This document shows, piece by piece, positions 1-39,048 of a DNA stretch of 39,048 nucleotides. Each line of letters opens with the position of its first letter. Position 1 is the stretch's first letter. The DNA lies in the NCBI GenBank assembly GCA_964366055.1, contig CAYISE010000004.1, positions 1-39,048 of the forward strand, given 5' to 3'. A model generated the notes under the pieces. It ran no database searches, was not told where the DNA came from, and saw only the letters and a list, made by a program, of their open reading frames with translations. Origin of the DNA: an uncultured Candidatus Saccharibacteria bacterium. Its GTDB lineage: Bacteria > Patescibacteriota > Minisyncoccia > UBA6257 > GWB1-50-10. The position numbers and the translations under genes were made by a program.

Positions 1-182
1 AGTTCATACCCCTTAATCATACAGAGGTGTTGCACTTACTTGTTGAACTTGCAAGTTACACATTTTCCGAACTGTATCGGATCTACCCGATGGTGAAAAT
101 TAGTATGGAAGGATTAGAGAGATTGGCTTGTTTGAGATAGGACTATGGGGTCAGGTTTTGGTGTAGATCGTATGATCTAAAA

Positions 183-431
183 CTAAGGCTCAACTGTTTC
201 TAAATTATCTAATGCATCACCCATCTCATCATAGGAAGACCAAGCATTAGATCTAGCATTTTCTATGTTTTGATTCGCTTGATCCAGCGCATCCTGATAA
301 GAGGATGACTCCTCTTCGCAATAAGATAACTCATCCTGCGATTCTGCTAATTGATTTTTCATATTTCGGTGGTCTCGCCAAAACCAAACAGACAGAACAA
401 TCAGGACAATGATTACCCAATTATTTCTCAT
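183..431 (-). CDS. Small membrane-anchored coiled-coil hypothetical protein
   Basis: N-terminal hydrophobic helix WVIIVLIVLSVWFW then acidic heptad-like region; 4-nt overlap with upstream ORF. Confidence 0.7.
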   Translation of the reverse strand: MRNNWVIIVLIVLSVWFWRDHRNMKNQLAESQDELSYCEEESSSYQDALDQANQNIENARSNAWSSYDEMGDALDNLETVEP

Positions 432-634
432 AATTGGTTATCCTTTTTCTTGTTTGCTCGCCAGCCGATTGTGTAAAAGAATATAAAAAATAATATGTCT
501 ATTCCTAAAAGTCCGAAGAAGGGATCTCTTTCTTCACTTGCGGAAATAAAAGAAAATAACGCTCCAATTACCCCAAAAATCAATGTTATTACCAACTGGC
601 CTTTTGTTATTGAATAAAAGTTTTTGTTTTCCAT
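428..634 (-). CDS. Small two-TM membrane hypothetical protein
   Basis: 68 aa, two hydrophobic segments, basic C-terminus. Confidence 0.7.
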   Translation of the reverse strand: MENKNFYSITKGQLVITLIFGVIGALFSFISASEERDPFFGLLGIDILFFIFFYTIGWRANKKKDNQL

Positions 635-655
635 ATTAGTTTTTAATGTAGTGCA

Positions 656-1591
656 CTATCTGCTGTACAAAATTTGTTGATATTCGGCCTGCAGTGCGTC
701 GTAATTAATTATGTACTGACTGTTTAGGTTTCTTACTACTGCGTCTGATTGTCCAGTTGTCATGCCACCATTACCACGAGCCGCCGCGATATCTTTGGCA
801 TATTTAGCATTGAGGTCAGCGATCTTTTGGTTTACGGCGTTTAATTTTTCTTGTTTATCTAACGCCGCTTTAATAACGGCATAATTTGCGGTATTTTGAG
901 TAGCAACATTAGAGGCAGCCAACCCTGCGGTGTATCTGTTGTTCTCATCGGTATATTCTTTGATAATCTGGTTGTATATTAATTCCCAAGAGTCAAATTC
1001 CGATGGAATACGTTTTCCCACTTTCGCTAATAAACCATCAAGTTTGAAGTAAAGATCATTAAGGTATTTTAAGTGGGCTTGTTGATTGATGTCTTGTATG
1101 CTTGCCTCTCTCGTGCTAACAATATCGCTATCAACCCTTTTGTCTCGCAAAAAAGCATATTTCCCTTGCAAATCATCATATAAAACTTTGTAGTCTCTAG
1201 TCTGAACAGGCGAGGGCGGTAAAACCGGAACGGGAATAATTGGCTGGACCACTACAGGAACCGGCGGTTTCGGAGCAACAACAGGTTTCTTTGGTGGCTG
1301 TGAAGCCACTGGCACTTGGTTATTACCAACTTTCTTCGTGGGAGGCAAAACTTGAGTTGTGGTCGCCGTTATCGTGGCTATTGTTCCTGTTGTAGTGGCT
1401 ATTTCACTTGTCTTATTTTCTAACTTTTTTTCCAATTCTTTTATCCGATTCTCTAAAACTTGGACTGGAGTATCTTGGACTGGTTGAGAGAAAGTCCAGT
1501 TGCTAAACCAACTCAAGGGATTCCACCACGCAGCGAAGGTAATTTATGGAATTATGAGCGTCAATAATGCCAGTAAAATTATTTTTTTCAT
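656..1591 (-). pseudogene. Secreted WWNP-motif Pro/Thr-rich coiled-coil protein with a premature stop in its signal peptide
   Basis: From ATG 1591: MKKIILLALLTLIIP*ITFAAWWNPLSWF, in frame with ORF 656..1516; single TAA at 1546-1544. Confidence 0.75.
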
Positions 1592-1597
1592 ATTAAT

Positions 1598-2170
1598 TTA
1601 TGGTAACGGTCCGAGATTATCCCAAAGATTCCTGTCATTTCGAGAATGCCAAAAATTACCATTTTTATCGGTCAGCCACCAAATATGCCAGTCAACGATG
1701 TCACTCACAGGAATCGGAACATCATGTCCTTGTACTCGACGGTAACTCAGGCCATCGCTTGTCCATACAGTGCCATCCGTTTTCAATAAGTAAGAATCAT
1801 AGGTAAATGCAATATTACCTGCTCCGTGTTGAGCTGGAAGTCCTTGTTCGCCGGTGTCTCCTTTATCTCCTTTCGGCCCGGCATCCCCCTGAATTCCTTG
1901 TGGGCCAGTCAAACCAATCGGTCCCTGTGGACCAACAGGTCCAGGCAGGAGTTGAATATTCGCAATTTTTTGAAACAGTTCGACAACTTGTTTTTCAAGA
2001 ATTATTACTCGTTGCACCAAACTCCTTATCGTAGACGAGATTGAGTTTGATAGATTAGCCGTTATTTCAGTAGGCGCAACCAACAGTTCAGCAGAAGAAA
2101 CTGGAGCACTTGCCAGTAACCCTGCTCCGAAAACAAATACTATAACCAAAACTAACGTTAATTTTTTCAT
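1598..2170 (-). CDS. Secreted collagen-like (Gly-X-Y repeat) protein
   Basis: Signal peptide, coiled coil, then GPVGPQGPIGLTGPQGIQGDAGPKGDKGDTGEQGLP. Confidence 0.85.
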   Translation of the reverse strand: MKKLTLVLVIVFVFGAGLLASAPVSSAELLVAPTEITANLSNSISSTIRSLVQRVIILEKQVVELFQKIANIQLLPGPVGPQGPIGLTGPQGIQGDAGPKGDKGDTGEQGLPAQHGAGNIAFTYDSYLLKTDGTVWTSDGLSYRRVQGHDVPIPVSDIVDWHIWWLTDKNGNFWHSRNDRNLWDNLGPLP

Positions 2171-2338
2171 AGTAATTTTAATCTTAATTTTTAATCAAAA
2201 ACCTCCCTATCATTGATATACCAAGCCTATACCTATGACAGGATAAATCAACAATGATCTTCTTGGCCGGTATTTTTAGTTTTCGATAATTCGATTAGTA
2301 TTTTGTGTTTTTTCATACCTAATTGTTCTAAAATTTGT

Positions 2339-2508
2339 TTATTGCTTTCCGCAAACAGTAACACAATTTTTTTTGTATTTGTATAAATAGCACATTTAGC
2401 ATAACAAGCATCGAATTCGGTCTTAGGGCTAAAGAAAAAATAGTAGGTAAAAGAAATACTTACAAACAGAATCCCTGCGATAATGACGTTTCGAAGAGTC
2501 TTGTCCAT
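2339..2508 (-). pseudogene. Small single-TM Cys-rich protein, probably frameshifted in an A8 run
   Basis: MDKTLR..TM..CYAKC; one extra A in the run at 2367-2374 gives a second CVTVC motif and a stop at 2341-2339. Confidence 0.5.
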
Positions 2509-2509
2509 T

Positions 2510-2713
2510 TTAGTTTGGGCCAACTTTGGTTTTTAATTTAATCCAACGATAAATTCCCACGATCAAACAGATCAATCCAATTAAACCAAAGACGTCCGCG
2601 ATAAAACCAGGAATAGGTTCAGCATATTCAGAATACATACTCGAGACTAACCCGAGCAAAAAACCAAAGAGAACTAACTTTTTCGGTGAGTAATTTGGTA
2701 AGCCAGTGATCAT
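2510..2713 (-). CDS. Small two-TM membrane hypothetical protein
   Basis: 67 aa with two hydrophobic helices; first gene of the minus-strand cassette. Confidence 0.65.
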   Translation of the reverse strand: MITGLPNYSPKKLVLFGFLLGLVSSMYSEYAEPIPGFIADVFGLIGLICLIVGIYRWIKLKTKVGPN

Positions 2714-2748
2714 AATTAATTAATATCTCTAATAATGATTAAACACAC

Positions 2749-2840
2749 AAAGCCCGACACCACGAGGTCTTGCGACCCTATAGAGGTTTCCCCCTATAAC
2801 GTAAGCCACGCCGTGAATGCCGGGTTTTCTATGGCTTACG
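2749..2840 (-). ncRNA. Cloverleaf-like structured RNA, C4/CI antisense-like architecture
   Basis: Minus strand: closing stem CCCGGCAUUCACG/CGUGGUGUCGGG with G-U pairs, GAAA and GCAA tetraloop hairpins, internal GUGGCUUACG complementary to adjacent CGUAAGCCAU. Confidence 0.55.
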
Positions 2841-2948
2841 ATTTTTGCCATGCCCATTACTGGGTTTAGGCCTTATTCAGTTGTAATTTTAGGGTAGCAC
2901 ACTGGTCAAATTAAAACAATCGGAAACTTGATTAGTGGCTTGAAATAA

Positions 2949-3779
2949 GGTAGAATTGCAGAAGGAGGATTTATTGATGGTAAATTTCATCAATCACTTA
3001 TAGATGCAGGTTTGTTTAATAAGGTGCAAGGACTTCTTACCGCCCGCAATGTTAGTGTCCATTATATTGATAAAGATTTCTTCACTTACCGAGGATTACT
3101 CCGATGTTCATGTGGTCGTGGGTATTCGCCCTATATTCAAAAGGGTATCACTTACTACCGGACACGCTGTAAGGATGGGTGCCATAATCCTGACAAAAAT
3201 TTAACCGAAACAGATATCCATAAATTAGTTCAGGCAACTCTTGCCACCATAAACTTTACAGACGATGAACTCGTGGAACTTGAGGAGAAAGCTAAAAAAG
3301 ATCTCGGCACTATCTCTGAATCTAGAATCAAAGAATTAGACGACCTCCATTCCCAAAGAAAAAAGGTTTTTGAGGATCTAGACTATCTCATGAACAATAA
3401 ATTAACTCTCCTACGGACCAACACAATGACTATGGTGGATATTAAAAGTGAAGAGAATCGGTTTAACGAACGATTGGCTGAGATAGACGGCAAGATAAAA
3501 ATTTACGCTGAATCAGCGCGAGATTTGCTAAAATATATCGTTACCTTTTCCGAACTCGTTAAAAACGCCAGTTTGTACTACGAACACGCTTTAGACACAG
3601 AAAAACGAGATCTAGTGACCCAAGTGTTTTCCGAACTCGTTTTTGAAGACCGAAAGCTTGTAAAATATAGGGCAAAAGATGGTTTCGACGCCCTTCTTAA
3701 TCGAAGTTGGGTATCTGGCTCCGCAGGTAGGACTCGAACCTACAACCATCTCCTTAACAGGGAGCCGCTCTACCATTGA
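2949..3779 (+). pseudogene. C-terminal remnant of a large serine recombinase (end of recombinase domain, Zn ribbon, coiled coil)
   Basis: After TAA 2946-2948 reads GRIAEGGFIDGKFHQSLIDAGLFNKVQGLL, then LRCSCG...YYRTRCKDGC; no catalytic N-terminal domain; reads into the tRNA. Confidence 0.8.
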
Positions 3780-3790
3780 GCTACCGAGGA
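3716..3790 (-). tRNA. tRNA-Asn (GTT), CCA encoded, imperfect acceptor stem
   Basis: TCCTCGG-TA-GCTC AATGGTA GAGC-G-GCTCC CT GTT AA GGAGA-TGGTT-GTAGG TTCGAGT CCTAC-CTGCGGA-GCCA. Confidence 0.95.
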
Positions 3791-3844
3791 ATAAAGTTTG
3801 CTTTTATTTGCTTTCAAAAGCAGTTTGATTATAATATACCTCGC

Positions 3845-4216
3845 ATGGAACGCAAGGAATTAATCCGCGCAATTTATCTGTATTTGTTCTCCCTCGTGGG
3901 GTTGGTGATTGTAGTCATCGGTCTCGTGAATCTGGTTGATTTGGGGTTGAAGGCCTTTGTATTTAAGAATGCCGACCGGCCGATAATCTACCCCGCTTAT
4001 CCCGCGAAGCTTGCGCCTCCCGATGCTAGGGACAATGTTGTGACTCCGGCTCCGGCGGAAGATGAAAAATACAAAATTGAGCAGGAAGAAGCCCAGAGGA
4101 AACAACAACAAAGCGACCGGGAACGAAGCGCTTCCAACGCTCTGGCGATGATTATCATCGGCGCGCCGCTTTTCCTGTATCACTGGCGGATTATTCAGAA
4201 GGATAGAAAGAATTAG
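3845..4216 (+). CDS. Two-TM membrane protein, DUF5671-like
   Basis: IYLYLFSLVGL and LFLYHWR helices; ATG 3845 follows TATAAT at ~3830; the longer ORF start overlaps the tRNA. Confidence 0.75.
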   Translation: MERKELIRAIYLYLFSLVGLVIVVIGLVNLVDLGLKAFVFKNADRPIIYPAYPAKLAPPDARDNVVTPAPAEDEKYKIEQEEAQRKQQQSDRERSASNALAMIIIGAPLFLYHWRIIQKDRKN

Positions 4217-4236
4217 AGTCCTCGTTTTTACGGCAT

Positions 4237-4309
4237 CCCCCTATAGCTCAGTTGGTAGAGCACCTGCCTTTTAAGCAGTGGGTCCCAGGTTCGAATCCTG
4301 GTGGGGGGA
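4237..4309 (+). tRNA. tRNA-Lys (TTT), CCA not encoded
   Basis: CCCCCTA-TA-GCTC AGTTGGTA GAGC-A-CCTGC CT TTT AA GCAGT-GGGTC-CCAGG TTCGAAT CCTGG-TGGGGGG-A. Confidence 0.95.
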
Positions 4310-4333
4310 CAATGGAGAGTTCCTATCCGTTTT

Positions 4334-5044
4334 ATGTCCAAACTTATTTTTGATATTGAGACCGTGGGAGAGAATTTTGACGGGTTGGATGCCACGACGC
4401 GGGAGGTTTTGACCAAATGGATTAAAAAAGAATCCGGGAGCGACGACGAATATCAAGAAGCCCTGCGCGACCTAAAACAGGGTCTCGGTTTTTCTCCTTT
4501 AACCGGCGAGATTGTGGCCATCGGCGTTTTGGATTACGAAAAGGAAAAAGGCGCGGTTTACTTTCAAGCTCCGGGGATTGATTTTAAGGAAACCGAGGAA
4601 AACGGGATTAAATTCAAGTCCGCGACCGAGAAGGAAATGCTGGAAAATTTCTGGAACGGCGCCAGGAGCTATCAGGAATTTATCAGTTTCAATGGCCGGA
4701 GTTTTGATGTGCCGTTTCTCATGGTCCGGTCGGCCATTCGCGGCGTGCGGCCGAGCAAGGATTTAATGTCTAATCGGTATTTGAACAGCCAGCGGTTTGA
4801 CGGCAAGCATATTGACCTTCTGGACCAGTTCTCTTTCTACGGCGCGGTGCGAAGAAAAGGTAATTTGCATCTTTGGAGCCGCGCCTTCGGCATTGAAAGC
4901 CCGAAAGCGGGGGGCGTCACCGGCGAAGATGTCGGAATTTTATTTAAAGAAAGGAAATTTTTGGATATCGCCAAATACAACGTCGGCGATTTAATCGCCA
5001 CGAAGAAGCTCTACGAATACTGGGAAAAATATCTGAAATTTTAA
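4334..5044 (+). CDS. 3'-5' exonuclease, PolB-related DEDDy (RNase H-like) family
   Basis: FDIET, FNGRSFDVPFL and YNVGD exonuclease motifs. Confidence 0.85.
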   Translation: MSKLIFDIETVGENFDGLDATTREVLTKWIKKESGSDDEYQEALRDLKQGLGFSPLTGEIVAIGVLDYEKEKGAVYFQAPGIDFKETEENGIKFKSATEKEMLENFWNGARSYQEFISFNGRSFDVPFLMVRSAIRGVRPSKDLMSNRYLNSQRFDGKHIDLLDQFSFYGAVRRKGNLHLWSRAFGIESPKAGGVTGEDVGILFKERKFLDIAKYNVGDLIATKKLYEYWEKYLKF

Positions 5045-5070
5045 AATTTGTTTGTGGCATAATTAAGTTA

Positions 5071-6333
5071 ATGAGATTTTGGGAGAAGGTCAAAAAAATT
5101 GGGCGGAGCGCCGGACCGGGACTCATTACCGGCGCCTCCGATGACGACCCCTCGGGCATTCTGACCTATCTCCAATCGGGGTTTGTTTTCGGCTTTCGGA
5201 CGCTGTGGCTCACGCTCTTCTGTCTGCCTTTTATGTATGCGATTCAGGAGATGTCGGCGCGGATAGGATACGTGACCGACAAGGGGCTCGTGAAAGTCAT
5301 CAAAGAACACTACGCGAAATGGATTTTGTATTTTATCGGGGGGATTTCGGTGATAGCGATTACCGTGAACATCGGCGCCGACCTGCTCGCCATCGGCGTG
5401 ATTGCCGAACGGCTCTCGTCGGTTTCAAGATTCTTCTGGCTACCGGCCGCGAGCGTTTTCATCCTTTTCTTTACGATTTTTCTTTCCTACCCGAAGTTTG
5501 CCGGTGCGCTCAAGTGGCTCATGCTTTCTTTCGCTTTTTACATCCTGACCGCTTTTTATCTTCACGTGGACTGGCTCGCGGCTTTGAAGGCGACCGTTTG
5601 GCCTTCTTTCAGTTTCAGCAAAGAATATGTTTTGCTTTTCACCGCGTTTTTAGGGACGACCATCTCGCCGTACCTGTTTTTTTGGCAAGCCGATGAGGAG
5701 ACGGAGGAGCGGGATGAGGAGAAAAAAGAACGGCGCCTGAAAAGATTTTTGGTGACGAAAAACGAATTGAAGCATTTGAAAAAGGACACTCTCTGGGGAA
5801 TGTTTTTCTCCCAGTTTATCACTTGGTTCGTTATCGCGGCGGCCGGGCAGGCGGCCGGTTTATACGGTTTGCCGGCGATTGCCAATTTTGACCAGGCCTC
5901 GCTGGTTTTAAAGCCGCTCCTGGGCCAATTTGCTTTTTTGATTTTCGGTCTGGGTATTATCGGCGCCGGCCTTCTGGCCATTCCGGTTTTGGCGGGTAGC
6001 ATCGGCTATATGCTCGCGGAGATTTTTAACTGGCGCGAAGGAATCAGCAAAACCTTCCGGGAGGCCAGGGGGTTTTATCTCGTCATCATTCTGGCGACTC
6101 TCATCGGGATGGCGCTGAATTTTTTTAATTTTGACCCCATCCAACTTCTGATTTATACCGGCGTCCTTTACACCTTCATTACTCCGCCGATTATTTTTCT
6201 CATCATTCGCATCGCCAACAACAAGACCATTATGAAGGGTCGGGCGAACACGCCCGTTTCAAATATCTTGGGCTGGCTGACGTTTGTTTTAATGCTGGCC
6301 GCCGCGGCGGTCTTCGCGATTTTTGTTTTCTGA
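5071..6333 (+). CDS. NRAMP-family divalent metal transporter
   Basis: GPGLITGASDDDPSGI, QEMSARIG, GTTISPYLFFWQ; multi-TM. Confidence 0.9.
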   Translation: MRFWEKVKKIGRSAGPGLITGASDDDPSGILTYLQSGFVFGFRTLWLTLFCLPFMYAIQEMSARIGYVTDKGLVKVIKEHYAKWILYFIGGISVIAITVNIGADLLAIGVIAERLSSVSRFFWLPAASVFILFFTIFLSYPKFAGALKWLMLSFAFYILTAFYLHVDWLAALKATVWPSFSFSKEYVLLFTAFLGTTISPYLFFWQADEETEERDEEKKERRLKRFLVTKNELKHLKKDTLWGMFFSQFITWFVIAAAGQAAGLYGLPAIANFDQASLVLKPLLGQFAFLIFGLGIIGAGLLAIPVLAGSIGYMLAEIFNWREGISKTFREARGFYLVIILATLIGMALNFFNFDPIQLLIYTGVLYTFITPPIIFLIIRIANNKTIMKGRANTPVSNILGWLTFVLMLAAAAVFAIFVF

Positions 6334-6354
6334 AAAAGCTGATAAGATAGGATT

Positions 6355-7695
6355 ATGAAGAAATATATTGAACCGAAATTGGCCTCCGGTTTCCGGGATT
6401 ATCTGCCGTCTGACGCGGCGGCCCGGGAGTGGATGGTAGAAACGATAAAAACCACATTCAAGCGGTTCGGTTTCGTGCCGCTGGATACGCCGGGGGCGGA
6501 GCGGGAAGAAATCTTAACCGGCGGCGACCCGGAGTTCAGAAAGCAGATTTTTAAATTAAATTTAAGCGGTCAGGATGAAAAAACCGCTCTGCGGTTTGAT
6601 TTGACGGTGCCGCTCGCGCGGGTGATTGCCACCTATTCCAATGAAATCGCGAAACCTTTCAAACGCTATCAAGTCGGGAATGTCTGGCGGGGGGAGCGGG
6701 CGCAGGCCGGCCGCTTCCGGGAATTCACGCAGTTTGACGCGGACATCGTGGGCGCGCCGGGCGTTGAGGCCGACGCGGAAATTATTTCTCTGATGTATGA
6801 GACATTAGCCGCGCTCGGTTTGGAAAATTTCGTGATTAAAATAAATAATCGGAAAATTCTGAATGCGCTTCCGGATTACGCCGGCTTTCCGGAAAATAAA
6901 CTTGAAAAGGTATTGAGAATCATGGACAAATTGGATAGGGAGAAATGGAGTGGAGTTGAGGCCGAGCTCGCTTCGGTTTCGGGCGCGGCTCTGAAAAAGG
7001 AGTCCATAAGAATCATTGGGAATTTTTTGGAACTGAAAGGAGAAAGTAAAAAAGTATTAAAAGAAGCCGCCGTTTTATTTAAGAATTCAAGCATAGCTGA
7101 GGAAGGTATCCTGGAATTGGGAGAATTGGCGAAAGATGTTGAGGCGCTCGGCGTTCCGGCGGGGAACTGGGCGATTGATTTTTCCGTGGCGCGCGGCTTG
7201 GGATATTACACCGGCCCGGTGTTTGAAGCGGCGCTGACCGATTGTCCGGAAATCGGTAGCGTTTTTTCCGGCGGGCGCTATGACGGATTGGTCTCTCGTT
7301 TCAGCTCCGTCAATATCCCCGCGACCGGCGCCTCGGTGGGCGTGGACCGGCTTTTTGCGGCGCTTCAAAAAATGGACATTCTTCCGAAATTTAATTCCGG
7401 AGCCCGCGCGCTCATTTTGAATTTTGACGAAGCGTCGCGGGGATTTTGCGAGGGTCTCGCGACGGAATTGCGCCGCGGCGGCATCGCGACGGAAATTTAT
7501 CTCGGCCAGGAAAAAAATCTGAAGGGCCAGCTTAATTACGCCATAAAGCAAAATTATCCGGCGGTGCTCATCGCAGGCGCCGAAGAAAGAAAGAAGGGGA
7601 TTGTTCAGATAAAGGATATAAAGAATCGGAAACAGGAGGCGGTGCCGAGAGAAGACATTTTGAACTACCTGAAAAATTTTTTGGGAGTTCGGTAA
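6355..7695 (+). CDS. hisS: Histidine--tRNA ligase
   Basis: LRFDLTVP, GRFREFTQFDAD, RGLGYYTG, GGRYD; C-terminal anticodon-binding domain. Confidence 0.97.
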   Translation: MKKYIEPKLASGFRDYLPSDAAAREWMVETIKTTFKRFGFVPLDTPGAEREEILTGGDPEFRKQIFKLNLSGQDEKTALRFDLTVPLARVIATYSNEIAKPFKRYQVGNVWRGERAQAGRFREFTQFDADIVGAPGVEADAEIISLMYETLAALGLENFVIKINNRKILNALPDYAGFPENKLEKVLRIMDKLDREKWSGVEAELASVSGAALKKESIRIIGNFLELKGESKKVLKEAAVLFKNSSIAEEGILELGELAKDVEALGVPAGNWAIDFSVARGLGYYTGPVFEAALTDCPEIGSVFSGGRYDGLVSRFSSVNIPATGASVGVDRLFAALQKMDILPKFNSGARALILNFDEASRGFCEGLATELRRGGIATEIYLGQEKNLKGQLNYAIKQNYPAVLIAGAEERKKGIVQIKDIKNRKQEAVPREDILNYLKNFLGVR

Positions 7696-7702
7696 ATTTT
7701 AT

Positions 7703-7726
7703 GGTGGTCTAATCAATTAGGCCACC
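7703..7726. repeat. 24-bp GGTG...CACC palindrome
   Basis: GGTGGTCTAATCAATTAGGCCACC; relatives at 14809, 30649 and 31577. Confidence 0.8.
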
Positions 7727-7733
7727 TCTTATT

Positions 7734-8378
7734 ATGTCTAGTGAAGAGAAATCAAAAAAACTTTCGGCGCTGAAGGAAAAAATGGTGGCCGATGAAAATC
7801 TGCCGCTTCGGGAGGCGAATTTCGTTTTTGGCGAGGGAAGCGCCGAAAGCGAGGTGATGTTTATCGGGGAAGCGCCGGGTTTTTTTGAAGATAAACTGCA
7901 AAGGCCGTTCGTGGGCCGCGCCGGAAAACTTTTGGGCAGATTATTGGCTGATATCGGCTGGCGGCGCGAGAACGTCTACATTTCCAACATTGTGAAACGC
8001 CGTCCGCCGGGGAATCGCGACCCCTTGCCGGAAGAACTTGAAGCGTATCGGCCGTATCTCACCGAAGAAATAGGGATTCTAAACCCGAAGATAATCGCGC
8101 CCTTGGGCCGATACTCAATGAATTACATTCTGCCGAACGCCAAAATCTCTGACGCTCACGGCAAGGTTTTTTGGTGGGGTGAACGACTCGTCATTCCTTT
8201 ATATCATCCTGCCGCCGCCTTGCGTTCCACGGGCGTTTTGCAGGAGTTGGAAAAAGATTTTCAAAAACTTAAAATCCTTCCTGGAAAATATGAAACATTT
8301 TTAGCCGAGCGCCGGGAAAAACAGAGAAATAACCCCATGGTCTCTCAAGATAAAAAAGAGCAGGAGAAATTGTTGTAA
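7734..8378 (+). CDS. Uracil-DNA glycosylase, family 4
   Basis: GEAPG, PFVGRAG, RPPGNRDP, YHPAA. Confidence 0.93.
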   Translation: MSSEEKSKKLSALKEKMVADENLPLREANFVFGEGSAESEVMFIGEAPGFFEDKLQRPFVGRAGKLLGRLLADIGWRRENVYISNIVKRRPPGNRDPLPEELEAYRPYLTEEIGILNPKIIAPLGRYSMNYILPNAKISDAHGKVFWWGERLVIPLYHPAAALRSTGVLQELEKDFQKLKILPGKYETFLAERREKQRNNPMVSQDKKEQEKLL

Positions 8379-10318
8379 TGAATATTGAAAAACTTCTGAA
8401 CCCCAGTCAGTGGGAGGCGGTGAAGACGATTGAGGGGCCGGTCCTGGTGATAGCGGGGCCGGGCTCCGGGAAAACGCGGGTGATTGAATACCGCGTTTTG
8501 CATCTTATGGAAAACGGCGTGAGGCCGGAGGCTATTTTGCTTCTGACCTTCACGCGGCGGGCGGCGGCCGAGATGCTGAACCGCGCCGCCGAACACGACC
8601 CGCGCGCGCGGAAAGTGGAGGGCGGCACATTTCACTCCTTCGCTTATAAATTATTAAAACAATACGGCGCTAATCTAGGTTTACCGAAGAATCTTTTGAT
8701 TTTGGACGAGGACGACGCCCAGGAGGCGCTCGGGAAAATAGCGTCAAGAATCAATCTCACCGATGAGAATAAAAAATTTCCCCAAAAAAACACGCTCCGG
8801 AACATCATCAGCGGCGCGCTCAACAAAAATCTCTCCATAGAAGAGATATTGGAAAGGGGATATGAGCACTTGAGCCGATTTGCCGAAGATATAGAAAAAA
8901 TCAAGGAAAATTATGTCGCCTATAAAAGAGAGTCCGGCTATCTGGATTATGACGACCTTTTATTTTATTCAAGAGAACTCTTAAAAGATGAAAAAATCAG
9001 AGAGGTTCTTTCTCAAAAATATCGTTTTGTGATGGTGGACGAATACCAGGACACAAACAAACTTCAGGGCGATATCACCTATCTGCTTTCCGCCGGGCAT
9101 AAAAATGTGATGGTGGTGGGAGATGACGCTCAAAGCATCTACGGTTTTCGCGGGGCGCGCCACGAAAATATTATGAGTTTCCCGGAGCAGTTTGAGAATT
9201 GCAAAATCGTGAAATTGGAGAGCAACTACCGGAGCACGCAGGCGATTTTGGATTTGAGCAATGCCGTTCTGGAAAATATGGAAAATAAATTCAAAAAGAC
9301 CCTGCTGGCGGCTCGGGAGAGCGCCGGAGAAAAACCGAACATTATTTATTTTGGCGATGCCGAAGAAGAAGCGGCCTGGGTGAAGGAGAAAATCCATGAA
9401 TTTATTTTGAACGGCGCGCCGCCCGCGCGTCAGGCGGTGCTTTTTCGCTCCTCTTATGTCTCCATCCCGCTTCAGGCGGAACTGGCCCGCGCCGGACTGC
9501 CCTTCAAGATTTTCGGCGGATTGAAATTTTACGAAACCGCTCACGTAAAAGATGTGCTCGCGCATTTGAAAGTGCTCGCGAATTTCAAGGATGAATTGAG
9601 CTGGAGCCGGATTCTCACCTTACTGCCGGGTGTCGGCGGGAAAACCGCCGAGACGATTGCTTCTCAAATCCGCCGGGCGGGGGATTTGAACTCCGCCCTT
9701 AATGTTTTAGTTCGGTACGCGGAGGGCTATAAATATTCGCCGCATCTCGCGGAGTTGAAACAAACTCTCGCGAGGGCCGCCGTCCAAAATCTTTCCGTCG
9801 GCGGGAAATTCGGTCTCATCGCGGATTATTATCTTCCGATTCTGAAAGAAAAATTCGACGAATGGCCGAATCGGCTGAACGACTTGGAAGCGTTACGGCC
9901 AATCACCTTGAGTTACACGGACTTGAACGACCTGCTCGCCGATTTGGTGATTGAAATTCCCGAAGACAGACAACAGAATGAAAAACTACTCACCCTTTCC
10001 ACCATTCACTCGGCCAAGGGCTTGGAATGGGATGTGGTTTATCTTTTGGGCGTGATGGAGGGGGTGTTGCCGTCAAAAATAGCTTTAAAGTCGCGAGAAG
10101 AAATAGAAGAAGAGCGCCGGCTTTTCTATGTGGCGATTACTCGCGCCCGGAATAAGCTTTTTTTGCTTTTTCATCTGGCGGGAAATATGGGTCCGATGTC
10201 ATTTAATCGGCTTTCCAGATTTTTGGATGACCCGAGCGTGCTTTTGAGTGTGGAACACAAGGACTTATCAAATGGTTCAAATGATGGGATTTATGACGAG
10301 GAATCAGTGGAATATTAG
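8378..10318 (+). CDS. UvrD/PcrA-family ATP-dependent DNA helicase
   Basis: AGPGSGKT, VDEYQD, GDDAQSIYGFRGA, NYRS, TIHSAKGLEW, EERRLFYVAITRA. Confidence 0.95.
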   Translation: MNIEKLLNPSQWEAVKTIEGPVLVIAGPGSGKTRVIEYRVLHLMENGVRPEAILLLTFTRRAAAEMLNRAAEHDPRARKVEGGTFHSFAYKLLKQYGANLGLPKNLLILDEDDAQEALGKIASRINLTDENKKFPQKNTLRNIISGALNKNLSIEEILERGYEHLSRFAEDIEKIKENYVAYKRESGYLDYDDLLFYSRELLKDEKIREVLSQKYRFVMVDEYQDTNKLQGDITYLLSAGHKNVMVVGDDAQSIYGFRGARHENIMSFPEQFENCKIVKLESNYRSTQAILDLSNAVLENMENKFKKTLLAARESAGEKPNIIYFGDAEEEAAWVKEKIHEFILNGAPPARQAVLFRSSYVSIPLQAELARAGLPFKIFGGLKFYETAHVKDVLAHLKVLANFKDELSWSRILTLLPGVGGKTAETIASQIRRAGDLNSALNVLVRYAEGYKYSPHLAELKQTLARAAVQNLSVGGKFGLIADYYLPILKEKFDEWPNRLNDLEALRPITLSYTDLNDLLADLVIEIPEDRQQNEKLLTLSTIHSAKGLEWDVVYLLGVMEGVLPSKIALKSREEIEEERRLFYVAITRARNKLFLLFHLAGNMGPMSFNRLSRFLDDPSVLLSVEHKDLSNGSNDGIYDEESVEY

Positions 10319-10324
10319 GTTGTC

Positions 10325-10502
10325 GCCCCGGAAGCAAAGGTTTCTCGGAACCGGCCTCGATTTTCTCCAGCGGAAAATCGGGCCTGCGCTCTCGGCGAAA
10401 AACTTTTGCTTTGCAAAAGACCAAGCCCCCACGCCTACGCGTAGGTGTGGGGGCAAGCTTTTTCGCCTCCGAGAGCTTCCTTGAAACCCTTGCTTCCGGG
10501 GC
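10325..10502 (-). repeat. Structured repeat family, copy A, carrying a nested 32-bp palindrome insertion
   Basis: Long closing stem; (+) TCCAGCG loop hairpin; CTCTCGG...ACCAAGC...CCTCCGAGAG arm. Confidence 0.85.
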
Positions 10503-10592
10503 TAGCCCATTTTTCTAAGTTGAGTTCCGAGAGAAGTACAGGCGGGGCGAGGAGGGTTGATTTTGAAAAAATAATTCCCATAATTAAGTCGT

Positions 10593-10826
10593 ATGTCCAA
10601 AGTGACTATTTACACCACCCCGAGCTGTGTTTTCTGCAAGATGGCCAAGGCATTTTTTCAGGCGAATAAAATAGATTACGCGGAAAAGGACGTAGCCACC
10701 GACTTGCCGGCCCGGCAGGCGATGATTGAAAAATCCGGACAAATGGGCATACCGGTGATTGACGTGGATGGCAATATTATTATCGGTTTTGACAAAGAGC
10801 GCCTGACCGAACTTCTTTATCTTTAA
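10593..10826 (+). CDS. Glutaredoxin-like (NrdH/YruB) redoxin
   Basis: YTTPSCVFC, GQMGIPVI, IIGFD. Confidence 0.92.
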   Translation: MSKVTIYTTPSCVFCKMAKAFFQANKIDYAEKDVATDLPARQAMIEKSGQMGIPVIDVDGNIIIGFDKERLTELLYL

Positions 10827-10832
10827 TTCTCA

Positions 10833-11975
10833 ATGAAACGGCAAGATGTTTATCGCGGCTCTCTCGCTCTCCATAAAAGATATCGGGGCAAGCTGGAGAT
10901 AAAAAGCAAAGTGCCCTTGAGAAATAAGTCCGATCTCGCGCTGGCTTACACGCCGGGGGTGGGCGCGGTGAGTAGAGCCATCGGAAAAAATAAATCGCTC
11001 GCTAAATTTTACACTCTGAAGCACAACACGGTGGCGGTCGTATCCGACGGCTCGTCCGTTTTGGGACTGGGAAATTTGGGCGCTGCGGGGGCCATTCCGG
11101 TCATGGAGGGGAAGGCGATTTTGTTCAAAGAATTGGCTGGCGTTGACGCTTTCCCGATTTGTTTAAACACCCAGAATCCGGATGAGATCGTGGCGGCGGT
11201 GAAAAACATCGCGCCGGTTTTTGGCGGAATCAATTTAGAGGATATCGCCGCGCCCCGTTGTTTTGAAGTGGAGAGGAGATTAAAAGAAGAACTGGATATC
11301 CCCGTGATGCACGATGACCAGCACGGAACGGCGACGGTGGTGCTGGCCGCGCTCATCAACGCTTTGAAATTACGCGGCTCAAAAAAAGAAAAAGTGAAAG
11401 TCGCGGTTAACGGCGCCGGGGCGGCCGGCAACGCGATTACTCAACTGCTCCTCAAATTCGGTTTTAAAAATATTATCGTGGTGGATTCTCGCGGAGCCAT
11501 CTATGAAGGGCGGAGTCACTTGGACCAGTATAAAAAAGTATTGGCGAAACGCACGAACGCGGAAAAAATTAAAGGCGATTTGAGCGGATGTCTAAAGGGA
11601 AGGGATATTTTTATCGGAGTAAGCCGCGCTGGTCTTTTAAAGCCGGGGATGATTGAAAAAATGAATGCCAAACCGGTCATTTTAGCTTTGGCCAATCCCG
11701 TGCCGGAAATAATGCCGGCTTTGGCCAAAAAGGCCGGCGCTTTCATCGTGGCCACGGGCCGCTCGGATTTTCCGAATCAAATTAATAATGTTCTGGTTTT
11801 CCCCGGGGTTTTTCGGGGCGCTTTGGATAACGGCGTGAAACAAATCACCGACAGAATGCTCATTAAAGCCGCTCAAAATCTGGCCGCCGCGACAAAAAAT
11901 TTGAATCCGAATAAAATTTTACCCGATATTTTTGACAAACTCGTTGTCAAAGCCATCGCTCGCGCGGTAAAATAG
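10833..11975 (+). CDS. NAD(P)-dependent malic enzyme
   Basis: LAYTPGV, PVMEGKA, INLEDI, HDDQHGT, GAGAAG, TGRSDFPNQINN. Confidence 0.95.
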   Translation: MKRQDVYRGSLALHKRYRGKLEIKSKVPLRNKSDLALAYTPGVGAVSRAIGKNKSLAKFYTLKHNTVAVVSDGSSVLGLGNLGAAGAIPVMEGKAILFKELAGVDAFPICLNTQNPDEIVAAVKNIAPVFGGINLEDIAAPRCFEVERRLKEELDIPVMHDDQHGTATVVLAALINALKLRGSKKEKVKVAVNGAGAAGNAITQLLLKFGFKNIIVVDSRGAIYEGRSHLDQYKKVLAKRTNAEKIKGDLSGCLKGRDIFIGVSRAGLLKPGMIEKMNAKPVILALANPVPEIMPALAKKAGAFIVATGRSDFPNQINNVLVFPGVFRGALDNGVKQITDRMLIKAAQNLAAATKNLNPNKILPDIFDKLVVKAIARAVK

Positions 11976-11990
11976 AGATTGATTTCACGA

Positions 11991-13439
11991 TTATGAGGTT
12001 TTCTTTGTTTTGTTCACGCGCAATTTTAACCAGTTGTTTTCCAATCTTCCCTCAAAATCCGGCGGCAATTTGCCGCGGAAAGGCGCGAAGATTTTCACCC
12101 AATTGCCGATATGAGCGACCTGGAAGTTAATTCCCGTTCTTCTCCCGTAATGCTCAACTTTCCCCAAAAGTTCCGAGGCGTTTTCTCTTTTCACATAGGC
12201 CAAGAATGAACCGTCGCTCACCTCAAGGTAAGCGTGTTTTGGCTTCCAGAGCGGTTCCCCAGTCTCCTGGTCTCTCGGCGCTTCGGCGGCGATGGCCGGC
12301 AATTGGCCGGGCAGTCGTCCGGGCGCCCCGTTTTTCCACCGGGTGGAGGGGTTTTTGATATAGATTACCCCGCTGGTTGACCTGCCTCCCAGTTCGGCGT
12401 GAAAAACATTCGTCTCGCTTTTCAGGAAAACTCGGGAACCGCGGATGTTTTCTGTTTGTTTTTTCATCGCGCTCTCCAAATCGTGTTTTCGGATAAACTC
12501 ATCCGATAACGGTTCACGCGCTTTTTGTTCCACAATTTCTTTCACGATTTTTCTGGTTTCGCCGAAATCGGACCAATTGATTTTTGCTTCTTTTAGGAAA
12601 TCGCTCATGACGCTCAAAACCTGCTCGTGATTCAGGAGGCGGTTGATTTTGAAGAAGTTTATTTTTGATTCATCAAAGAAATTTTCGACGGTCGGCTCCA
12701 GCCATTCATTCCGTTCAATAACGTCGGCAAAAAGAACCGCGCCCATCAACTCCATTTTTTTCCGGTCTTCCAATTTGTCAAAGAACCCCGCTTTGGTGAG
12801 AATTTCGTACAAAATTGCCGTGGGACCGGATTCCATCTCCCGCGCTTCCCGGCCGTTTCTTCTCCCCGCGGCGGCGTACTTCTTTTTTTCTGCTTCACTC
12901 ACGCAGAGTTTAAGTCCGTTGGCGAGCTGCTCCTTCGGGATTTGGTTTTCTTTTCCGATTTCAAAGAATTCAATCCGGCTGTTTTGGATGAGCCCCGATT
13001 CTTCCAGAAGCATTATTTGGGTTTCGTAGCCGAGCCCCCGCGGCGGCGCAATTTTTGTCTCCCGGCTTTGGTAATCGTAACTGATGTAGCCGGGAATCAG
13101 GAATGTCCGGTAGTGTTTTTCCAGGGCCTTCCTCAAAAATCCTTTTAATTCTTCTTTATCCTCGTATTGGCCGATACCCGCCTCTCCTTTGAGCCAGGCA
13201 TTCTCGTAAAGCGGGTCAATAATCTCGCCCTTGAGGCCGGTTAAAAGATTGGCGGACGATTTATCGTCCAATTTTTTCTCCACGCCCTTCTCAATATTTT
13301 TCAAAACCATTTCATCTACCCGTTCCAGCGCTTCGCTCGCGATAATGTTCTCTTTCTCTTCCGGCGGATAATTTTGATTTTTTTCAAAGCGATTATTTGC
13401 CATTAATTTAATCATTGTCTCTTTCCGAAATATCGTCAA
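11991..13439 (-). CDS. Hypothetical protein (up to 482 aa; start uncertain)
   Basis: Long uninterrupted ORF with host-like charged composition; no recognised family. Confidence 0.75.
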   Translation of the reverse strand: MTIFRKETMIKLMANNRFEKNQNYPPEEKENIIASEALERVDEMVLKNIEKGVEKKLDDKSSANLLTGLKGEIIDPLYENAWLKGEAGIGQYEDKEELKGFLRKALEKHYRTFLIPGYISYDYQSRETKIAPPRGLGYETQIMLLEESGLIQNSRIEFFEIGKENQIPKEQLANGLKLCVSEAEKKKYAAAGRRNGREAREMESGPTAILYEILTKAGFFDKLEDRKKMELMGAVLFADVIERNEWLEPTVENFFDESKINFFKINRLLNHEQVLSVMSDFLKEAKINWSDFGETRKIVKEIVEQKAREPLSDEFIRKHDLESAMKKQTENIRGSRVFLKSETNVFHAELGGRSTSGVIYIKNPSTRWKNGAPGRLPGQLPAIAAEAPRDQETGEPLWKPKHAYLEVSDGSFLAYVKRENASELLGKVEHYGRRTGINFQVAHIGNWVKIFAPFRGKLPPDFEGRLENNWLKLRVNKTKKTS

Positions 13440-13502
13440 TCCTGCCGGCAGATTATAACCAATCCTGATTTACAGAGAAAACCCGCTGTCAAAAACTCAC
13501 TC

Positions 13503-13643
13503 GCCCTGCCACAACGCTATTCAGGCACCGGCGGTTCGTTTGCTCCAGCGGCAAACGACCGCCTACACTCTCGGTTCAAAAACCCTTCGAGTACCGATCT
13601 TTTGAACCTCCGAGAGTTGCCTGAACAGCGCTACGGCAGGGCA
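13503..13643 (-). repeat. Structured repeat family, copy B
   Basis: 25-bp closing stem whose four + strand mismatches are all A-C (G-U on minus); TCCAGCG loop; CTCTCGG/CCTCCGAGAG arm. Confidence 0.85.
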
Positions 13644-13732
13644 CCATACCCGTTTGGCCTCGCTCATCTGAAAAGTATAGTTTGTCAGATACCCTTGTGG
13701 TAGAATTCAAGCAAAGGTCATTTTAAACCGCC

Positions 13733-13954
13733 ATGCTTAATTTTTTTCAAGGAGACCAGTGGCTGATATTTATACTTGTTCTGTGGACTTTGCCGTGGAA
13801 AGGGGTGGCGCTTTGGAAGTCGGCGCGGTTGTCTCACAAGAAATGGTTTGTCGCTTTGCTCATCTTAAACACCGTCGGGATTCTGGAAATTCTGTACATT
13901 TTCGTATTTTCAAAGAAGGGGAAGCAGATTTTGGCGGAGAAAGACAATAAATAA
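13733..13954 (+). CDS. Small membrane protein, DUF5652-like
   Basis: WTLPWKGVALWKSA...WF...NTVGILEILY. Confidence 0.85.
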   Translation: MLNFFQGDQWLIFILVLWTLPWKGVALWKSARLSHKKWFVALLILNTVGILEILYIFVFSKKGKQILAEKDNK

Positions 13955-14706
13955 TGCCGAGTTTTAAAAACGGCCGGCGGGCCAGAAATATTTTTGACCC
14001 CGCTTCCGAAGAACCCTTCAAGGTAAGCCGTTCCAAGCTGGAACTTTTTTTGGGGTGTCCCCGGTGTTTTTATTTAGACCGCCGGCTGGGCGTCGGCCGG
14101 CCATCCATGCCCGGTTTCACTCTGAACACCGCGGTGGACAATCTTTTGAAAAAAGAATTTGATATTCACCGGGCCGCAGGTTCAAGTCATCCCCTAATGA
14201 AGGCCTACAAGATAGATGCGGTGCCGTTTCGGCATGAGATGATTAACGAATGGCGGGAAAATTTCAAAGGTATCCAGTATCTCCATCGGCCGACCAATTT
14301 CATAATCACCGGCGCGGTGGACGATATTTGGGTGAATCCGAACGGGGAATTGATTGTGGTGGATTACAAGGCGACGAGCACCGCCGGCGAGTTGACTTTG
14401 GATACCGAATACCGACAGGATTACAAGCGCCAGCTGGAAATTTATCAGTGGCTTCTGAAGGAGAGCGGCTTCAGGGTTTCCGAGATGAGTTACATTGTTT
14501 ACGCGAACGGCGACAAAGACAAGAAGGCCTTTGACGGAAAGCTGGAATTCAACATCGTGGTTTTGCCGCACCGGGGCGACACGGCGTGGATAGAAGGAGC
14601 GATTTTGAGCACCAAGGAATGTTTAATGGGCGAACTGCCCGCGGCCGCTCCCGATTGCGAATATTGCCTTTATCGGAAAGCCGCCGCCGCGCACGAGAAG
14701 AAATAA
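13954..14706 (+). CDS. PD-(D/E)XK nuclease, RecB/AddB-like
   Basis: CPRCFY, GAVDDIW, VDYKAT, QLEIY, C-terminal CEYC. Confidence 0.88.
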   Translation: MPSFKNGRRARNIFDPASEEPFKVSRSKLELFLGCPRCFYLDRRLGVGRPSMPGFTLNTAVDNLLKKEFDIHRAAGSSHPLMKAYKIDAVPFRHEMINEWRENFKGIQYLHRPTNFIITGAVDDIWVNPNGELIVVDYKATSTAGELTLDTEYRQDYKRQLEIYQWLLKESGFRVSEMSYIVYANGDKDKKAFDGKLEFNIVVLPHRGDTAWIEGAILSTKECLMGELPAAAPDCEYCLYRKAAAAHEKK

Positions 14707-14836
14707 ACTAGAGAATAAGAGTTTTTTGGCGCTAGAGATTTTTCACCGGTATTATGTATAATACCGATATATTTTTTCCGAGTATTCTTTGAAAGTATTT
14801 TATTTCCAGGTGGTATAATCAATTATACCACCTATA

Positions 14837-14865
14837 TTGACTTTTACGATAGCTAGTGCTATATT
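14837..14865 (+). promoter_or_regulatory. Sigma70-type promoter
   Basis: TTGACT-N17-TATATT. Confidence 0.55.
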
Positions 14866-14890
14866 CTCTTCTAGAAGATTCCAATTTTCG

Positions 14891-14919
14891 CTCCGTTTGG
14901 GAAACCAAACGGAGTTTTT
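14891..14919 (+). terminator. Intrinsic terminator
   Basis: CTCCGTTTGG-GAAA-CCAAACGGAG followed by TTTTT. Confidence 0.65.
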
Positions 14920-15204
14920 GTTATAATAAAAAGTGAAATTTATTAGGGAGTCCGACTTCCTAATTTCCTAATTAGACCAGTGAGCATTTAATCATCCGAC
15001 CGCCGCCTAATATCCAAGCACTTCAATTAATTGAAGTGCCTTAATCAACCAAAGCGCTTTACGGAGTTCAACTCCGTAAGAAAATCCAACACTGGAATCA
15101 ATCCTTATGTAGGGCTTTTAAAACATGGGAATACGCATAAATTAAGAAAAATGGTTTGTAAAGCGCATCTTATATCAGGTGAAACAAACGGCTATAATAG
15201 ATGA

Positions 15205-16854
15205 ATGATTCTGTTCGAAGAACTTAAAGGAGTAACGGAAGGAGAGGTGGCGGCGGATGAAGCGACGTTGAAGTTCTTCAGCCGCGACACGAGCTTGTTT
15301 GAAGTGAAGCCGGCGGCCGTGGTTTTCCCGAAAAATGTCGCGGACATTAAAAATCTTGTAAATCACATTTCTGAAAAAAAGCGAGAAAATCCGGCTTCAA
15401 ACATTTCTCTGACCGCCCGCTCGGCCGGGACGGATATGACGGGCGGGCCCTTAACCGAATCAATCGTTTTGAACTTCACTAGATATTTTAACCGCGTTAA
15501 AGAGGTGACGGAGGACTATGCGGTCGCGGAGCCGGGCGTTTTTTACCGCGATTTTGAAAAGGAGACCCTGAAGAAAAACGCCTATCTTCCCTCCTACCCC
15601 GCTTCGCGGGAGATTTGCGCCCTGGGCGGAATGGTGGCCAATAACTCCGGCGGGGAGAAGTCCTTGATTTACGGGAAAACGGAGGATTATGTTTCGGAGC
15701 TGAAGGTTGTTTTGGGCGACGGGAACGAATATGTTTTGAAACCGCTCAACCCGGAAGAACTTAAAGAAAAATTGGCGCTTCGGAATTTTGAGGGCGAGGT
15801 ATACCGGCGGACGCGCAAACTTCTGGAAGACAATTATGATTTGGCCCGGTTGGCTAAGCCGCTGGTTTCAAAAAATTCCGCCGGCTACGATATTTGGAAT
15901 ATCTGGGATGGAAAAACCTTTGACCTGACGAAACTTTTCGTGGGGTCCCAGGGAACGTTGGGGATTGTGACCGAAGCCAAATTCAAACTCGTGAAGACCA
16001 AACCCTTTTCCGGCATGTTCGTCGTTTTTCTGAATGATTTGAAGCCGACGGCCGAGATTGTGAATATGATTTTACCCTTAAAGCCGATGAGTTTGGAGTC
16101 ATTTGACGATTATACTTTCAAACTGGCGCTGAAATTTTTCTACGGTTTTTTCAAACTTTTCGCCCGGAATCCGTTTTCCCTGTTTTTCGGTTTTCTGCCG
16201 GAGTTTTGGCTGGCGCTCACGCGCGGTTTGCCGAGAATCACGATTCTCGCGGAGTTTGAAGAAGAAACCCAAACAGCGGTGGAGGAAAAGTTAAAGCAAT
16301 TGGAAGATAAATTGAAGCCGCTGCATCTCATCCGCCGCATCGCTCACACGGCGAAGGCCGAAAAGAAGTACTGGATTATCCGCCGCGAAAGTTTTAACCT
16401 GCTGCGTCAAAGAGCGCGGGGAATGCGCACGGCGCCCTTCGTGGACGACGTCATTGTTGACCCGAAGTATCTGCTGGAATTTTTGCCGAAGGTTTACGAA
16501 ATTCTGGATAGGTACCGATTGCTCTACACGATTGCCGGCCACGTCGGGAACGGTAATTTTCATATTATTCCTTTGATGAATCTAGACGAGGAAAGCGAGC
16601 GGGCCAAAATTCCTAAAGCGATGGAAGAGGTTTTCTCGCTGGTTTTAAATTATCACGGCTCCATTACCGCCGAACATAACGACGGTTTGGTTCGGAGCCA
16701 TTATCTGGAGCGGATGTACGGCCCGAAGGTCTATGGATTGTTTAAGGAAATAAAAAACATTTTTGACCCGTTGAACATTTTCAATCCCGGTAAAAAAGTG
16801 AACGCGGATTTTGATTACGCTTTGAGACACATAAAACAAGGAGAGCCGCAATGA
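15205..16854 (+). CDS. FAD-binding oxidoreductase (D-lactate dehydrogenase/GlcD family)
   Basis: RSAGTDMTGG, GGMVANNSGG, GSQGTLGI, GHVGNGNFH, AEHNDG, FDPLNIFNPGK. Confidence 0.9.
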   Translation: MILFEELKGVTEGEVAADEATLKFFSRDTSLFEVKPAAVVFPKNVADIKNLVNHISEKKRENPASNISLTARSAGTDMTGGPLTESIVLNFTRYFNRVKEVTEDYAVAEPGVFYRDFEKETLKKNAYLPSYPASREICALGGMVANNSGGEKSLIYGKTEDYVSELKVVLGDGNEYVLKPLNPEELKEKLALRNFEGEVYRRTRKLLEDNYDLARLAKPLVSKNSAGYDIWNIWDGKTFDLTKLFVGSQGTLGIVTEAKFKLVKTKPFSGMFVVFLNDLKPTAEIVNMILPLKPMSLESFDDYTFKLALKFFYGFFKLFARNPFSLFFGFLPEFWLALTRGLPRITILAEFEEETQTAVEEKLKQLEDKLKPLHLIRRIAHTAKAEKKYWIIRRESFNLLRQRARGMRTAPFVDDVIVDPKYLLEFLPKVYEILDRYRLLYTIAGHVGNGNFHIIPLMNLDEESERAKIPKAMEEVFSLVLNYHGSITAEHNDGLVRSHYLERMYGPKVYGLFKEIKNIFDPLNIFNPGKKVNADFDYALRHIKQGEPQ

Positions 16855-17717
16855 ATAAGTTCATATTCATATTCTCGTTTTTGGGGGCGGTTTTGTTTGC
16901 GGGGCGGGCGTTCGCGGCCGAGCCGCCGGTTATATTTTCCAACGCGCTTCTTTTTCAGGGGGACATATTGGTTGCCGTTGTCTCGGACAAAAACGCCGTT
17001 CCCGCAAGCGCTTCGTTGGATAACCGAGATATTTCGGTGTTCAACTACGACAATTCGTACCGAATCGTCGGGGCGATACAAGCGAATGAACGGGTTGGAT
17101 ATCACGATTTTTCGGTGAAATTCGCCGACGGCGCCGTGTTTCAAAAGAAAATCTACATTCGGGCGCGGAAATTCCCCGTGGTGGATTTGGGAGTGCCGGA
17201 AAAACTGGGCGTGACGGCGGAAGAACTCGCGCGAAATCTGGAGAAAGAAAAGTCGGATTTGAACTCCATCGTCGCCGTGAAAACCGCCAACATATTCTTC
17301 TCGCGGAATTTCGGCTTGCCGCTTGCGAACAACAGCCGCATCGCGGCGCCTTACGGGGAAATCAGAAAAAGCGGCGGACAATTAATCCGGCATCTCGGAG
17401 TTGATTTCGGCGCGCCGAAGGGCAGCGCGGTCGCGGCCATTAATGACGGTATCGTGAAAAAAGCGGGCGATGACCCCATTTACGGCAATACGGTAATAGT
17501 GGACCACGGCGCGGGGATTTTTTCGCTCTATATGCATTTGGACTCAATCAAAGCGAAGGTCGGTCAGCCGGTGAAATATGGACAGGTGGTCGGCACGGTC
17601 GGGGAGACGGGCTACGCCACCGGGTCGCATCTCCATCTCTCCATAAAAATCAATACGGTGTCCGTTGATCCAATAAGGTTTGTGAAGATTTTAAAATTAC
17701 GGAGTTCAACTCCGTAG
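16851..17717 (+). CDS. M23-family metallopeptidase, secreted
   Basis: Signal peptide; HLGVD, YMHL, HLH motifs; last codons and stop fall inside a 21-bp palindrome. Confidence 0.92.
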   Translation: MNKFIFIFSFLGAVLFAGRAFAAEPPVIFSNALLFQGDILVAVVSDKNAVPASASLDNRDISVFNYDNSYRIVGAIQANERVGYHDFSVKFADGAVFQKKIYIRARKFPVVDLGVPEKLGVTAEELARNLEKEKSDLNSIVAVKTANIFFSRNFGLPLANNSRIAAPYGEIRKSGGQLIRHLGVDFGAPKGSAVAAINDGIVKKAGDDPIYGNTVIVDHGAGIFSLYMHLDSIKAKVGQPVKYGQVVGTVGETGYATGSHLHLSIKINTVSVDPIRFVKILKLRSSTP

Positions 17718-17729
17718 GAAACCTTGCGC

Positions 17730-17758
17730 TTGCGTTTTTTTTAAGAAAGGGGTAGAAT
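17730..17758 (+). promoter_or_regulatory. Sigma70-type promoter
   Basis: TTGCGT-N17-TAGAAT upstream of the 76-aa ORF. Confidence 0.55.
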
Positions 17759-17830
17759 TAAATAGGTTCTTTAGGAAGGGTTTGTTCATGCTTAAATAAT
17801 TTTTTCAACCCTTTTCCCCTGGAGGGAATA

Positions 17831-18061
17831 ATGCGCACAATGCTCTACCCCAGTTATTTCTGTGAGGACGTCACGGGTCGGATATTGGTAAACCCGACGT
17901 CGGACGATTTTTTTCCGGAGGTTTTTACAAAACCACCGGTTAAAAAATTCCCCAGGCCTCCGGAGTTTTCAGAATCGGAGGTGATTGTAATAAGTGCGGA
18001 AGAGAGGTTTGATGGGCCGAACAAGGCGGGAAGGAAATTTTTCGGGAGAAGAGTGAAATAG
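17831..18061 (+). CDS. Small hypothetical protein
   Basis: Own promoter, GGAGGG before the ATG, downstream hairpin. Confidence 0.55.
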   Translation: MRTMLYPSYFCEDVTGRILVNPTSDDFFPEVFTKPPVKKFPRPPEFSESEVIVISAEERFDGPNKAGRKFFGRRVK

Positions 18062-18066
18062 TTTCT

Positions 18067-18096
18067 AAGCCGAGTCCCAATATAGTGACTCGGCTT
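18067..18096. terminator. Hairpin, possible terminator
   Basis: AAGCCGAGTC-N10-GACTCGGCTT right after the stop; no clear U tract. Confidence 0.4.
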
Positions 18097-18138
18097 CAAA
18101 TTTGATTTCGTATTTGCCCTATTATACACTAGTGGAAA

Positions 18139-19398
18139 ATGGTTTCTAAAAAGCGGTTGGTGGCAGTTCTTATATTTTTAGTGGCGCTTTCGGTCGGCGC
18201 CGCGGTTTTTGATTACGAACCGCTCTGGCAAAAAATCAGTTCCGGCGGGCAGTGGAAATTGGGATTGGACTTGGCCGGCGGAAGTTTGCTCACTTACGAA
18301 ATGGACTTGTCTAAAGTCGCCCCGGCCGACCAAAATTCGGTGGTGACGGGCTTGCGAGACGTGATTGAGAAACGGGTGAATCTTTTCGGCGTGAGTGAAC
18401 CCAGGGTCTATAACGAAACAAGCGGCGGCAAGACCCGGCTGGTGGTGGAACTGGCCGGCATAAAAGATGTGAACCAAGCAATTAAAGAAATCGGCGCGAC
18501 GCCATTTTTGGATTTCCGCGAAGTGACCCAAACGGCGGACGCGACCTCCACCCTTAAGTTTATTTCAACGCCCCTGAATGGCCGCTACATCACCAGCGCT
18601 CAATTGAATTTCGGTTCCGTGACGCGCGAGCCGCAGGTTGATTTGCAGTTCAACGACGAGGGGGCGAAAATTTTTGCCGAATTGACCGAGAAAAATGTCG
18701 GGAGGCCCCTGGCTATTTTTTTGGATGAACAATTGATTGAAATGCCGACCGTCCGGGAAAAAATTACGGGCGGCAAGGCCCAAATCAGCGGCAATTTCAC
18801 GATTGATTCCGCGAAACAACTTATAGAGCGTTTTAACGCGGGCGCTCTGCCGGCTCCGATTACGCTCATCAATCAGCAGACCATCAGCGCCGATTTCGGG
18901 AAGGAGGCCTTTGATAAGGCCGTCTTCGCCGGATTTTTGGGGATGCTTGCGGTGATTCTCTTTATGATTATTTATTATCGGCAACTGGGAATTTTTGCCG
19001 CTTTCGCGCTGGTAATGTATGCGGCTCTCACGCTCGCGGTTTTCAAAATCGTTCCCATTACCATGACGCTTTCGGGCATCGCCGGTTTTATTCTTTCCAT
19101 CGGTATGGCGGTGGACGCGAACATCCTGGTTTTTGAGAGAACGAAGGAAGAAACGAAAAAGGGTTTAAGCCACTATTCCGCGATTGAAGAAGGTTTTCGG
19201 CGCGCCTGGACCTCCATCCGGGATTCCAATATCAGCACGATGATTACCGCCGCGGTATTATATTATTTCACCTCCAGTTTCGTGCGCGGCTTCGCCCTCA
19301 CGCTCTTCATCGGCGTCTTAGTCAGCATGTTCTCGGCCATTACCATTACGCGGACGATGCTGCGGATATTTATCGGCCGAGATGAAATAAAAAAATAA
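18139..19398 (+). CDS. secD: Protein translocase subunit SecD
   Basis: LGLDLAGG, RVNLFGVSEP, GALPAP, IGMAVDANILVFER. Confidence 0.97.
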   Translation: MVSKKRLVAVLIFLVALSVGAAVFDYEPLWQKISSGGQWKLGLDLAGGSLLTYEMDLSKVAPADQNSVVTGLRDVIEKRVNLFGVSEPRVYNETSGGKTRLVVELAGIKDVNQAIKEIGATPFLDFREVTQTADATSTLKFISTPLNGRYITSAQLNFGSVTREPQVDLQFNDEGAKIFAELTEKNVGRPLAIFLDEQLIEMPTVREKITGGKAQISGNFTIDSAKQLIERFNAGALPAPITLINQQTISADFGKEAFDKAVFAGFLGMLAVILFMIIYYRQLGIFAAFALVMYAALTLAVFKIVPITMTLSGIAGFILSIGMAVDANILVFERTKEETKKGLSHYSAIEEGFRRAWTSIRDSNISTMITAAVLYYFTSSFVRGFALTLFIGVLVSMFSAITITRTMLRIFIGRDEIKK

Positions 19399-19408
19399 AA
19401 TTAAAAAT

Positions 19409-20302
19409 ATGCTGGACGTCATTGGCAAAAGAAAATATTTTTTGGGTTTCTCGGGACTAATGGTCCTCGCGAGCTGGATTTTAGCGGTTACGTTGGGTTT
19501 GCGCCCCGGCATTGATTTGAAGGGTGGCACGGAGTGGCAGATTTCATTTTCAAAAAATGACGTTACGGAATCAGCGGTGCGAACGGCGTTAAAAAACGCG
19601 ATGCCGGAGGCGGGTGAAACAAACGTGAAGCGCGCTGGCGACGGAAGTTTTCTGATTCGCCTGCCGGGTCTGGACGAAGAAGTTCACCAAAAATACGCCG
19701 AGGCGCTCAAAAAAGATTTTGGCGATTTGACCGAGAAAAATTATTCCAGCATCGGGCCGGCCATTGGGTCGGAGTTGAAAAACAAAGCCATTTGGGCGGT
19801 GGCGCTGGTTTTGGTCGGCATCTCGCTTTTTATCGCTTGGGCCTTCCGGAAGGTCTCCGAACCGGTAAAATCCTGGAAGTACGGGGTCGTCACTTTGCTC
19901 ACGTTAGTGCACGATGTAAGTATCCCCGCCGGTTTGCTCGCCGTTCTCGGCTATTGGCAGGGGATTGAAATTGATACTAATTTTATCGTGGCGCTTCTGG
20001 TGGTGATGGGTTTTTCGGTTCACGATACCATCGTGGTCTTTGACCGCATTCGGGAAAATCTGACGATTAATCGCGGCAAGAAAATAGAATTGGGAGAAAT
20101 TATAAACTACAGCGTGAAAGAGACCTTCGCCCGTTCGATCAACACCACCTTAACCCTGATTTTGGTTTTGTTAGTGCTTTTAGTATTCGGTCCGCCCTCT
20201 CTTTTTTATTTCATCCTCACGATTCTCACGGGCACGATTTTCGGCACCTATTCTTCCATTTTCGTGGCCAGCCCCCTGCTTTTCTTATGGCAGAAGAGGT
20301 AG
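19409..20302 (+). CDS. secF: Protein translocase subunit SecF
   Basis: GIDLKGG, HDV, GFSVHDTIVVFDRIRE, GTYSSIFVA. Confidence 0.97.
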   Translation: MLDVIGKRKYFLGFSGLMVLASWILAVTLGLRPGIDLKGGTEWQISFSKNDVTESAVRTALKNAMPEAGETNVKRAGDGSFLIRLPGLDEEVHQKYAEALKKDFGDLTEKNYSSIGPAIGSELKNKAIWAVALVLVGISLFIAWAFRKVSEPVKSWKYGVVTLLTLVHDVSIPAGLLAVLGYWQGIEIDTNFIVALLVVMGFSVHDTIVVFDRIRENLTINRGKKIELGEIINYSVKETFARSINTTLTLILVLLVLLVFGPPSLFYFILTILTGTIFGTYSSIFVASPLLFLWQKR

Positions 20303-20355
20303 TACGGCATGTCCCACCTCTCTTTGCAAAAAATGATATATCGGTAACGCCCCGC

Positions 20356-20630
20356 ATTCTCCCGCAGTGTCTTTCGGAACCGCGGTTCGCTTGCTCCTGC
20401 GGCAAGCGCCCGCTGCGCTCTCGGAGCGGCAAATCCTTACGGATTTTTGAATTCCGAAACAGAAGATTTTAACCCCGCTTCGCTCTGCTTCCAGCGGCAG
20501 AGTTCACTGCTGAAAAGGGTTTTTGCCGCAAACCCTTTTCAGAGGTAAAAATCTTCTGTTTTGTAATTCAAAGTACGGATGCCAAGCTTGCCGCTCCTCC
20601 GAGAGCTTCCTCAAAACACCGCGGCAGAAT
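20356..20630 (-). repeat. Structured repeat family, copy C, interrupted by a nested element
   Basis: Closing stem with TC/TC internal loop; TCCTGCG loop hairpin; CTCTCGG...GCCAAGC...CCTCCGAGAG arm. Confidence 0.85.
20445..20573. mobile_element. Nested 129-bp MITE-like element with terminal inverted repeats and 7-bp direct-repeat flanks
   Basis: TACGGAT at 20438-20444 and 20574-20580; ~30-bp imperfect TIRs; internal TCCAGCG loop. Confidence 0.7.
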
Positions 20631-20673
20631 ATTTGGAGAGAGTGTTACTGCATATATTCGTCCAGTACATTTT

Positions 20674-20703
20674 TTGACTTATTCATAGCAATTGTGTTAT
20701 CAT
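20674..20703 (+). promoter_or_regulatory. Sigma70-type promoter
   Basis: TTGACT-N18-TATCAT with an extended -10 TG. Confidence 0.5.
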
Positions 20704-20716
20704 TATAACCGCAAAT

Positions 20717-21736
20717 ATGAAACAAAATCTTGACCAGTTGATTGAGAATCTTCTCATTGAATTTACGCCCAAACAGCGCCGAGTCATCGTCGGCCGTTTT
20801 GGTTTGAAAAGCGGGGAGCGAGTGACATTGCAGTCCATCAGCAATGAACTCAAAGTTACTCGCGAGCGGGTGCGCCAAATTGAGGAACAGACCATTAAAA
20901 AATTGGTAAAGAAGGTGAGAGAAGAAGCGGCCCCAATCATTGAGTACGCCGAGAAACACTTGGCGAGCGTGGGCGGCGTGAAACGCGACGACGCTTTCAT
21001 CGTTGATATGACTCACGGTTTGGCAATTGGTTCCGATGTCAAACACGCCGGCCAGAAACTACGTTTCCTGTTCCTGGTGGCGGGAACGCCGGCGTATTCC
21101 AAGAATGATAATAATATGCATGGCTTCTGGTTCACCGACGAAAGGGCCAAAGAAAAATTTAACGACTTCGTGAAAACCGTCACTAATTTTTTGAAGACCG
21201 GCAAAAAAGAGGAGATTTTAGACAAGAAACTTTATTTGAATCAGTGCAAGGACTTGGTTTCCTGCCATCTTCTTTCCATTCCCAAACATTTCGGGGTGAA
21301 TGTTTTCGGCGATTTCGGCTTGCGGGTCTGGCCGGAGATTGAACCCAAAACAATTCGCGATAAGGTTTATTTGGTTTTGAAGAAACACGACAAGCCGATC
21401 CATTTTGAGGCCATCGCGAAAAATATTAATAAATTCGGTTTGGATAAAAAATCGGCCCACGCCCAGACGGTTCATAACGAACTGATCAAGGATGAGCGCT
21501 TTGTGCTCGTGGGACGGGGGATTTACGCCCTGAAAGAAAAGGGCTATGAACCCGGCACGGTGCGGGAAGTGATCGCGCGGCTCTTGAAAAAGCACGGCCC
21601 CTTGGAATCGACGACGGTGGTCAAGCTCGTTAATGAACAGCGGCTTCTGAAAGAAAATACGATTTTATTGAATCTCCAGAATCGGCGTTTCTTTAAGCGC
21701 CTGGATAACGGGAAATATCAAGTGCGGGAAGCGTAA
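20717..21736 (+). CDS. Sigma70 region-4 HTH protein with C-terminal winged-helix (HARE-HTH/RNAP delta-like) domains
   Basis: RFGL...TLQSI...VTRERVRQIE; TVHNELIKDERFVLVGRGIYAL; no sigma region 2. Confidence 0.8.
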   Translation: MKQNLDQLIENLLIEFTPKQRRVIVGRFGLKSGERVTLQSISNELKVTRERVRQIEEQTIKKLVKKVREEAAPIIEYAEKHLASVGGVKRDDAFIVDMTHGLAIGSDVKHAGQKLRFLFLVAGTPAYSKNDNNMHGFWFTDERAKEKFNDFVKTVTNFLKTGKKEEILDKKLYLNQCKDLVSCHLLSIPKHFGVNVFGDFGLRVWPEIEPKTIRDKVYLVLKKHDKPIHFEAIAKNINKFGLDKKSAHAQTVHNELIKDERFVLVGRGIYALKEKGYEPGTVREVIARLLKKHGPLESTTVVKLVNEQRLLKENTILLNLQNRRFFKRLDNGKYQVREA

Positions 21737-21744
21737 GATTTTTT

Positions 21745-21879
21745 TCCACTCCCATTTCCTAAAGCACCGGATGTCGCGTTGCTCCAGCGGCAACGCGCAT
21801 CGTTACGCTCTCGGCGAAAAAATCCTTCGGATACCAAGCTTTTTCGCCTCCGAGAGTTGCTTTAGGAAACAGGAGCGGA
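21745..21879 (-). repeat. Structured repeat family, copy D (minimal, uninterrupted)
   Basis: 22-bp closing stem with three A-C (minus G-U) pairs; TCCAGCG loop; ATCCTTCGGAT-ACCAAGC inner loop. Confidence 0.85.
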
Positions 21880-21923
21880 TAACTTCAATAGTTGGTTTAG
21901 ATAGAGTAAAATAAAAGGGAGTT

Positions 21924-23339
21924 ATGTTCGGCCATCTTTTGAAAGAAATAACTTCCTTTTTTGAAGAACTTTTTCAGAAGGAAGAAACCTGGTGGATACT
22001 TTTTATAACCGGTCTGGCCGGAGCGGTTTTTGTTCCTCTTTTCGGACTAGCTGATGTCATCGCGGCGATTATTTATTTTCTGGAACTGACCTGGTGGCTG
22101 TGGCTGTTTTTGATTCTTTTTTACCTGTTTCGCGAAACCTGGCTTCACTGGCATCAGGAGGTTTTTAAAGAAGGCATCAATTGGATTGTTTTGGAGTTGA
22201 GAATTCCGCGCCAGATTGAAAAAAGTTCCAAGGCGATGGAACAGGTGCTGGCCGCGATTCATTCACTTCGGAACGCGCCCGGCGATTTTAAAGAAAAATA
22301 TCTTGACGGCGAGGTCACCCGCTGGTTTTCTCTGGAGATGGTCAGCTTCGGCGGAGAAATCCATTTTTACGTGCGGACCTACGCGAAATTGAGGAATCTA
22401 GTGGAGGCGGCTTTCTTTTCTTACTATCCGGGTTTGGATATCGTGGAAGTGCCGGACTATGTCGCTCGTTTTCCGGAAAAGGTCTATGAAATATATGAAC
22501 AGGGTTTGAATTTATGGGGTACGGAAATGAAATTGGAAAAAGAAGAAATTTATCCGATTAAGACCTATACTGATTTTGAGCACGAGGCCGAAGAGAAGAA
22601 TTTTGACCCCATCTCCACTTTCTTAGAAATGTTGGGGAAACTGAAGAAAAACGAAATTGTCGGCATTCAAATTTTAATCGCGCCGGCTGGCTCGGGGGAG
22701 TGGGACGAAAAATTTGAACCGGAACTGAAGAAATTACGGGAACCCGCGACAAGAAAAGTAAAGGGCCGCCAAATGCCCGAGGGAGGGAACGAAGAGTACG
22801 AGATGACGATTATGCGCTCGCCCGGCCAAGTGGATATTTTGAAAGCGGTGGAAGAAAATCTTTCCAAACCGGCTTTTGATACGCTCATTCGTTTTATTTA
22901 TCTTTCGGATAAGGCGACCTTTTCAGATAGTTTTTCTAAGGGTTTAAAGGGAACGCTAAACCAATATTCGGCGCTTAATCTTAATTCATTTAAAGAAAAC
23001 AAAGGAGTTGCGACTCGCGCCCGGATTTGGAACAAACCCTATGTTTTTCCGGATACCCGGGTGGAGTATCGGAAGGCGCGCTTGCTGCTCAATTATGCAA
23101 AGAGGGAAATTCCGCCTGAAACCGCGATGGGGCGGGTGATTACTTCGTTTCTGTTCAATTGGAATAAGGCCTCCAAACGATTCAAGATGAACACAAAGTG
23201 TTTAGGGACTGTTTATCACATCCCCACGGCGGCGGTTTTAACCGAACCGCACTTGAAGCATTTGGAAAGCAAGAAGGCGGGTCCGCCCTCCGGTTTGGCT
23301 ATTTTCGGCGAAGAGGAGGAATTGGAAAGATATAAATAG
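21924..23339 (+). CDS. Membrane-anchored conserved hypothetical protein upstream of VirD4-like ATPases
   Basis: N-terminal TMs; LELRIP, AMEQV, FSLEMVS, YPIKTY, QILIAP. Confidence 0.8.
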   Translation: MFGHLLKEITSFFEELFQKEETWWILFITGLAGAVFVPLFGLADVIAAIIYFLELTWWLWLFLILFYLFRETWLHWHQEVFKEGINWIVLELRIPRQIEKSSKAMEQVLAAIHSLRNAPGDFKEKYLDGEVTRWFSLEMVSFGGEIHFYVRTYAKLRNLVEAAFFSYYPGLDIVEVPDYVARFPEKVYEIYEQGLNLWGTEMKLEKEEIYPIKTYTDFEHEAEEKNFDPISTFLEMLGKLKKNEIVGIQILIAPAGSGEWDEKFEPELKKLREPATRKVKGRQMPEGGNEEYEMTIMRSPGQVDILKAVEENLSKPAFDTLIRFIYLSDKATFSDSFSKGLKGTLNQYSALNLNSFKENKGVATRARIWNKPYVFPDTRVEYRKARLLLNYAKREIPPETAMGRVITSFLFNWNKASKRFKMNTKCLGTVYHIPTAAVLTEPHLKHLESKKAGPPSGLAIFGEEEELERYK

Positions 23340-23350
23340 TGGCTTTCTAC

Positions 23351-23543
23351 AAATTTCGGAGCCAAAGGCGAACGAAATTTGCCGAGAAAACCTCACCCCG
23401 CCTTCATTGCGCTAATAAGAATATGAAAAACAAAAAAGAAACAATGAACATAAAAAAGGTAATATATCCTCGGTCGGGAATGAAGGCGGGGTGCTCAATG
23501 TTATGGCTAAATTCGTTTCGCCATGACTTGGGCTCGCGAATTT
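23351..23543. repeat. Long interrupted inverted repeat with an A-rich loop
   Basis: Perfect 15-bp arms 23394-23408/23479-23493 plus imperfect ~33-bp outer arms. Confidence 0.7.
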
Positions 23544-23556
23544 AGATAACATTGGC

Positions 23557-24090
23557 ATGTTAAATTTTTTAAGCAGTATTTATCATGGTCTGATAAATTT
23601 CCCGTGGGAGGGTTTTTATGGCGCCGCTCGCGTTATTTTCATCGCGCTGGATTTTATTCTTTTGATTGGTTTTATCTGGGCGCTTAAAAAGGCCCTGGAA
23701 TATCGGCCGGATTTGGTCGGTTCTTTCAGAAAAAGAAGCGGGGAGGGGCTATCCGAAACATTTGACGCGGAAAAATACGGAAAGCATTGGGAGGAAATTC
23801 AAAGCAAGGCCTTCTCCGCTCCGCCCCAGTCGCTCACGCTTGCTATTGTCGCGGCCGATAATTTAGTCGGCGACGCTTTGAGAGAAATGGGCTTGGAGGG
23901 AGAGCATATCGCGGATAGATTGGAGAAGCTGAATCCTCGCGAATTGAAGACCCTGAACAATCTTTGGCGGGCCCACCGCGTCCGAAATGATTTAGTCCAC
24001 ACCACCGGTTTTGAAATAAAGAAAAATGAAGCCAAGGAAATTCTGGATATTTATGAGTCGTTCTTAAAGGAATTGGGAGCGCTAAAGTAA
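23557..24090 (+). CDS. Conserved membrane-anchored hypothetical protein
   Basis: TM segment then AIVAAD...G....DRL...W.AH.VRN.LVH helical domain. Confidence 0.8.
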   Translation: MLNFLSSIYHGLINFPWEGFYGAARVIFIALDFILLIGFIWALKKALEYRPDLVGSFRKRSGEGLSETFDAEKYGKHWEEIQSKAFSAPPQSLTLAIVAADNLVGDALREMGLEGEHIADRLEKLNPRELKTLNNLWRAHRVRNDLVHTTGFEIKKNEAKEILDIYESFLKELGALK

Positions 24091-24176
24091 TAATTTTCAA
24101 TTTTCAATCAATTATCAATGTTTCAATGTTACAATATTACGGTGTTTGAAAATTGTAAATTGAGAATTGCAAATTA
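24091..24176. repeat. Degenerate 7-8 bp tandem repeats forming an inverted repeat
   Basis: TTTTCAA/TTTCAATG-like units followed by complementary AAATTG units. Confidence 0.7.
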
Positions 24177-24182
24177 ATCGCT

Positions 24183-25547
24183 ATGCCCAAGGCCGGAAAA
24201 CTGCAAATAATCAAATACGCTCCGCCGCCGCCCGAACTGCCGATTTACGGCAAAGTGGAGCCGAGCCGGATTTCCTACATCGGCCGGACGAATTACATCG
24301 CCGCGCTGGAAGAGAAGAGATTTATTTTTGGGATTAAGCGGGCGGACCGGCGCCAGCACATTTATATTATCGGCAAGAGCGGGGTGGGAAAATCCAAGCT
24401 GATGGAATTAATGCTCCGCCAGGATATCGCTTTTGATTTCGGTTTGTGCTTAATGGACCCGCATGGCGACGTGATTGACGCCATTCTGGATTTTATTCCG
24501 GAGAACCGGATTAACGACGTTTGCTTGATTGACCCTTCGGATGGAGGATATCCGGTTTCTTTCAACCCGCTCGCGAACGTGGACCCGGCTTTCAAACACC
24601 AACTGACCCAGGGTTTGATTGAGGCGATGGAGAAGCAGTTCGGCGCGAACTGGACGCCGCGGCTGGAGCATCTTTTCCGCTTCACTTGTCTCGCGCTGCT
24701 GGACTATCCACACGCTACAATGCGGGGGATGATTTCTATGCTCACCGACCGCAACTACCGCCAGAAAGTGGCGGAATATATTGAGGACGACATGGTCAAG
24801 CGCTTCTGGACGGTTGAATTCGCCGATTGGTCGGAAAAGTTTGACACCGACGCCATCATTCCGCTCGTGAACAAACTCGGCCAGTTTCTTTCCAACCCGA
24901 TTCTGCGCAATATTTTCGGCCAGAAGGAGAACAAGGTGGATATTGAGAAACTAATGAAAAATAAGAAAATAATTTTCATCAATCTTTCCAAGGGGAAATT
25001 GGGAGAAGAAAATTCCAGCTTCTTCGGTTCAATGTTCATCACCAAAATCAAACAAGCCGGCATGGCGCGGGCGAGTTTGCCGGAATCGGCCAGAGGAGAT
25101 TTTTATCTCTATGTGGACGAGTTCCAAAATTTGGTCACGGAGACCTTTGAGAACCTTCTCTCCGAAGCCCGAAAGTACGGCCTTTGCGTGACGGTGGCCA
25201 ATCAGTATATGGGTCAGCTCTTGCCGGGAGTGCAGGCGGCCGTTTTGGGAAATGTGGGGAGCATTATTGTCTTCCGGGTCGGCGGCGAGGATGCCGAGCG
25301 GCTGGAATCCGAAATGACGCCGGTTTTCAAAGCCAAGGATATGATAAATCTCGGTATGCAGGAGTTCTACATCAAAATGACGATTGACGGAGAGACCTAC
25401 GACCCCTTCTCGGCGGAAACATTGAAAGTTTTACCTCCGCCCCGCGGTTCTTTTAAGAAAAATATTATTGAGGCCTCGCGTGAAAAATATTCTATTCCCG
25501 CCGACGCGGCTAAAAAGTTAGTTGATATAATAGAAATAAATGCCTGA
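24183..25547 (+). CDS. VirD4/TraG/HerA-like P-loop ATPase
   Basis: HIYIIGKSGVGKS, DPHGD, YVDEFQN, EARKYG, ANQY. Confidence 0.88.
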   Translation: MPKAGKLQIIKYAPPPPELPIYGKVEPSRISYIGRTNYIAALEEKRFIFGIKRADRRQHIYIIGKSGVGKSKLMELMLRQDIAFDFGLCLMDPHGDVIDAILDFIPENRINDVCLIDPSDGGYPVSFNPLANVDPAFKHQLTQGLIEAMEKQFGANWTPRLEHLFRFTCLALLDYPHATMRGMISMLTDRNYRQKVAEYIEDDMVKRFWTVEFADWSEKFDTDAIIPLVNKLGQFLSNPILRNIFGQKENKVDIEKLMKNKKIIFINLSKGKLGEENSSFFGSMFITKIKQAGMARASLPESARGDFYLYVDEFQNLVTETFENLLSEARKYGLCVTVANQYMGQLLPGVQAAVLGNVGSIIVFRVGGEDAERLESEMTPVFKAKDMINLGMQEFYIKMTIDGETYDPFSAETLKVLPPPRGSFKKNIIEASREKYSIPADAAKKLVDIIEINA

Positions 25548-27330
25548 AATAGAAAAAGACGTCGTTTATTTCGCGAGAACCGATTTCCGGAACGCCGACC
25601 GGCTTTTTGGCATTAAGCGGAAGGACCGCCGCCAGCATATGTACGTTATCGGAAAGACCGGCACCGGTAAGTCCGCCCTTCTCAATAATTTAATCACCCA
25701 GGATATCGCGAACGGGGAGGGATTGTGCGTGATTGACCCGCACGGCGAACTGGCCGAAGGCATTCTGGAGAAGATTCCCAAGGAGCGGATGGATGACGTA
25801 ATTTATTTCAATCCCGCCGATGCCGATTTTCACATCGGCTTCAATGTGCTGGAGTTACCCGACCCGAAATACAAGCACTTGGCCGCTTCGGGTTTGATGA
25901 GTATCTTCACGAAGATTTGGTCAGGCGTCTGGTCGGCGCGGATGGAGTATATTCTGAATAACGCGATTCTCGCGCTTTTGGACACGCCCGGTTCCACGCT
26001 TTTGGGCATCACGCGACTTTTGGTGGACAAAGAGTATCGCCAGAAAATCGTGACGAATATCAAAGACCCGGTCGTAAAGGCCTTTTGGCTCAACGAATAC
26101 GAAGAATGGAAGGACCAATTCCGGAACGAAGCCATCGCCCCGATTCAAAATAAAGTCGGCCAGTTCCTTTCCACCTCCATGGTGCGGAATATCGTCGGCC
26201 AATCCAAGAGCACAATTGATATCTTTGACATTATGAACACCGGAAAGATTTTCATCGTGAACGTTTCCAAAGGGAGAATCGGCGAAGACAACTCGGCGCT
26301 TTTGGGCGCGATGCTGATTACGAAAATTCAGCTGGCGGCGATGGAGCGCGTGCGCGTCTCGGAAGACGAACGGGTTGATTTTTATCTTTATGTGGACGAG
26401 TTCCAAAATTTCGCGACGGATTCTTTCGCCAGTATTCTTTCCGAATCCCGAAAGTACCGATTGGATTTGATTTTAGCGCATCAGTATATCGGCCAGCTCG
26501 TGACGGACGTTTCCACGAAGGTGCGCGACGCCGTTTTCGGCAACGTCGGCACCATGATCGCCTTCCGCATCGGGGCGGCCGACGCCGAATTTTTGGAAAG
26601 CGAGTTTGAACCGGAACTCACCCCCCAGGATTTCGTCAATCTGCCGAACTATACGATTTATCTGAAATTAATGGTGGACGGAGTAACCAGCCGGCCCTTT
26701 TCTGGAAGAACTCTGGCGCCCTTCAAAGTAGAGTCCTCCGCTGAAATTATAAAAAGCATTATTGAGAATTCCCGGAAGCGCTACACGCGGCCGGCTTGGG
26801 AGGTGGAGAAGGAAGTCAGCGAATGGAGCGGAGTTATGGGGCCGACCGGCGTGCCGGCGGGCCAGTATGAAGCGGTGTGTTCTTCCTGCGGCAAAACGAC
26901 CACCGTCCCGTTTGAACCCCAGGCCGGCCGGCCGGTTTACTGCCGGGATTGTTTGGCGAAAATTAAAGCCGGCGAACTTCAGCCGGTCCCGGCGCGGAGG
27001 GACTTCCCGACAAGCGCGCCGACTCAACCCAAACAATTCTCCGATTTGGCAAGAATGGGGATTGAATATGAAGAGAAGATAACTTCGGCGCCGGCTCTGA
27101 AGAGCGAGCGCAGAGAGCCCGTTGAGATTAAAAAAATAATCACTCCGAAACCGCCCGCTTTTCAGGAAAAACCGTTTATGGAAGAAGAACAGAAAAGCGC
27201 CATTCATTTAAATGAATTGACGAAGCCCCATGAGAATAAAAGAACAAAAGAACCGAAGGAAGGAATGAACGTGGAAAGTTTGCGGAATGCCTTGAAGGAA
27301 GCTCTCACTAAAATAAAGGAGGAGGACTAA
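25540..27330 (+). CDS. VirD4/TraG-like ATPase with a C-terminal CxxC-x17-CxxC domain
   Basis: GKTGTGKS, DPHGE, YVDEFQN, AHQY; CSSCGKTTTVPFEPQAGRPVYCRDC. Confidence 0.9.
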   Translation: MPEIEKDVVYFARTDFRNADRLFGIKRKDRRQHMYVIGKTGTGKSALLNNLITQDIANGEGLCVIDPHGELAEGILEKIPKERMDDVIYFNPADADFHIGFNVLELPDPKYKHLAASGLMSIFTKIWSGVWSARMEYILNNAILALLDTPGSTLLGITRLLVDKEYRQKIVTNIKDPVVKAFWLNEYEEWKDQFRNEAIAPIQNKVGQFLSTSMVRNIVGQSKSTIDIFDIMNTGKIFIVNVSKGRIGEDNSALLGAMLITKIQLAAMERVRVSEDERVDFYLYVDEFQNFATDSFASILSESRKYRLDLILAHQYIGQLVTDVSTKVRDAVFGNVGTMIAFRIGAADAEFLESEFEPELTPQDFVNLPNYTIYLKLMVDGVTSRPFSGRTLAPFKVESSAEIIKSIIENSRKRYTRPAWEVEKEVSEWSGVMGPTGVPAGQYEAVCSSCGKTTTVPFEPQAGRPVYCRDCLAKIKAGELQPVPARRDFPTSAPTQPKQFSDLARMGIEYEEKITSAPALKSERREPVEIKKIITPKPPAFQEKPFMEEEQKSAIHLNELTKPHENKRTKEPKEGMNVESLRNALKEALTKIKEED

Positions 27331-27336
27331 CTCCTC

Positions 27337-27912
27337 TCAATTCTTCCCCACTCGTTCAATATACTCGCCGCTCTGGGTATTTACCCGCACCACGTCGCCT
27401 TCATTAATAAATAGAGGAACGTTCAGCTTCGCGCCGGTTTCAAGCATTACGCTTTTCGTGCCGCCCTGGGCCGTATTGCCTTTTAGAGCTGGCGGGGCCT
27501 CCGTTACTTTCAAATCAATTTTAATCGGCAATTCCACGTTGATGATTTTTTCTTTGAATTTGTAAGCCGTAACTTCCAGATTGGTTTTTAAGAATTGAGC
27601 CGCTTCGCCGATAATCGCCATTTTGAGAGGGAAGCGATTTTTTGGATTGCCCTTTTCGTTGAACCAATATTCGCCGCGGCTCTCATAAATGAAAGTCACC
27701 GGCAAATTTTCAATTTTCGCTTCTTCAAATTCCTCATTCTGGTGAGCGGAATAATCCACCACCTTGCCGCTCAAGAGATTTTCAATTTTAAGTTGGGCGA
27801 CCGGTTTCCGCTGCTGCATGCGGATAAAGGCGTAATCCAGCACCTTGAAAGGGTCGCCGTCTTTAACGAAAATCGTGCCGACCTTAAGTTCGTTATAGGA
27901 TAATCTGGACAT
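27337..27912 (-). CDS. efp: Elongation factor P
   Basis: Three-domain EF-P pattern; KGNTAQGGTK, LETG, VPLFINEGD, GEYIER. Confidence 0.95.
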   Translation of the reverse strand: MSRLSYNELKVGTIFVKDGDPFKVLDYAFIRMQQRKPVAQLKIENLLSGKVVDYSAHQNEEFEEAKIENLPVTFIYESRGEYWFNEKGNPKNRFPLKMAIIGEAAQFLKTNLEVTAYKFKEKIINVELPIKIDLKVTEAPPALKGNTAQGGTKSVMLETGAKLNVPLFINEGDVVRVNTQSGEYIERVGKN

Positions 27913-27978
27913 AATGTAACGTTCTCCATTCTATTGAAAATTTACAAATATTTCAAGATAATTGCGGAGATGAGGAAA

Positions 27979-29184
27979 ATGAAGAACAAAGTTTTTGTGG
28001 GTTTGTCCGGTGGGGTGGACTCTTCCGTCGCGGCTTACCTTCTTCAAAAGCAGGGTTATAACGTAACCGGCGTTTTTATCCGTTCTTATAATATTGATGG
28101 ATGCGCCGAGCGGGACGCGGAAGACGCCCGGCGGGTGGCGGCGCATTTGGGCATTCCGTTTTACGTTTTTGATTTTGAAAAAGAATACAAGGAGAAGGTG
28201 GTGGAATATATGGTGGACGGATACCGCGCCGGCCTCACACCCAATCCCGATGTAATGTGCAACAGAGAGATAAAGTTCGGTTTGTTTTTGGAGAAAGCGC
28301 TGGAGATGGGGGCGGATTATATCGCCACTGGTCATTATGTTCGTTTGACAGAGAAAGAAAATGTGTTTTCCTCAACCCGCTTCGCTCGTCCAGCGACTCG
28401 CTCGCTTGTCCTCGCCGAGCAACCGTCGAATCGCGGAACGACGGACCATGCTCGCTCGGCTGCGGGGGTTTCGGAGAAACATATTTTCTCTCTCCTTGAA
28501 GCAAAAGATAAGAATAAAGACCAGTCCTATTTCCTCTGGACGCTCGCGCAGGAACAATTGAGACACTGCCTTTTTCCGATAGGCGATTATGTAAAGCCCG
28601 AGGTGCGGGAGATCGCGAGAAAAGCGGGATTGCCGACGGCGGAGAAAAAGGACTCGCAGGGGATTTGCTTTTTGGGCCGGGTCCCGCTTGGCGATTTTCT
28701 GAAGGAATATATCAAGCCGAAAAACGGTCCGATTGTGACAACGAATGGCGAGAAAGTAGGAGAGCACGAAGGAATCTTTTTTTACACCGTTGGTCAGAGA
28801 CACGGTATTGGCGTGGGTGGCGGCGAGCCGTATTACATAGCCGAAAAAAATCCAAAGACCAATACGCTCGTGGTCGCTCAAGGAAACGATAATCCGGCAT
28901 TGTTCAAAAAAGAGATTGAAATTGCGGATATTCATTTCATCAATTCGGAACATTCCGACATTCCGTGGAATGTCGGAATGTCCGCGATGGCTCGGGTGAG
29001 GTATAGACAGCCGCTTGCCCCCGCAACGCTTTGCCGACTACCAGCCGCCAATTATAAACTCGTCTTCAAAAAGCCAGTAAAATTTATCGCATCCGGCCAA
29101 TCCGCCGTCTTTTACGAAACCGGCTGGCTCGCCGGTCTCCGCGGCCGCGCCTTGCTCGGCGGTGGTATAATAGTGAAGAATTGA
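27979..29184 (+). CDS. mnmA: tRNA-specific 2-thiouridylase MnmA with in-frame repeat insertions
   Basis: SGGVDS, TPNPDVMCN, ATGHY, KDQSYFL, DSQGICF, YTVGQR, RYRQ, GQSAVFY. Confidence 0.96.
   Translation: MKNKVFVGLSGGVDSSVAAYLLQKQGYNVTGVFIRSYNIDGCAERDAEDARRVAAHLGIPFYVFDFEKEYKEKVVEYMVDGYRAGLTPNPDVMCNREIKFGLFLEKALEMGADYIATGHYVRLTEKENVFSSTRFARPATRSLVLAEQPSNRGTTDHARSAAGVSEKHIFSLLEAKDKNKDQSYFLWTLAQEQLRHCLFPIGDYVKPEVREIARKAGLPTAEKKDSQGICFLGRVPLGDFLKEYIKPKNGPIVTTNGEKVGEHEGIFFYTVGQRHGIGVGGGEPYYIAEKNPKTNTLVVAQGNDNPALFKKEIEIADIHFINSEHSDIPWNVGMSAMARVRYRQPLAPATLCRLPAANYKLVFKKPVKFIASGQSAVFYETGWLAGLRGRALLGGGIIVKN
28351..28494. repeat. 144-bp structured element inserted in frame in mnmA
   Basis: ~26-bp closing stem with TC/TC loop; TCCAGCG and ACCATGC motifs; exactly 48 codons. 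Confidence 0.8.
28946..28984. repeat. Palindrome inside the mnmA coding sequence
   Basis: ACATTCCGACATTCC-GT-GGAATGTCGGAATGT, perfect 15-bp arms. Confidence 0.8.
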
Positions 29185-29193
29185 TATCGCTCC

Positions 29194-30642
29194 ATGGCTT
29201 CTTACGATGTTTTCTTTTTTAGTTCCTTGTTTTTTCTCGCCGGAGTGGGGCTTCAGAGTTTGAGGATTAATTTTTGGATATTGGCGATAACTGTTGTTTT
29301 AACAACCGTTTTTATTTTCTTTTGGTTTTTGAAAAAGAACCGCCGTTTTCTCTGGCTCGCCGCGCTTTTGCTTTTTATTCTCATCGGTTCGTTGTATTCT
29401 TCGGTTTTCAGCGAAAGTTTTGCTAATAAATATGTCCCCAGCGGAGAGAAATTAAATTTCCAGGGTTTGGTTGTAAATAATCCCGTCCCGAAGGGAAATT
29501 TCCAAAACCTGAAAGTGGAAACGAAATTTTCCGGAAATAAGGTTTATATTCTCGCGAAGGGGCCGCGCTACCCGGAATACCGCTATGGCGATTTACTGGT
29601 TTTAAACGGCGCGGTCAAGAAACCGGCGCCGGAGAATTACGCCCAGTATCTGGCGAAAGAAGGGATAAGCGGCGTGATGTCGTACCCGAAAATAAGTTTA
29701 ACCGCGAGAGACCAAGGTTCACCTCTTAAGTCATTACTTTTCAATCTGAAGGACTCGGTGGTTGAGGCCTTCGGAAGAACGCTTCCCTCCCAAGAGTCGG
29801 CTTTTCTTTCCGGTTTGGTTTTGGGCGAACGGAGCGATTTTTCCCAGGAATTCAAAACGGCGATGCAGGTAAGCGGCACGACTCACTTGGTCGCGCTTTC
29901 CGGTTACAATGTGACGATTATTGTCTTGGCCACGATGAGCGTTTTCGTTTTATTTTTAAGAAGAAAAGTCGCTTTCATTTTTACTTTTCTTTTTCTTTTC
30001 GCTTTCGTGCTGATGACGGGGGCGGAGGCGTCGGTGGTGCGCGCGGCGATTATGGGCGTGCTCGTGGTGCTTGCGAAAGAGAGCGGGCGCGTTTTCAACA
30101 TCCGGAACGCCGTCGTTTTAACCGGTCTCGCGATGGTATTATTGAATCCGAAGATTCTGGTTTTTGACGCGGGGTTTGAACTTTCGTTTCTGGCGCTTCT
30201 GGGAATCATCTATTTAAAACCGGCGCTCGCAAATATATTTCACATGAAAGAAGAACCGGGTATTTTATCTTGGCGGGAAAATCTGCTGATGACGGGCGCA
30301 GCCCAGCTGATGGTTGCCCCGATTTTAATCCAGAGTTTCGGGAACTTCTCGCCCGTTTCGCTTTTGTCCAACGTTTTAATTTTGGAATTGATTCCTTTTA
30401 CGATGGCGCTGGGCTTCGGCGTGGCTCTCGTTTCAGGCATTTCTTATTATCTGACTTTGATTGCCAGTTGGTTCGTTTGGCCGCTTTTGAAAATTGAAAC
30501 CGGCATCATAAAATTCTTCGGCGGCTTCAATCTTTCCTTGAACGCATCCCTAAGCTGGGTTTTGATAGCGATGTATTATGCCGTTATCATTTTTTTCATC
30601 ATCCATGTTAACAGAAGGGAAAGGAAAGTTTATATTGAATGA
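29194..30642 (+). CDS. comEC: ComEC/Rec2 competence protein, membrane and OB domains
   Basis: GTTHLVALSGYN, SVVRAAIMG, GFELSFLA. Confidence 0.93.
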   Translation: MASYDVFFFSSLFFLAGVGLQSLRINFWILAITVVLTTVFIFFWFLKKNRRFLWLAALLLFILIGSLYSSVFSESFANKYVPSGEKLNFQGLVVNNPVPKGNFQNLKVETKFSGNKVYILAKGPRYPEYRYGDLLVLNGAVKKPAPENYAQYLAKEGISGVMSYPKISLTARDQGSPLKSLLFNLKDSVVEAFGRTLPSQESAFLSGLVLGERSDFSQEFKTAMQVSGTTHLVALSGYNVTIIVLATMSVFVLFLRRKVAFIFTFLFLFAFVLMTGAEASVVRAAIMGVLVVLAKESGRVFNIRNAVVLTGLAMVLLNPKILVFDAGFELSFLALLGIIYLKPALANIFHMKEEPGILSWRENLLMTGAAQLMVAPILIQSFGNFSPVSLLSNVLILELIPFTMALGFGVALVSGISYYLTLIASWFVWPLLKIETGIIKFFGGFNLSLNASLSWVLIAMYYAVIIFFIIHVNRRERKVYIE

Positions 30643-30648
30643 CCCCCA

Positions 30649-30672
30649 GGTGCTACAGTTAACTGTAGCACC
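30649..30672. repeat. 24-bp perfect palindrome
   Basis: GGTGCTACAGTTAACTGTAGCACC. Confidence 0.85.
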
Positions 30673-30678
30673 ATAAAT

Positions 30679-31566
30679 ATGATTGATTTTGCATATAAAT
30701 TAATCAAGGGGAATTTTAAGAAAGCCGTTTTTTATCTGGCGTTATTTTTTATTCTGGATGTTCTGGTTTTCTGGCAGATCGCGGACGGCGCTTCGGAAAA
30801 CAGGAAACTCTCCGTGTATTTTCTACCGGTCGGCCAGGGGGATAGCGAGCTGGTCATTTTGCCGGGCGGAGTGAAAATTTTGATTGACGGCGGTCCGCCG
30901 AACGCGTTCGTCCTGAAAAATCTGGACCGGATTCTTTCTTCCCGCGACCGCTATCTGGATATCGTGGCTTTGAGTCACGCCCAATTGGACCATTTCGGCG
31001 GTTTGATTGAGGTGCTAAAACGCTATGACATCGGTGTTTTCGTTTGGAACGGGGTGCCGGGAGAAACAACCGCCGCTGGTTATTTGATGGAGGTTATAAA
31101 AGAAAGAAATGTTCCGCTCGTTTCGCTCGCGGCGGGGGATATGATTCGGCACGGCGGGAGCGATGTGAAAGTGCTTTGGCCTTTGGCTGGCGAATTGATG
31201 AAGAAACAGGATTTAAACGAAACCGCGCTGGTCTTGGAATTTGAAAGCAACGGTAAGCGCGCGCTTTTTACTGGGGATATCGGCTCAAAGACGGAGAGTA
31301 AAATTGCGGGCGAGTATTTAGACCGCGTTGATATTTTAAAGGTTGGCCACCACGGTTCAAAATTTTCCTCTTCGGCGAATTTCCTGAATGCGATACAGCC
31401 CGCAGTAGCGATAATTGAAGTAGGGAAAAACAGTTACGGCCATCCGACCGCGGAGGCGTTAAAAAGATTATTGGATGTCGGCGCGAGAATTTTCCGCACC
31501 GACCGGGACGGCTTGCTAAAATTTGAAACCGACGGCGGCGCGCTCAAAATTTTCAAAATCCAGTGA
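30679..31566 (+). CDS. ComEC-type metallo-beta-lactamase-fold nuclease (stand-alone)
   Basis: VGQGD, IDGG, SHAQLDHFGG, FTGD, KVGHHGS, NSYGHP. Confidence 0.92.
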   Translation: MIDFAYKLIKGNFKKAVFYLALFFILDVLVFWQIADGASENRKLSVYFLPVGQGDSELVILPGGVKILIDGGPPNAFVLKNLDRILSSRDRYLDIVALSHAQLDHFGGLIEVLKRYDIGVFVWNGVPGETTAAGYLMEVIKERNVPLVSLAAGDMIRHGGSDVKVLWPLAGELMKKQDLNETALVLEFESNGKRALFTGDIGSKTESKIAGEYLDRVDILKVGHHGSKFSSSANFLNAIQPAVAIIEVGKNSYGHPTAEALKRLLDVGARIFRTDRDGLLKFETDGGALKIFKIQ

Positions 31567-31575
31567 GCGAAAATT

Positions 31576-31601
31576 GGGTGGTATAATCAATTATACCACC
31601 C
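31576..31601. repeat. GGTG...CACC palindrome
   Basis: 24-bp core GGTGGTATAATCAATTATACCACC identical to 14809-14832. Confidence 0.85.
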
Positions 31602-31656
31602 GCTATTGATTTTATTTGTCTCATCCATATTTTTTTGGTAGGATAATAACATTCTT

Positions 31657-33060
31657 ATGCGAACATTAGCGGCGGAGATCGCCGGAAAAGAAGGGAAGAA
31701 GGTGGAACTCATCGGCTGGGTGGATGTCCGGCGCGACCACGGCAAACTTATTTTTATTGATTTGCGGGACCGGAGCGGCGTGACCCAGGTGGTTTTTAAT
31801 CCTAAAGATGAAGAACTGCGCGTGCGGGCGGAGAAATTGCGCTCTGAGTGGGTAGTCAGAATAAAAGGAATGGTGAACAAACGGCCGGCGGGGATGGAAA
31901 ATCCGAAAATTCCGAGCGGATATTATGAAGTGTCCGCCGCGAACTTGGAAATTCTGGCCGAGGCGAAAACCCCGCCCTTTGACCTAAACGGGGATGGCCG
32001 CGAGATTAATGAAGAAATCCGGATGAAGTACCGCTACCTAGATTTGCGCCGGCCCCGGATGAAACAAAATCTCCGCAGGCGCGCCGAAATAAATAATTTT
32101 ATCCGCGAGTTTCTCTCGGAGCGCGAATTTGTGGAAGTGGAAACGCCTTATATCAGTAAATCCACGCCTGAGGGAGCGCGGGATTATTTGGTGCCCTCGC
32201 GCGTCTATCCCGGGAAATTTTACGCCTTGCCCCAATCGCCCCAACAGTATAAGCAGCTCTTGATGGTGGCCGGGCTTGAGCGATATTTCCAAATCGCGCG
32301 CTGTTTTAGGGATGAGGACACCCGCGGCGACCGCCAGCCCGAGTTCACCCAGCTGGATATTGAAAAAAGTTTCACCGAGCAGGAGGAGATTTTGAATTTA
32401 GTTGAGGAACTCTTTGTTTCGCTCGTGAAAAAACTCTATCCCGAGAAAAAAATCCGGCAAACACCCTTCCCGCGGATGTCTTACAAAGGAGTAATAGAAA
32501 AATATGGGTCGGATAAGCCCGACTTGAGAAAAGATAAAAATGACCCGAATGAATTGGCCTTCTTGTTCGTGGCGGATTTTCCGGCTTTTGAGTGGCGAGA
32601 AACCGAAAAACGATGGGACGCGGTACATCATCCTTTCACCCAGCCGAGAGTGAAAGATGTGGAGGACTTCAAAAATAAATTCAAGGAGAACCCGGCGGAG
32701 ATTCTCGCCGACCAATATGATCTGGTCTTGAACGGCTATGAAATCGCCGGCGGTTCAATCCGGATTCACGATTCGGCGCTCTTACAGGCGGTGTTTGAAG
32801 CAATGGGCAACAAGCGCGAAGAAGTGCTCGCGAAATTCGGACATATGCTGGAGGCGTTTTCTTACGGCGTGCCGCCGCACGGCGGAATCGCGGCGGGATT
32901 GGACAGATTTGTCGCCATTCTCCAAAATGAACCGAACATCCGCGAGGTCATCGCGTTTCCGAAAACCGGCGACGGAAAGGATCTAATGATGGATAGTCCG
33001 TCGGAGGTCTCCAAAGAGCAATTGAAAGAACTGCATTTAAAGATAGAGAAAGAAAAATGA
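31657..33060 (+). CDS. aspS: Aspartate--tRNA ligase, short GAD-less form, probably non-discriminating
   Basis: RRDHG, RYLDLRR, STPEGARDY, LPQSPQ, FRDED, HHPFT, PPHGG, GLDR. Confidence 0.96.
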   Translation: MRTLAAEIAGKEGKKVELIGWVDVRRDHGKLIFIDLRDRSGVTQVVFNPKDEELRVRAEKLRSEWVVRIKGMVNKRPAGMENPKIPSGYYEVSAANLEILAEAKTPPFDLNGDGREINEEIRMKYRYLDLRRPRMKQNLRRRAEINNFIREFLSEREFVEVETPYISKSTPEGARDYLVPSRVYPGKFYALPQSPQQYKQLLMVAGLERYFQIARCFRDEDTRGDRQPEFTQLDIEKSFTEQEEILNLVEELFVSLVKKLYPEKKIRQTPFPRMSYKGVIEKYGSDKPDLRKDKNDPNELAFLFVADFPAFEWRETEKRWDAVHHPFTQPRVKDVEDFKNKFKENPAEILADQYDLVLNGYEIAGGSIRIHDSALLQAVFEAMGNKREEVLAKFGHMLEAFSYGVPPHGGIAAGLDRFVAILQNEPNIREVIAFPKTGDGKDLMMDSPSEVSKEQLKELHLKIEKEK

Positions 33061-33653
33061 AAAAAGAAAGAACCTTAGTGCTCATTAAGCCCGACGGAGT
33101 GCAAAGAGGCCTGATCGGAGAGATTGTGAAACGTTATGAACGGAGCGGCTTGAAATTAGTCGGTTTGAAAGTATCGGTGCCGGCGGCCGATTTCATTCGC
33201 AGACATTACACGGTGGACCCGGAATGGTTCGTAAAAACGGGGATGAAGACCATTGAGTCGTATCGGAAGAAAGGGAAAACCCCGCCCTCGGAGGACCCGA
33301 AGAAGATTGCGGAAATTATTTTGAATAATTTGATTAAATTCATGACCTCAGGGCCGGTCGTCGCGATGGTCTGGCAGGGAGCGCATGCCGCGGGAATCGT
33401 GAAAAAAATTACCGGCGGCACAGAGCCACTCACATCCGAATTGGGAACGATTCGCGGCGATTTCACCATTGACTCGTACGAACTTGCCGATTTTGACGGC
33501 CGCGCGGTGCGAAATCTGGTTCATTGTTCCAGCGCTAAAGAGGAGGCGGAGAAGGAAATCGCGCTCTGGTTCAAGCCGGAAGAGGTCTTGAATTACCGTC
33601 TTATAAATGAAGCCATTCTCTACGACGTGAATCTTGACGGAATTCTGGAATAA
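33057..33653 (+). CDS. ndk: Nucleoside-diphosphate kinase
   Basis: ERTLVLIKPDGVQR, GTIRGDF, NLVHCS. Confidence 0.95.
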   Translation: MKKERTLVLIKPDGVQRGLIGEIVKRYERSGLKLVGLKVSVPAADFIRRHYTVDPEWFVKTGMKTIESYRKKGKTPPSEDPKKIAEIILNNLIKFMTSGPVVAMVWQGAHAAGIVKKITGGTEPLTSELGTIRGDFTIDSYELADFDGRAVRNLVHCSSAKEEAEKEIALWFKPEEVLNYRLINEAILYDVNLDGILE

Positions 33654-33734
33654 GAGTGAGATTTCGCATTCCTGTCAATTTTTTATGCACATGTCGCTAC
33701 TTGAAGCGGCGCGGGCGGGGGTATAATTAGTAGT

Positions 33735-33880
33735 GATCCTGCTCGTTAGATTCCGGATCAAATAATCCTTATTAGGGATACCCGATTGTTCAATGCGACG
33801 GAGAATTTATTTTTTCTTAAGCATTGAATCTAGGTAATACCCACTTTGGCACAGGCCGGGATTAATCTAGGAGCGGGATT
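33735..33880 (+). ncRNA. ssrS: 6S RNA-like rod-shaped ncRNA
   Basis: TATAAT at 33722-33727; closing stem ATCCTGCTC..TAGATT/AATCTAG-GAGCGGGAT; central bubble; GGGATACC/GGTAATACCCAC; apical TTCAATGC/GCATTGAA; T-rich tail. Confidence 0.6.
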
Positions 33881-33914
33881 TGTTTTTTTCTGCGGATTTG
33901 ATATTATAAATTCA

Positions 33915-34334
33915 ATGAGGTTTTTGTTGACCGGCGCCATTTTAATGAGTTTGATTGCGGTAAGCGTTTTCGGATTTATCGGTTTGAATCAATCGCATCA
34001 ACATCAAGAGAGTGAGAACTGTCTCGCCAATGTCGCGCAGGGCGTGACCTGTCCGGTGAAGGATGGAATTTTCGCTTTCGCGGTATTTCACATTAAAGCG
34101 CTCAAAGGTTTGAGCCAAGCGGTTTTCTTCAGCGTTTCGCCGATATTTTTAATCGCGCTTCTATTGTTCGTTATTAGTTTATCGGTAGCCGTTTTTTGGA
34201 ATGCTCCGAAATTTGTCTTAAGTAAAAGTTATTTTAAGAAAAATTACGGATATAAAATTCGCGATGTCGGCCCGGGAATAATCTCTTGGCTGGCTTATCA
34301 TGAACATTCCCCGTCTTTTTCCGCGGGCGCGTAA
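33915..34334 (+). CDS. Two-TM His/Cys-containing protein; candidate regulatory leader
   Basis: TM1, HQHQ..C-x9-C, TM2, C-terminal WLAYHEHSPS; TGATATTAT 7 nt before the ATG. Confidence 0.7.
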   Translation: MRFLLTGAILMSLIAVSVFGFIGLNQSHQHQESENCLANVAQGVTCPVKDGIFAFAVFHIKALKGLSQAVFFSVSPIFLIALLLFVISLSVAVFWNAPKFVLSKSYFKKNYGYKIRDVGPGIISWLAYHEHSPSFSAGA

Positions 34335-34394
34335 TCCCAAATTACTGTCGGGTAATTTTGGGTTTGCGCCCTAATCCCTTGCAAGGGATTTTTT
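34325..34394 (+). promoter_or_regulatory. Tandem hairpins overlapping the leader stop codon, second one terminator-like
   Basis: GGGCGCG..CCCAAATTAC/GTAATTTTGGG..TGCGCCC then AATCCCTTGCAAGGGATT plus T tract. Confidence 0.55.
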
Positions 34395-34417
34395 GTCGCG
34401 CGAATAAATAAAAATAA

Positions 34418-34927
34418 ATGATTAAAAATAAAAAATTATACATTGGGTTGGCCGTAGGGATTCTGGCGGCCATAGCGCTTGTCGCCGTTTCCTATCCGGA
34501 CTCCCAAAAAGGAAAAACATCGGACAAAGCGGCGGCGCTGGGTCTGATTTCTTCTCTCGCCGCGCCGGAAATAAATTACGATTTCGGCACCGTTTCCATG
34601 GCGGCCGGCAAAGTGGCGCACGAATTTGAAATTCAAAACAATTCCTCTTCCACGCTTTCTCTGGACAAACTTTACACCTCCTGCATGTGCACGGGCGCTT
34701 ATTTCGTGAGCGCGGGCGATAGAATCGGGCCCTTCGGGATGCCCGGCCACGGGTTCGTGCCCGGCCTTGGTCAGAGAATGGAAGCCGGTGAAAAGGCGAA
34801 AATAGAGGTGGTCTTTGACCCGGCGGCGCACGGTCCGGCGGGAGTCGGCCCGATTGTCCGGGGGATTTATTTGGAATCAGCCGGCAGTGTAAAAGAATTC
34901 GGCATTAAAGCGGTCGTGATACCATGA
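34418..34927 (+). CDS. DUF1573-like Ig-fold protein, Cys/Met/His-rich
   Basis: YDFGTV, TSCMCT, GMPGHG, FDPAAHGPAG. Confidence 0.8.
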   Translation: MIKNKKLYIGLAVGILAAIALVAVSYPDSQKGKTSDKAAALGLISSLAAPEINYDFGTVSMAAGKVAHEFEIQNNSSSTLSLDKLYTSCMCTGAYFVSAGDRIGPFGMPGHGFVPGLGQRMEAGEKAKIEVVFDPAAHGPAGVGPIVRGIYLESAGSVKEFGIKAVVIP

Positions 34928-35706
34928 ATAAAAAATTTCTGGGAATTATTATAGGCATCGCGGTTTTCGCGGGGTTGGTGGCGGCATTGAGATTCTCCTC
35001 GGGGAGCGCCTCGCTTTTGTGGCAGTGGAGCGGCGGCGGAAAATTCTTAATGCCTCTCGTTCTGGTCTCGGCGGCGATTGACAGCATTAATCCCTGCGCC
35101 TTTTCGGTTTTGCTCCTGACTATCGCTTTTCTCTTCGGTCTGGGAAAAATCCGTTCCGGGGTCTTGAAAATCGGCGGCTTCTACATTTTCGGGGTCTTCA
35201 CGGCTTATCTTTTAATCGGATTGGGTATTCTCCAAGCGCTGCACATCTTTAACGTTCCGCATTTTATGGCCAAGGTCGGCGCGCTGCTTCTCGTGGCGCT
35301 GGGGCTTATCGGCATTATTAATGAATTTTTCCCGTCTTTCCCGATTAAGTTGAAAATTCCGAAGGCCAGTCACGCGACGATGGCAAAATTAATGGAAAAG
35401 GCCTCGGTGCCCACCGCCTTCATTTTGGGAATGTTGGTGGGGCTTTGCGAATTTCCCTGCACCGGCGGGCCGTACATAATGATTCTGGGATTGCTCCACG
35501 ATAATGGCACCTATTTCAGCGGTCTGGGATATCTTTTAATTTATAACCTCGTCTTCATTTTGCCGCTCGTCCTGATACTGCTTGCGGCGGGTGACCGGGC
35601 GGTCTTGGACAAAATTCAGGAGTGGCGTAAGAATAATATGAAAAGGTTCCATTTATGGGGCGGCGTGATAGTCATTCTTTTAGGCATATTTATTTTTCTA
35701 GTTTAA
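34924..35706 (+). CDS. CcdA/DsbD-family transmembrane thiol-redox protein
   Basis: DSINPCAF and CEFPCTGGPY; multi-TM. Confidence 0.88.
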   Translation: MNKKFLGIIIGIAVFAGLVAALRFSSGSASLLWQWSGGGKFLMPLVLVSAAIDSINPCAFSVLLLTIAFLFGLGKIRSGVLKIGGFYIFGVFTAYLLIGLGILQALHIFNVPHFMAKVGALLLVALGLIGIINEFFPSFPIKLKIPKASHATMAKLMEKASVPTAFILGMLVGLCEFPCTGGPYIMILGLLHDNGTYFSGLGYLLIYNLVFILPLVLILLAAGDRAVLDKIQEWRKNNMKRFHLWGGVIVILLGIFIFLV

Positions 35707-35710
35707 ATCT

Positions 35711-36235
35711 ATGGATAAAAATCTGGATAAGTTAATGGAAAAAATCTCCGAGTTAAGATTGAAAACCGGAGTGGATTTATCGCTGGACGAGGACCTGAGC
35801 ATCGCCGTGATGAACTTAATGAGTTTGGAAGAACATTTTTTCTTCACGGCGGAGAAGACCAAAAAGGACGAGTATTTTGATTTTCTTCGCGAAACGCGGG
35901 AGATGAGAAAAGAGTTGCTCGCGCGGCTGATTGATAAGCACGAAGGAGAGACGTGGTGCGTCTCCAAACATCTGCTCGCGGCGACTATGCGGTTGATGGA
36001 AGTGGGGACGAAATTGGAGGGAGCGGGGAAGCGCGAGGAAGCGAAGGAGATGTTTGATAAGGCCTACCGTTTGTACGCCTTATTTTGGGGATTACGGCTA
36101 AAATTAATTAAGACGGAGGGATTGAGAAAAATATCGGATGATAAATTGAACATTCACGATGAAAAAGGAAACGGCGGCCGACCGTGGAGTTACGAAGAAA
36201 TCGTCAGCAAGTTAGTTGATTGTTGCGGCGAATAA
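35711..36235 (+). CDS. Conserved hypothetical helical protein
   Basis: EDLSIAVMNLMSLEEH, WCVSKHLL, terminal DCCGE; operon context. Confidence 0.8.
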   Translation: MDKNLDKLMEKISELRLKTGVDLSLDEDLSIAVMNLMSLEEHFFFTAEKTKKDEYFDFLRETREMRKELLARLIDKHEGETWCVSKHLLAATMRLMEVGTKLEGAGKREEAKEMFDKAYRLYALFWGLRLKLIKTEGLRKISDDKLNIHDEKGNGGRPWSYEEIVSKLVDCCGE

Positions 36236-36241
36236 AAATAT

Positions 36242-36628
36242 ATGAGCGCGAAAAATACATTCGTCTTGGCGGGGATATTAGTTTTGGTTTTAATTGTCTT
36301 TTCCCTGATATGGTATTGGACGGGTGCCGGTAGCGGTAAACCAAACCCGGCATTGGATAGTTTCGCGATGTGTTTAAGAGACAAGCAGGTAACGATGTAC
36401 GGCGCTTACTGGTGTTCGCACTGCCAGAACGAGAAACGGGCCTTCGGCGATTCATTCAGGTTTGTGCCCTATGTGGAGTGCACGCGGGAAACGGCGAAGT
36501 GCGCGGCGGCGGGAATAGAAGGTTTCCCGACTTGGATTTTTCCGGACGGGAGAAAACTCGTGGGAGAGCAAGGATTGCGGAGAATTTCCCAGGAGAGCGG
36601 GTGTCCTTATGAAAATCAAAAACTTTGA
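36242..36628 (+). CDS. Membrane-anchored thioredoxin-like protein
   Basis: MYGAYWCSHC, YVEC, GFPTW. Confidence 0.88.
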   Translation: MSAKNTFVLAGILVLVLIVFSLIWYWTGAGSGKPNPALDSFAMCLRDKQVTMYGAYWCSHCQNEKRAFGDSFRFVPYVECTRETAKCAAAGIEGFPTWIFPDGRKLVGEQGLRRISQESGCPYENQKL

Positions 36629-37889
36629 AAAACTGGCCGTGACGGATTTGAGAAAAACCGCCTTGGAAATTGCCGAGGCGGGATTGGAAGCGATTGACAC
36701 GGAAAAGGCGGTTAAAAAAGAAGTGATTTTGAACGGCGAAATTCTTCGGATAAAAGACGAGAGTTTTAATCTCGCGGGTTTTGAGCGCGTTTTTGTGGTG
36801 GCGGTCGGGAAGTGTTCGTTGGAAGCCGGAAAGGCGTTTGAGGAAATCTTGGGCGATAGATTGACCAACGGGATAGTTTTAGATATTCGCCCCGGCAATT
36901 TGAGGAAGATTAGAACGTTTACCGGAACGCATCCCTTTCCCACAACGGAAAATGTGAATGCCACGGCGGAAATCATCCAGCTTCTTTCGTCGCTCGCCGA
37001 AAAGGACTTCGTGATTTTCGTAATTTCCGGCGGCGGTTCTACGCTTCTCTGCCAGCCGCAGAATTTGATTTGTCAAGACGAAAAGGAAATCTTGAACTAT
37101 CTTTTTAAGGCCGGCGCGGATATTGAAGAAATCAATACTATCCGCAAACATCTGTCGCTCGCACGGGGCGGACATCTCGCGGCTTATACCCATCCGGCGC
37201 AATCGGTTGCCTTGATTTTTTCGGATGTGCCGGGCGGCGCTTTAGAATTTGTCGCTTCCGGACCGACGATTAGGGACACGACGACAGTAGAAGATGCCCG
37301 TCGCGTTTTGGAAAAATATGAGGTAGAAAAAATCACGGGGCTGAAAATTAACCCGCTTGAGACACCGAAAGAGGATAAATATTTTGAGAAAGTCGCGAAC
37401 ATTCTCTTTCTGGATAATATGACAGCTCTTTCGGCGATGGCGGAAAAAGCGAGAACGCTCGGGTTCAATGCGAAGATTCGCGCGAATGTTCTGGACGGCG
37501 AGGCCAGGGAGACGGGCGAGAATATTGCGCTTAATTTGAATGAGGCGGAAGAAAGAACCGCGATTCTCCATGGTGGCGAAACAACCGTATCCGTAAAAGG
37601 CGCGGGAAAAGGCGGCCGCAATCAGGAGGTGATTTTGGGCGCTCTGAAAAAAATCGAGGTAAATCAGCTTGTTCTTTCGCTGGCTTCCGACGGTCGCGAC
37701 AATACCGATTTCGCCGGCGCACTCTGTGATACAATAACAAGGAAAAAGGCGGAAGAATTGAATTTGAAACCGGATGAGTTTTTGAAAAATAATGACTCTT
37801 ACGAGTTTTTTGAGCAAGTCGGAGATTATATCCTCACCGGCGACACCGGTTCCAATGTTTCGGATCTGATTATCGCGATAAAAAAATAA
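36609..37889 (+). CDS. Glycerate kinase type 2 (MOFRL family)
   Basis: HPFP, ISGGGS, RKHLS, SDVPG, ASGPT, GGETTV, GGRNQE, TGSNVSD. Confidence 0.92.
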   Translation: MKIKNFEKLAVTDLRKTALEIAEAGLEAIDTEKAVKKEVILNGEILRIKDESFNLAGFERVFVVAVGKCSLEAGKAFEEILGDRLTNGIVLDIRPGNLRKIRTFTGTHPFPTTENVNATAEIIQLLSSLAEKDFVIFVISGGGSTLLCQPQNLICQDEKEILNYLFKAGADIEEINTIRKHLSLARGGHLAAYTHPAQSVALIFSDVPGGALEFVASGPTIRDTTTVEDARRVLEKYEVEKITGLKINPLETPKEDKYFEKVANILFLDNMTALSAMAEKARTLGFNAKIRANVLDGEARETGENIALNLNEAEERTAILHGGETTVSVKGAGKGGRNQEVILGALKKIEVNQLVLSLASDGRDNTDFAGALCDTITRKKAEELNLKPDEFLKNNDSYEFFEQVGDYILTGDTGSNVSDLIIAIKK

Positions 37890-37891
37890 AA

Positions 37892-39048
37892 ATGGCTCAA
37901 TCCAAGAAAAAATCTTTCGTTTTGTGGTTTAAGGAAATTGGGATTAAGGATGTGCCGCTTGTGGGCGGGAAGAACGCGGCGCTGGGCGAGATGTATTCTC
38001 ATCTAACGCCGCTCGGGGTTAATATTCCCGATGGGTTTGCGCTTACGGCCTACGCCTACAGATTCTTCCTGAAGAAAACCGGTTTGGATAAAGAAATCCA
38101 AAAGTTTTTGAAAGGGATTAATATAAAAGATATCCGCGATTTGCAGAAACGCGGGGAGGCGATTCGCGAAACGATTATCGCGGCCGAATTGCCCAAGGAA
38201 CTGGTGAAAGCGCTCCGCGAGGCGTATCGCAAATTGGAGCGGATGTACGGAAAAAATTGCGACACGGCCGTGCGCTCTTCCGCCACAGCGGAGGACTTGC
38301 CCGGGGCTTCTTTCGCCGGCCAGCAGGAGACATATCTGAATGTGGTTGGGGCGGAGGCGGTTCTTCACGCGACAAAGAAATGCGTCGCGTCGCTTTTCAC
38401 CGACCGGGCGATTTCCTATCGCGCGGATAAGGGATTTTCGCACGCGGACGCGGCGCTTTCGGTGGGCATCCAGAAAATGGTGCGCTCCGACCTCGCCTCA
38501 AGCGGCGTTATTTTCACCATTGATACCGAGAGCGGTTTTGACAAAGTCATCGTGATTACCGGTTCGTGGGGTTTGGGCGAGATGGTAGTGCAGGGCAAGG
38601 TGACGCCGGACGAATTTATGGTTTTCAAACCGACGCTGGAGACCGGCTACCGGGCGATCATTGAACAAAACCTCGGGGAGAAGAATACAAAGCTTGTTTA
38701 CGCGAAAGAGGGGACGAAAAAGGCGGACGTTTCCGAGAGCAATCAAGCCAAGTTCTGTCTTTCCGAAGACGAAGTGCTCGCGCTCGCGAAGTGGTCCCTT
38801 TTGATAGAAAAGTATTTTTCTAAAATCCACAAGCGCTATCAACCGATGGACATTGAATGGGCCAAGGACGGCAAAACAAAAAAACTATTCATTGTGCAGG
38901 CGCGGCCGGAAACCGTTCAGGCCCTGACCGACAAGAAAATTTATAGGGAATATCATCTTCAGAAACAGAGCAAGGTCTTGGTGAGCGGTATCGCGGTGGG
39001 CGCTAAAATCGGCGCGGGGCCGGCGCGGATTATAAGAAACGTGAAAAA
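37892..39048 (+). CDS. ppsA: Phosphoenolpyruvate synthase, truncated by the window edge
   Basis: Read manually: VGGKNAALGEM, AVRSSATAEDLPGASFAGQQETYLN, MDIEWAKDG, IVQARPETV. Confidence 0.95.
   Translation, partial: MAQSKKKSFVLWFKEIGIKDVPLVGGKNAALGEMYSHLTPLGVNIPDGFALTAYAYRFFLKKTGLDKEIQKFLKGINIKDIRDLQKRGEAIRETIIAAELPKELVKALREAYRKLERMYGKNCDTAVRSSATAEDLPGASFAGQQETYLNVVGAEAVLHATKKCVASLFTDRAISYRADKGFSHADAALSVGIQKMVRSDLASSGVIFTIDTESGFDKVIVITGSWGLGEMVVQGKVTPDEFMVFKPTLETGYRAIIEQNLGEKNTKLVYAKEGTKKADVSESNQAKFCLSEDEVLALAKWSLLIEKYFSKIHKRYQPMDIEWAKDGKTKKLFIVQARPETVQALTDKKIYREYHLQKQSKVLVSGIAVGAKIGAGPARIIRNVK

Follow-up and report, generated by a model that had tools for sequence, protein, structure and literature searches.

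What are the four intergenic repeats that lie between positions 10325 and 21879 of this 39,048-nucleotide stretch (the window, by which we mean the whole of the DNA analysed), and how do they persist in their host? Genomes of the candidate phyla radiation (CPR) measure ~0.6 Mb and hold little spare DNA, yet this one carries about two dozen branched repeats of 120-180 nt, some of them in essential genes. The initial annotation recognised no named family in them and proposed as candidates a new ncRNA or ribozyme, or a non-autonomous element. Rfam 15 likewise contains no family that reaches its gathering score on the repeat: the matches in the whole window are two tRNAs and LOOT, all outside the copies, and over 10200-22000 at E<=10 the best match has an E of 0.92, far under its gathering score, the nearest family being LOOT, whose 19.9 bits fall short of the 46.4 needed for gathering. 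A published description of the element was looked for and none was found; the element is a new small repeat family that is not in Rfam 15.

Architecture of the repeat

Folding of the minus strand gives all four copies (A to D) one common three-way junction, and the outermost P1 pairs (Table 1) agree within 1-2 nt with the boundaries drawn in the initial annotation, which had also described a shared fold closed by dissimilar P1 sequences; both the fold and the dissimilarity are recovered in every copy. Read on the minus strand, P1 comprises 20-30 bp with a sequence unlike between copies and a tandem purine mismatch (AA/GA). P2 runs in order through CUCUCG, a GAG bulge, an inner helix, an unpaired GCUUGGU, a variable tip hairpin and CGAGAG; the linker takes the form CGCA, UGUA or CGUA; and P3, a hairpin in two parts, has a bulged A and a CCGCWGGAG loop, given in shorter form as CGCNGGA. 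Invariant unpaired nucleotides occur in the bulge, the internal segment, the junction linkers and the loop. Elements measure ~120-180 nt, and more where nesting occurs. Nearly all P1 mismatches had been read as A-C on the plus strand and G-U on the minus strand, and this holds: partly by eye, we count ~11 G-U pairs in the four P1 helices (A 1, B 5, C 2, D 3), zero A-C mismatches and one G-G. The copies face the same way, as had been claimed, all four lying on a single strand, with A, C and D between plus-strand genes and B between divergent genes. The composite motif CTCCWGCGG-N(8-30)-CTCTCGG occurs four times in the window and not once in any of 100 dinucleotide-preserving shuffles.

Table 1. 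Copies of the repeat in the window and the features nested within them (window coordinates; outermost P1 pairs from minus-strand folding; core and score from the covariance model, CM)
Feature	Position	Strand	Outermost P1 pair	CM core	P3 loop	CM score	Basis	Context
Copy A	10325..10502	-	10325-10502	10334-10489	10365-10373	112.6 bits	fold; neighbour by Pfam	UvrD-like helicase gene (+ strand), stop 15 nt before copy
30-nt GC-rich palindrome	10425..10454	.					alignment insert; hairpin listing; by eye	within unpaired GCUUGG segment of copy A P2
Copy B	13503..13643	-	~13502-13643	13511-13630	13543-13551	108.9 bits	fold; neighbour by Pfam	PD-(D/E)XK nuclease gene ~320 nt downstream of copy
Copy C	20356..20630	-	~20356-20631	20363-20619	20394-20402	99.7 bits	fold	flanked by secF and sigma-r4/HARE-HTH gene
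E2, distinct structured repeat	~20455..20582 (approximate)	-						nested in copy C P2 tip
Copy D	21745..21879	-	21745-21879	21750-21870	21782-21790	103.9 bits	fold	13 nt past stop of sigma-r4/HARE-HTH gene
Fifth copy, decayed	28359..28482	-				24.8 bits, E 2e-5	CM	antisense, in frame in mnmA

Two of these copies contain further sequence. The palindrome in copy A has CTTG repeated on each side and recurs as an insert in a copy elsewhere in the genome (G000:C6:5439-5600), and E2, whose own hairpin carries the loop CGCUGGAA in a hairpin scan, has relatives at G000:C6:25863-25958, C7:27977-28100 and C21:7761-7881, as judged from weak nhmmer and CM matches and from insert columns.

Covariation and a single folding strand

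Across 77 copies, in an alignment that had been fitted to the CM, the share of paired cells is 94.4%, compared with 64.1% (sd 0.6) in shuffles. Double, compensated changes are seen at 35 of the 37 pairs, and the covariation score of 0.806 (0.210 in shuffles) was matched in 0 of 500 shuffles; slid-alignment controls gave 35.8-49.4% paired cells. An independent MAFFT/RNAalifold analysis of four copies found compensation at 21 of 45 pairs. The element sense, which is the minus strand in the window, folds more stably than its complement in 68 of the 77 copies under RNA parameters (mean -7.5 kcal/mol) and in 70 of 77 under DNA parameters (mean -3.1). G-U pairs outnumber A-C mismatches by 47 to 22. 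The covarying stems and the strand-specific folding signature first noted in the four window copies are thereby borne out on a larger set. With compensated base pairs beyond the controls and one folding strand, the repeat is a single-strand element, of RNA or ssDNA, whose structured fold is conserved and whose covariation is very strong. Compensation is also visible in place: orthologous copies in the window's own genome (C20) and a congener (G002) differ by coordinated exchange of U-A for C-G in both P1 and P3 and by a 3-nt indel matched in both arms, with the fold kept.

Spread among genomes and empty sites

In the genome from which the window comes (G000, 572 kb) the CM yields 27 matches at E<=1, 21 of them strong, and its congeners (G001-G004) hold two to eight copies each. 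The initial annotation had suggested a CM search of CPR genomes, and this returned matches in 28 of the 61 order-sample genomes, namely G000, 19 of 36 from the same family and 8 of 24 from other families, as well as in 6 of 150 other genomes of the phylum, some from other classes. Copy number across the 61 related genomes runs from 0 to 24, with 33 of them lacking a copy. A pattern scan combined with the CM matched 22 of 80 genome loci, all labelled as CPR lineages or just "bacterium", and 0 of 9 viral loci. As far as searched, the element is confined to CPR (Patescibacteria) genomes.

Several observations point to movement. In none of the four congeners is the element present at the positions orthologous to copies C and D: at the copy D site, G003 and G004 have a plain hairpin and T-run and G002 a 33-nt spacer, and a contig without copy D (X9) has 38 nt in place of 21736-21905. 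Copies combine exchangeable helices in mosaic fashion and lie nested in one another's hairpin tips, and species share subfamilies at sites that are not orthologous.

Copies inside protein genes

Seven of the 77 copies are intragenic and in frame, and they lie in tgt, mnmA, an Aminotran_5 cysteine-desulfurase-like gene and parB. The tgt copies (in G001, G003 and G028) occupy a single shared site, as do those in the desulfurase-like gene (G000 and G024), and in both genes the Pfam domain is split around the insert; the same is true of an intact copy in mnmA of G052, while the parB copy of G001 sits N-terminal to the ParB_N domain. Identical intragenic sites are filled across different genera or families. 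The decayed fifth copy of the window belongs to this series: it is inserted at ~aa 142-183 of the mnmA ORF at 27934-29184 (by translation and the Pfam tRNA_Me_trans domain) and follows the peptide ATGHYVR, which marks the site of the G052 copy. Stages of loss can be followed in tgt, where G004 has a 114-nt in-frame deletion that retains the 5' P1 arm, G002 has a 15-nt remnant of the 3' arm, and a degenerate peptide insert is all that remains in G035, G005 and G016. Intragenic copies in frame would be translated as extra peptide loops, and decay or partial deletion follows.

A probable small selfish mobile repeat

With a probability of roughly 0.6, we interpret the element as a new family of small non-autonomous selfish mobile repeats akin to the bacterial MITE-like repeats, Rickettsia palindromic elements (RPE) above all, because its orthologous sites are empty, its copy number varies from none to two dozen, its copies are nested and mosaic, and it inserts in frame in genes; among the candidates offered by the initial annotation, the non-autonomous element is the best fit. 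Its spread across CPR genomes and its in-frame landing in housekeeping genes mean that it behaves as selfish DNA and not as an ordinary RNA gene. We suppose that the propagating form would be a folded single strand (ssDNA or RNA) of minus sense, in which the GAG bulge, GCUUGGU, the bulged A and the CGCNGGA loop may be recognition points for a putative trans-acting enzyme, and that copying or conversion may be limited to copies that retain the fold. Were only fold-keeping copies to propagate, the element itself would maintain the covariation, by selection acting on masters that can be mobilised, by gene conversion among copies and by correction of one arm against the other, and a host RNA function would not be required. 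Side effects on the host, such as stable mRNA hairpins and terminator-like P2 tips, are conceivable and would be secondary. The persistence of high-scoring copies in genomes with just one (91.3 bits in G019), the compensation in situ and the shared intragenic sites could equally reflect host-level selection for function.

The closest parallels are found among small bacterial repeats. PMC2229807 presents bacterial MITE-like repeats as long stem-loops that occur fused in frame in genes, describes RPE and other MITE-like small mobile sequences as 100-200 nt long, mostly intergenic and without a gene of their own, with no mobiliser known for RPE, and reports RPE fused in frame in 19 Rickettsia genes and a conserved motif in the terminal loop of CIR elements. 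On that account RPE, Correia/NEMIS, ERIC, RUP, YPAL and CIR share with our element a small or compact host genome and ends that pair into a long stem, as well as a placement that is mostly intergenic but in some cases in frame in conserved genes and translated through. Our element is, in the manner of RPE, a palindromic repeat found both between genes and fused in frame in conserved ones; no sequence relation exists, and the likeness is one of analogy, not homology. It differs from the MITE-like repeats in its three-way junction, covariation across classes, strand-asymmetric fold and Patescibacteria hosts. A classical MITE was rejected: the P1 arms form inverted repeats whose sequence is subfamily-specific, whereas classical MITEs keep their terminal inverted repeats, and variable ends around a conserved apical core are the opposite of a classical transposase substrate. 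No TA or other target-site duplication, conserved terminus or recent insertion junction was definable, no consistent direct repeat flanks recent pairs, and no parent IS or other autonomous parent element was present among 30 flanks or 9 viral loci.

Alternative readings and the search for a mobiliser

We regard as unlikely the explanation that the element is a host-functional structured RNA, either a multi-copy sRNA cut from read-through transcripts at P1 (for example by RNase III) or a cis-acting mRNA element that serves as a 3' stabiliser, processing site or terminator, with a host protein binding GCUUGGU and CGCNGGA. Such a role would suit the strength of the covariation across genera and classes, the strand-specific folding, in which tandem G-A mismatches and G-U pairs fall on a single strand, the invariance of the unpaired nucleotides, the high-scoring copy kept in single-copy genomes and the in-situ compensatory changes in orthologous copies. 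Position offers it further support, as copies sit near gene 3' ends (16 of the 20 G000 copies with a callable gene on that side are 2-115 nt from its stop), the P2 tip in this genus forms a GC hairpin that, read in the element sense, runs into U5-6, and congeners have a plain terminator-like hairpin at the copy D site. Yet the U-run past the P2 tip is kept in just ~10 of 30 relatives' copies, and no promoter was seen to travel with the element: no conserved motif was found upstream of copies, and promoter-like sites beside them point toward the downstream plus-strand genes. More than half of the related genomes do without a copy, copies nest in each other, and some lie within the four protein genes described above. 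Orientation also speaks against a host RNA. In G000 a copy is usually antisense to the gene whose end adjoins it, whereas copies in G001, G004 and G052 are mostly sense, such that the initial annotation's statement that three copies are antisense to the flanking genes is correct for this genome but does not describe the family; its suggestion of a new ncRNA or ribozyme has the structure in its favour, but no promoter or terminator was seen to accompany the element and orientation is not constant. Within G000 the orientation is non-random (10 (-,-) against 1 (+,+)), a bias that the mobility mechanism proposed here does not account for.

It is distinctly improbable that the element is the working part of a structure-read mobility system new to bacteria, in which a folded single strand would be copied or pasted according to its structure and not its end sequence. 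One form of such a system would be a LINE/SINE-like pair with a small group-II-like reverse transcriptase (RT) as the autonomous partner, the dispersed copies being 3'-end-only offspring of the RT, of which G000 has three paralogues beside its 24 copies; in another form, the bulge, GCUUGGU and the CGCNGGA loop would form a catalytic centre for cutting and joining of the element itself. One G000 copy does lie 10 nt past the stop of a group-II-like RT of 317 aa and shares its sense, with a second copy inverted upstream. Across the order sample, however, RT and element do not track each other (13 genomes with both, 10 with the RT only, 15 with the element only and 23 with neither), nor does any RVT_1 match (present in 13 of 28 genomes with the element and 13 of 33 without). 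The element lies within 1.5 kb of 1 of 29 RT loci, and these loci have their own conserved upstream non-coding region. A diversity-generating retroelement (DGR) was rejected on the 197-nt repeat upstream of the RT, which varies at all four bases and is not adenine-specific. IS200/IS605 palindrome-associated elements and the ncRNAs of retrons and other RTs resemble the element in their single-strand, hairpin-dependent mobility or reverse transcription; no TnpA or TnpB is linked to it.

Of the RT, RAYT-like and Xer candidates, none gained support as the mobiliser. In REP systems a Y1 (HUH) transposase probably recognises a hairpin in single-stranded DNA form, and REP/BIME and REPIN-RAYT systems share with the element interspersed, mosaic extragenic palindromes that often lie at gene 3' ends, and inverted doublets, which for the element occur in G018 (with 32 nt between the copies), twice in G204, and at G000:C9; G000 itself has a RAYT-like gene. 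The element is, by contrast, much larger and branched, with far greater divergence among the copies of one genome than REPs show. What flanks the G000 RAYT-like gene is its own hairpin of 25 nt (three occurrences, at that gene only) and not the element, and co-occurrence with RAYT-like Y1 genes is inconsistent: the order sample has 15 genomes with both, 5 with Y1 only, 13 with the element only and 28 with neither (odds ratio 6.5), and in the phylum sample Y1 is present in 3 of 6 element-bearing against 40 of 144 element-free genomes. The initial annotation had asked for a protein gene consistently linked to the element; no protein cluster recurs at more than two loci when the flanks of the best 30 are compared, and Pfam identifies the neighbours of copies as housekeeping genes.

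Very improbable, in our estimation, is a host DNA-level site that acts as folded ssDNA or a cruciform, such as an attC/Xer-type recombination site or a REP/BIME-like site for a chromosome-organising protein. Integron attC sites are folded bottom-strand DNA with extrahelical bases, recognised by structure and located directly after ORFs; the folded strand is complementary to the upstream gene immediately past its stop. The G000 copies show the same disposition, and in 20 of the 24 the C-rich strand carries the element sense. P2-tip loops are often GAA or GNA triloops and GCGAAGC-type tips recur, with few GNRA and no UUCG loops, a spectrum typical of stable DNA mini-hairpins. The element shares with attC a conserved structure over a variable sequence, extrahelical bases and a position right after ORFs (see also PMC5737381), and Weinberg et al. 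hold in that paper that sequence analysis alone cannot separate ssDNA from RNA motifs. Unlike attC, the element has no integron integrase, no cassette array and, by eye, no R''/R' core sites or conserved R-box-like termini; its flanks are core, essential housekeeping genes and not cassettes, and the sole recombinase beside a copy is Xer-like, with 118.8 bits on the integron-integrase model against a cut-off of 265. Copies moreover lie on many contigs, within genes and in both orientations in other genomes, and their occurrence among relatives is patchy. Least probable of all would be a new class of ribozyme within the repeat, whether self-cleaving or catalytic in some other way, for which the three-way junction, the invariant unpaired nucleotides at bulge, internal segment, junction linkers and loop, and the multi-copy habit of many small ribozymes might speak, but Rfam 15 ribozyme families give no match, inspection of variants reveals no covarying tertiary pairing between GCUNGG and the P3 loop, and many copies are antisense to all local transcription.

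Implications of a probable selfish repeat

If the element is a selfish mobile repeat, a widespread family absent from Rfam 15 would join the short list of RPE-like selfish repeats, and tgt, mnmA, the cysteine-desulfurase-like gene and parB would offer a natural series of protein-loop insertions. It would also call for caution in RNA discovery, as a mobile element alone could then sustain very strong covariation, and the conserved centre with variable ends would point to a putative structure-reading enzyme and possibly to a tool. Annotation would gain as well: with a family model one could mask false N-terminal extensions, of which ligA and secA have upstream examples here, and account for odd inserts in conserved proteins of these genomes.

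A conserved, strand-specific fold

The element is best read, at a probability of roughly 0.6, as a selfish mobile repeat of the RPE/MITE type, non-autonomous and dependent on its structure; a putative enzyme would recognise the conserved three-way junction, and movement would probably proceed through an RNA or ssDNA intermediate. Folding of the minus strand bore out the extents that the initial annotation had given the four window copies, A to D (Table), and the common fold claimed for them, a three-way junction of helices P1, P2 and P3. P1 is a stem of 20-30 bp that varies in sequence from copy to copy and carries a tandem purine mismatch close to its top; P2 passes from CUCUCG through a GAG bulge and an inner helix to unpaired GCUUGGU, then through a variable hairpin at the tip to CGAGAG; a linker of 4-5 nt follows (CGCA, UGUA or CGUA), and P3, a hairpin in two parts, has a bulged A and CCGCWGGAG as its loop. 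In the window the motif CTCCWGCGG-N(8-30)-CTCTCGG has four matches, against none in 100 shuffles.

MAFFT and RNAalifold found 21 of 45 pairs compensated among the four copies, and a covariance model (R1) built on 20 copies from the same genome allowed larger alignments to be examined. Standard pairs filled 93.8% of pair cells in 30 copies from other genomes (63.0% in shuffles), with double changes at 34 of 37 pairs; in 77 copies 94.4% of cells were paired (64.1% shuffled; 36-49% in slid controls), double changes occurred at 35 of 37 pairs, and the covariation score was 0.806 against 0.210, a level reached by none of 500 shuffles; these alignments were fitted to the model and are therefore biased its way, but the effect far exceeds the controls. 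A tertiary pairing of GCUNGG with the P3 loop was rejected, as inspection revealed no covariation between them.

The strand that folds, the element sense, is more stable than its complement in 68 of the 77 copies under RNA parameters (mean -7.5 kcal/mol) and in 70 of 77 under DNA parameters (mean -3.1), a bias similar in own and foreign copies, and its G-U pairs outnumber A-C mismatches by 47 to 22. These results uphold the claimed single-strand fold and its strand specificity. Such a fold fits RNA and ssDNA alike and does not decide between them; the loops at the tip of P2, most of which are GAA or GNA triloops or otherwise rich in purines, GNRA being scarce and UUCG absent, give a weak hint towards DNA rather than RNA.

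Distribution and novelty

A profile made from the four window copies (nhmmer) matched 22 times at E<=1e-5 in the genome that contains the window (G000; 572 kb, 27 contigs, 98.8% complete), where R1 gave 27 matches at E<=1, 21 of them strong. Within the order, 28 of the 61 sampled genomes had matches, G000 included (19/36 in the same family, 8/24 in other families), mostly with 1-9 copies per genome and with 2-8 in the four congeners (G001-G004); in an evenly drawn sample of the phylum 6 of 150 other genomes matched, some of them belonging to other classes and carrying 4-6 copies each. When 185,579 species genomes were scanned with a pattern, most matches were due to chance; among the 80 loci listed the model confirmed 22, all labelled as CPR lineages (Liptonbacteria, Vogelbacteria, Niyogibacteria, Spechtbacterales, Minisyncoccia, Patescibacteria group, 'Saccharibacteria' and 'Peregrinibacteria') or as an unnamed 'bacterium', and none of the nine viral loci among the matches listed fitted it.

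The family appears to be undescribed. The initial annotation had recognised no named family, and neither did Rfam 15: at gathering scores the whole window yielded only two tRNAs and one LOOT RNA, none at an element copy, and at E<=10 the region 10200-22000 gave no match close to any gathering score. A full-text literature search turned up no account of an element of this kind from Patescibacteria, nor did a term search of the text of one preprint (bioRxiv 10.64898/2026.10.21.760802); the supplementary motif tables of the preprint and of PMC5737381 may hold related motifs. The LOOT RNA in the window has the two tRNA genes nearby (Table).

Table. Positions of element copies and other features (G000, genome containing the window; C numbers, its contigs; L numbers, sampled loci)
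Feature	Sequence	Position (strand)	Remark
Copy A	window	10325-10502 (-)	outermost P1 pair
Copy B	window	~13502-13643 (-)	outermost P1 pair
Copy C	window	~20356-20631 (-)	outermost P1 pair
Copy D	window	21745-21879 (-)	outermost P1 pair
LOOT RNA (RF03000)	window	2765-2872 (-)	66.2 bits; gathering score 46.4
tRNA-Asn	window	3716-3790 (-)	
tRNA-Lys	window	4237-4310 (+)	
ORF calls running through a copy (ligA, secA, pilB-like)	G000; L035	C5:28232-30820, C8:11128-14226; L035 1368-3128	
Wobble-modification or sulphur-supply loci with in-frame copies	L024, L027, L099, L106, L323, L040; window	window 27934-29184	window locus is mnmA
Copy in cysteine-desulfurase-like gene	G000	C1:51853-51980	
'F' shell repeat	G000	C5:27276-27553, C11:9835-10101, C8:2160-2361	encloses several element copies
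'F' shell repeat (continued)	G000	C10:4769-5019, C1:35671-35902, C18:9890-10020	
Group-II-intron-like RT	G000 (L059)	C9:884-1837 (-)	317 aa
RT paralogue	G000	C6:78-1001 (+)	
RT paralogue	G000	start of C13	
RAYT/IS200-like Y1 protein	G000 (L128)	C1:37924-38677	230 aa; gene at L128 1447-2139

Neighbours and orientation

Housekeeping genes, encoding a UvrD-like helicase, malic enzyme, SecD, SecF and a PD-(D/E)XK nuclease, flank the copies, and the consistently linked protein gene that had been proposed as a check did not emerge: the flanks of the 30 best loci contain 113 ORFs, and none of their protein clusters was present at more than two loci. Nor did we find a promoter-like site travelling with the element, the sites beside copies A, B and C facing the downstream genes.

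The initial annotation had noted that three of the four window copies lie antisense to their flanking genes and had suggested comparison with GC skew, and both regularities hold in G000 but fail as rules for the family. There, co-directional contexts hold 10 antisense copies and one sense copy, 16 of the 20 copies with a callable gene on the 3' side face its stop codon at a distance of -5 to 115 nt, and for 20 of 24 copies the C-rich strand carries the element sense. Orientations are mixed among the 30 best foreign copies, with 11 antisense to both flanking genes, 10 sense to both, four (-,+), four (+,-) and one lacking a gene on one side, and the sense arrangement dominates by 11 to 2 in two congeners and a further genome (G001, G004 and G052). 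Other genomes differ in skew and orientation, so no rule covers the whole family.

Gain, loss and exchange of parts

All four congeners retain the order of genes around copies C and D, and at neither place does any of them have the element. At the site of copy D, G003 and G004 have a plain hairpin followed by a T-run and G002 has a 33-nt spacer, while a contig of a relative in sequencing run X9 has 38 nt in place of 21736-21905; at the site of copy C, G001 has a 30-nt spacer with a promoter, and G003 and G004 carry an unrelated hairpin repeat. This last repeat, of ~75 nt in the secF-sigma spacer (L053 in contig C2 of G004, L054 in C7 of G003), has two small apical hairpins with loops AAA and GAA and a TTGAC direct repeat on its flanks. 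Among DNA contigs from the source population we found no clean excision joint.

Subfamilies are common to different species at non-orthologous sites, and copies are both mosaic and nested. The copies at C8:11204 and C16:13667 have the same P1 and P3 and wholly different P2 helices; those at C9:750 and C16:268 have only P3 in common. The P2 tip of copy C contains another repeat, and that of a copy on C18 contains a further element, the 'F' shell (...CAAATTCCCCAGCGAGGAATTTG...GGCCTCGCTCGC / ...GTGCCCGCTCGGCCTGCGAGACGGTTTTCT), which itself encloses at least five element copies, occurs once without a three-way junction, within the P2 tip of an element copy, and has CTCGGCCT repeated on either side of the part that it encloses.

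Three simple models of insertion were rejected. P1 is not an inverted target copy made at each insertion, because near-identical copies at different loci have one P1 (L002 and L003 are 100% identical, and the C8:11204 and C16:13667 pair is a second case); a prior terminator with the core inserted in its loop is disfavoured by the D-site hairpin of G003 and G004, which has no sequence likeness to the P1 of copy D; and movement as doublets is rejected because copies paired head to head enclose unrelated DNA.

Copies inside genes and the case for a host function

In-frame positions within conserved genes account for seven of the 77 copies. In tgt of G003, G001 and G028 the element is antisense and occupies the same loop, dividing the TGT domain and leaving the ORF open; tgt of G004 has a 114-nt in-frame deletion that leaves the whole 5' arm of P1 and 10 nt of the 3' arm, that of G002 a 15-nt remnant of the 3' arm, and those of G035, G005 and G016 just a degenerate insert of 25-35 aa. 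In most other genomes tgt gave a two-piece alignment without an insert; in G000 neither tblastn nor a genome search found the gene, which adjoins the PD-(D/E)XK gene in all four congeners. A cysteine-desulfurase-like gene (class-V aminotransferase) holds a copy at one site in G000 and G024, mnmA holds an intact copy after ATGHYVR in G052 and a decayed one at the same place in the window (24.8 bits), and parB of G001 holds a copy in sense orientation. This in-gene pattern agrees with what PMC2229807 reports on palindromic elements of Rickettsia and on further MITE-like repeats of bacteria.

The complement strand of the element often has an open reading frame, so that simple ORF calling takes ligA, secA and a pilB-like gene too far upstream, through a copy. 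These long ORFs are likely start-codon artefacts, and such read-through is a likely source of wrong annotated starts in these genomes.

Three of the four invaded genes (tgt, mnmA and the cysteine-desulfurase-like gene) modify the wobble base of tRNA or provide the sulphur for it, a theme that may reflect chance or detection bias and that would also suit a function in the host. Orthologous copies in G000 (C20:8769) and G002 point the same way, being 93% alike with paired changes from U-A to C-G in P1 and in P3 and with a 3-nt indel matched between the two outer arms, as does the single copy of G019, which scores 91.3 bits and stands at the site of copy B. That site, upstream of the PD-(D/E)XK gene, is filled only in G000 and G019 among 51 genomes with the gene, and we rejected conserved synteny as a sign of function. 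Orthologue compensation, the G019 copy and the wobble-gene theme fit either host-level selection or gene conversion with arm-to-arm correction. Among the rival readings, an RNA with a function in the host seems to us unlikely, a site serving the host at the level of DNA improbable, and a ribozyme the most improbable.

Candidate mobilisers

For a selfish repeat of the RPE/MITE kind we considered three candidate mobilisers, a reverse transcriptase (RT), a RAYT-like Y1 protein and an Xer-like recombinase, and none was identified as such. The RT resembles those of group II introns (RVT_1 4e-16; TIGR04416 1e-34, below cut-off) and is one of three loci in G000; on C9 one element copy lies 10 nt past its stop codon in the same sense and a second lies inverted upstream, and a conserved non-coding region of ~190 nt upstream of the RT contains a homopolymer run at which two contigs break. 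Of the 61 order-sample genomes, 23 have RT homologues, 13 with the element and 10 without, 26 have any RVT_1 match, and only the C9 locus, 1 of 29 RT loci, has the element within 1.5 kb; neither measure of RT presence correlates with the element, and the RT was rejected as partner. The locus is also not a DGR, since its 197-nt repeat (C9 versus C13) differs at all four bases and is therefore not a TR/VR pair.

In the order sample the association between Y1_Tnp and the element (15 genomes with both, five with Y1 only, 13 with the element only, 28 with neither) is suggestive, with an odds ratio of 6.5 and p of 0.002 among kin that are not independent, and the phylum sample did not confirm it: RAYT-like proteins occur in 43 of 150 genomes, with up to seven matches each, and in three of the six element-bearing ones. 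The G000 gene also has hairpins of its own, the 25-nt CTTTACGATGCCGGGAATCGTAAAG on both flanks and a third, inverted CTTTACGATGCCGGGAATCGTAAAG within the gene, and we rejected this partner too. An Xer or integron integrase was likewise rejected, the recombinase beside the C16 copy being Xer-like.

The last ~35 nt of contig C20 of G000 (~9114-9148) are, we presume, Illumina adapter sequence, which would be an assembly artefact; this contig also carries the 3' end of a 16S rRNA gene, ~90 nt from an element copy.

Follow-up and report, generated by a model that had tools for sequence, protein, structure and literature searches.

Bacterial MITEs, among them BOX, RUP and SPRITE of pneumococcus and the Correia elements of Neisseria, are small and gene-less, carry inverted ends, are flanked by a target duplication of fixed length and lie in many copies between genes. 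Correia elements duplicate a TA target, and IS200/IS605 and RAYT enzymes are not known to make a target duplication. BOX, RUP and SPRITE are described as nesting in one another, and Rickettsia palindromic elements (RPEs) as tolerated in frame inside housekeeping genes, in the accessible part of PMC10969869. Moreover, insertion sequences such as IS1397, ISKpn1, ISPpu9 and ISRm22 are found within resident palindromic repeats, according to the accessible parts of PMC1525189 and PMC12288879. We analysed a repeat nested in another repeat in a 39,048-nt stretch of Patescibacteria DNA (hereafter the window), which is contig C4 of a 27-contig, 572-kb assembly rated 98.8% complete. The nested element has the traits of bacterial MITEs listed above, although its duplication is 7 bp long, compared to TA for Correia elements. 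Similarly, these repeats resemble RPEs in being palindromic and about 100-150 bp long, in lacking an enzyme of their own and in occurring in a reduced genome, with one member in frame in mnmA, but the two occur in different phyla and are likened by properties only, not by sequence. Furthermore, the accessible part of PMC10969869 describes no target duplication for RPEs, while one subfamily here has one of 7 bp.

The repeat that was invaded belongs to a family, here called the outer family, of ~135-nt palindromic three-way-junction repeats. Its fold consists of an outer stem, a hairpin 1 with loop CUCCAGCGG, and a hairpin 2 that is framed by CUCUCGG...CCUCCGAGAG and bears a small apical hairpin, followed by ACCAAGC. 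A search of the genome with nhmmer returned 29 rows for this family at E <= 1 (21 at E <= 1.2e-8), and when 18 of its copies in this genome were aligned, 32 of the 38 predicted pairs showed compensatory double changes. One of the hairpin-shaped copies, copy C, lies downstream of secF and is split by a 129-bp element that is abutted on both sides by TACGGAT (Table 1). This anatomy, with its coordinates, the inverted ends and the loop TTCCAGCGG, had been described in a sequence-only reading of the window and was confirmed here. The 129-bp element folds into a long stem with two hairpins (-57.9 kcal/mol; z = -9.5 relative to 200 shuffles), and it lacks ~26 nt, comprising the small hairpin and ACCAAGCC, that are present in full-length copies of 152-155 bp. 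The terminal inverted repeats are kept in all 8 aligned inner copies, and the only ORF across the 129 bp is a 61-aa frame from a crude ORF caller. The same reading had noted a motif common to this insert and a repeat inside mnmA; indeed, AACCCCGCTTCGCTC at 20471-20485 recurs with two mismatches in mnmA at 28373-28387.

Table 1. Coordinates of the nested repeats and related features. Positions are those of the window unless another contig is named; R1 and R2 are the covariance models described in the text.
Feature	Position	Strand	Basis or remark
Outer copy C, 5' part (outer stem, hairpin 1, hairpin 2 5' strand to small apical hairpin)	20358..20437	+	nhmmer 20358-20449; R1 20360-20444 and 20382-20608
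Left copy of 7-bp target-site duplication TACGGAT	20438..20444	+	sequence, direct-repeat listing
Inner element, 129 bp, without genes; member of the inner subfamily (long inverted ends) with an internal deletion	20445..20573	+	R2 135.8 bits
Left terminal inverted repeat	20446..20474	+	29 nt, 90% complementary to right arm
Inner element hairpin 1, loop TTCCAGCGG, matching outer-family loop CTCCAGCGG	20482..20503	+	fold and R1 alignment
Inner element hairpin 2; small apical hairpin and ACCAAGCC motif lost here	20510..20542	+	fold and copy alignment
Right terminal inverted repeat	20544..20572	+	29 nt, 90% complementary to left arm
Right copy of 7-bp duplication TACGGAT	20574..20580	+	
Outer copy C, 3' part (GCCAAGC motif, hairpin 2 3' strand, outer stem)	20581..20626	+	nhmmer 20574-20626, R1, composite fold
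Outer copy A, downstream of UvrD-like helicase gene	10331..10496	+	R1 114.3 bits
28-nt mini-palindrome CCCCCACGCC...GGTGTGGGGG, third family, nested in copy A	10426..10453	.	CAAG at 10422-10425 and 10454-10457
Outer copy B	13507..13638	+	R1 101.2 bits
Outer copy D, uninterrupted reference, 11 nt past stop of sigma-70-region-4 gene	21747..21877	+	R1 117.4 bits
mnmA insert, diverged family member in frame inside mnmA	28349..28498	+	R2 26.0 bits, E 1.8e-6; R1 29.0 bits, E 2.9e-7; mnmA by Pfam
Inner copy C6	C6:25868-26020		5/7 duplication matches
Inner copy C7	C7:27964-28117		5/7 duplication matches
Inner copy C21a	C21:7747-7900		4/7 duplication matches
Inner copy C3/C21b	split over ends of contigs C3 and C21		halves joined by metagenome contig L092; 6/7 duplication matches

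Excising the element with one TACGGAT from copy C leaves ...AAATCC-TTAC-GGATGCCAAGC..., and the copy rebuilt in this way has a small apical hairpin and the RCCAAGC motif (GCCAAGC here), as do the other aligned outer copies. Of the 18 other outer copies aligned from this genome, 17 have a small apical hairpin or a short extension of it, as do all 27 aligned copies from other genomes, and none of these has the 129-bp element; the remaining copy, C2_4361, is partial and unaligned at the apical hairpin. The composite copy C still has a nested fold, in which the insert lengthens the small hairpin. We considered that the TACGGAT pair might be a coincidence or a product of slippage, with the long form of copy C being ancestral, since 7-mer repeats are not rare at this scale: the 321-bp region holds five exact direct-repeat pairs of 7-8 nt, where by calculation ~3 are expected in random sequence. 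However, both copies of TACGGAT abut the inverted ends exactly, for which the calculated chance is about 6e-5 for each fixed register, and the same register is used at four other loci (see below). It is this contact with the element ends and its recurrence at other copies, not the rarity of a 7-mer, that places the pair beyond chance. Thus, with the other outer copies keeping the short form, we regard a coincidental pair in an ancestral long copy as extremely improbable.

To define the register, all registers and duplication lengths were scanned with the discovery copy (the copy C insert) left out. All high-scoring combinations fell on one diagonal, corresponding to a 7-bp duplication that abuts an element extending one base past TTTGAATT...AATTCAAA. 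In this register, the four other full copies in the genome have decayed 7-bp duplications that match at 20 of 28 positions (binomial P = 8e-6 with p0 = 0.30), compared to 6-13 matches when left flanks were paired with the wrong right flanks (9 pairings). The sequence-only reading had allowed that other copies might be without duplications, or that TACGGAT might belong to the element ends. Neither is the case: the four other copies carry the duplication in register, and their 7-mers differ from copy to copy (TTTCTGA/TTCCTGA, TTAAAAA/TAAAGAA, ATTTTGA/ATATTAA and TGTAGTG/CATAGTA), and thus TACGGAT is target sequence, not element end. Furthermore, the outermost positions of the 7-mers change in concert on the left and right (in C4 both ends have T/T, and C7 has A/A), which speaks against a 5-bp duplication with an element end two bases longer. 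Three copies on metagenome contigs have no in-register duplication (L094, 2/7; L098, 1/7; L099, 3/7), and with these included the total is 26 of 49 (P = 7e-4). One of them, L094, connects flanks that are found on two different contigs of this genome, and is thus rearranged or chimeric. We did not count L098 as 7/7 (ATTATAT, with its left end moved by one base), since its flank is a low-complexity AT repeat.

The 7-bp rule is shown for the inner subfamily only. By eye, we saw no flanking duplication at outer copies D and B or at G001 L139 (1/7 each), the ends of which are poorly defined.

We examined the relationship between the two families with covariance models, R1 built from outer copies only and R2 built from inner copies. 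All 7 of the other full inner copies were matched by R1 over their whole length and in the same orientation (E 5e-13 to 9e-5), with AACC, CU-CCAGCGG, CUGC and GGAGACCAAGC aligned; thus the insert is indeed related to the repeat that hosts it, as had been proposed. R2 scores of 136-177 bits were found only on four full copies of this genome. Outside this genome, R2 matches reached 37-59 bits only, in turn detecting outer copies of other genomes (9 of the 11 matches are outer-family copies already found with R1). The outer family itself is widespread: R1 detected it in 26 of 41 genomes of an order-level sample, with 1-9 matches each compared to 25 in this genome, and in 42 of 151 genomes sampled evenly from the class (E <= 1e-6). 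Presence of outer copies varies from site to site, as the copy at C20:8766 is orthologous, aligning with G002:C1 across the element, and the site at C27:519-600 has an outer copy in both G002 and G004 and none in this genome. Since R2 is strong only here while R1 finds the outer family across the class, the 129-bp insert is a local and probably recent offshoot of an old, widespread structured repeat. We found no description of the outer family in Rfam or in paper searches on Patescibacteria/CPR repeats.

Other genomic copies and empty sites, both of which the sequence-only reading had proposed to look for, were found. In addition to the full copies in Table 1, there are inner-element fragments on contigs C10 (two), C14, C9, C2 and C6, such that inner copies are spread over at least 8 contigs, and more copies were found on three metagenome contigs with flanks that do not match this genome. 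The search pattern used for the metagenomes contained internal bases of the element and was therefore suited to element copies, not to a parent element. The inner element had no blastn match in 40 relatives. At the copy C locus, we compared the spacer between secF and the sigma-like gene with that of four same-genus genomes, in which orthologues of the sigma-like gene are 80-83% identical. Their spacers are 45-140 nt, compared to 414 nt here, and keep a promoter-like TTGAC...TATCATTA; no outer or inner element was found in any of the four. At the C21a locus, a single CATTCTA in G003 corresponds to TGTAGTG[element]CATAGTA in this genome, which is about 10 bases longer there even apart from the element. 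Congeners also lack the element at the C6 and C7 loci, with spacers too diverged to fix the duplication there. Among contigs of four public runs covering 19900-21100, we found no copy C without the insert; contigs of the same strain end at the repeats, and contig joints at 20424-20596 carry other outer-family copies, not the copy C locus free of its insert. So far, the inner subfamily is seen strongly only in this genome, which suggests that it is young or local.

Taken together, excision that restores the apical hairpin, homology of the insert to R1 and same-register duplications elsewhere establish that, as first read from the sequence, a related element has truly inserted into copy C and duplicated 7 bp of its target.

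The earlier reading had further suggested that the insertions into copies A and C struck the same inner loop region, hinting at structure-targeted insertion; neither part of this suggestion is supported. The copy A insert is a different, 28-nt palindrome of a third family, at a different site, 3' of the small hairpin and within the ACCAAGC motif, and it is flanked by a 4-bp CAAG duplication. An insert of this kind is present at the same motif in C6:5536, and five further copies of the third family have perfect 4-bp flanking repeats (TTTA twice, TATA, CACG and CGAG), giving perfect 4-bp duplications in all 7 copies. Thus, the tabulation of duplication lengths that had been proposed yielded 7 bp for the inner subfamily and 4 bp for the third family. 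In structure-targeted insertion, an enzyme would read the hairpin tips of resident repeats, as IS1397, ISKpn1 or IS110-type elements do with REPs, and the tips would serve as landing sites. The copy C target does lie in a strongly folded context (z -4.2, GC 66%), a second, unrelated mini-palindrome landed a few bases away in copy A and in C6:5434, and insertion sequences aimed at REPs have been described (accessible part of PMC1525189). However, the other four of the five rebuilt inner-element targets are unstructured AT-rich spacers near gene ends or starts (z -1.0 to +0.5, GC 27-37%), and the nested elements differ in family, in duplication length (7 compared to 4 bp) and in exact site. Moreover, within the GC-rich copy C no stretch is richer in AT than the insertion site. 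Near the tip of hairpin 2 there are thus insertions of two kinds, one with a 7-bp and one with a 4-bp duplication, which better fits a tolerance for insertion at the least constrained tip than shared targeting, and we consider it unlikely that insertion is structure-targeted. REP-targeting insertion sequences also differ from the present case in that they are, from the accessible descriptions, autonomous and truly target-specific, whereas the invader here is a 129-bp non-autonomous relative of its target and only one of five sites is a repeat.

We searched for an enzyme that could mobilise the inner element. As noted for the window, we found no transposase, and the same was true of the whole assembly as far as six DDE families go: rve, DDE_Tnp_1, DDE_Tnp_1_3, Transposase_mut, DDE_Tnp_ISL3 and DDE_Tnp_IS1595 had 0 matches each, while the same profiles matched in 1-9 of 14 reference genomes. 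The proposed search for autonomous partners with the same ends came up empty, as a degenerate end pattern run over 185,579 species genomes gave 9 single chance matches in unrelated organisms, none with an inverted partner. We also considered the region C10 2097-5617, between two left-end fragments, as a transposon and rejected it, since the ends are in direct orientation. The genes between or beside these fragments are pth, signal peptidase, HisRS and CorA, with four further proteins (155, 142, 500 and 325 aa) that have no Pfam matches.

The genome does have one intact Y1_Tnp gene (230 aa, C1:37949-38638(-), Pfam 29.8 bits with a cut-off of 23), with HFHLL and YIHLNP visible in its translation, and it was therefore of interest whether this single gene is the mobiliser, with the elements moved as folded single-stranded DNA by a Y1 transposase (an HUH tyrosine enzyme like those of IS200 and RAYT), as for REP/REPIN. 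Consistent with this idea, the elements are hairpin-rich with pairs that are almost all Watson-Crick, the protein weakly resembles the REP-associated tyrosine transposase of NCBIfam, and the outer family occurs in 13 of 15 genomes with a Y1 gene compared to 13 of 26 without. In the accessible descriptions, REP/REPIN-RAYT systems are likewise hairpin repeats that persist for long in a lineage, in low to moderate numbers, and some genomes have one copy of a Y1 gene. However, the NCBIfam score is 36.8, far under the cut-off of 80, and the hairpin that flanks the Y1 gene, TTACGAT-TCCCGGC-ATCGTAA, is private to it, with three copies, all at that gene and one within its reading frame. Furthermore, there were no R1 matches within about 1.5 kb of the Y1 gene at 12 Y1 loci in 12 genomes, and half of the genomes with the family (13 of 26), some with up to 9 element copies, have no Y1 gene. 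The inner subfamily duplicates its target, which RAYT and IS200/IS605 enzymes are not known to do; its inverted ends, and left flanks that are different at every copy, also set it apart from palindrome-associated elements of the IS200/IS605 type, for which a constant short target 5' of the left end is typical. Mobilisation by the Y1 protein thus appears improbable.

The strong fold of these repeats raises the possibility that the family chiefly represents functional, structured RNAs located in gene 3' regions, such as terminators, stabilisers or processing sites, with the 129-bp insert as an expansion of an RNA domain that was spread by recombination. Several results are in keeping with an RNA. 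Across 27 copies from other genomes, standard pairs fill 93.2% of the pair cells and both sides have changed in 329 cells, with a covariation score of 0.83 compared to at most 0.17 with slid partners, and the unpaired motifs CUCCAGCGG and ACCAAGC are kept across the whole class. Of 14 outer copies in this genome that have same-strand neighbours, 13 point the same way as these genes (crude ORF calls), often 4-100 nt past a stop codon, and copy D stands where G003 and G004 have a plain terminator hairpin. However, copy D is not followed by a T-run, and on the modelled strand there is no excess of wobble pairs (G-U 21 compared to A-C/C-A 32 among 958 scored pair cells in other genomes; 11 compared to 19 in this genome). 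In other genomes, copies are 8 co-oriented and 9 opposite with respect to neighbouring genes. Moreover, copies are at non-orthologous places, the family is missing at E <= 1e-6 from 109 of the 151 genomes sampled from the class, and the inner element stands alone at other loci with its own duplications and is therefore not a domain expansion.

Rfam also gave no indication of a known RNA at copies C and D. Over the whole window, no family reached gathering except two tRNAs and a LOOT RNA at 2765-2872; in 20300-21900 the best matches, mir-8186 (21.5 bits, gathering 80) and LOOT (19.9 bits, gathering 46.4), are at chance level. Copy D was rejected as a LOOT RNA: its consensus differs from that of the true LOOT RNA at 2765-2872, and we attribute the weak match to chance. 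Given no G-U excess, mixed orientation in other genomes and no Rfam family at threshold, we read the fold as probably a property of a DNA element, with hairpins or cruciforms and putative protein recognition sites, and we give a primarily RNA-based family little chance of being correct.

In summary, we observed inverted ends, a 7-bp duplication that recurs in register, dispersed copies, empty orthologous sites and homology between the two families. We think it likely that the 129-bp insert is a MITE-type gene-less element, from a young subfamily of a class-wide Patescibacteria family, which transposed into the older copy C. The element would have entered the AT-richest spot of that copy, on the loop side of its small apical hairpin. 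From the anatomy, a trans-acting transposase, absent from the assembly as far as the six DDE families searched, would bind the ~29-nt ends and cut the target with a stagger of 7 bp, and repair of the gaps would make the duplication. That the element landed at a hairpin tip may then be due to a preference for AT-rich DNA and to insertions being tolerated at this least constrained tip, without the fold itself being recognised. Of six MITE features we found five, namely small size without coding capacity, terminal inverted repeats, a constant-length duplication, dispersed copies and presence or absence between related genomes; the sixth, a parent insertion sequence that shares these ends and encodes a transposase, we did not find. 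Unlike the pneumococcal and Neisseria MITEs, no cognate insertion sequence or transposase was found (six DDE families, end-pattern scan), and the body folds as a conserved three-way junction that shows compensatory changes and has its homologues in a class-wide repeat family.

We also note observations that count against a MITE. Compensatory changes were found in 20 of 57 pairs in the inner-element ends and internal hairpins, which exceeds the needs of plain transposase binding, and the co-orientation of 13 of 14 copies in this genome is not accounted for at the level of DNA. Moreover, we found no enzyme among the six DDE families searched, no autonomous partner and no insert-free copy C, and the three metagenome copies are out of register.

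The nested insertion itself is a known kind of event, as comparison with BOX, RUP and SPRITE indicates. What is less ordinary is that the invader is kin to its target, that the fold and loops of the parent family are conserved across a class, and that two duplication lengths occur in a genome with none of the six searched DDE families. A further idea, which we hold only tentatively and think rather unlikely, is that the nested copy offers the first direct view of the mechanism by which the class-wide family moves, whose elements would be maintained over the long term by an unrecognised enzyme, either a transposase of an unknown family or a host protein that reads the loops. If so, this would be a partnership like that of REPIN and RAYT, with a different chemistry.

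Ultra-small Patescibacteria genomes are regarded as streamlined and poor in mobile DNA. Nonetheless, this 572-kb genome carries at least four interleaved families of structured repeats. These repeats break assemblies, as contigs C3 and C21 end inside one copy; they enlarge intergenic spacers, as between secF and the sigma-like gene; they can sit in frame in housekeeping genes, as in mnmA; and they could pass for regulatory RNAs. For the family, the nested copy provides a datable, directional event with a defined duplication length, which narrows the search for its enzyme to makers of 7-bp staggered cuts.

Searches with the covariance model built from copies of the outer family (R1), the three-way-junction palindromic repeat, returned 25 matches in the 572-kb Saccharibacteria genome to which the window belongs, compared to 1-9 in each of 25 other family-bearing genomes. 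Thus, the copy number in this genome is a lineage-specific expansion. We also found that 13 of 14 outer-family copies in this genome are co-oriented with the neighbouring genes, a strong orientation bias that was not seen in the other genomes (8 co-oriented, 9 opposite). We note that the expansion and the bias coincide.

Two window copies were compared with the corresponding loci of same-genus genomes G003 and G004 (L066 and L065). In the secF/sigma-like gene spacer of both, a different palindromic element, CAGGTAGTAG...CACTACCTGG, lies where copy C would be; TTGAC stands on either side of this element, such that a -35-like box appears to be duplicated around it. Copy D (region compared: window 21737-21923) follows the sigma-like gene, 11 nt past its stop codon, and has no T-run; its position in G003 and G004 is held by an ordinary terminator-like hairpin and T-run.

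The genome also carries a third repeat family, mini-palindromes of the form CCCCCACACC...GGTGTGGGGG that range from 28 to about 95 nt, and all 7 of 7 copies have perfect direct repeats of 4 bp on either side: CAAG and TTTA at two copies each, and TATA, CACG and CGAG at one each. In two separate outer-family copies, a mini-palindrome is found at an identical point near the tip of hairpin 2, namely the CAAG within ACCAAGC. The genome further holds eight copies of a fourth repeat, the larger scaffold CAAGAAAACCGTCTCGCAGGCCGAG ... GAGCGAGGCCGAGAG ... GATAGCGTGTTTTCGG, several of which have an outer-family element as their inner module; the copies at C1:7521 and C18:9909 have only a short hairpin at that position. 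This mosaic organisation resembles that of BIMEs.

The sole IS200/RAYT-like Y1 transposase gene of the genome is bracketed on both sides by the hairpin TTACGAT-TCCCGGC-ATCGTAA, an inverted copy of which lies within the gene's own coding sequence. The LOOT RNA in the window has no relation to the repeats.

Coordinates of repeats and other features in the window and in other contigs (C1, C2 and so on) of its genome
Feature	Position	Strand	Details
LOOT RNA (Rfam RF03000)	window 2765-2872	-	66.2 bits; gathering score 46.4
Diverged family member, in frame within mnmA	window 28349-28498		mnmA 27934-29184; R2 (inner-element model) 26 bits, R1 29 bits
Y1 transposase gene	C1:37949-38638	-	230 aa, AT-rich; locus L110/L111
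Y1 N-terminal fragment	C2:20349-20519		57 residues
Mini-palindrome	window 10426-10453
Mini-palindrome	C6:5536
Mini-palindrome	C8:19131
Mini-palindrome	C10:2685
Mini-palindrome	C14:11678-11770
Mini-palindrome	C15:13242
Mini-palindrome	C21:5672
Scaffold repeat	C1:7417-7545
Scaffold repeat	C5:27301-27534
Scaffold repeat	C8:2172-2400
Scaffold repeat	C8:11168-11382
Scaffold repeat	C9:2280
Scaffold repeat	C10:4790-5007
Scaffold repeat	C11:9841-10089
Scaffold repeat	C18:9909-10016

Two contig ends (C3:1-130 and C21:8904-9059) fall in one single copy of the inner element, and a metagenome contig, L092, joins them. C21 ends in ~100 nt of G-rich sequence that departs from L092 and seems to be an artefact of assembly at the repeat.

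Finally, we considered the family member within mnmA. In the four same-genus genomes this insert is absent or the linker is shorter; their mnmA matches break at residues ~145-185, with open frames of 389-425 aa. A genome of another genus, G013, has an R1 match of 97.8 bits (C3:44212-44344 of that genome) within its mnmA (43831-45054). Given this presence in G013 and the absence or short linker in the four congeners, either one site in mnmA has been hit recurrently or loss has been repeated.

What the first reader, a model, noticed from the sequence alone, without database searches (positions are those of the whole stretch)
28351..28494. Structured element inserted in frame in the tRNA thiouridylase MnmA
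A 144-bp (48-codon) hairpin-closed element sits between GHYVRLT and LEAKDKNKDQ, where MnmA normally has a short loop. It shares TCCAGCG, ACCAWGC and the TC/TC loop with the intergenic family. This parallels Rickettsia palindromic elements that add peptide segments to proteins. Removal at the RNA level is an untested alternative.
Basis: partly seen in the sequence, partly recalled or inferred. Interest (0 to 1): 0.78.

Follow-up and report, generated by a model that had tools for sequence, protein, structure and literature searches.

The report
Palindromic repeat translated inside MnmA
A small, hairpin-forming repeat element has landed in frame inside the tRNA-modifying enzyme gene mnmA of a tiny groundwater bacterium, where it is probably translated as a floppy 40-residue loop; related bacteria carry similar elements at the same spot.

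Summary
mnmA (27979-29184, +) carries extra, strongly hairpin-forming DNA at 28351-28494. Two same-genus orthologues lack it. Their empty site is a 10+10-nt palindrome, so the outer ~15 nt on each side are native codons and about 120 nt (40 codons; conserved core 28366-28479) were inserted at the palindrome centre.

The core belongs to a dispersed family with a conserved three-way-junction fold. There are about 30 copies in this 572-kb Patescibacteria genome. Compensatory changes occur in 15 of 32 and 21 of 27 predicted pairs.

Six close copies (X subtype) were found. Four sit in frame in housekeeping genes: mnmA, parB twice, and a cysteine desulfurase. In 30 mnmA orthologues the frame is continuous in all 30, and 18 carry an insert at this same site. 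Five of those are this family, read in two different codon phases. This argues for read-through translation and against RNA removal.

AlphaFold places the insert as a low-confidence loop at the tip of a beta-hairpin. At three sites a relative shows only a hairpin where this family sits, which suggests insertion into hairpin loops. No mobilising enzyme was identified and no RNA data exist.

Verdict: a Rickettsia-palindromic-element-like selfish element, a new variant, and I found no published description of it.

The parts
27979..29184 (+). mnmA (tRNA 2-thiouridine(34) synthase), 401 aa, the host gene, uninterrupted frame
   Evidence: NCBIfam NF001138 at 407 bits against a cut-off of 284. PDB 2der_A at E 1.9e-89, matched in two stretches.
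28351..28365 (+). Left arm of the closing stem. These are native codons (E-K-E-N-V), homologous to the left half of the palindrome in the empty alleles.
   Evidence: DNA and protein alignment with L011 and L012. Part of beta-strand 121-127 in the model.
28366..28479 (+). Conserved core of the inserted element (X subtype), 114 nt. The gain relative to empty alleles is 120 nt, and the exact junctions are ambiguous by a few nt.
   Evidence: Model R1 match at 129 bits. Independent model R2 at 29.9 bits, E 8e-6. 84-86% identical copies in G002 and G004.
28389..28395 (+). TCCAGCG motif, which is the invariant loop of hairpin P2 in the wider family. In this copy the P2 stem is degenerate.
   Evidence: Sequence. 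Alignments A1 and A3. It is the most frequent 7-nt hairpin loop in the genome, 11 cases with a stem of 6 or more.
28414..28460 (+). Helix P3 (28414-28420 pairs with 28454-28460). It encloses the inner hairpin (28423-28428 with 28439-28444) and the unpaired ACCATGC (28445-28451).
   Evidence: RNAalifold on A1. The P3 and inner-hairpin pairs are kept through changes on both sides in G004 and G038 copies.
28480..28494 (+). Right arm of the closing stem. These are native codons (H-I-F-S-L), homologous to the right half of the palindrome in the empty alleles.
   Evidence: Part of beta-strand 168-174.
10341..10486 (+). Intergenic copy of the same superfamily, 23 nt after the stop of the upstream gene. 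It carries an extra internal hairpin.
   Evidence: nhmmer E 6.7e-21. Sequence. Absent, arms included, from the orthologous spacer of G004.
13521..13624 (+). Intergenic copy of the superfamily
   Evidence: nhmmer E 6.5e-15. Sequence.
20368..20618 (+). Intergenic copy of the superfamily. It is itself interrupted at 20446-20572 by a related element with about 30-nt AT-rich terminal inverted repeats, flanked by the direct repeat TACGGAT.
   Evidence: (I3).
21756..21870 (+). Intergenic copy of the superfamily, 20 nt after the upstream stop codon. Best match to the family profile.
   Evidence: nhmmer E 1.2e-26. Sequence.

Best explanation
The segment is a non-autonomous, structured palindromic repeat element. 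It belongs to a family with about 30 copies in this 572-kb Patescibacteria genome.

It was inserted at the DNA level into the centre of a short palindrome that already existed in mnmA. That palindrome encodes the two antiparallel strands of a surface beta-hairpin. The insert is 120 nt long and free of stop codons, so the ribosome reads through it. MnmA is made with about 40 extra, probably disordered residues at the hairpin tip, and all catalytic motifs are intact. The element is selfish or neutral, and the peptide has no function of its own.

Shown here: the insertion is derived; it belongs to the family; the fold is conserved; it is in frame; and in three cases the core sits between arms that form a plain hairpin in a relative.

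Inferred: translation; tolerance by the enzyme; and hairpin loops as the preferred target, which would explain why each copy is closed by its own locus-specific stem and why most copies lie just after stop codons, where terminators are.

Unknown: the enzyme that moves it.
For: (1) The insertion is derived. G004 and G003 have the site empty, with the usual loop length of 19 residues. In L011 the empty site is a perfect 10+10-nt palindrome with a 2-nt spacer.

(2) The element is dispersed. 84-86% identical copies lie at other loci in G002 and G004. Model R1 gives 32 matches in 16 of 96 genomes of the family. nhmmer gives 30 merged matches in the own genome, 23 of them full length.

(3) The fold is conserved. 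15 of 32 pairs (A1, 5 copies) and 21 of 27 pairs (A3, 16 copies) are kept through changes on both sides.

(4) Selection keeps the frame, not the peptide. All 30 of 30 mnmA orthologues have one open frame across the site, and 18 of 30 carry inserts. Five of these match R2 (L001, L003, L004, L006, L007). They are read in two codon phases: TCC-AGC in L003 and L007, CCA-GCG in L001, L004 and L006. The parB copies (G000, G002) and the G090 cysteine-desulfurase copy are in frame in the reverse orientation. The internally deleted parB copy of G000 is still in frame.

(5) AlphaFold2 gives mean pLDDT 88.7. Residues 131-165 score below 50, between strands 121-127 and 168-174.

(6) The core sits in hairpin loops. 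After the clpP-like gene, G000:C5 has a plain terminator hairpin, and G004:C8 has the X core inside the homologous stem. In the cysteine desulfurase, G003 has an 8-bp hairpin whose arms are homologous to those closing the own-genome copy.

(7) The arms are specific to each copy. Flank-to-flank duplex energy averages -31.8 kcal/mol within a copy, against -16.2 (sd 7.3) between copies. 12 of 23 copies are beyond the 5th percentile of the between-copy values.
Against: There is no RNA or protein evidence. No RNA run holds the sequence.

The public contigs laid on the gene break inside the element. None of the listed pieces bridges 28251-28388, so the left junction rests on the assembly that gave the window.

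No target-site duplication and no transposase can be tied to the family. The only Y1/IS200-like gene has its own, different flanking hairpins. Its presence tracks the element only weakly: 10 of 16 R1-positive genomes against 35 of 80 R1-negative ones, and relatives are not independent.

Hairpin-loop targeting is not universal. The intergenic copy at 10341-10486 is missing from G004 together with its 26-nt arms. A 151-bp, 98.7% identical duplicate pair (C2 and C5) includes its arms.

Forward frames of intergenic copies are often open anyway (13, 14 and 15 of 21). Freedom from stop codons alone is therefore weak evidence. The argument rests mainly on insert length being a multiple of three.

The empty palindromes could be footprints of precise excision rather than targets.
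Confidence: 0.78

Rival explanations
1. The element is removed from the mRNA by an intron-like or processing-plus-ligation event, so mature MnmA lacks the peptide. The conserved fold would then be the splicing or processing signal.
For: The fold and two loop motifs are conserved far beyond what a neutral insert needs. The element is always closed by a stem that brings the two flanks together. No RNA data exclude it.
Against: All 18 of 18 insert-bearing mnmA orthologues, both parB copies and both cysteine-desulfurase copies keep the host frame with no stop. A removed segment would not need this. There is no match to any Rfam ribozyme or intron family at E up to 1. Most copies are intergenic, where splicing has no purpose.
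Confidence: 0.05
2. The family is a host-useful structured RNA or DNA module, for example a 3'-end stabiliser or terminator, a protein-binding site, or a translation pause site. The mnmA copy would be retained because it regulates mnmA, not merely tolerated.
For: Strong covariation and invariant loops. By my reading, about 16 of about 22 intergenic copies lie 8-120 nt downstream of a co-oriented gene. The same hairpin tip of mnmA is occupied in 18 of 30 orthologues.
Against: Occupancy is patchy even within the genus: X type in G000, a different small hairpin in G001 and G002, nothing in G003 and G004. Different, unrelated hairpin elements occupy the site in different genera. Copies occur in both orientations inside genes. 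Close copies at unrelated loci indicate transposition.
Confidence: 0.12
3. It is an old lineage-specific protein loop whose DNA symmetry is incidental.
For: The loop region is variable in length across MnmA orthologues.
Against: Empty alleles exist in the same genus. 84-86% identical DNA lies at unrelated loci. The peptide is not conserved, and the phase differs among copies. The fold is significant.
Confidence: 0.02
4. It is an assembly artefact: a repeat copy wrongly joined into mnmA in the metagenome-assembled contig.
For: Public contigs break within the element, and no listed piece bridges the left junction.
Against: The join is exactly in frame. Both flanks continue the palindrome seen in the empty alleles. 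Equivalent in-frame copies occur in independently assembled genomes: G002 parB, G090 cysteine desulfurase, and G013, G006, G040 and G024 mnmA.
Confidence: 0.02

Closest known systems
Rickettsia palindromic elements (RPE; Ogata et al. 2000, 2002). I saw only passages about them in PMC10969869 and PMC2229807, not the original papers.
   Same: Both are 100-150-nt palindromic repeats of a reduced-genome bacterium. Both are found in intergenic DNA and fused in frame into conserved housekeeping genes at places compatible with the protein fold, with no transposase of their own. For one RPE-bearing enzyme (gmk), the papers report that it is translated and active.
   Different: No sequence relationship was tested or is expected. 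RPEs are described as encoding a conserved peptide. Here the same element is read in at least two phases and in both orientations. This family has a three-way-junction fold with invariant loops and heavy covariation. Each copy is closed by a locus-specific stem that in three cases pre-exists as a hairpin in a relative. The host is a Patescibacterium.
REPIN/RAYT systems and REP sequences. I saw only abstracts in the listing (PMC3116915, PMC3337134, PMC8266576).
   Same: Both are hairpin-forming, non-autonomous repeats, mostly extragenic, that persist in a lineage. A Y1 (HUH) transposase-like gene is present in the genome.
   Different: The Y1 gene here is flanked by its own TTACGA...TCGTAA hairpins, which do not resemble the element. 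The element is not a pair of inverted short REPs. The Y1 gene was not found in 6 of 16 genomes that hold the element.
Elements that target hairpins: IS1397/ISKpn1 in REP loops and class C group II introns after terminators. These are recalled from my own knowledge, not from a call. ISPpu9 in REPs comes from the abstract of PMC8450116.
   Same: Insertion is associated with pre-existing stem-loops such as terminators or palindromes.
   Different: Those are autonomous elements with a transposase or a reverse transcriptase. This is a 114-nt non-coding core, and no partner element was found.
MITEs with in-frame ORF fusions (ERIC, Correia 107-bp form, YPAL), from passages of PMC2229807
   Same: Small size, stem-loop transcripts, and occasional in-frame fusion to host ORFs.
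   Different: No target-site duplication or TA ends were found for the X subtype. The terminal stems are locus-specific rather than family-wide. No parent IS is known.

Membership tests
MnmA (host gene) | Full-length match to the tRNA 2-thiouridine(34) synthase profile above the curated cut-off | tested here: met
   NF001138 at 407.3 bits against a cut-off of 284, in two stretches split by the insert. PDB 2der_A at E 1.9e-89.
Rickettsia palindromic elements (RPE) | 100-150-bp repeat that folds into a long stem-loop | tested here: met
   114-nt core inside a 144-nt hairpin; z -3.0 and -4.0.
Rickettsia palindromic elements (RPE) | Copies fused in frame into conserved protein genes as well as lying in intergenic DNA | tested here: met
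   In frame in mnmA, parB and a cysteine desulfurase of G000, parB of G002, and a cysteine desulfurase of G090. About 20 intergenic copies in G000.
Rickettsia palindromic elements (RPE) | Each family encodes a conserved peptide read in one frame (as stated in PMC10969869) | tested here: not met
   Two codon phases among the five mnmA copies, and reverse orientation in parB and the G090 cysteine desulfurase.
Rickettsia palindromic elements (RPE) | Sequence homology to RPE-1 to RPE-10, and occurrence in Rickettsia | not tested
   No RPE sequence was available from a tool. The host is a Patescibacterium according to earlier notes.
MITE | Family-wide terminal inverted repeats | tested here: inconclusive
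   The inner ends (TTTCC-TCAACCC at the 5' end, GGGTT-TCG-GAGAAA at the 3' end) are conserved among X copies. The outer 10-17 bp of the stem differ at every locus.
MITE | Target-site duplication (direct repeat) at the ends | tested here: not met
   None was seen at the mnmA, clpP-terminator or cysteine-desulfurase sites, where the flanks are inverted, not direct. Only the nested AT-armed relative at 20446-20572 has a 7-nt direct repeat.
MITE | A related autonomous IS with the same ends | tested here: not met
   In G000 there is no match to PF07282 or PF01548. There is one IS200-like gene with unrelated ends, and two DGR-type reverse transcriptases. DDE families were not searched.
REPIN/RAYT | The RAYT gene is flanked by the same REP hairpins that are dispersed in the genome | tested here: not met
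   The flanking hairpins of the Y1 gene (stem TTACGAT, loop TCCCGGC) occur 5 times. 3 of the 5 lie at or within the Y1 gene, and they differ from the element.
Self-splicing introns and known ribozymes | Match to an Rfam intron or ribozyme model | tested here: not met
   cmscan of the whole window at E up to 1 returned only two tRNAs, LOOT and one chance hit.

The most novel reading that the evidence does not exclude
The family is an undescribed kind of mobile structured element that integrates specifically into the apical loops of existing hairpins: terminators, palindromic coding segments and other copies of itself. This would build nested hairpins.

Its conserved three-way junction, with invariant TCCAGCG and ACCAAGC loops, would be the handle for an unknown single-strand-specific enzyme, or would itself be catalytic.

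A DNA palindrome inside a gene tends to encode two antiparallel strands of opposite polarity. In mnmA the palindrome pairs Glu/Lys/Arg codons with Phe/Ser/Leu codons. A loop-targeting rule would therefore deliver inserts to beta-hairpin tips. That would explain how tiny genomes tolerate them in essential enzymes, and why the same tip of MnmA is occupied in 18 of 30 relatives.
Probability: 0.3. Interest if true: 0.8.

Novelty: new variant of a known kind. Interest (0 to 1): 0.62.

Why it matters
In-frame 'protein-coding palindromes' have been treated as a peculiarity of Rickettsia. Finding the same outcome in Patescibacteria suggests it is a general route by which reduced genomes accumulate and tolerate selfish DNA. 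Here it involves a different and much more structured element, and it affects several essential genes (mnmA, parB, a cysteine desulfurase).

There is a practical side. Such inserts lengthen and split profile matches to core proteins of candidate-phyla genomes, and they break short-read assemblies.

The locus-specific closing stems, together with the three empty-site hairpins, give a concrete and testable rule for where the element goes. The covariance models built here could serve for a census across the phylum and for a search for the enzyme that moves the element.

Tried and rejected
RNA evidence: the look-up of sequencing runs listed no RNA holder. Laying four DNA runs gave only contigs that break at the element, plus copies in other contexts. 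This says nothing on polymorphism or expression.

Rfam: there is no family for the element.

Y1/IS200-like gene as mobiliser: rejected as unsupported. Its flanking hairpins are its own, a pattern repeated at homologues in 11 other genomes that I inspected, and co-occurrence with the element is weak.

Reverse transcriptases: two RVT_1 genes score below the cut-off of the group-II RT model. One lies beside an Avd-like gene, and both carry an LGNLTSQ-type motif that I recall as typical of diversity-generating retroelements. Element copies near the C9 gene simply follow neighbouring genes. No link was shown.

Intein: considered and dropped. The insert is 40 residues, and its sequence depends on phase and orientation.

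The Y-type small hairpin found in mnmA of G001 and G002 has no copy in G000 (blastn-short, E up to 0.01).

One R1 match (G090:C1, 24.6 bits) lies in a 677-aa open frame that I took to be an isoleucyl-tRNA synthetase by eye and counted as a chance hit.

Earlier-notes look-up by sequence found nothing.

Searches failed because I gave wrong coordinates. I corrected them.

Literature: three full-text searches listed no paper that links Patescibacteria/CPR with palindromic, MITE, REPIN or in-frame elements. Supplements are closed, so tables of repeats in CPR genome papers could not be checked.

Full report
**Observation.** The window is contig C4 of a 572-kb, 27-contig genome. Earlier notes of this scan call it a groundwater Patescibacterium. 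I did not test that, beyond the fact that the runs holding the sequence are labelled groundwater metagenomes.

mnmA runs from 27979 to 29184 on the + strand. It scores 407 bits against the MnmA equivalog, whose cut-off is 284. It matches that profile, and solved MnmA structures, in two stretches that leave residues ~126-170 unmatched, where the solved proteins have only a few residues. The DNA of 28340-28505 folds far better than shuffles on both strands (z -3.0 and -4.0; 0 of 200 shuffles as good).

**The insertion is derived, and its true limits.** I collected mnmA from 40 relatives. 40 of 41 genomes, counting G000, had a match, and 30 loci were kept. I aligned the 30 open frames.

Two same-genus orthologues, L011 (G004) and L012 (G003), have 19 residues between TGHY and KDQSYFL, the commonest length among the orthologues without an insert. 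The window has 59. At the DNA level the gain is 120 nt. The 15-nt arms at 28351-28365 and 28480-28494 are homologous to codons present in the empty alleles. In L011 those codons form a perfect 10+10-nt palindrome with a 2-nt spacer. So the arms are native, and the core, 28366-28479 by model match, was put between them.

**It is a mobile repeat.** The core recurs at 84-86% identity in G002 (contig C15, in parB) and twice in G004 (C8 and C9, both intergenic). A shorter copy lies in G000 parB.

A covariance model of five such X-type copies (R1; 15 of 32 pairs with compensatory changes) gave 32 matches in 16 of 96 genomes of the taxonomic family.

In the own genome a profile search gave 30 merged matches, 23 of them full length.

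A second model, R2, was built from 16 own-genome copies and did not include the mnmA copy (21 of 27 pairs with compensatory changes). It finds the mnmA segment at E 8e-6. The X type is therefore a diverged member of one superfamily. The shared anatomy is a closing stem, a hairpin with loop TCCAGCG, and a bulged helix enclosing an inner hairpin followed by unpaired ACCAAGC (ACCATGC in the window's X copy).

**Translated, not removed.** All 30 mnmA orthologues keep a single open frame across the site. 18 of them carry 13 to 78 extra residues there.
- Five of the 18 are superfamily copies (L001, L003, L004, L006, L007; R2 at 30-90 bits). They come from five genera, one of them in another taxonomic family.
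- Five carry an unrelated small hairpin (peptide ...SGATPKSY...).
- Eight carry other sequences, most of which fold into hairpins.

The superfamily copies are read in two phases: TCC-AGC in L003 and L007, CCA-GCG in L001, L004 and L006.

X-type copies in parB (G000, G002) and in a NifS/IscS-like cysteine desulfurase of G090 are in frame in the opposite orientation. The own genome's cysteine desulfurase holds a further in-frame superfamily copy. G023 has a superfamily copy at the same loop, while G001-G004 lack it.

The nucleic-acid fold is conserved while the peptide is not, yet insert length always preserves the host frame. That is the signature of a tolerated, translated insert.

One caveat: forward frames of intergenic copies are open in 13-15 of 21 cases anyway. 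Absence of stops is therefore partly intrinsic. No RNA data could be had.

**Where it sits in the protein.** AlphaFold2, with the 29-sequence alignment, gives mean pLDDT 88.7. Residues 131-165 score below 50, between strands 121-127 and 168-174. The native arms thus encode much of the two strands of a beta-hairpin, and the insert is a floppy loop at its tip. The residues that are invariant across the 29 aligned proteins are retained here, since that alignment includes this protein.

**How it gets there.** Every copy is closed by a stem that differs from locus to locus. At three sites a relative shows only the stem:
- mnmA (above);
- the terminator after a clpP-like gene, where G000:C5 has a plain terminator hairpin and G004:C8 has the core inside the homologous stem;
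- the cysteine desulfurase, where G003 has an 8-bp hairpin with arms homologous to those of the G000 copy.

This fits insertion into hairpin loops. It also fits the position of most intergenic copies just after stop codons and the nesting of elements in one another.

Two observations go against a universal rule. The copy at 10341-10486 is absent from G004 together with its arms. A 151-bp pair at 98.7% identity includes its arms. The empty hairpins could also be excision footprints.

No mover was found. The single IS200-like gene has its own, different end hairpins and tracks the element only weakly. PF07282 and PF01548 have no match in G000. The two reverse transcriptases look like those of diversity-generating retroelements and show no link. 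DDE transposase families were not searched.

**Comparison with what is known, and novelty.** The closest known case is the Rickettsia palindromic elements, as described in passages of PMC10969869 and PMC2229807. The outcome is the same: in-frame palindromic repeats in conserved genes of a reduced genome. It differs in having no fixed peptide, a covarying three-way-junction fold, locus-specific stems that pre-exist in relatives, and repeated occupancy of one site across genera.

Three full-text searches listed no paper that describes such elements in Patescibacteria. Supplements could not be read.

I rate it a new variant of a known kind, of moderate to high interest.

Noticed in passing
window 2765-2872 (-): Match to the Rfam LOOT RNA family (RF03000) at 66.2 bits against a gathering score of 46.4. 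It lies near tRNA-Asn (3716-3790, -) and tRNA-Lys (4237-4310, +).
   Followed up: no
window 7696-7727, 14802-14833, 31570-31601: A palindrome of about 24 nt with a GGTGGT...ACCACC core occurs three times in the window. Two copies are identical. Purpose unknown.
   Followed up: no
G000:C1:50927-52312 (-), locus L076: The NifS/IscS-like cysteine desulfurase of this genome carries an in-frame superfamily copy at C1:51853-51974. Orthologues in relatives carry further in-frame inserts at two other loops, near residues 250 and 300, including an AT-rich repeat that encodes ...GFRNS... peptides.
   Followed up: partly
G000:C6:32886-33827 (+), loci L039 and L077: The N-terminal linker of ParB holds an internally deleted X-type copy in reverse orientation. 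G002 has the full-length copy at the same place. G001 has a reverse-oriented superfamily copy there (R2 at 77.6 bits).
   Followed up: partly
G000:C9:884-2213 and C6:48-1028 (loci L139, L138): Two reverse-transcriptase genes of about 320 aa score below the cut-off of the group-II RT model. One lies beside an Avd-like four-helix-bundle gene. They are probably diversity-generating retroelements. Template and variable repeats were not looked for.
   Followed up: partly
G000:C1:37949-38638 (-), locus L137/L140: An IS200-like Y1 transposase gene is flanked on both sides by a TTACGAT-TCCCGGC-ATCGTAA hairpin. Homologues occur in 45 of 96 genomes of the family. The 11 others that I inspected each have their own flanking TTACGA-type hairpins.
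   Followed up: partly
G000: C8:2221, C5:27350, C10:4841, C11:9888, C1:35723, C2:42326, C5:28571: About seven superfamily copies share an additional conserved outer shell (left ...GAGCGGGCA[CG]GGTG..., right ...GAGCGAGCGAGGCCGAGAGC...). This suggests a larger composite element of about 190 nt.
   Followed up: no
loci L002, L008, L010, L013, L021 (mnmA) and L073 (G002, after the orthologue of window gene 8378-10318): A second, unrelated small hairpin element of about 45 nt (peptide ...SGATPKSY... when in frame) occupies the same mnmA site in five genomes and an intergenic site in G002. No copy was found in G000.
   Followed up: partly
G000:C6:32506-32529 (-): A 24-nt match to the TCCAGCG region of the X core lies inside an apparently non-coding, structured stretch upstream of parB. 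It was not identified.
   Followed up: no
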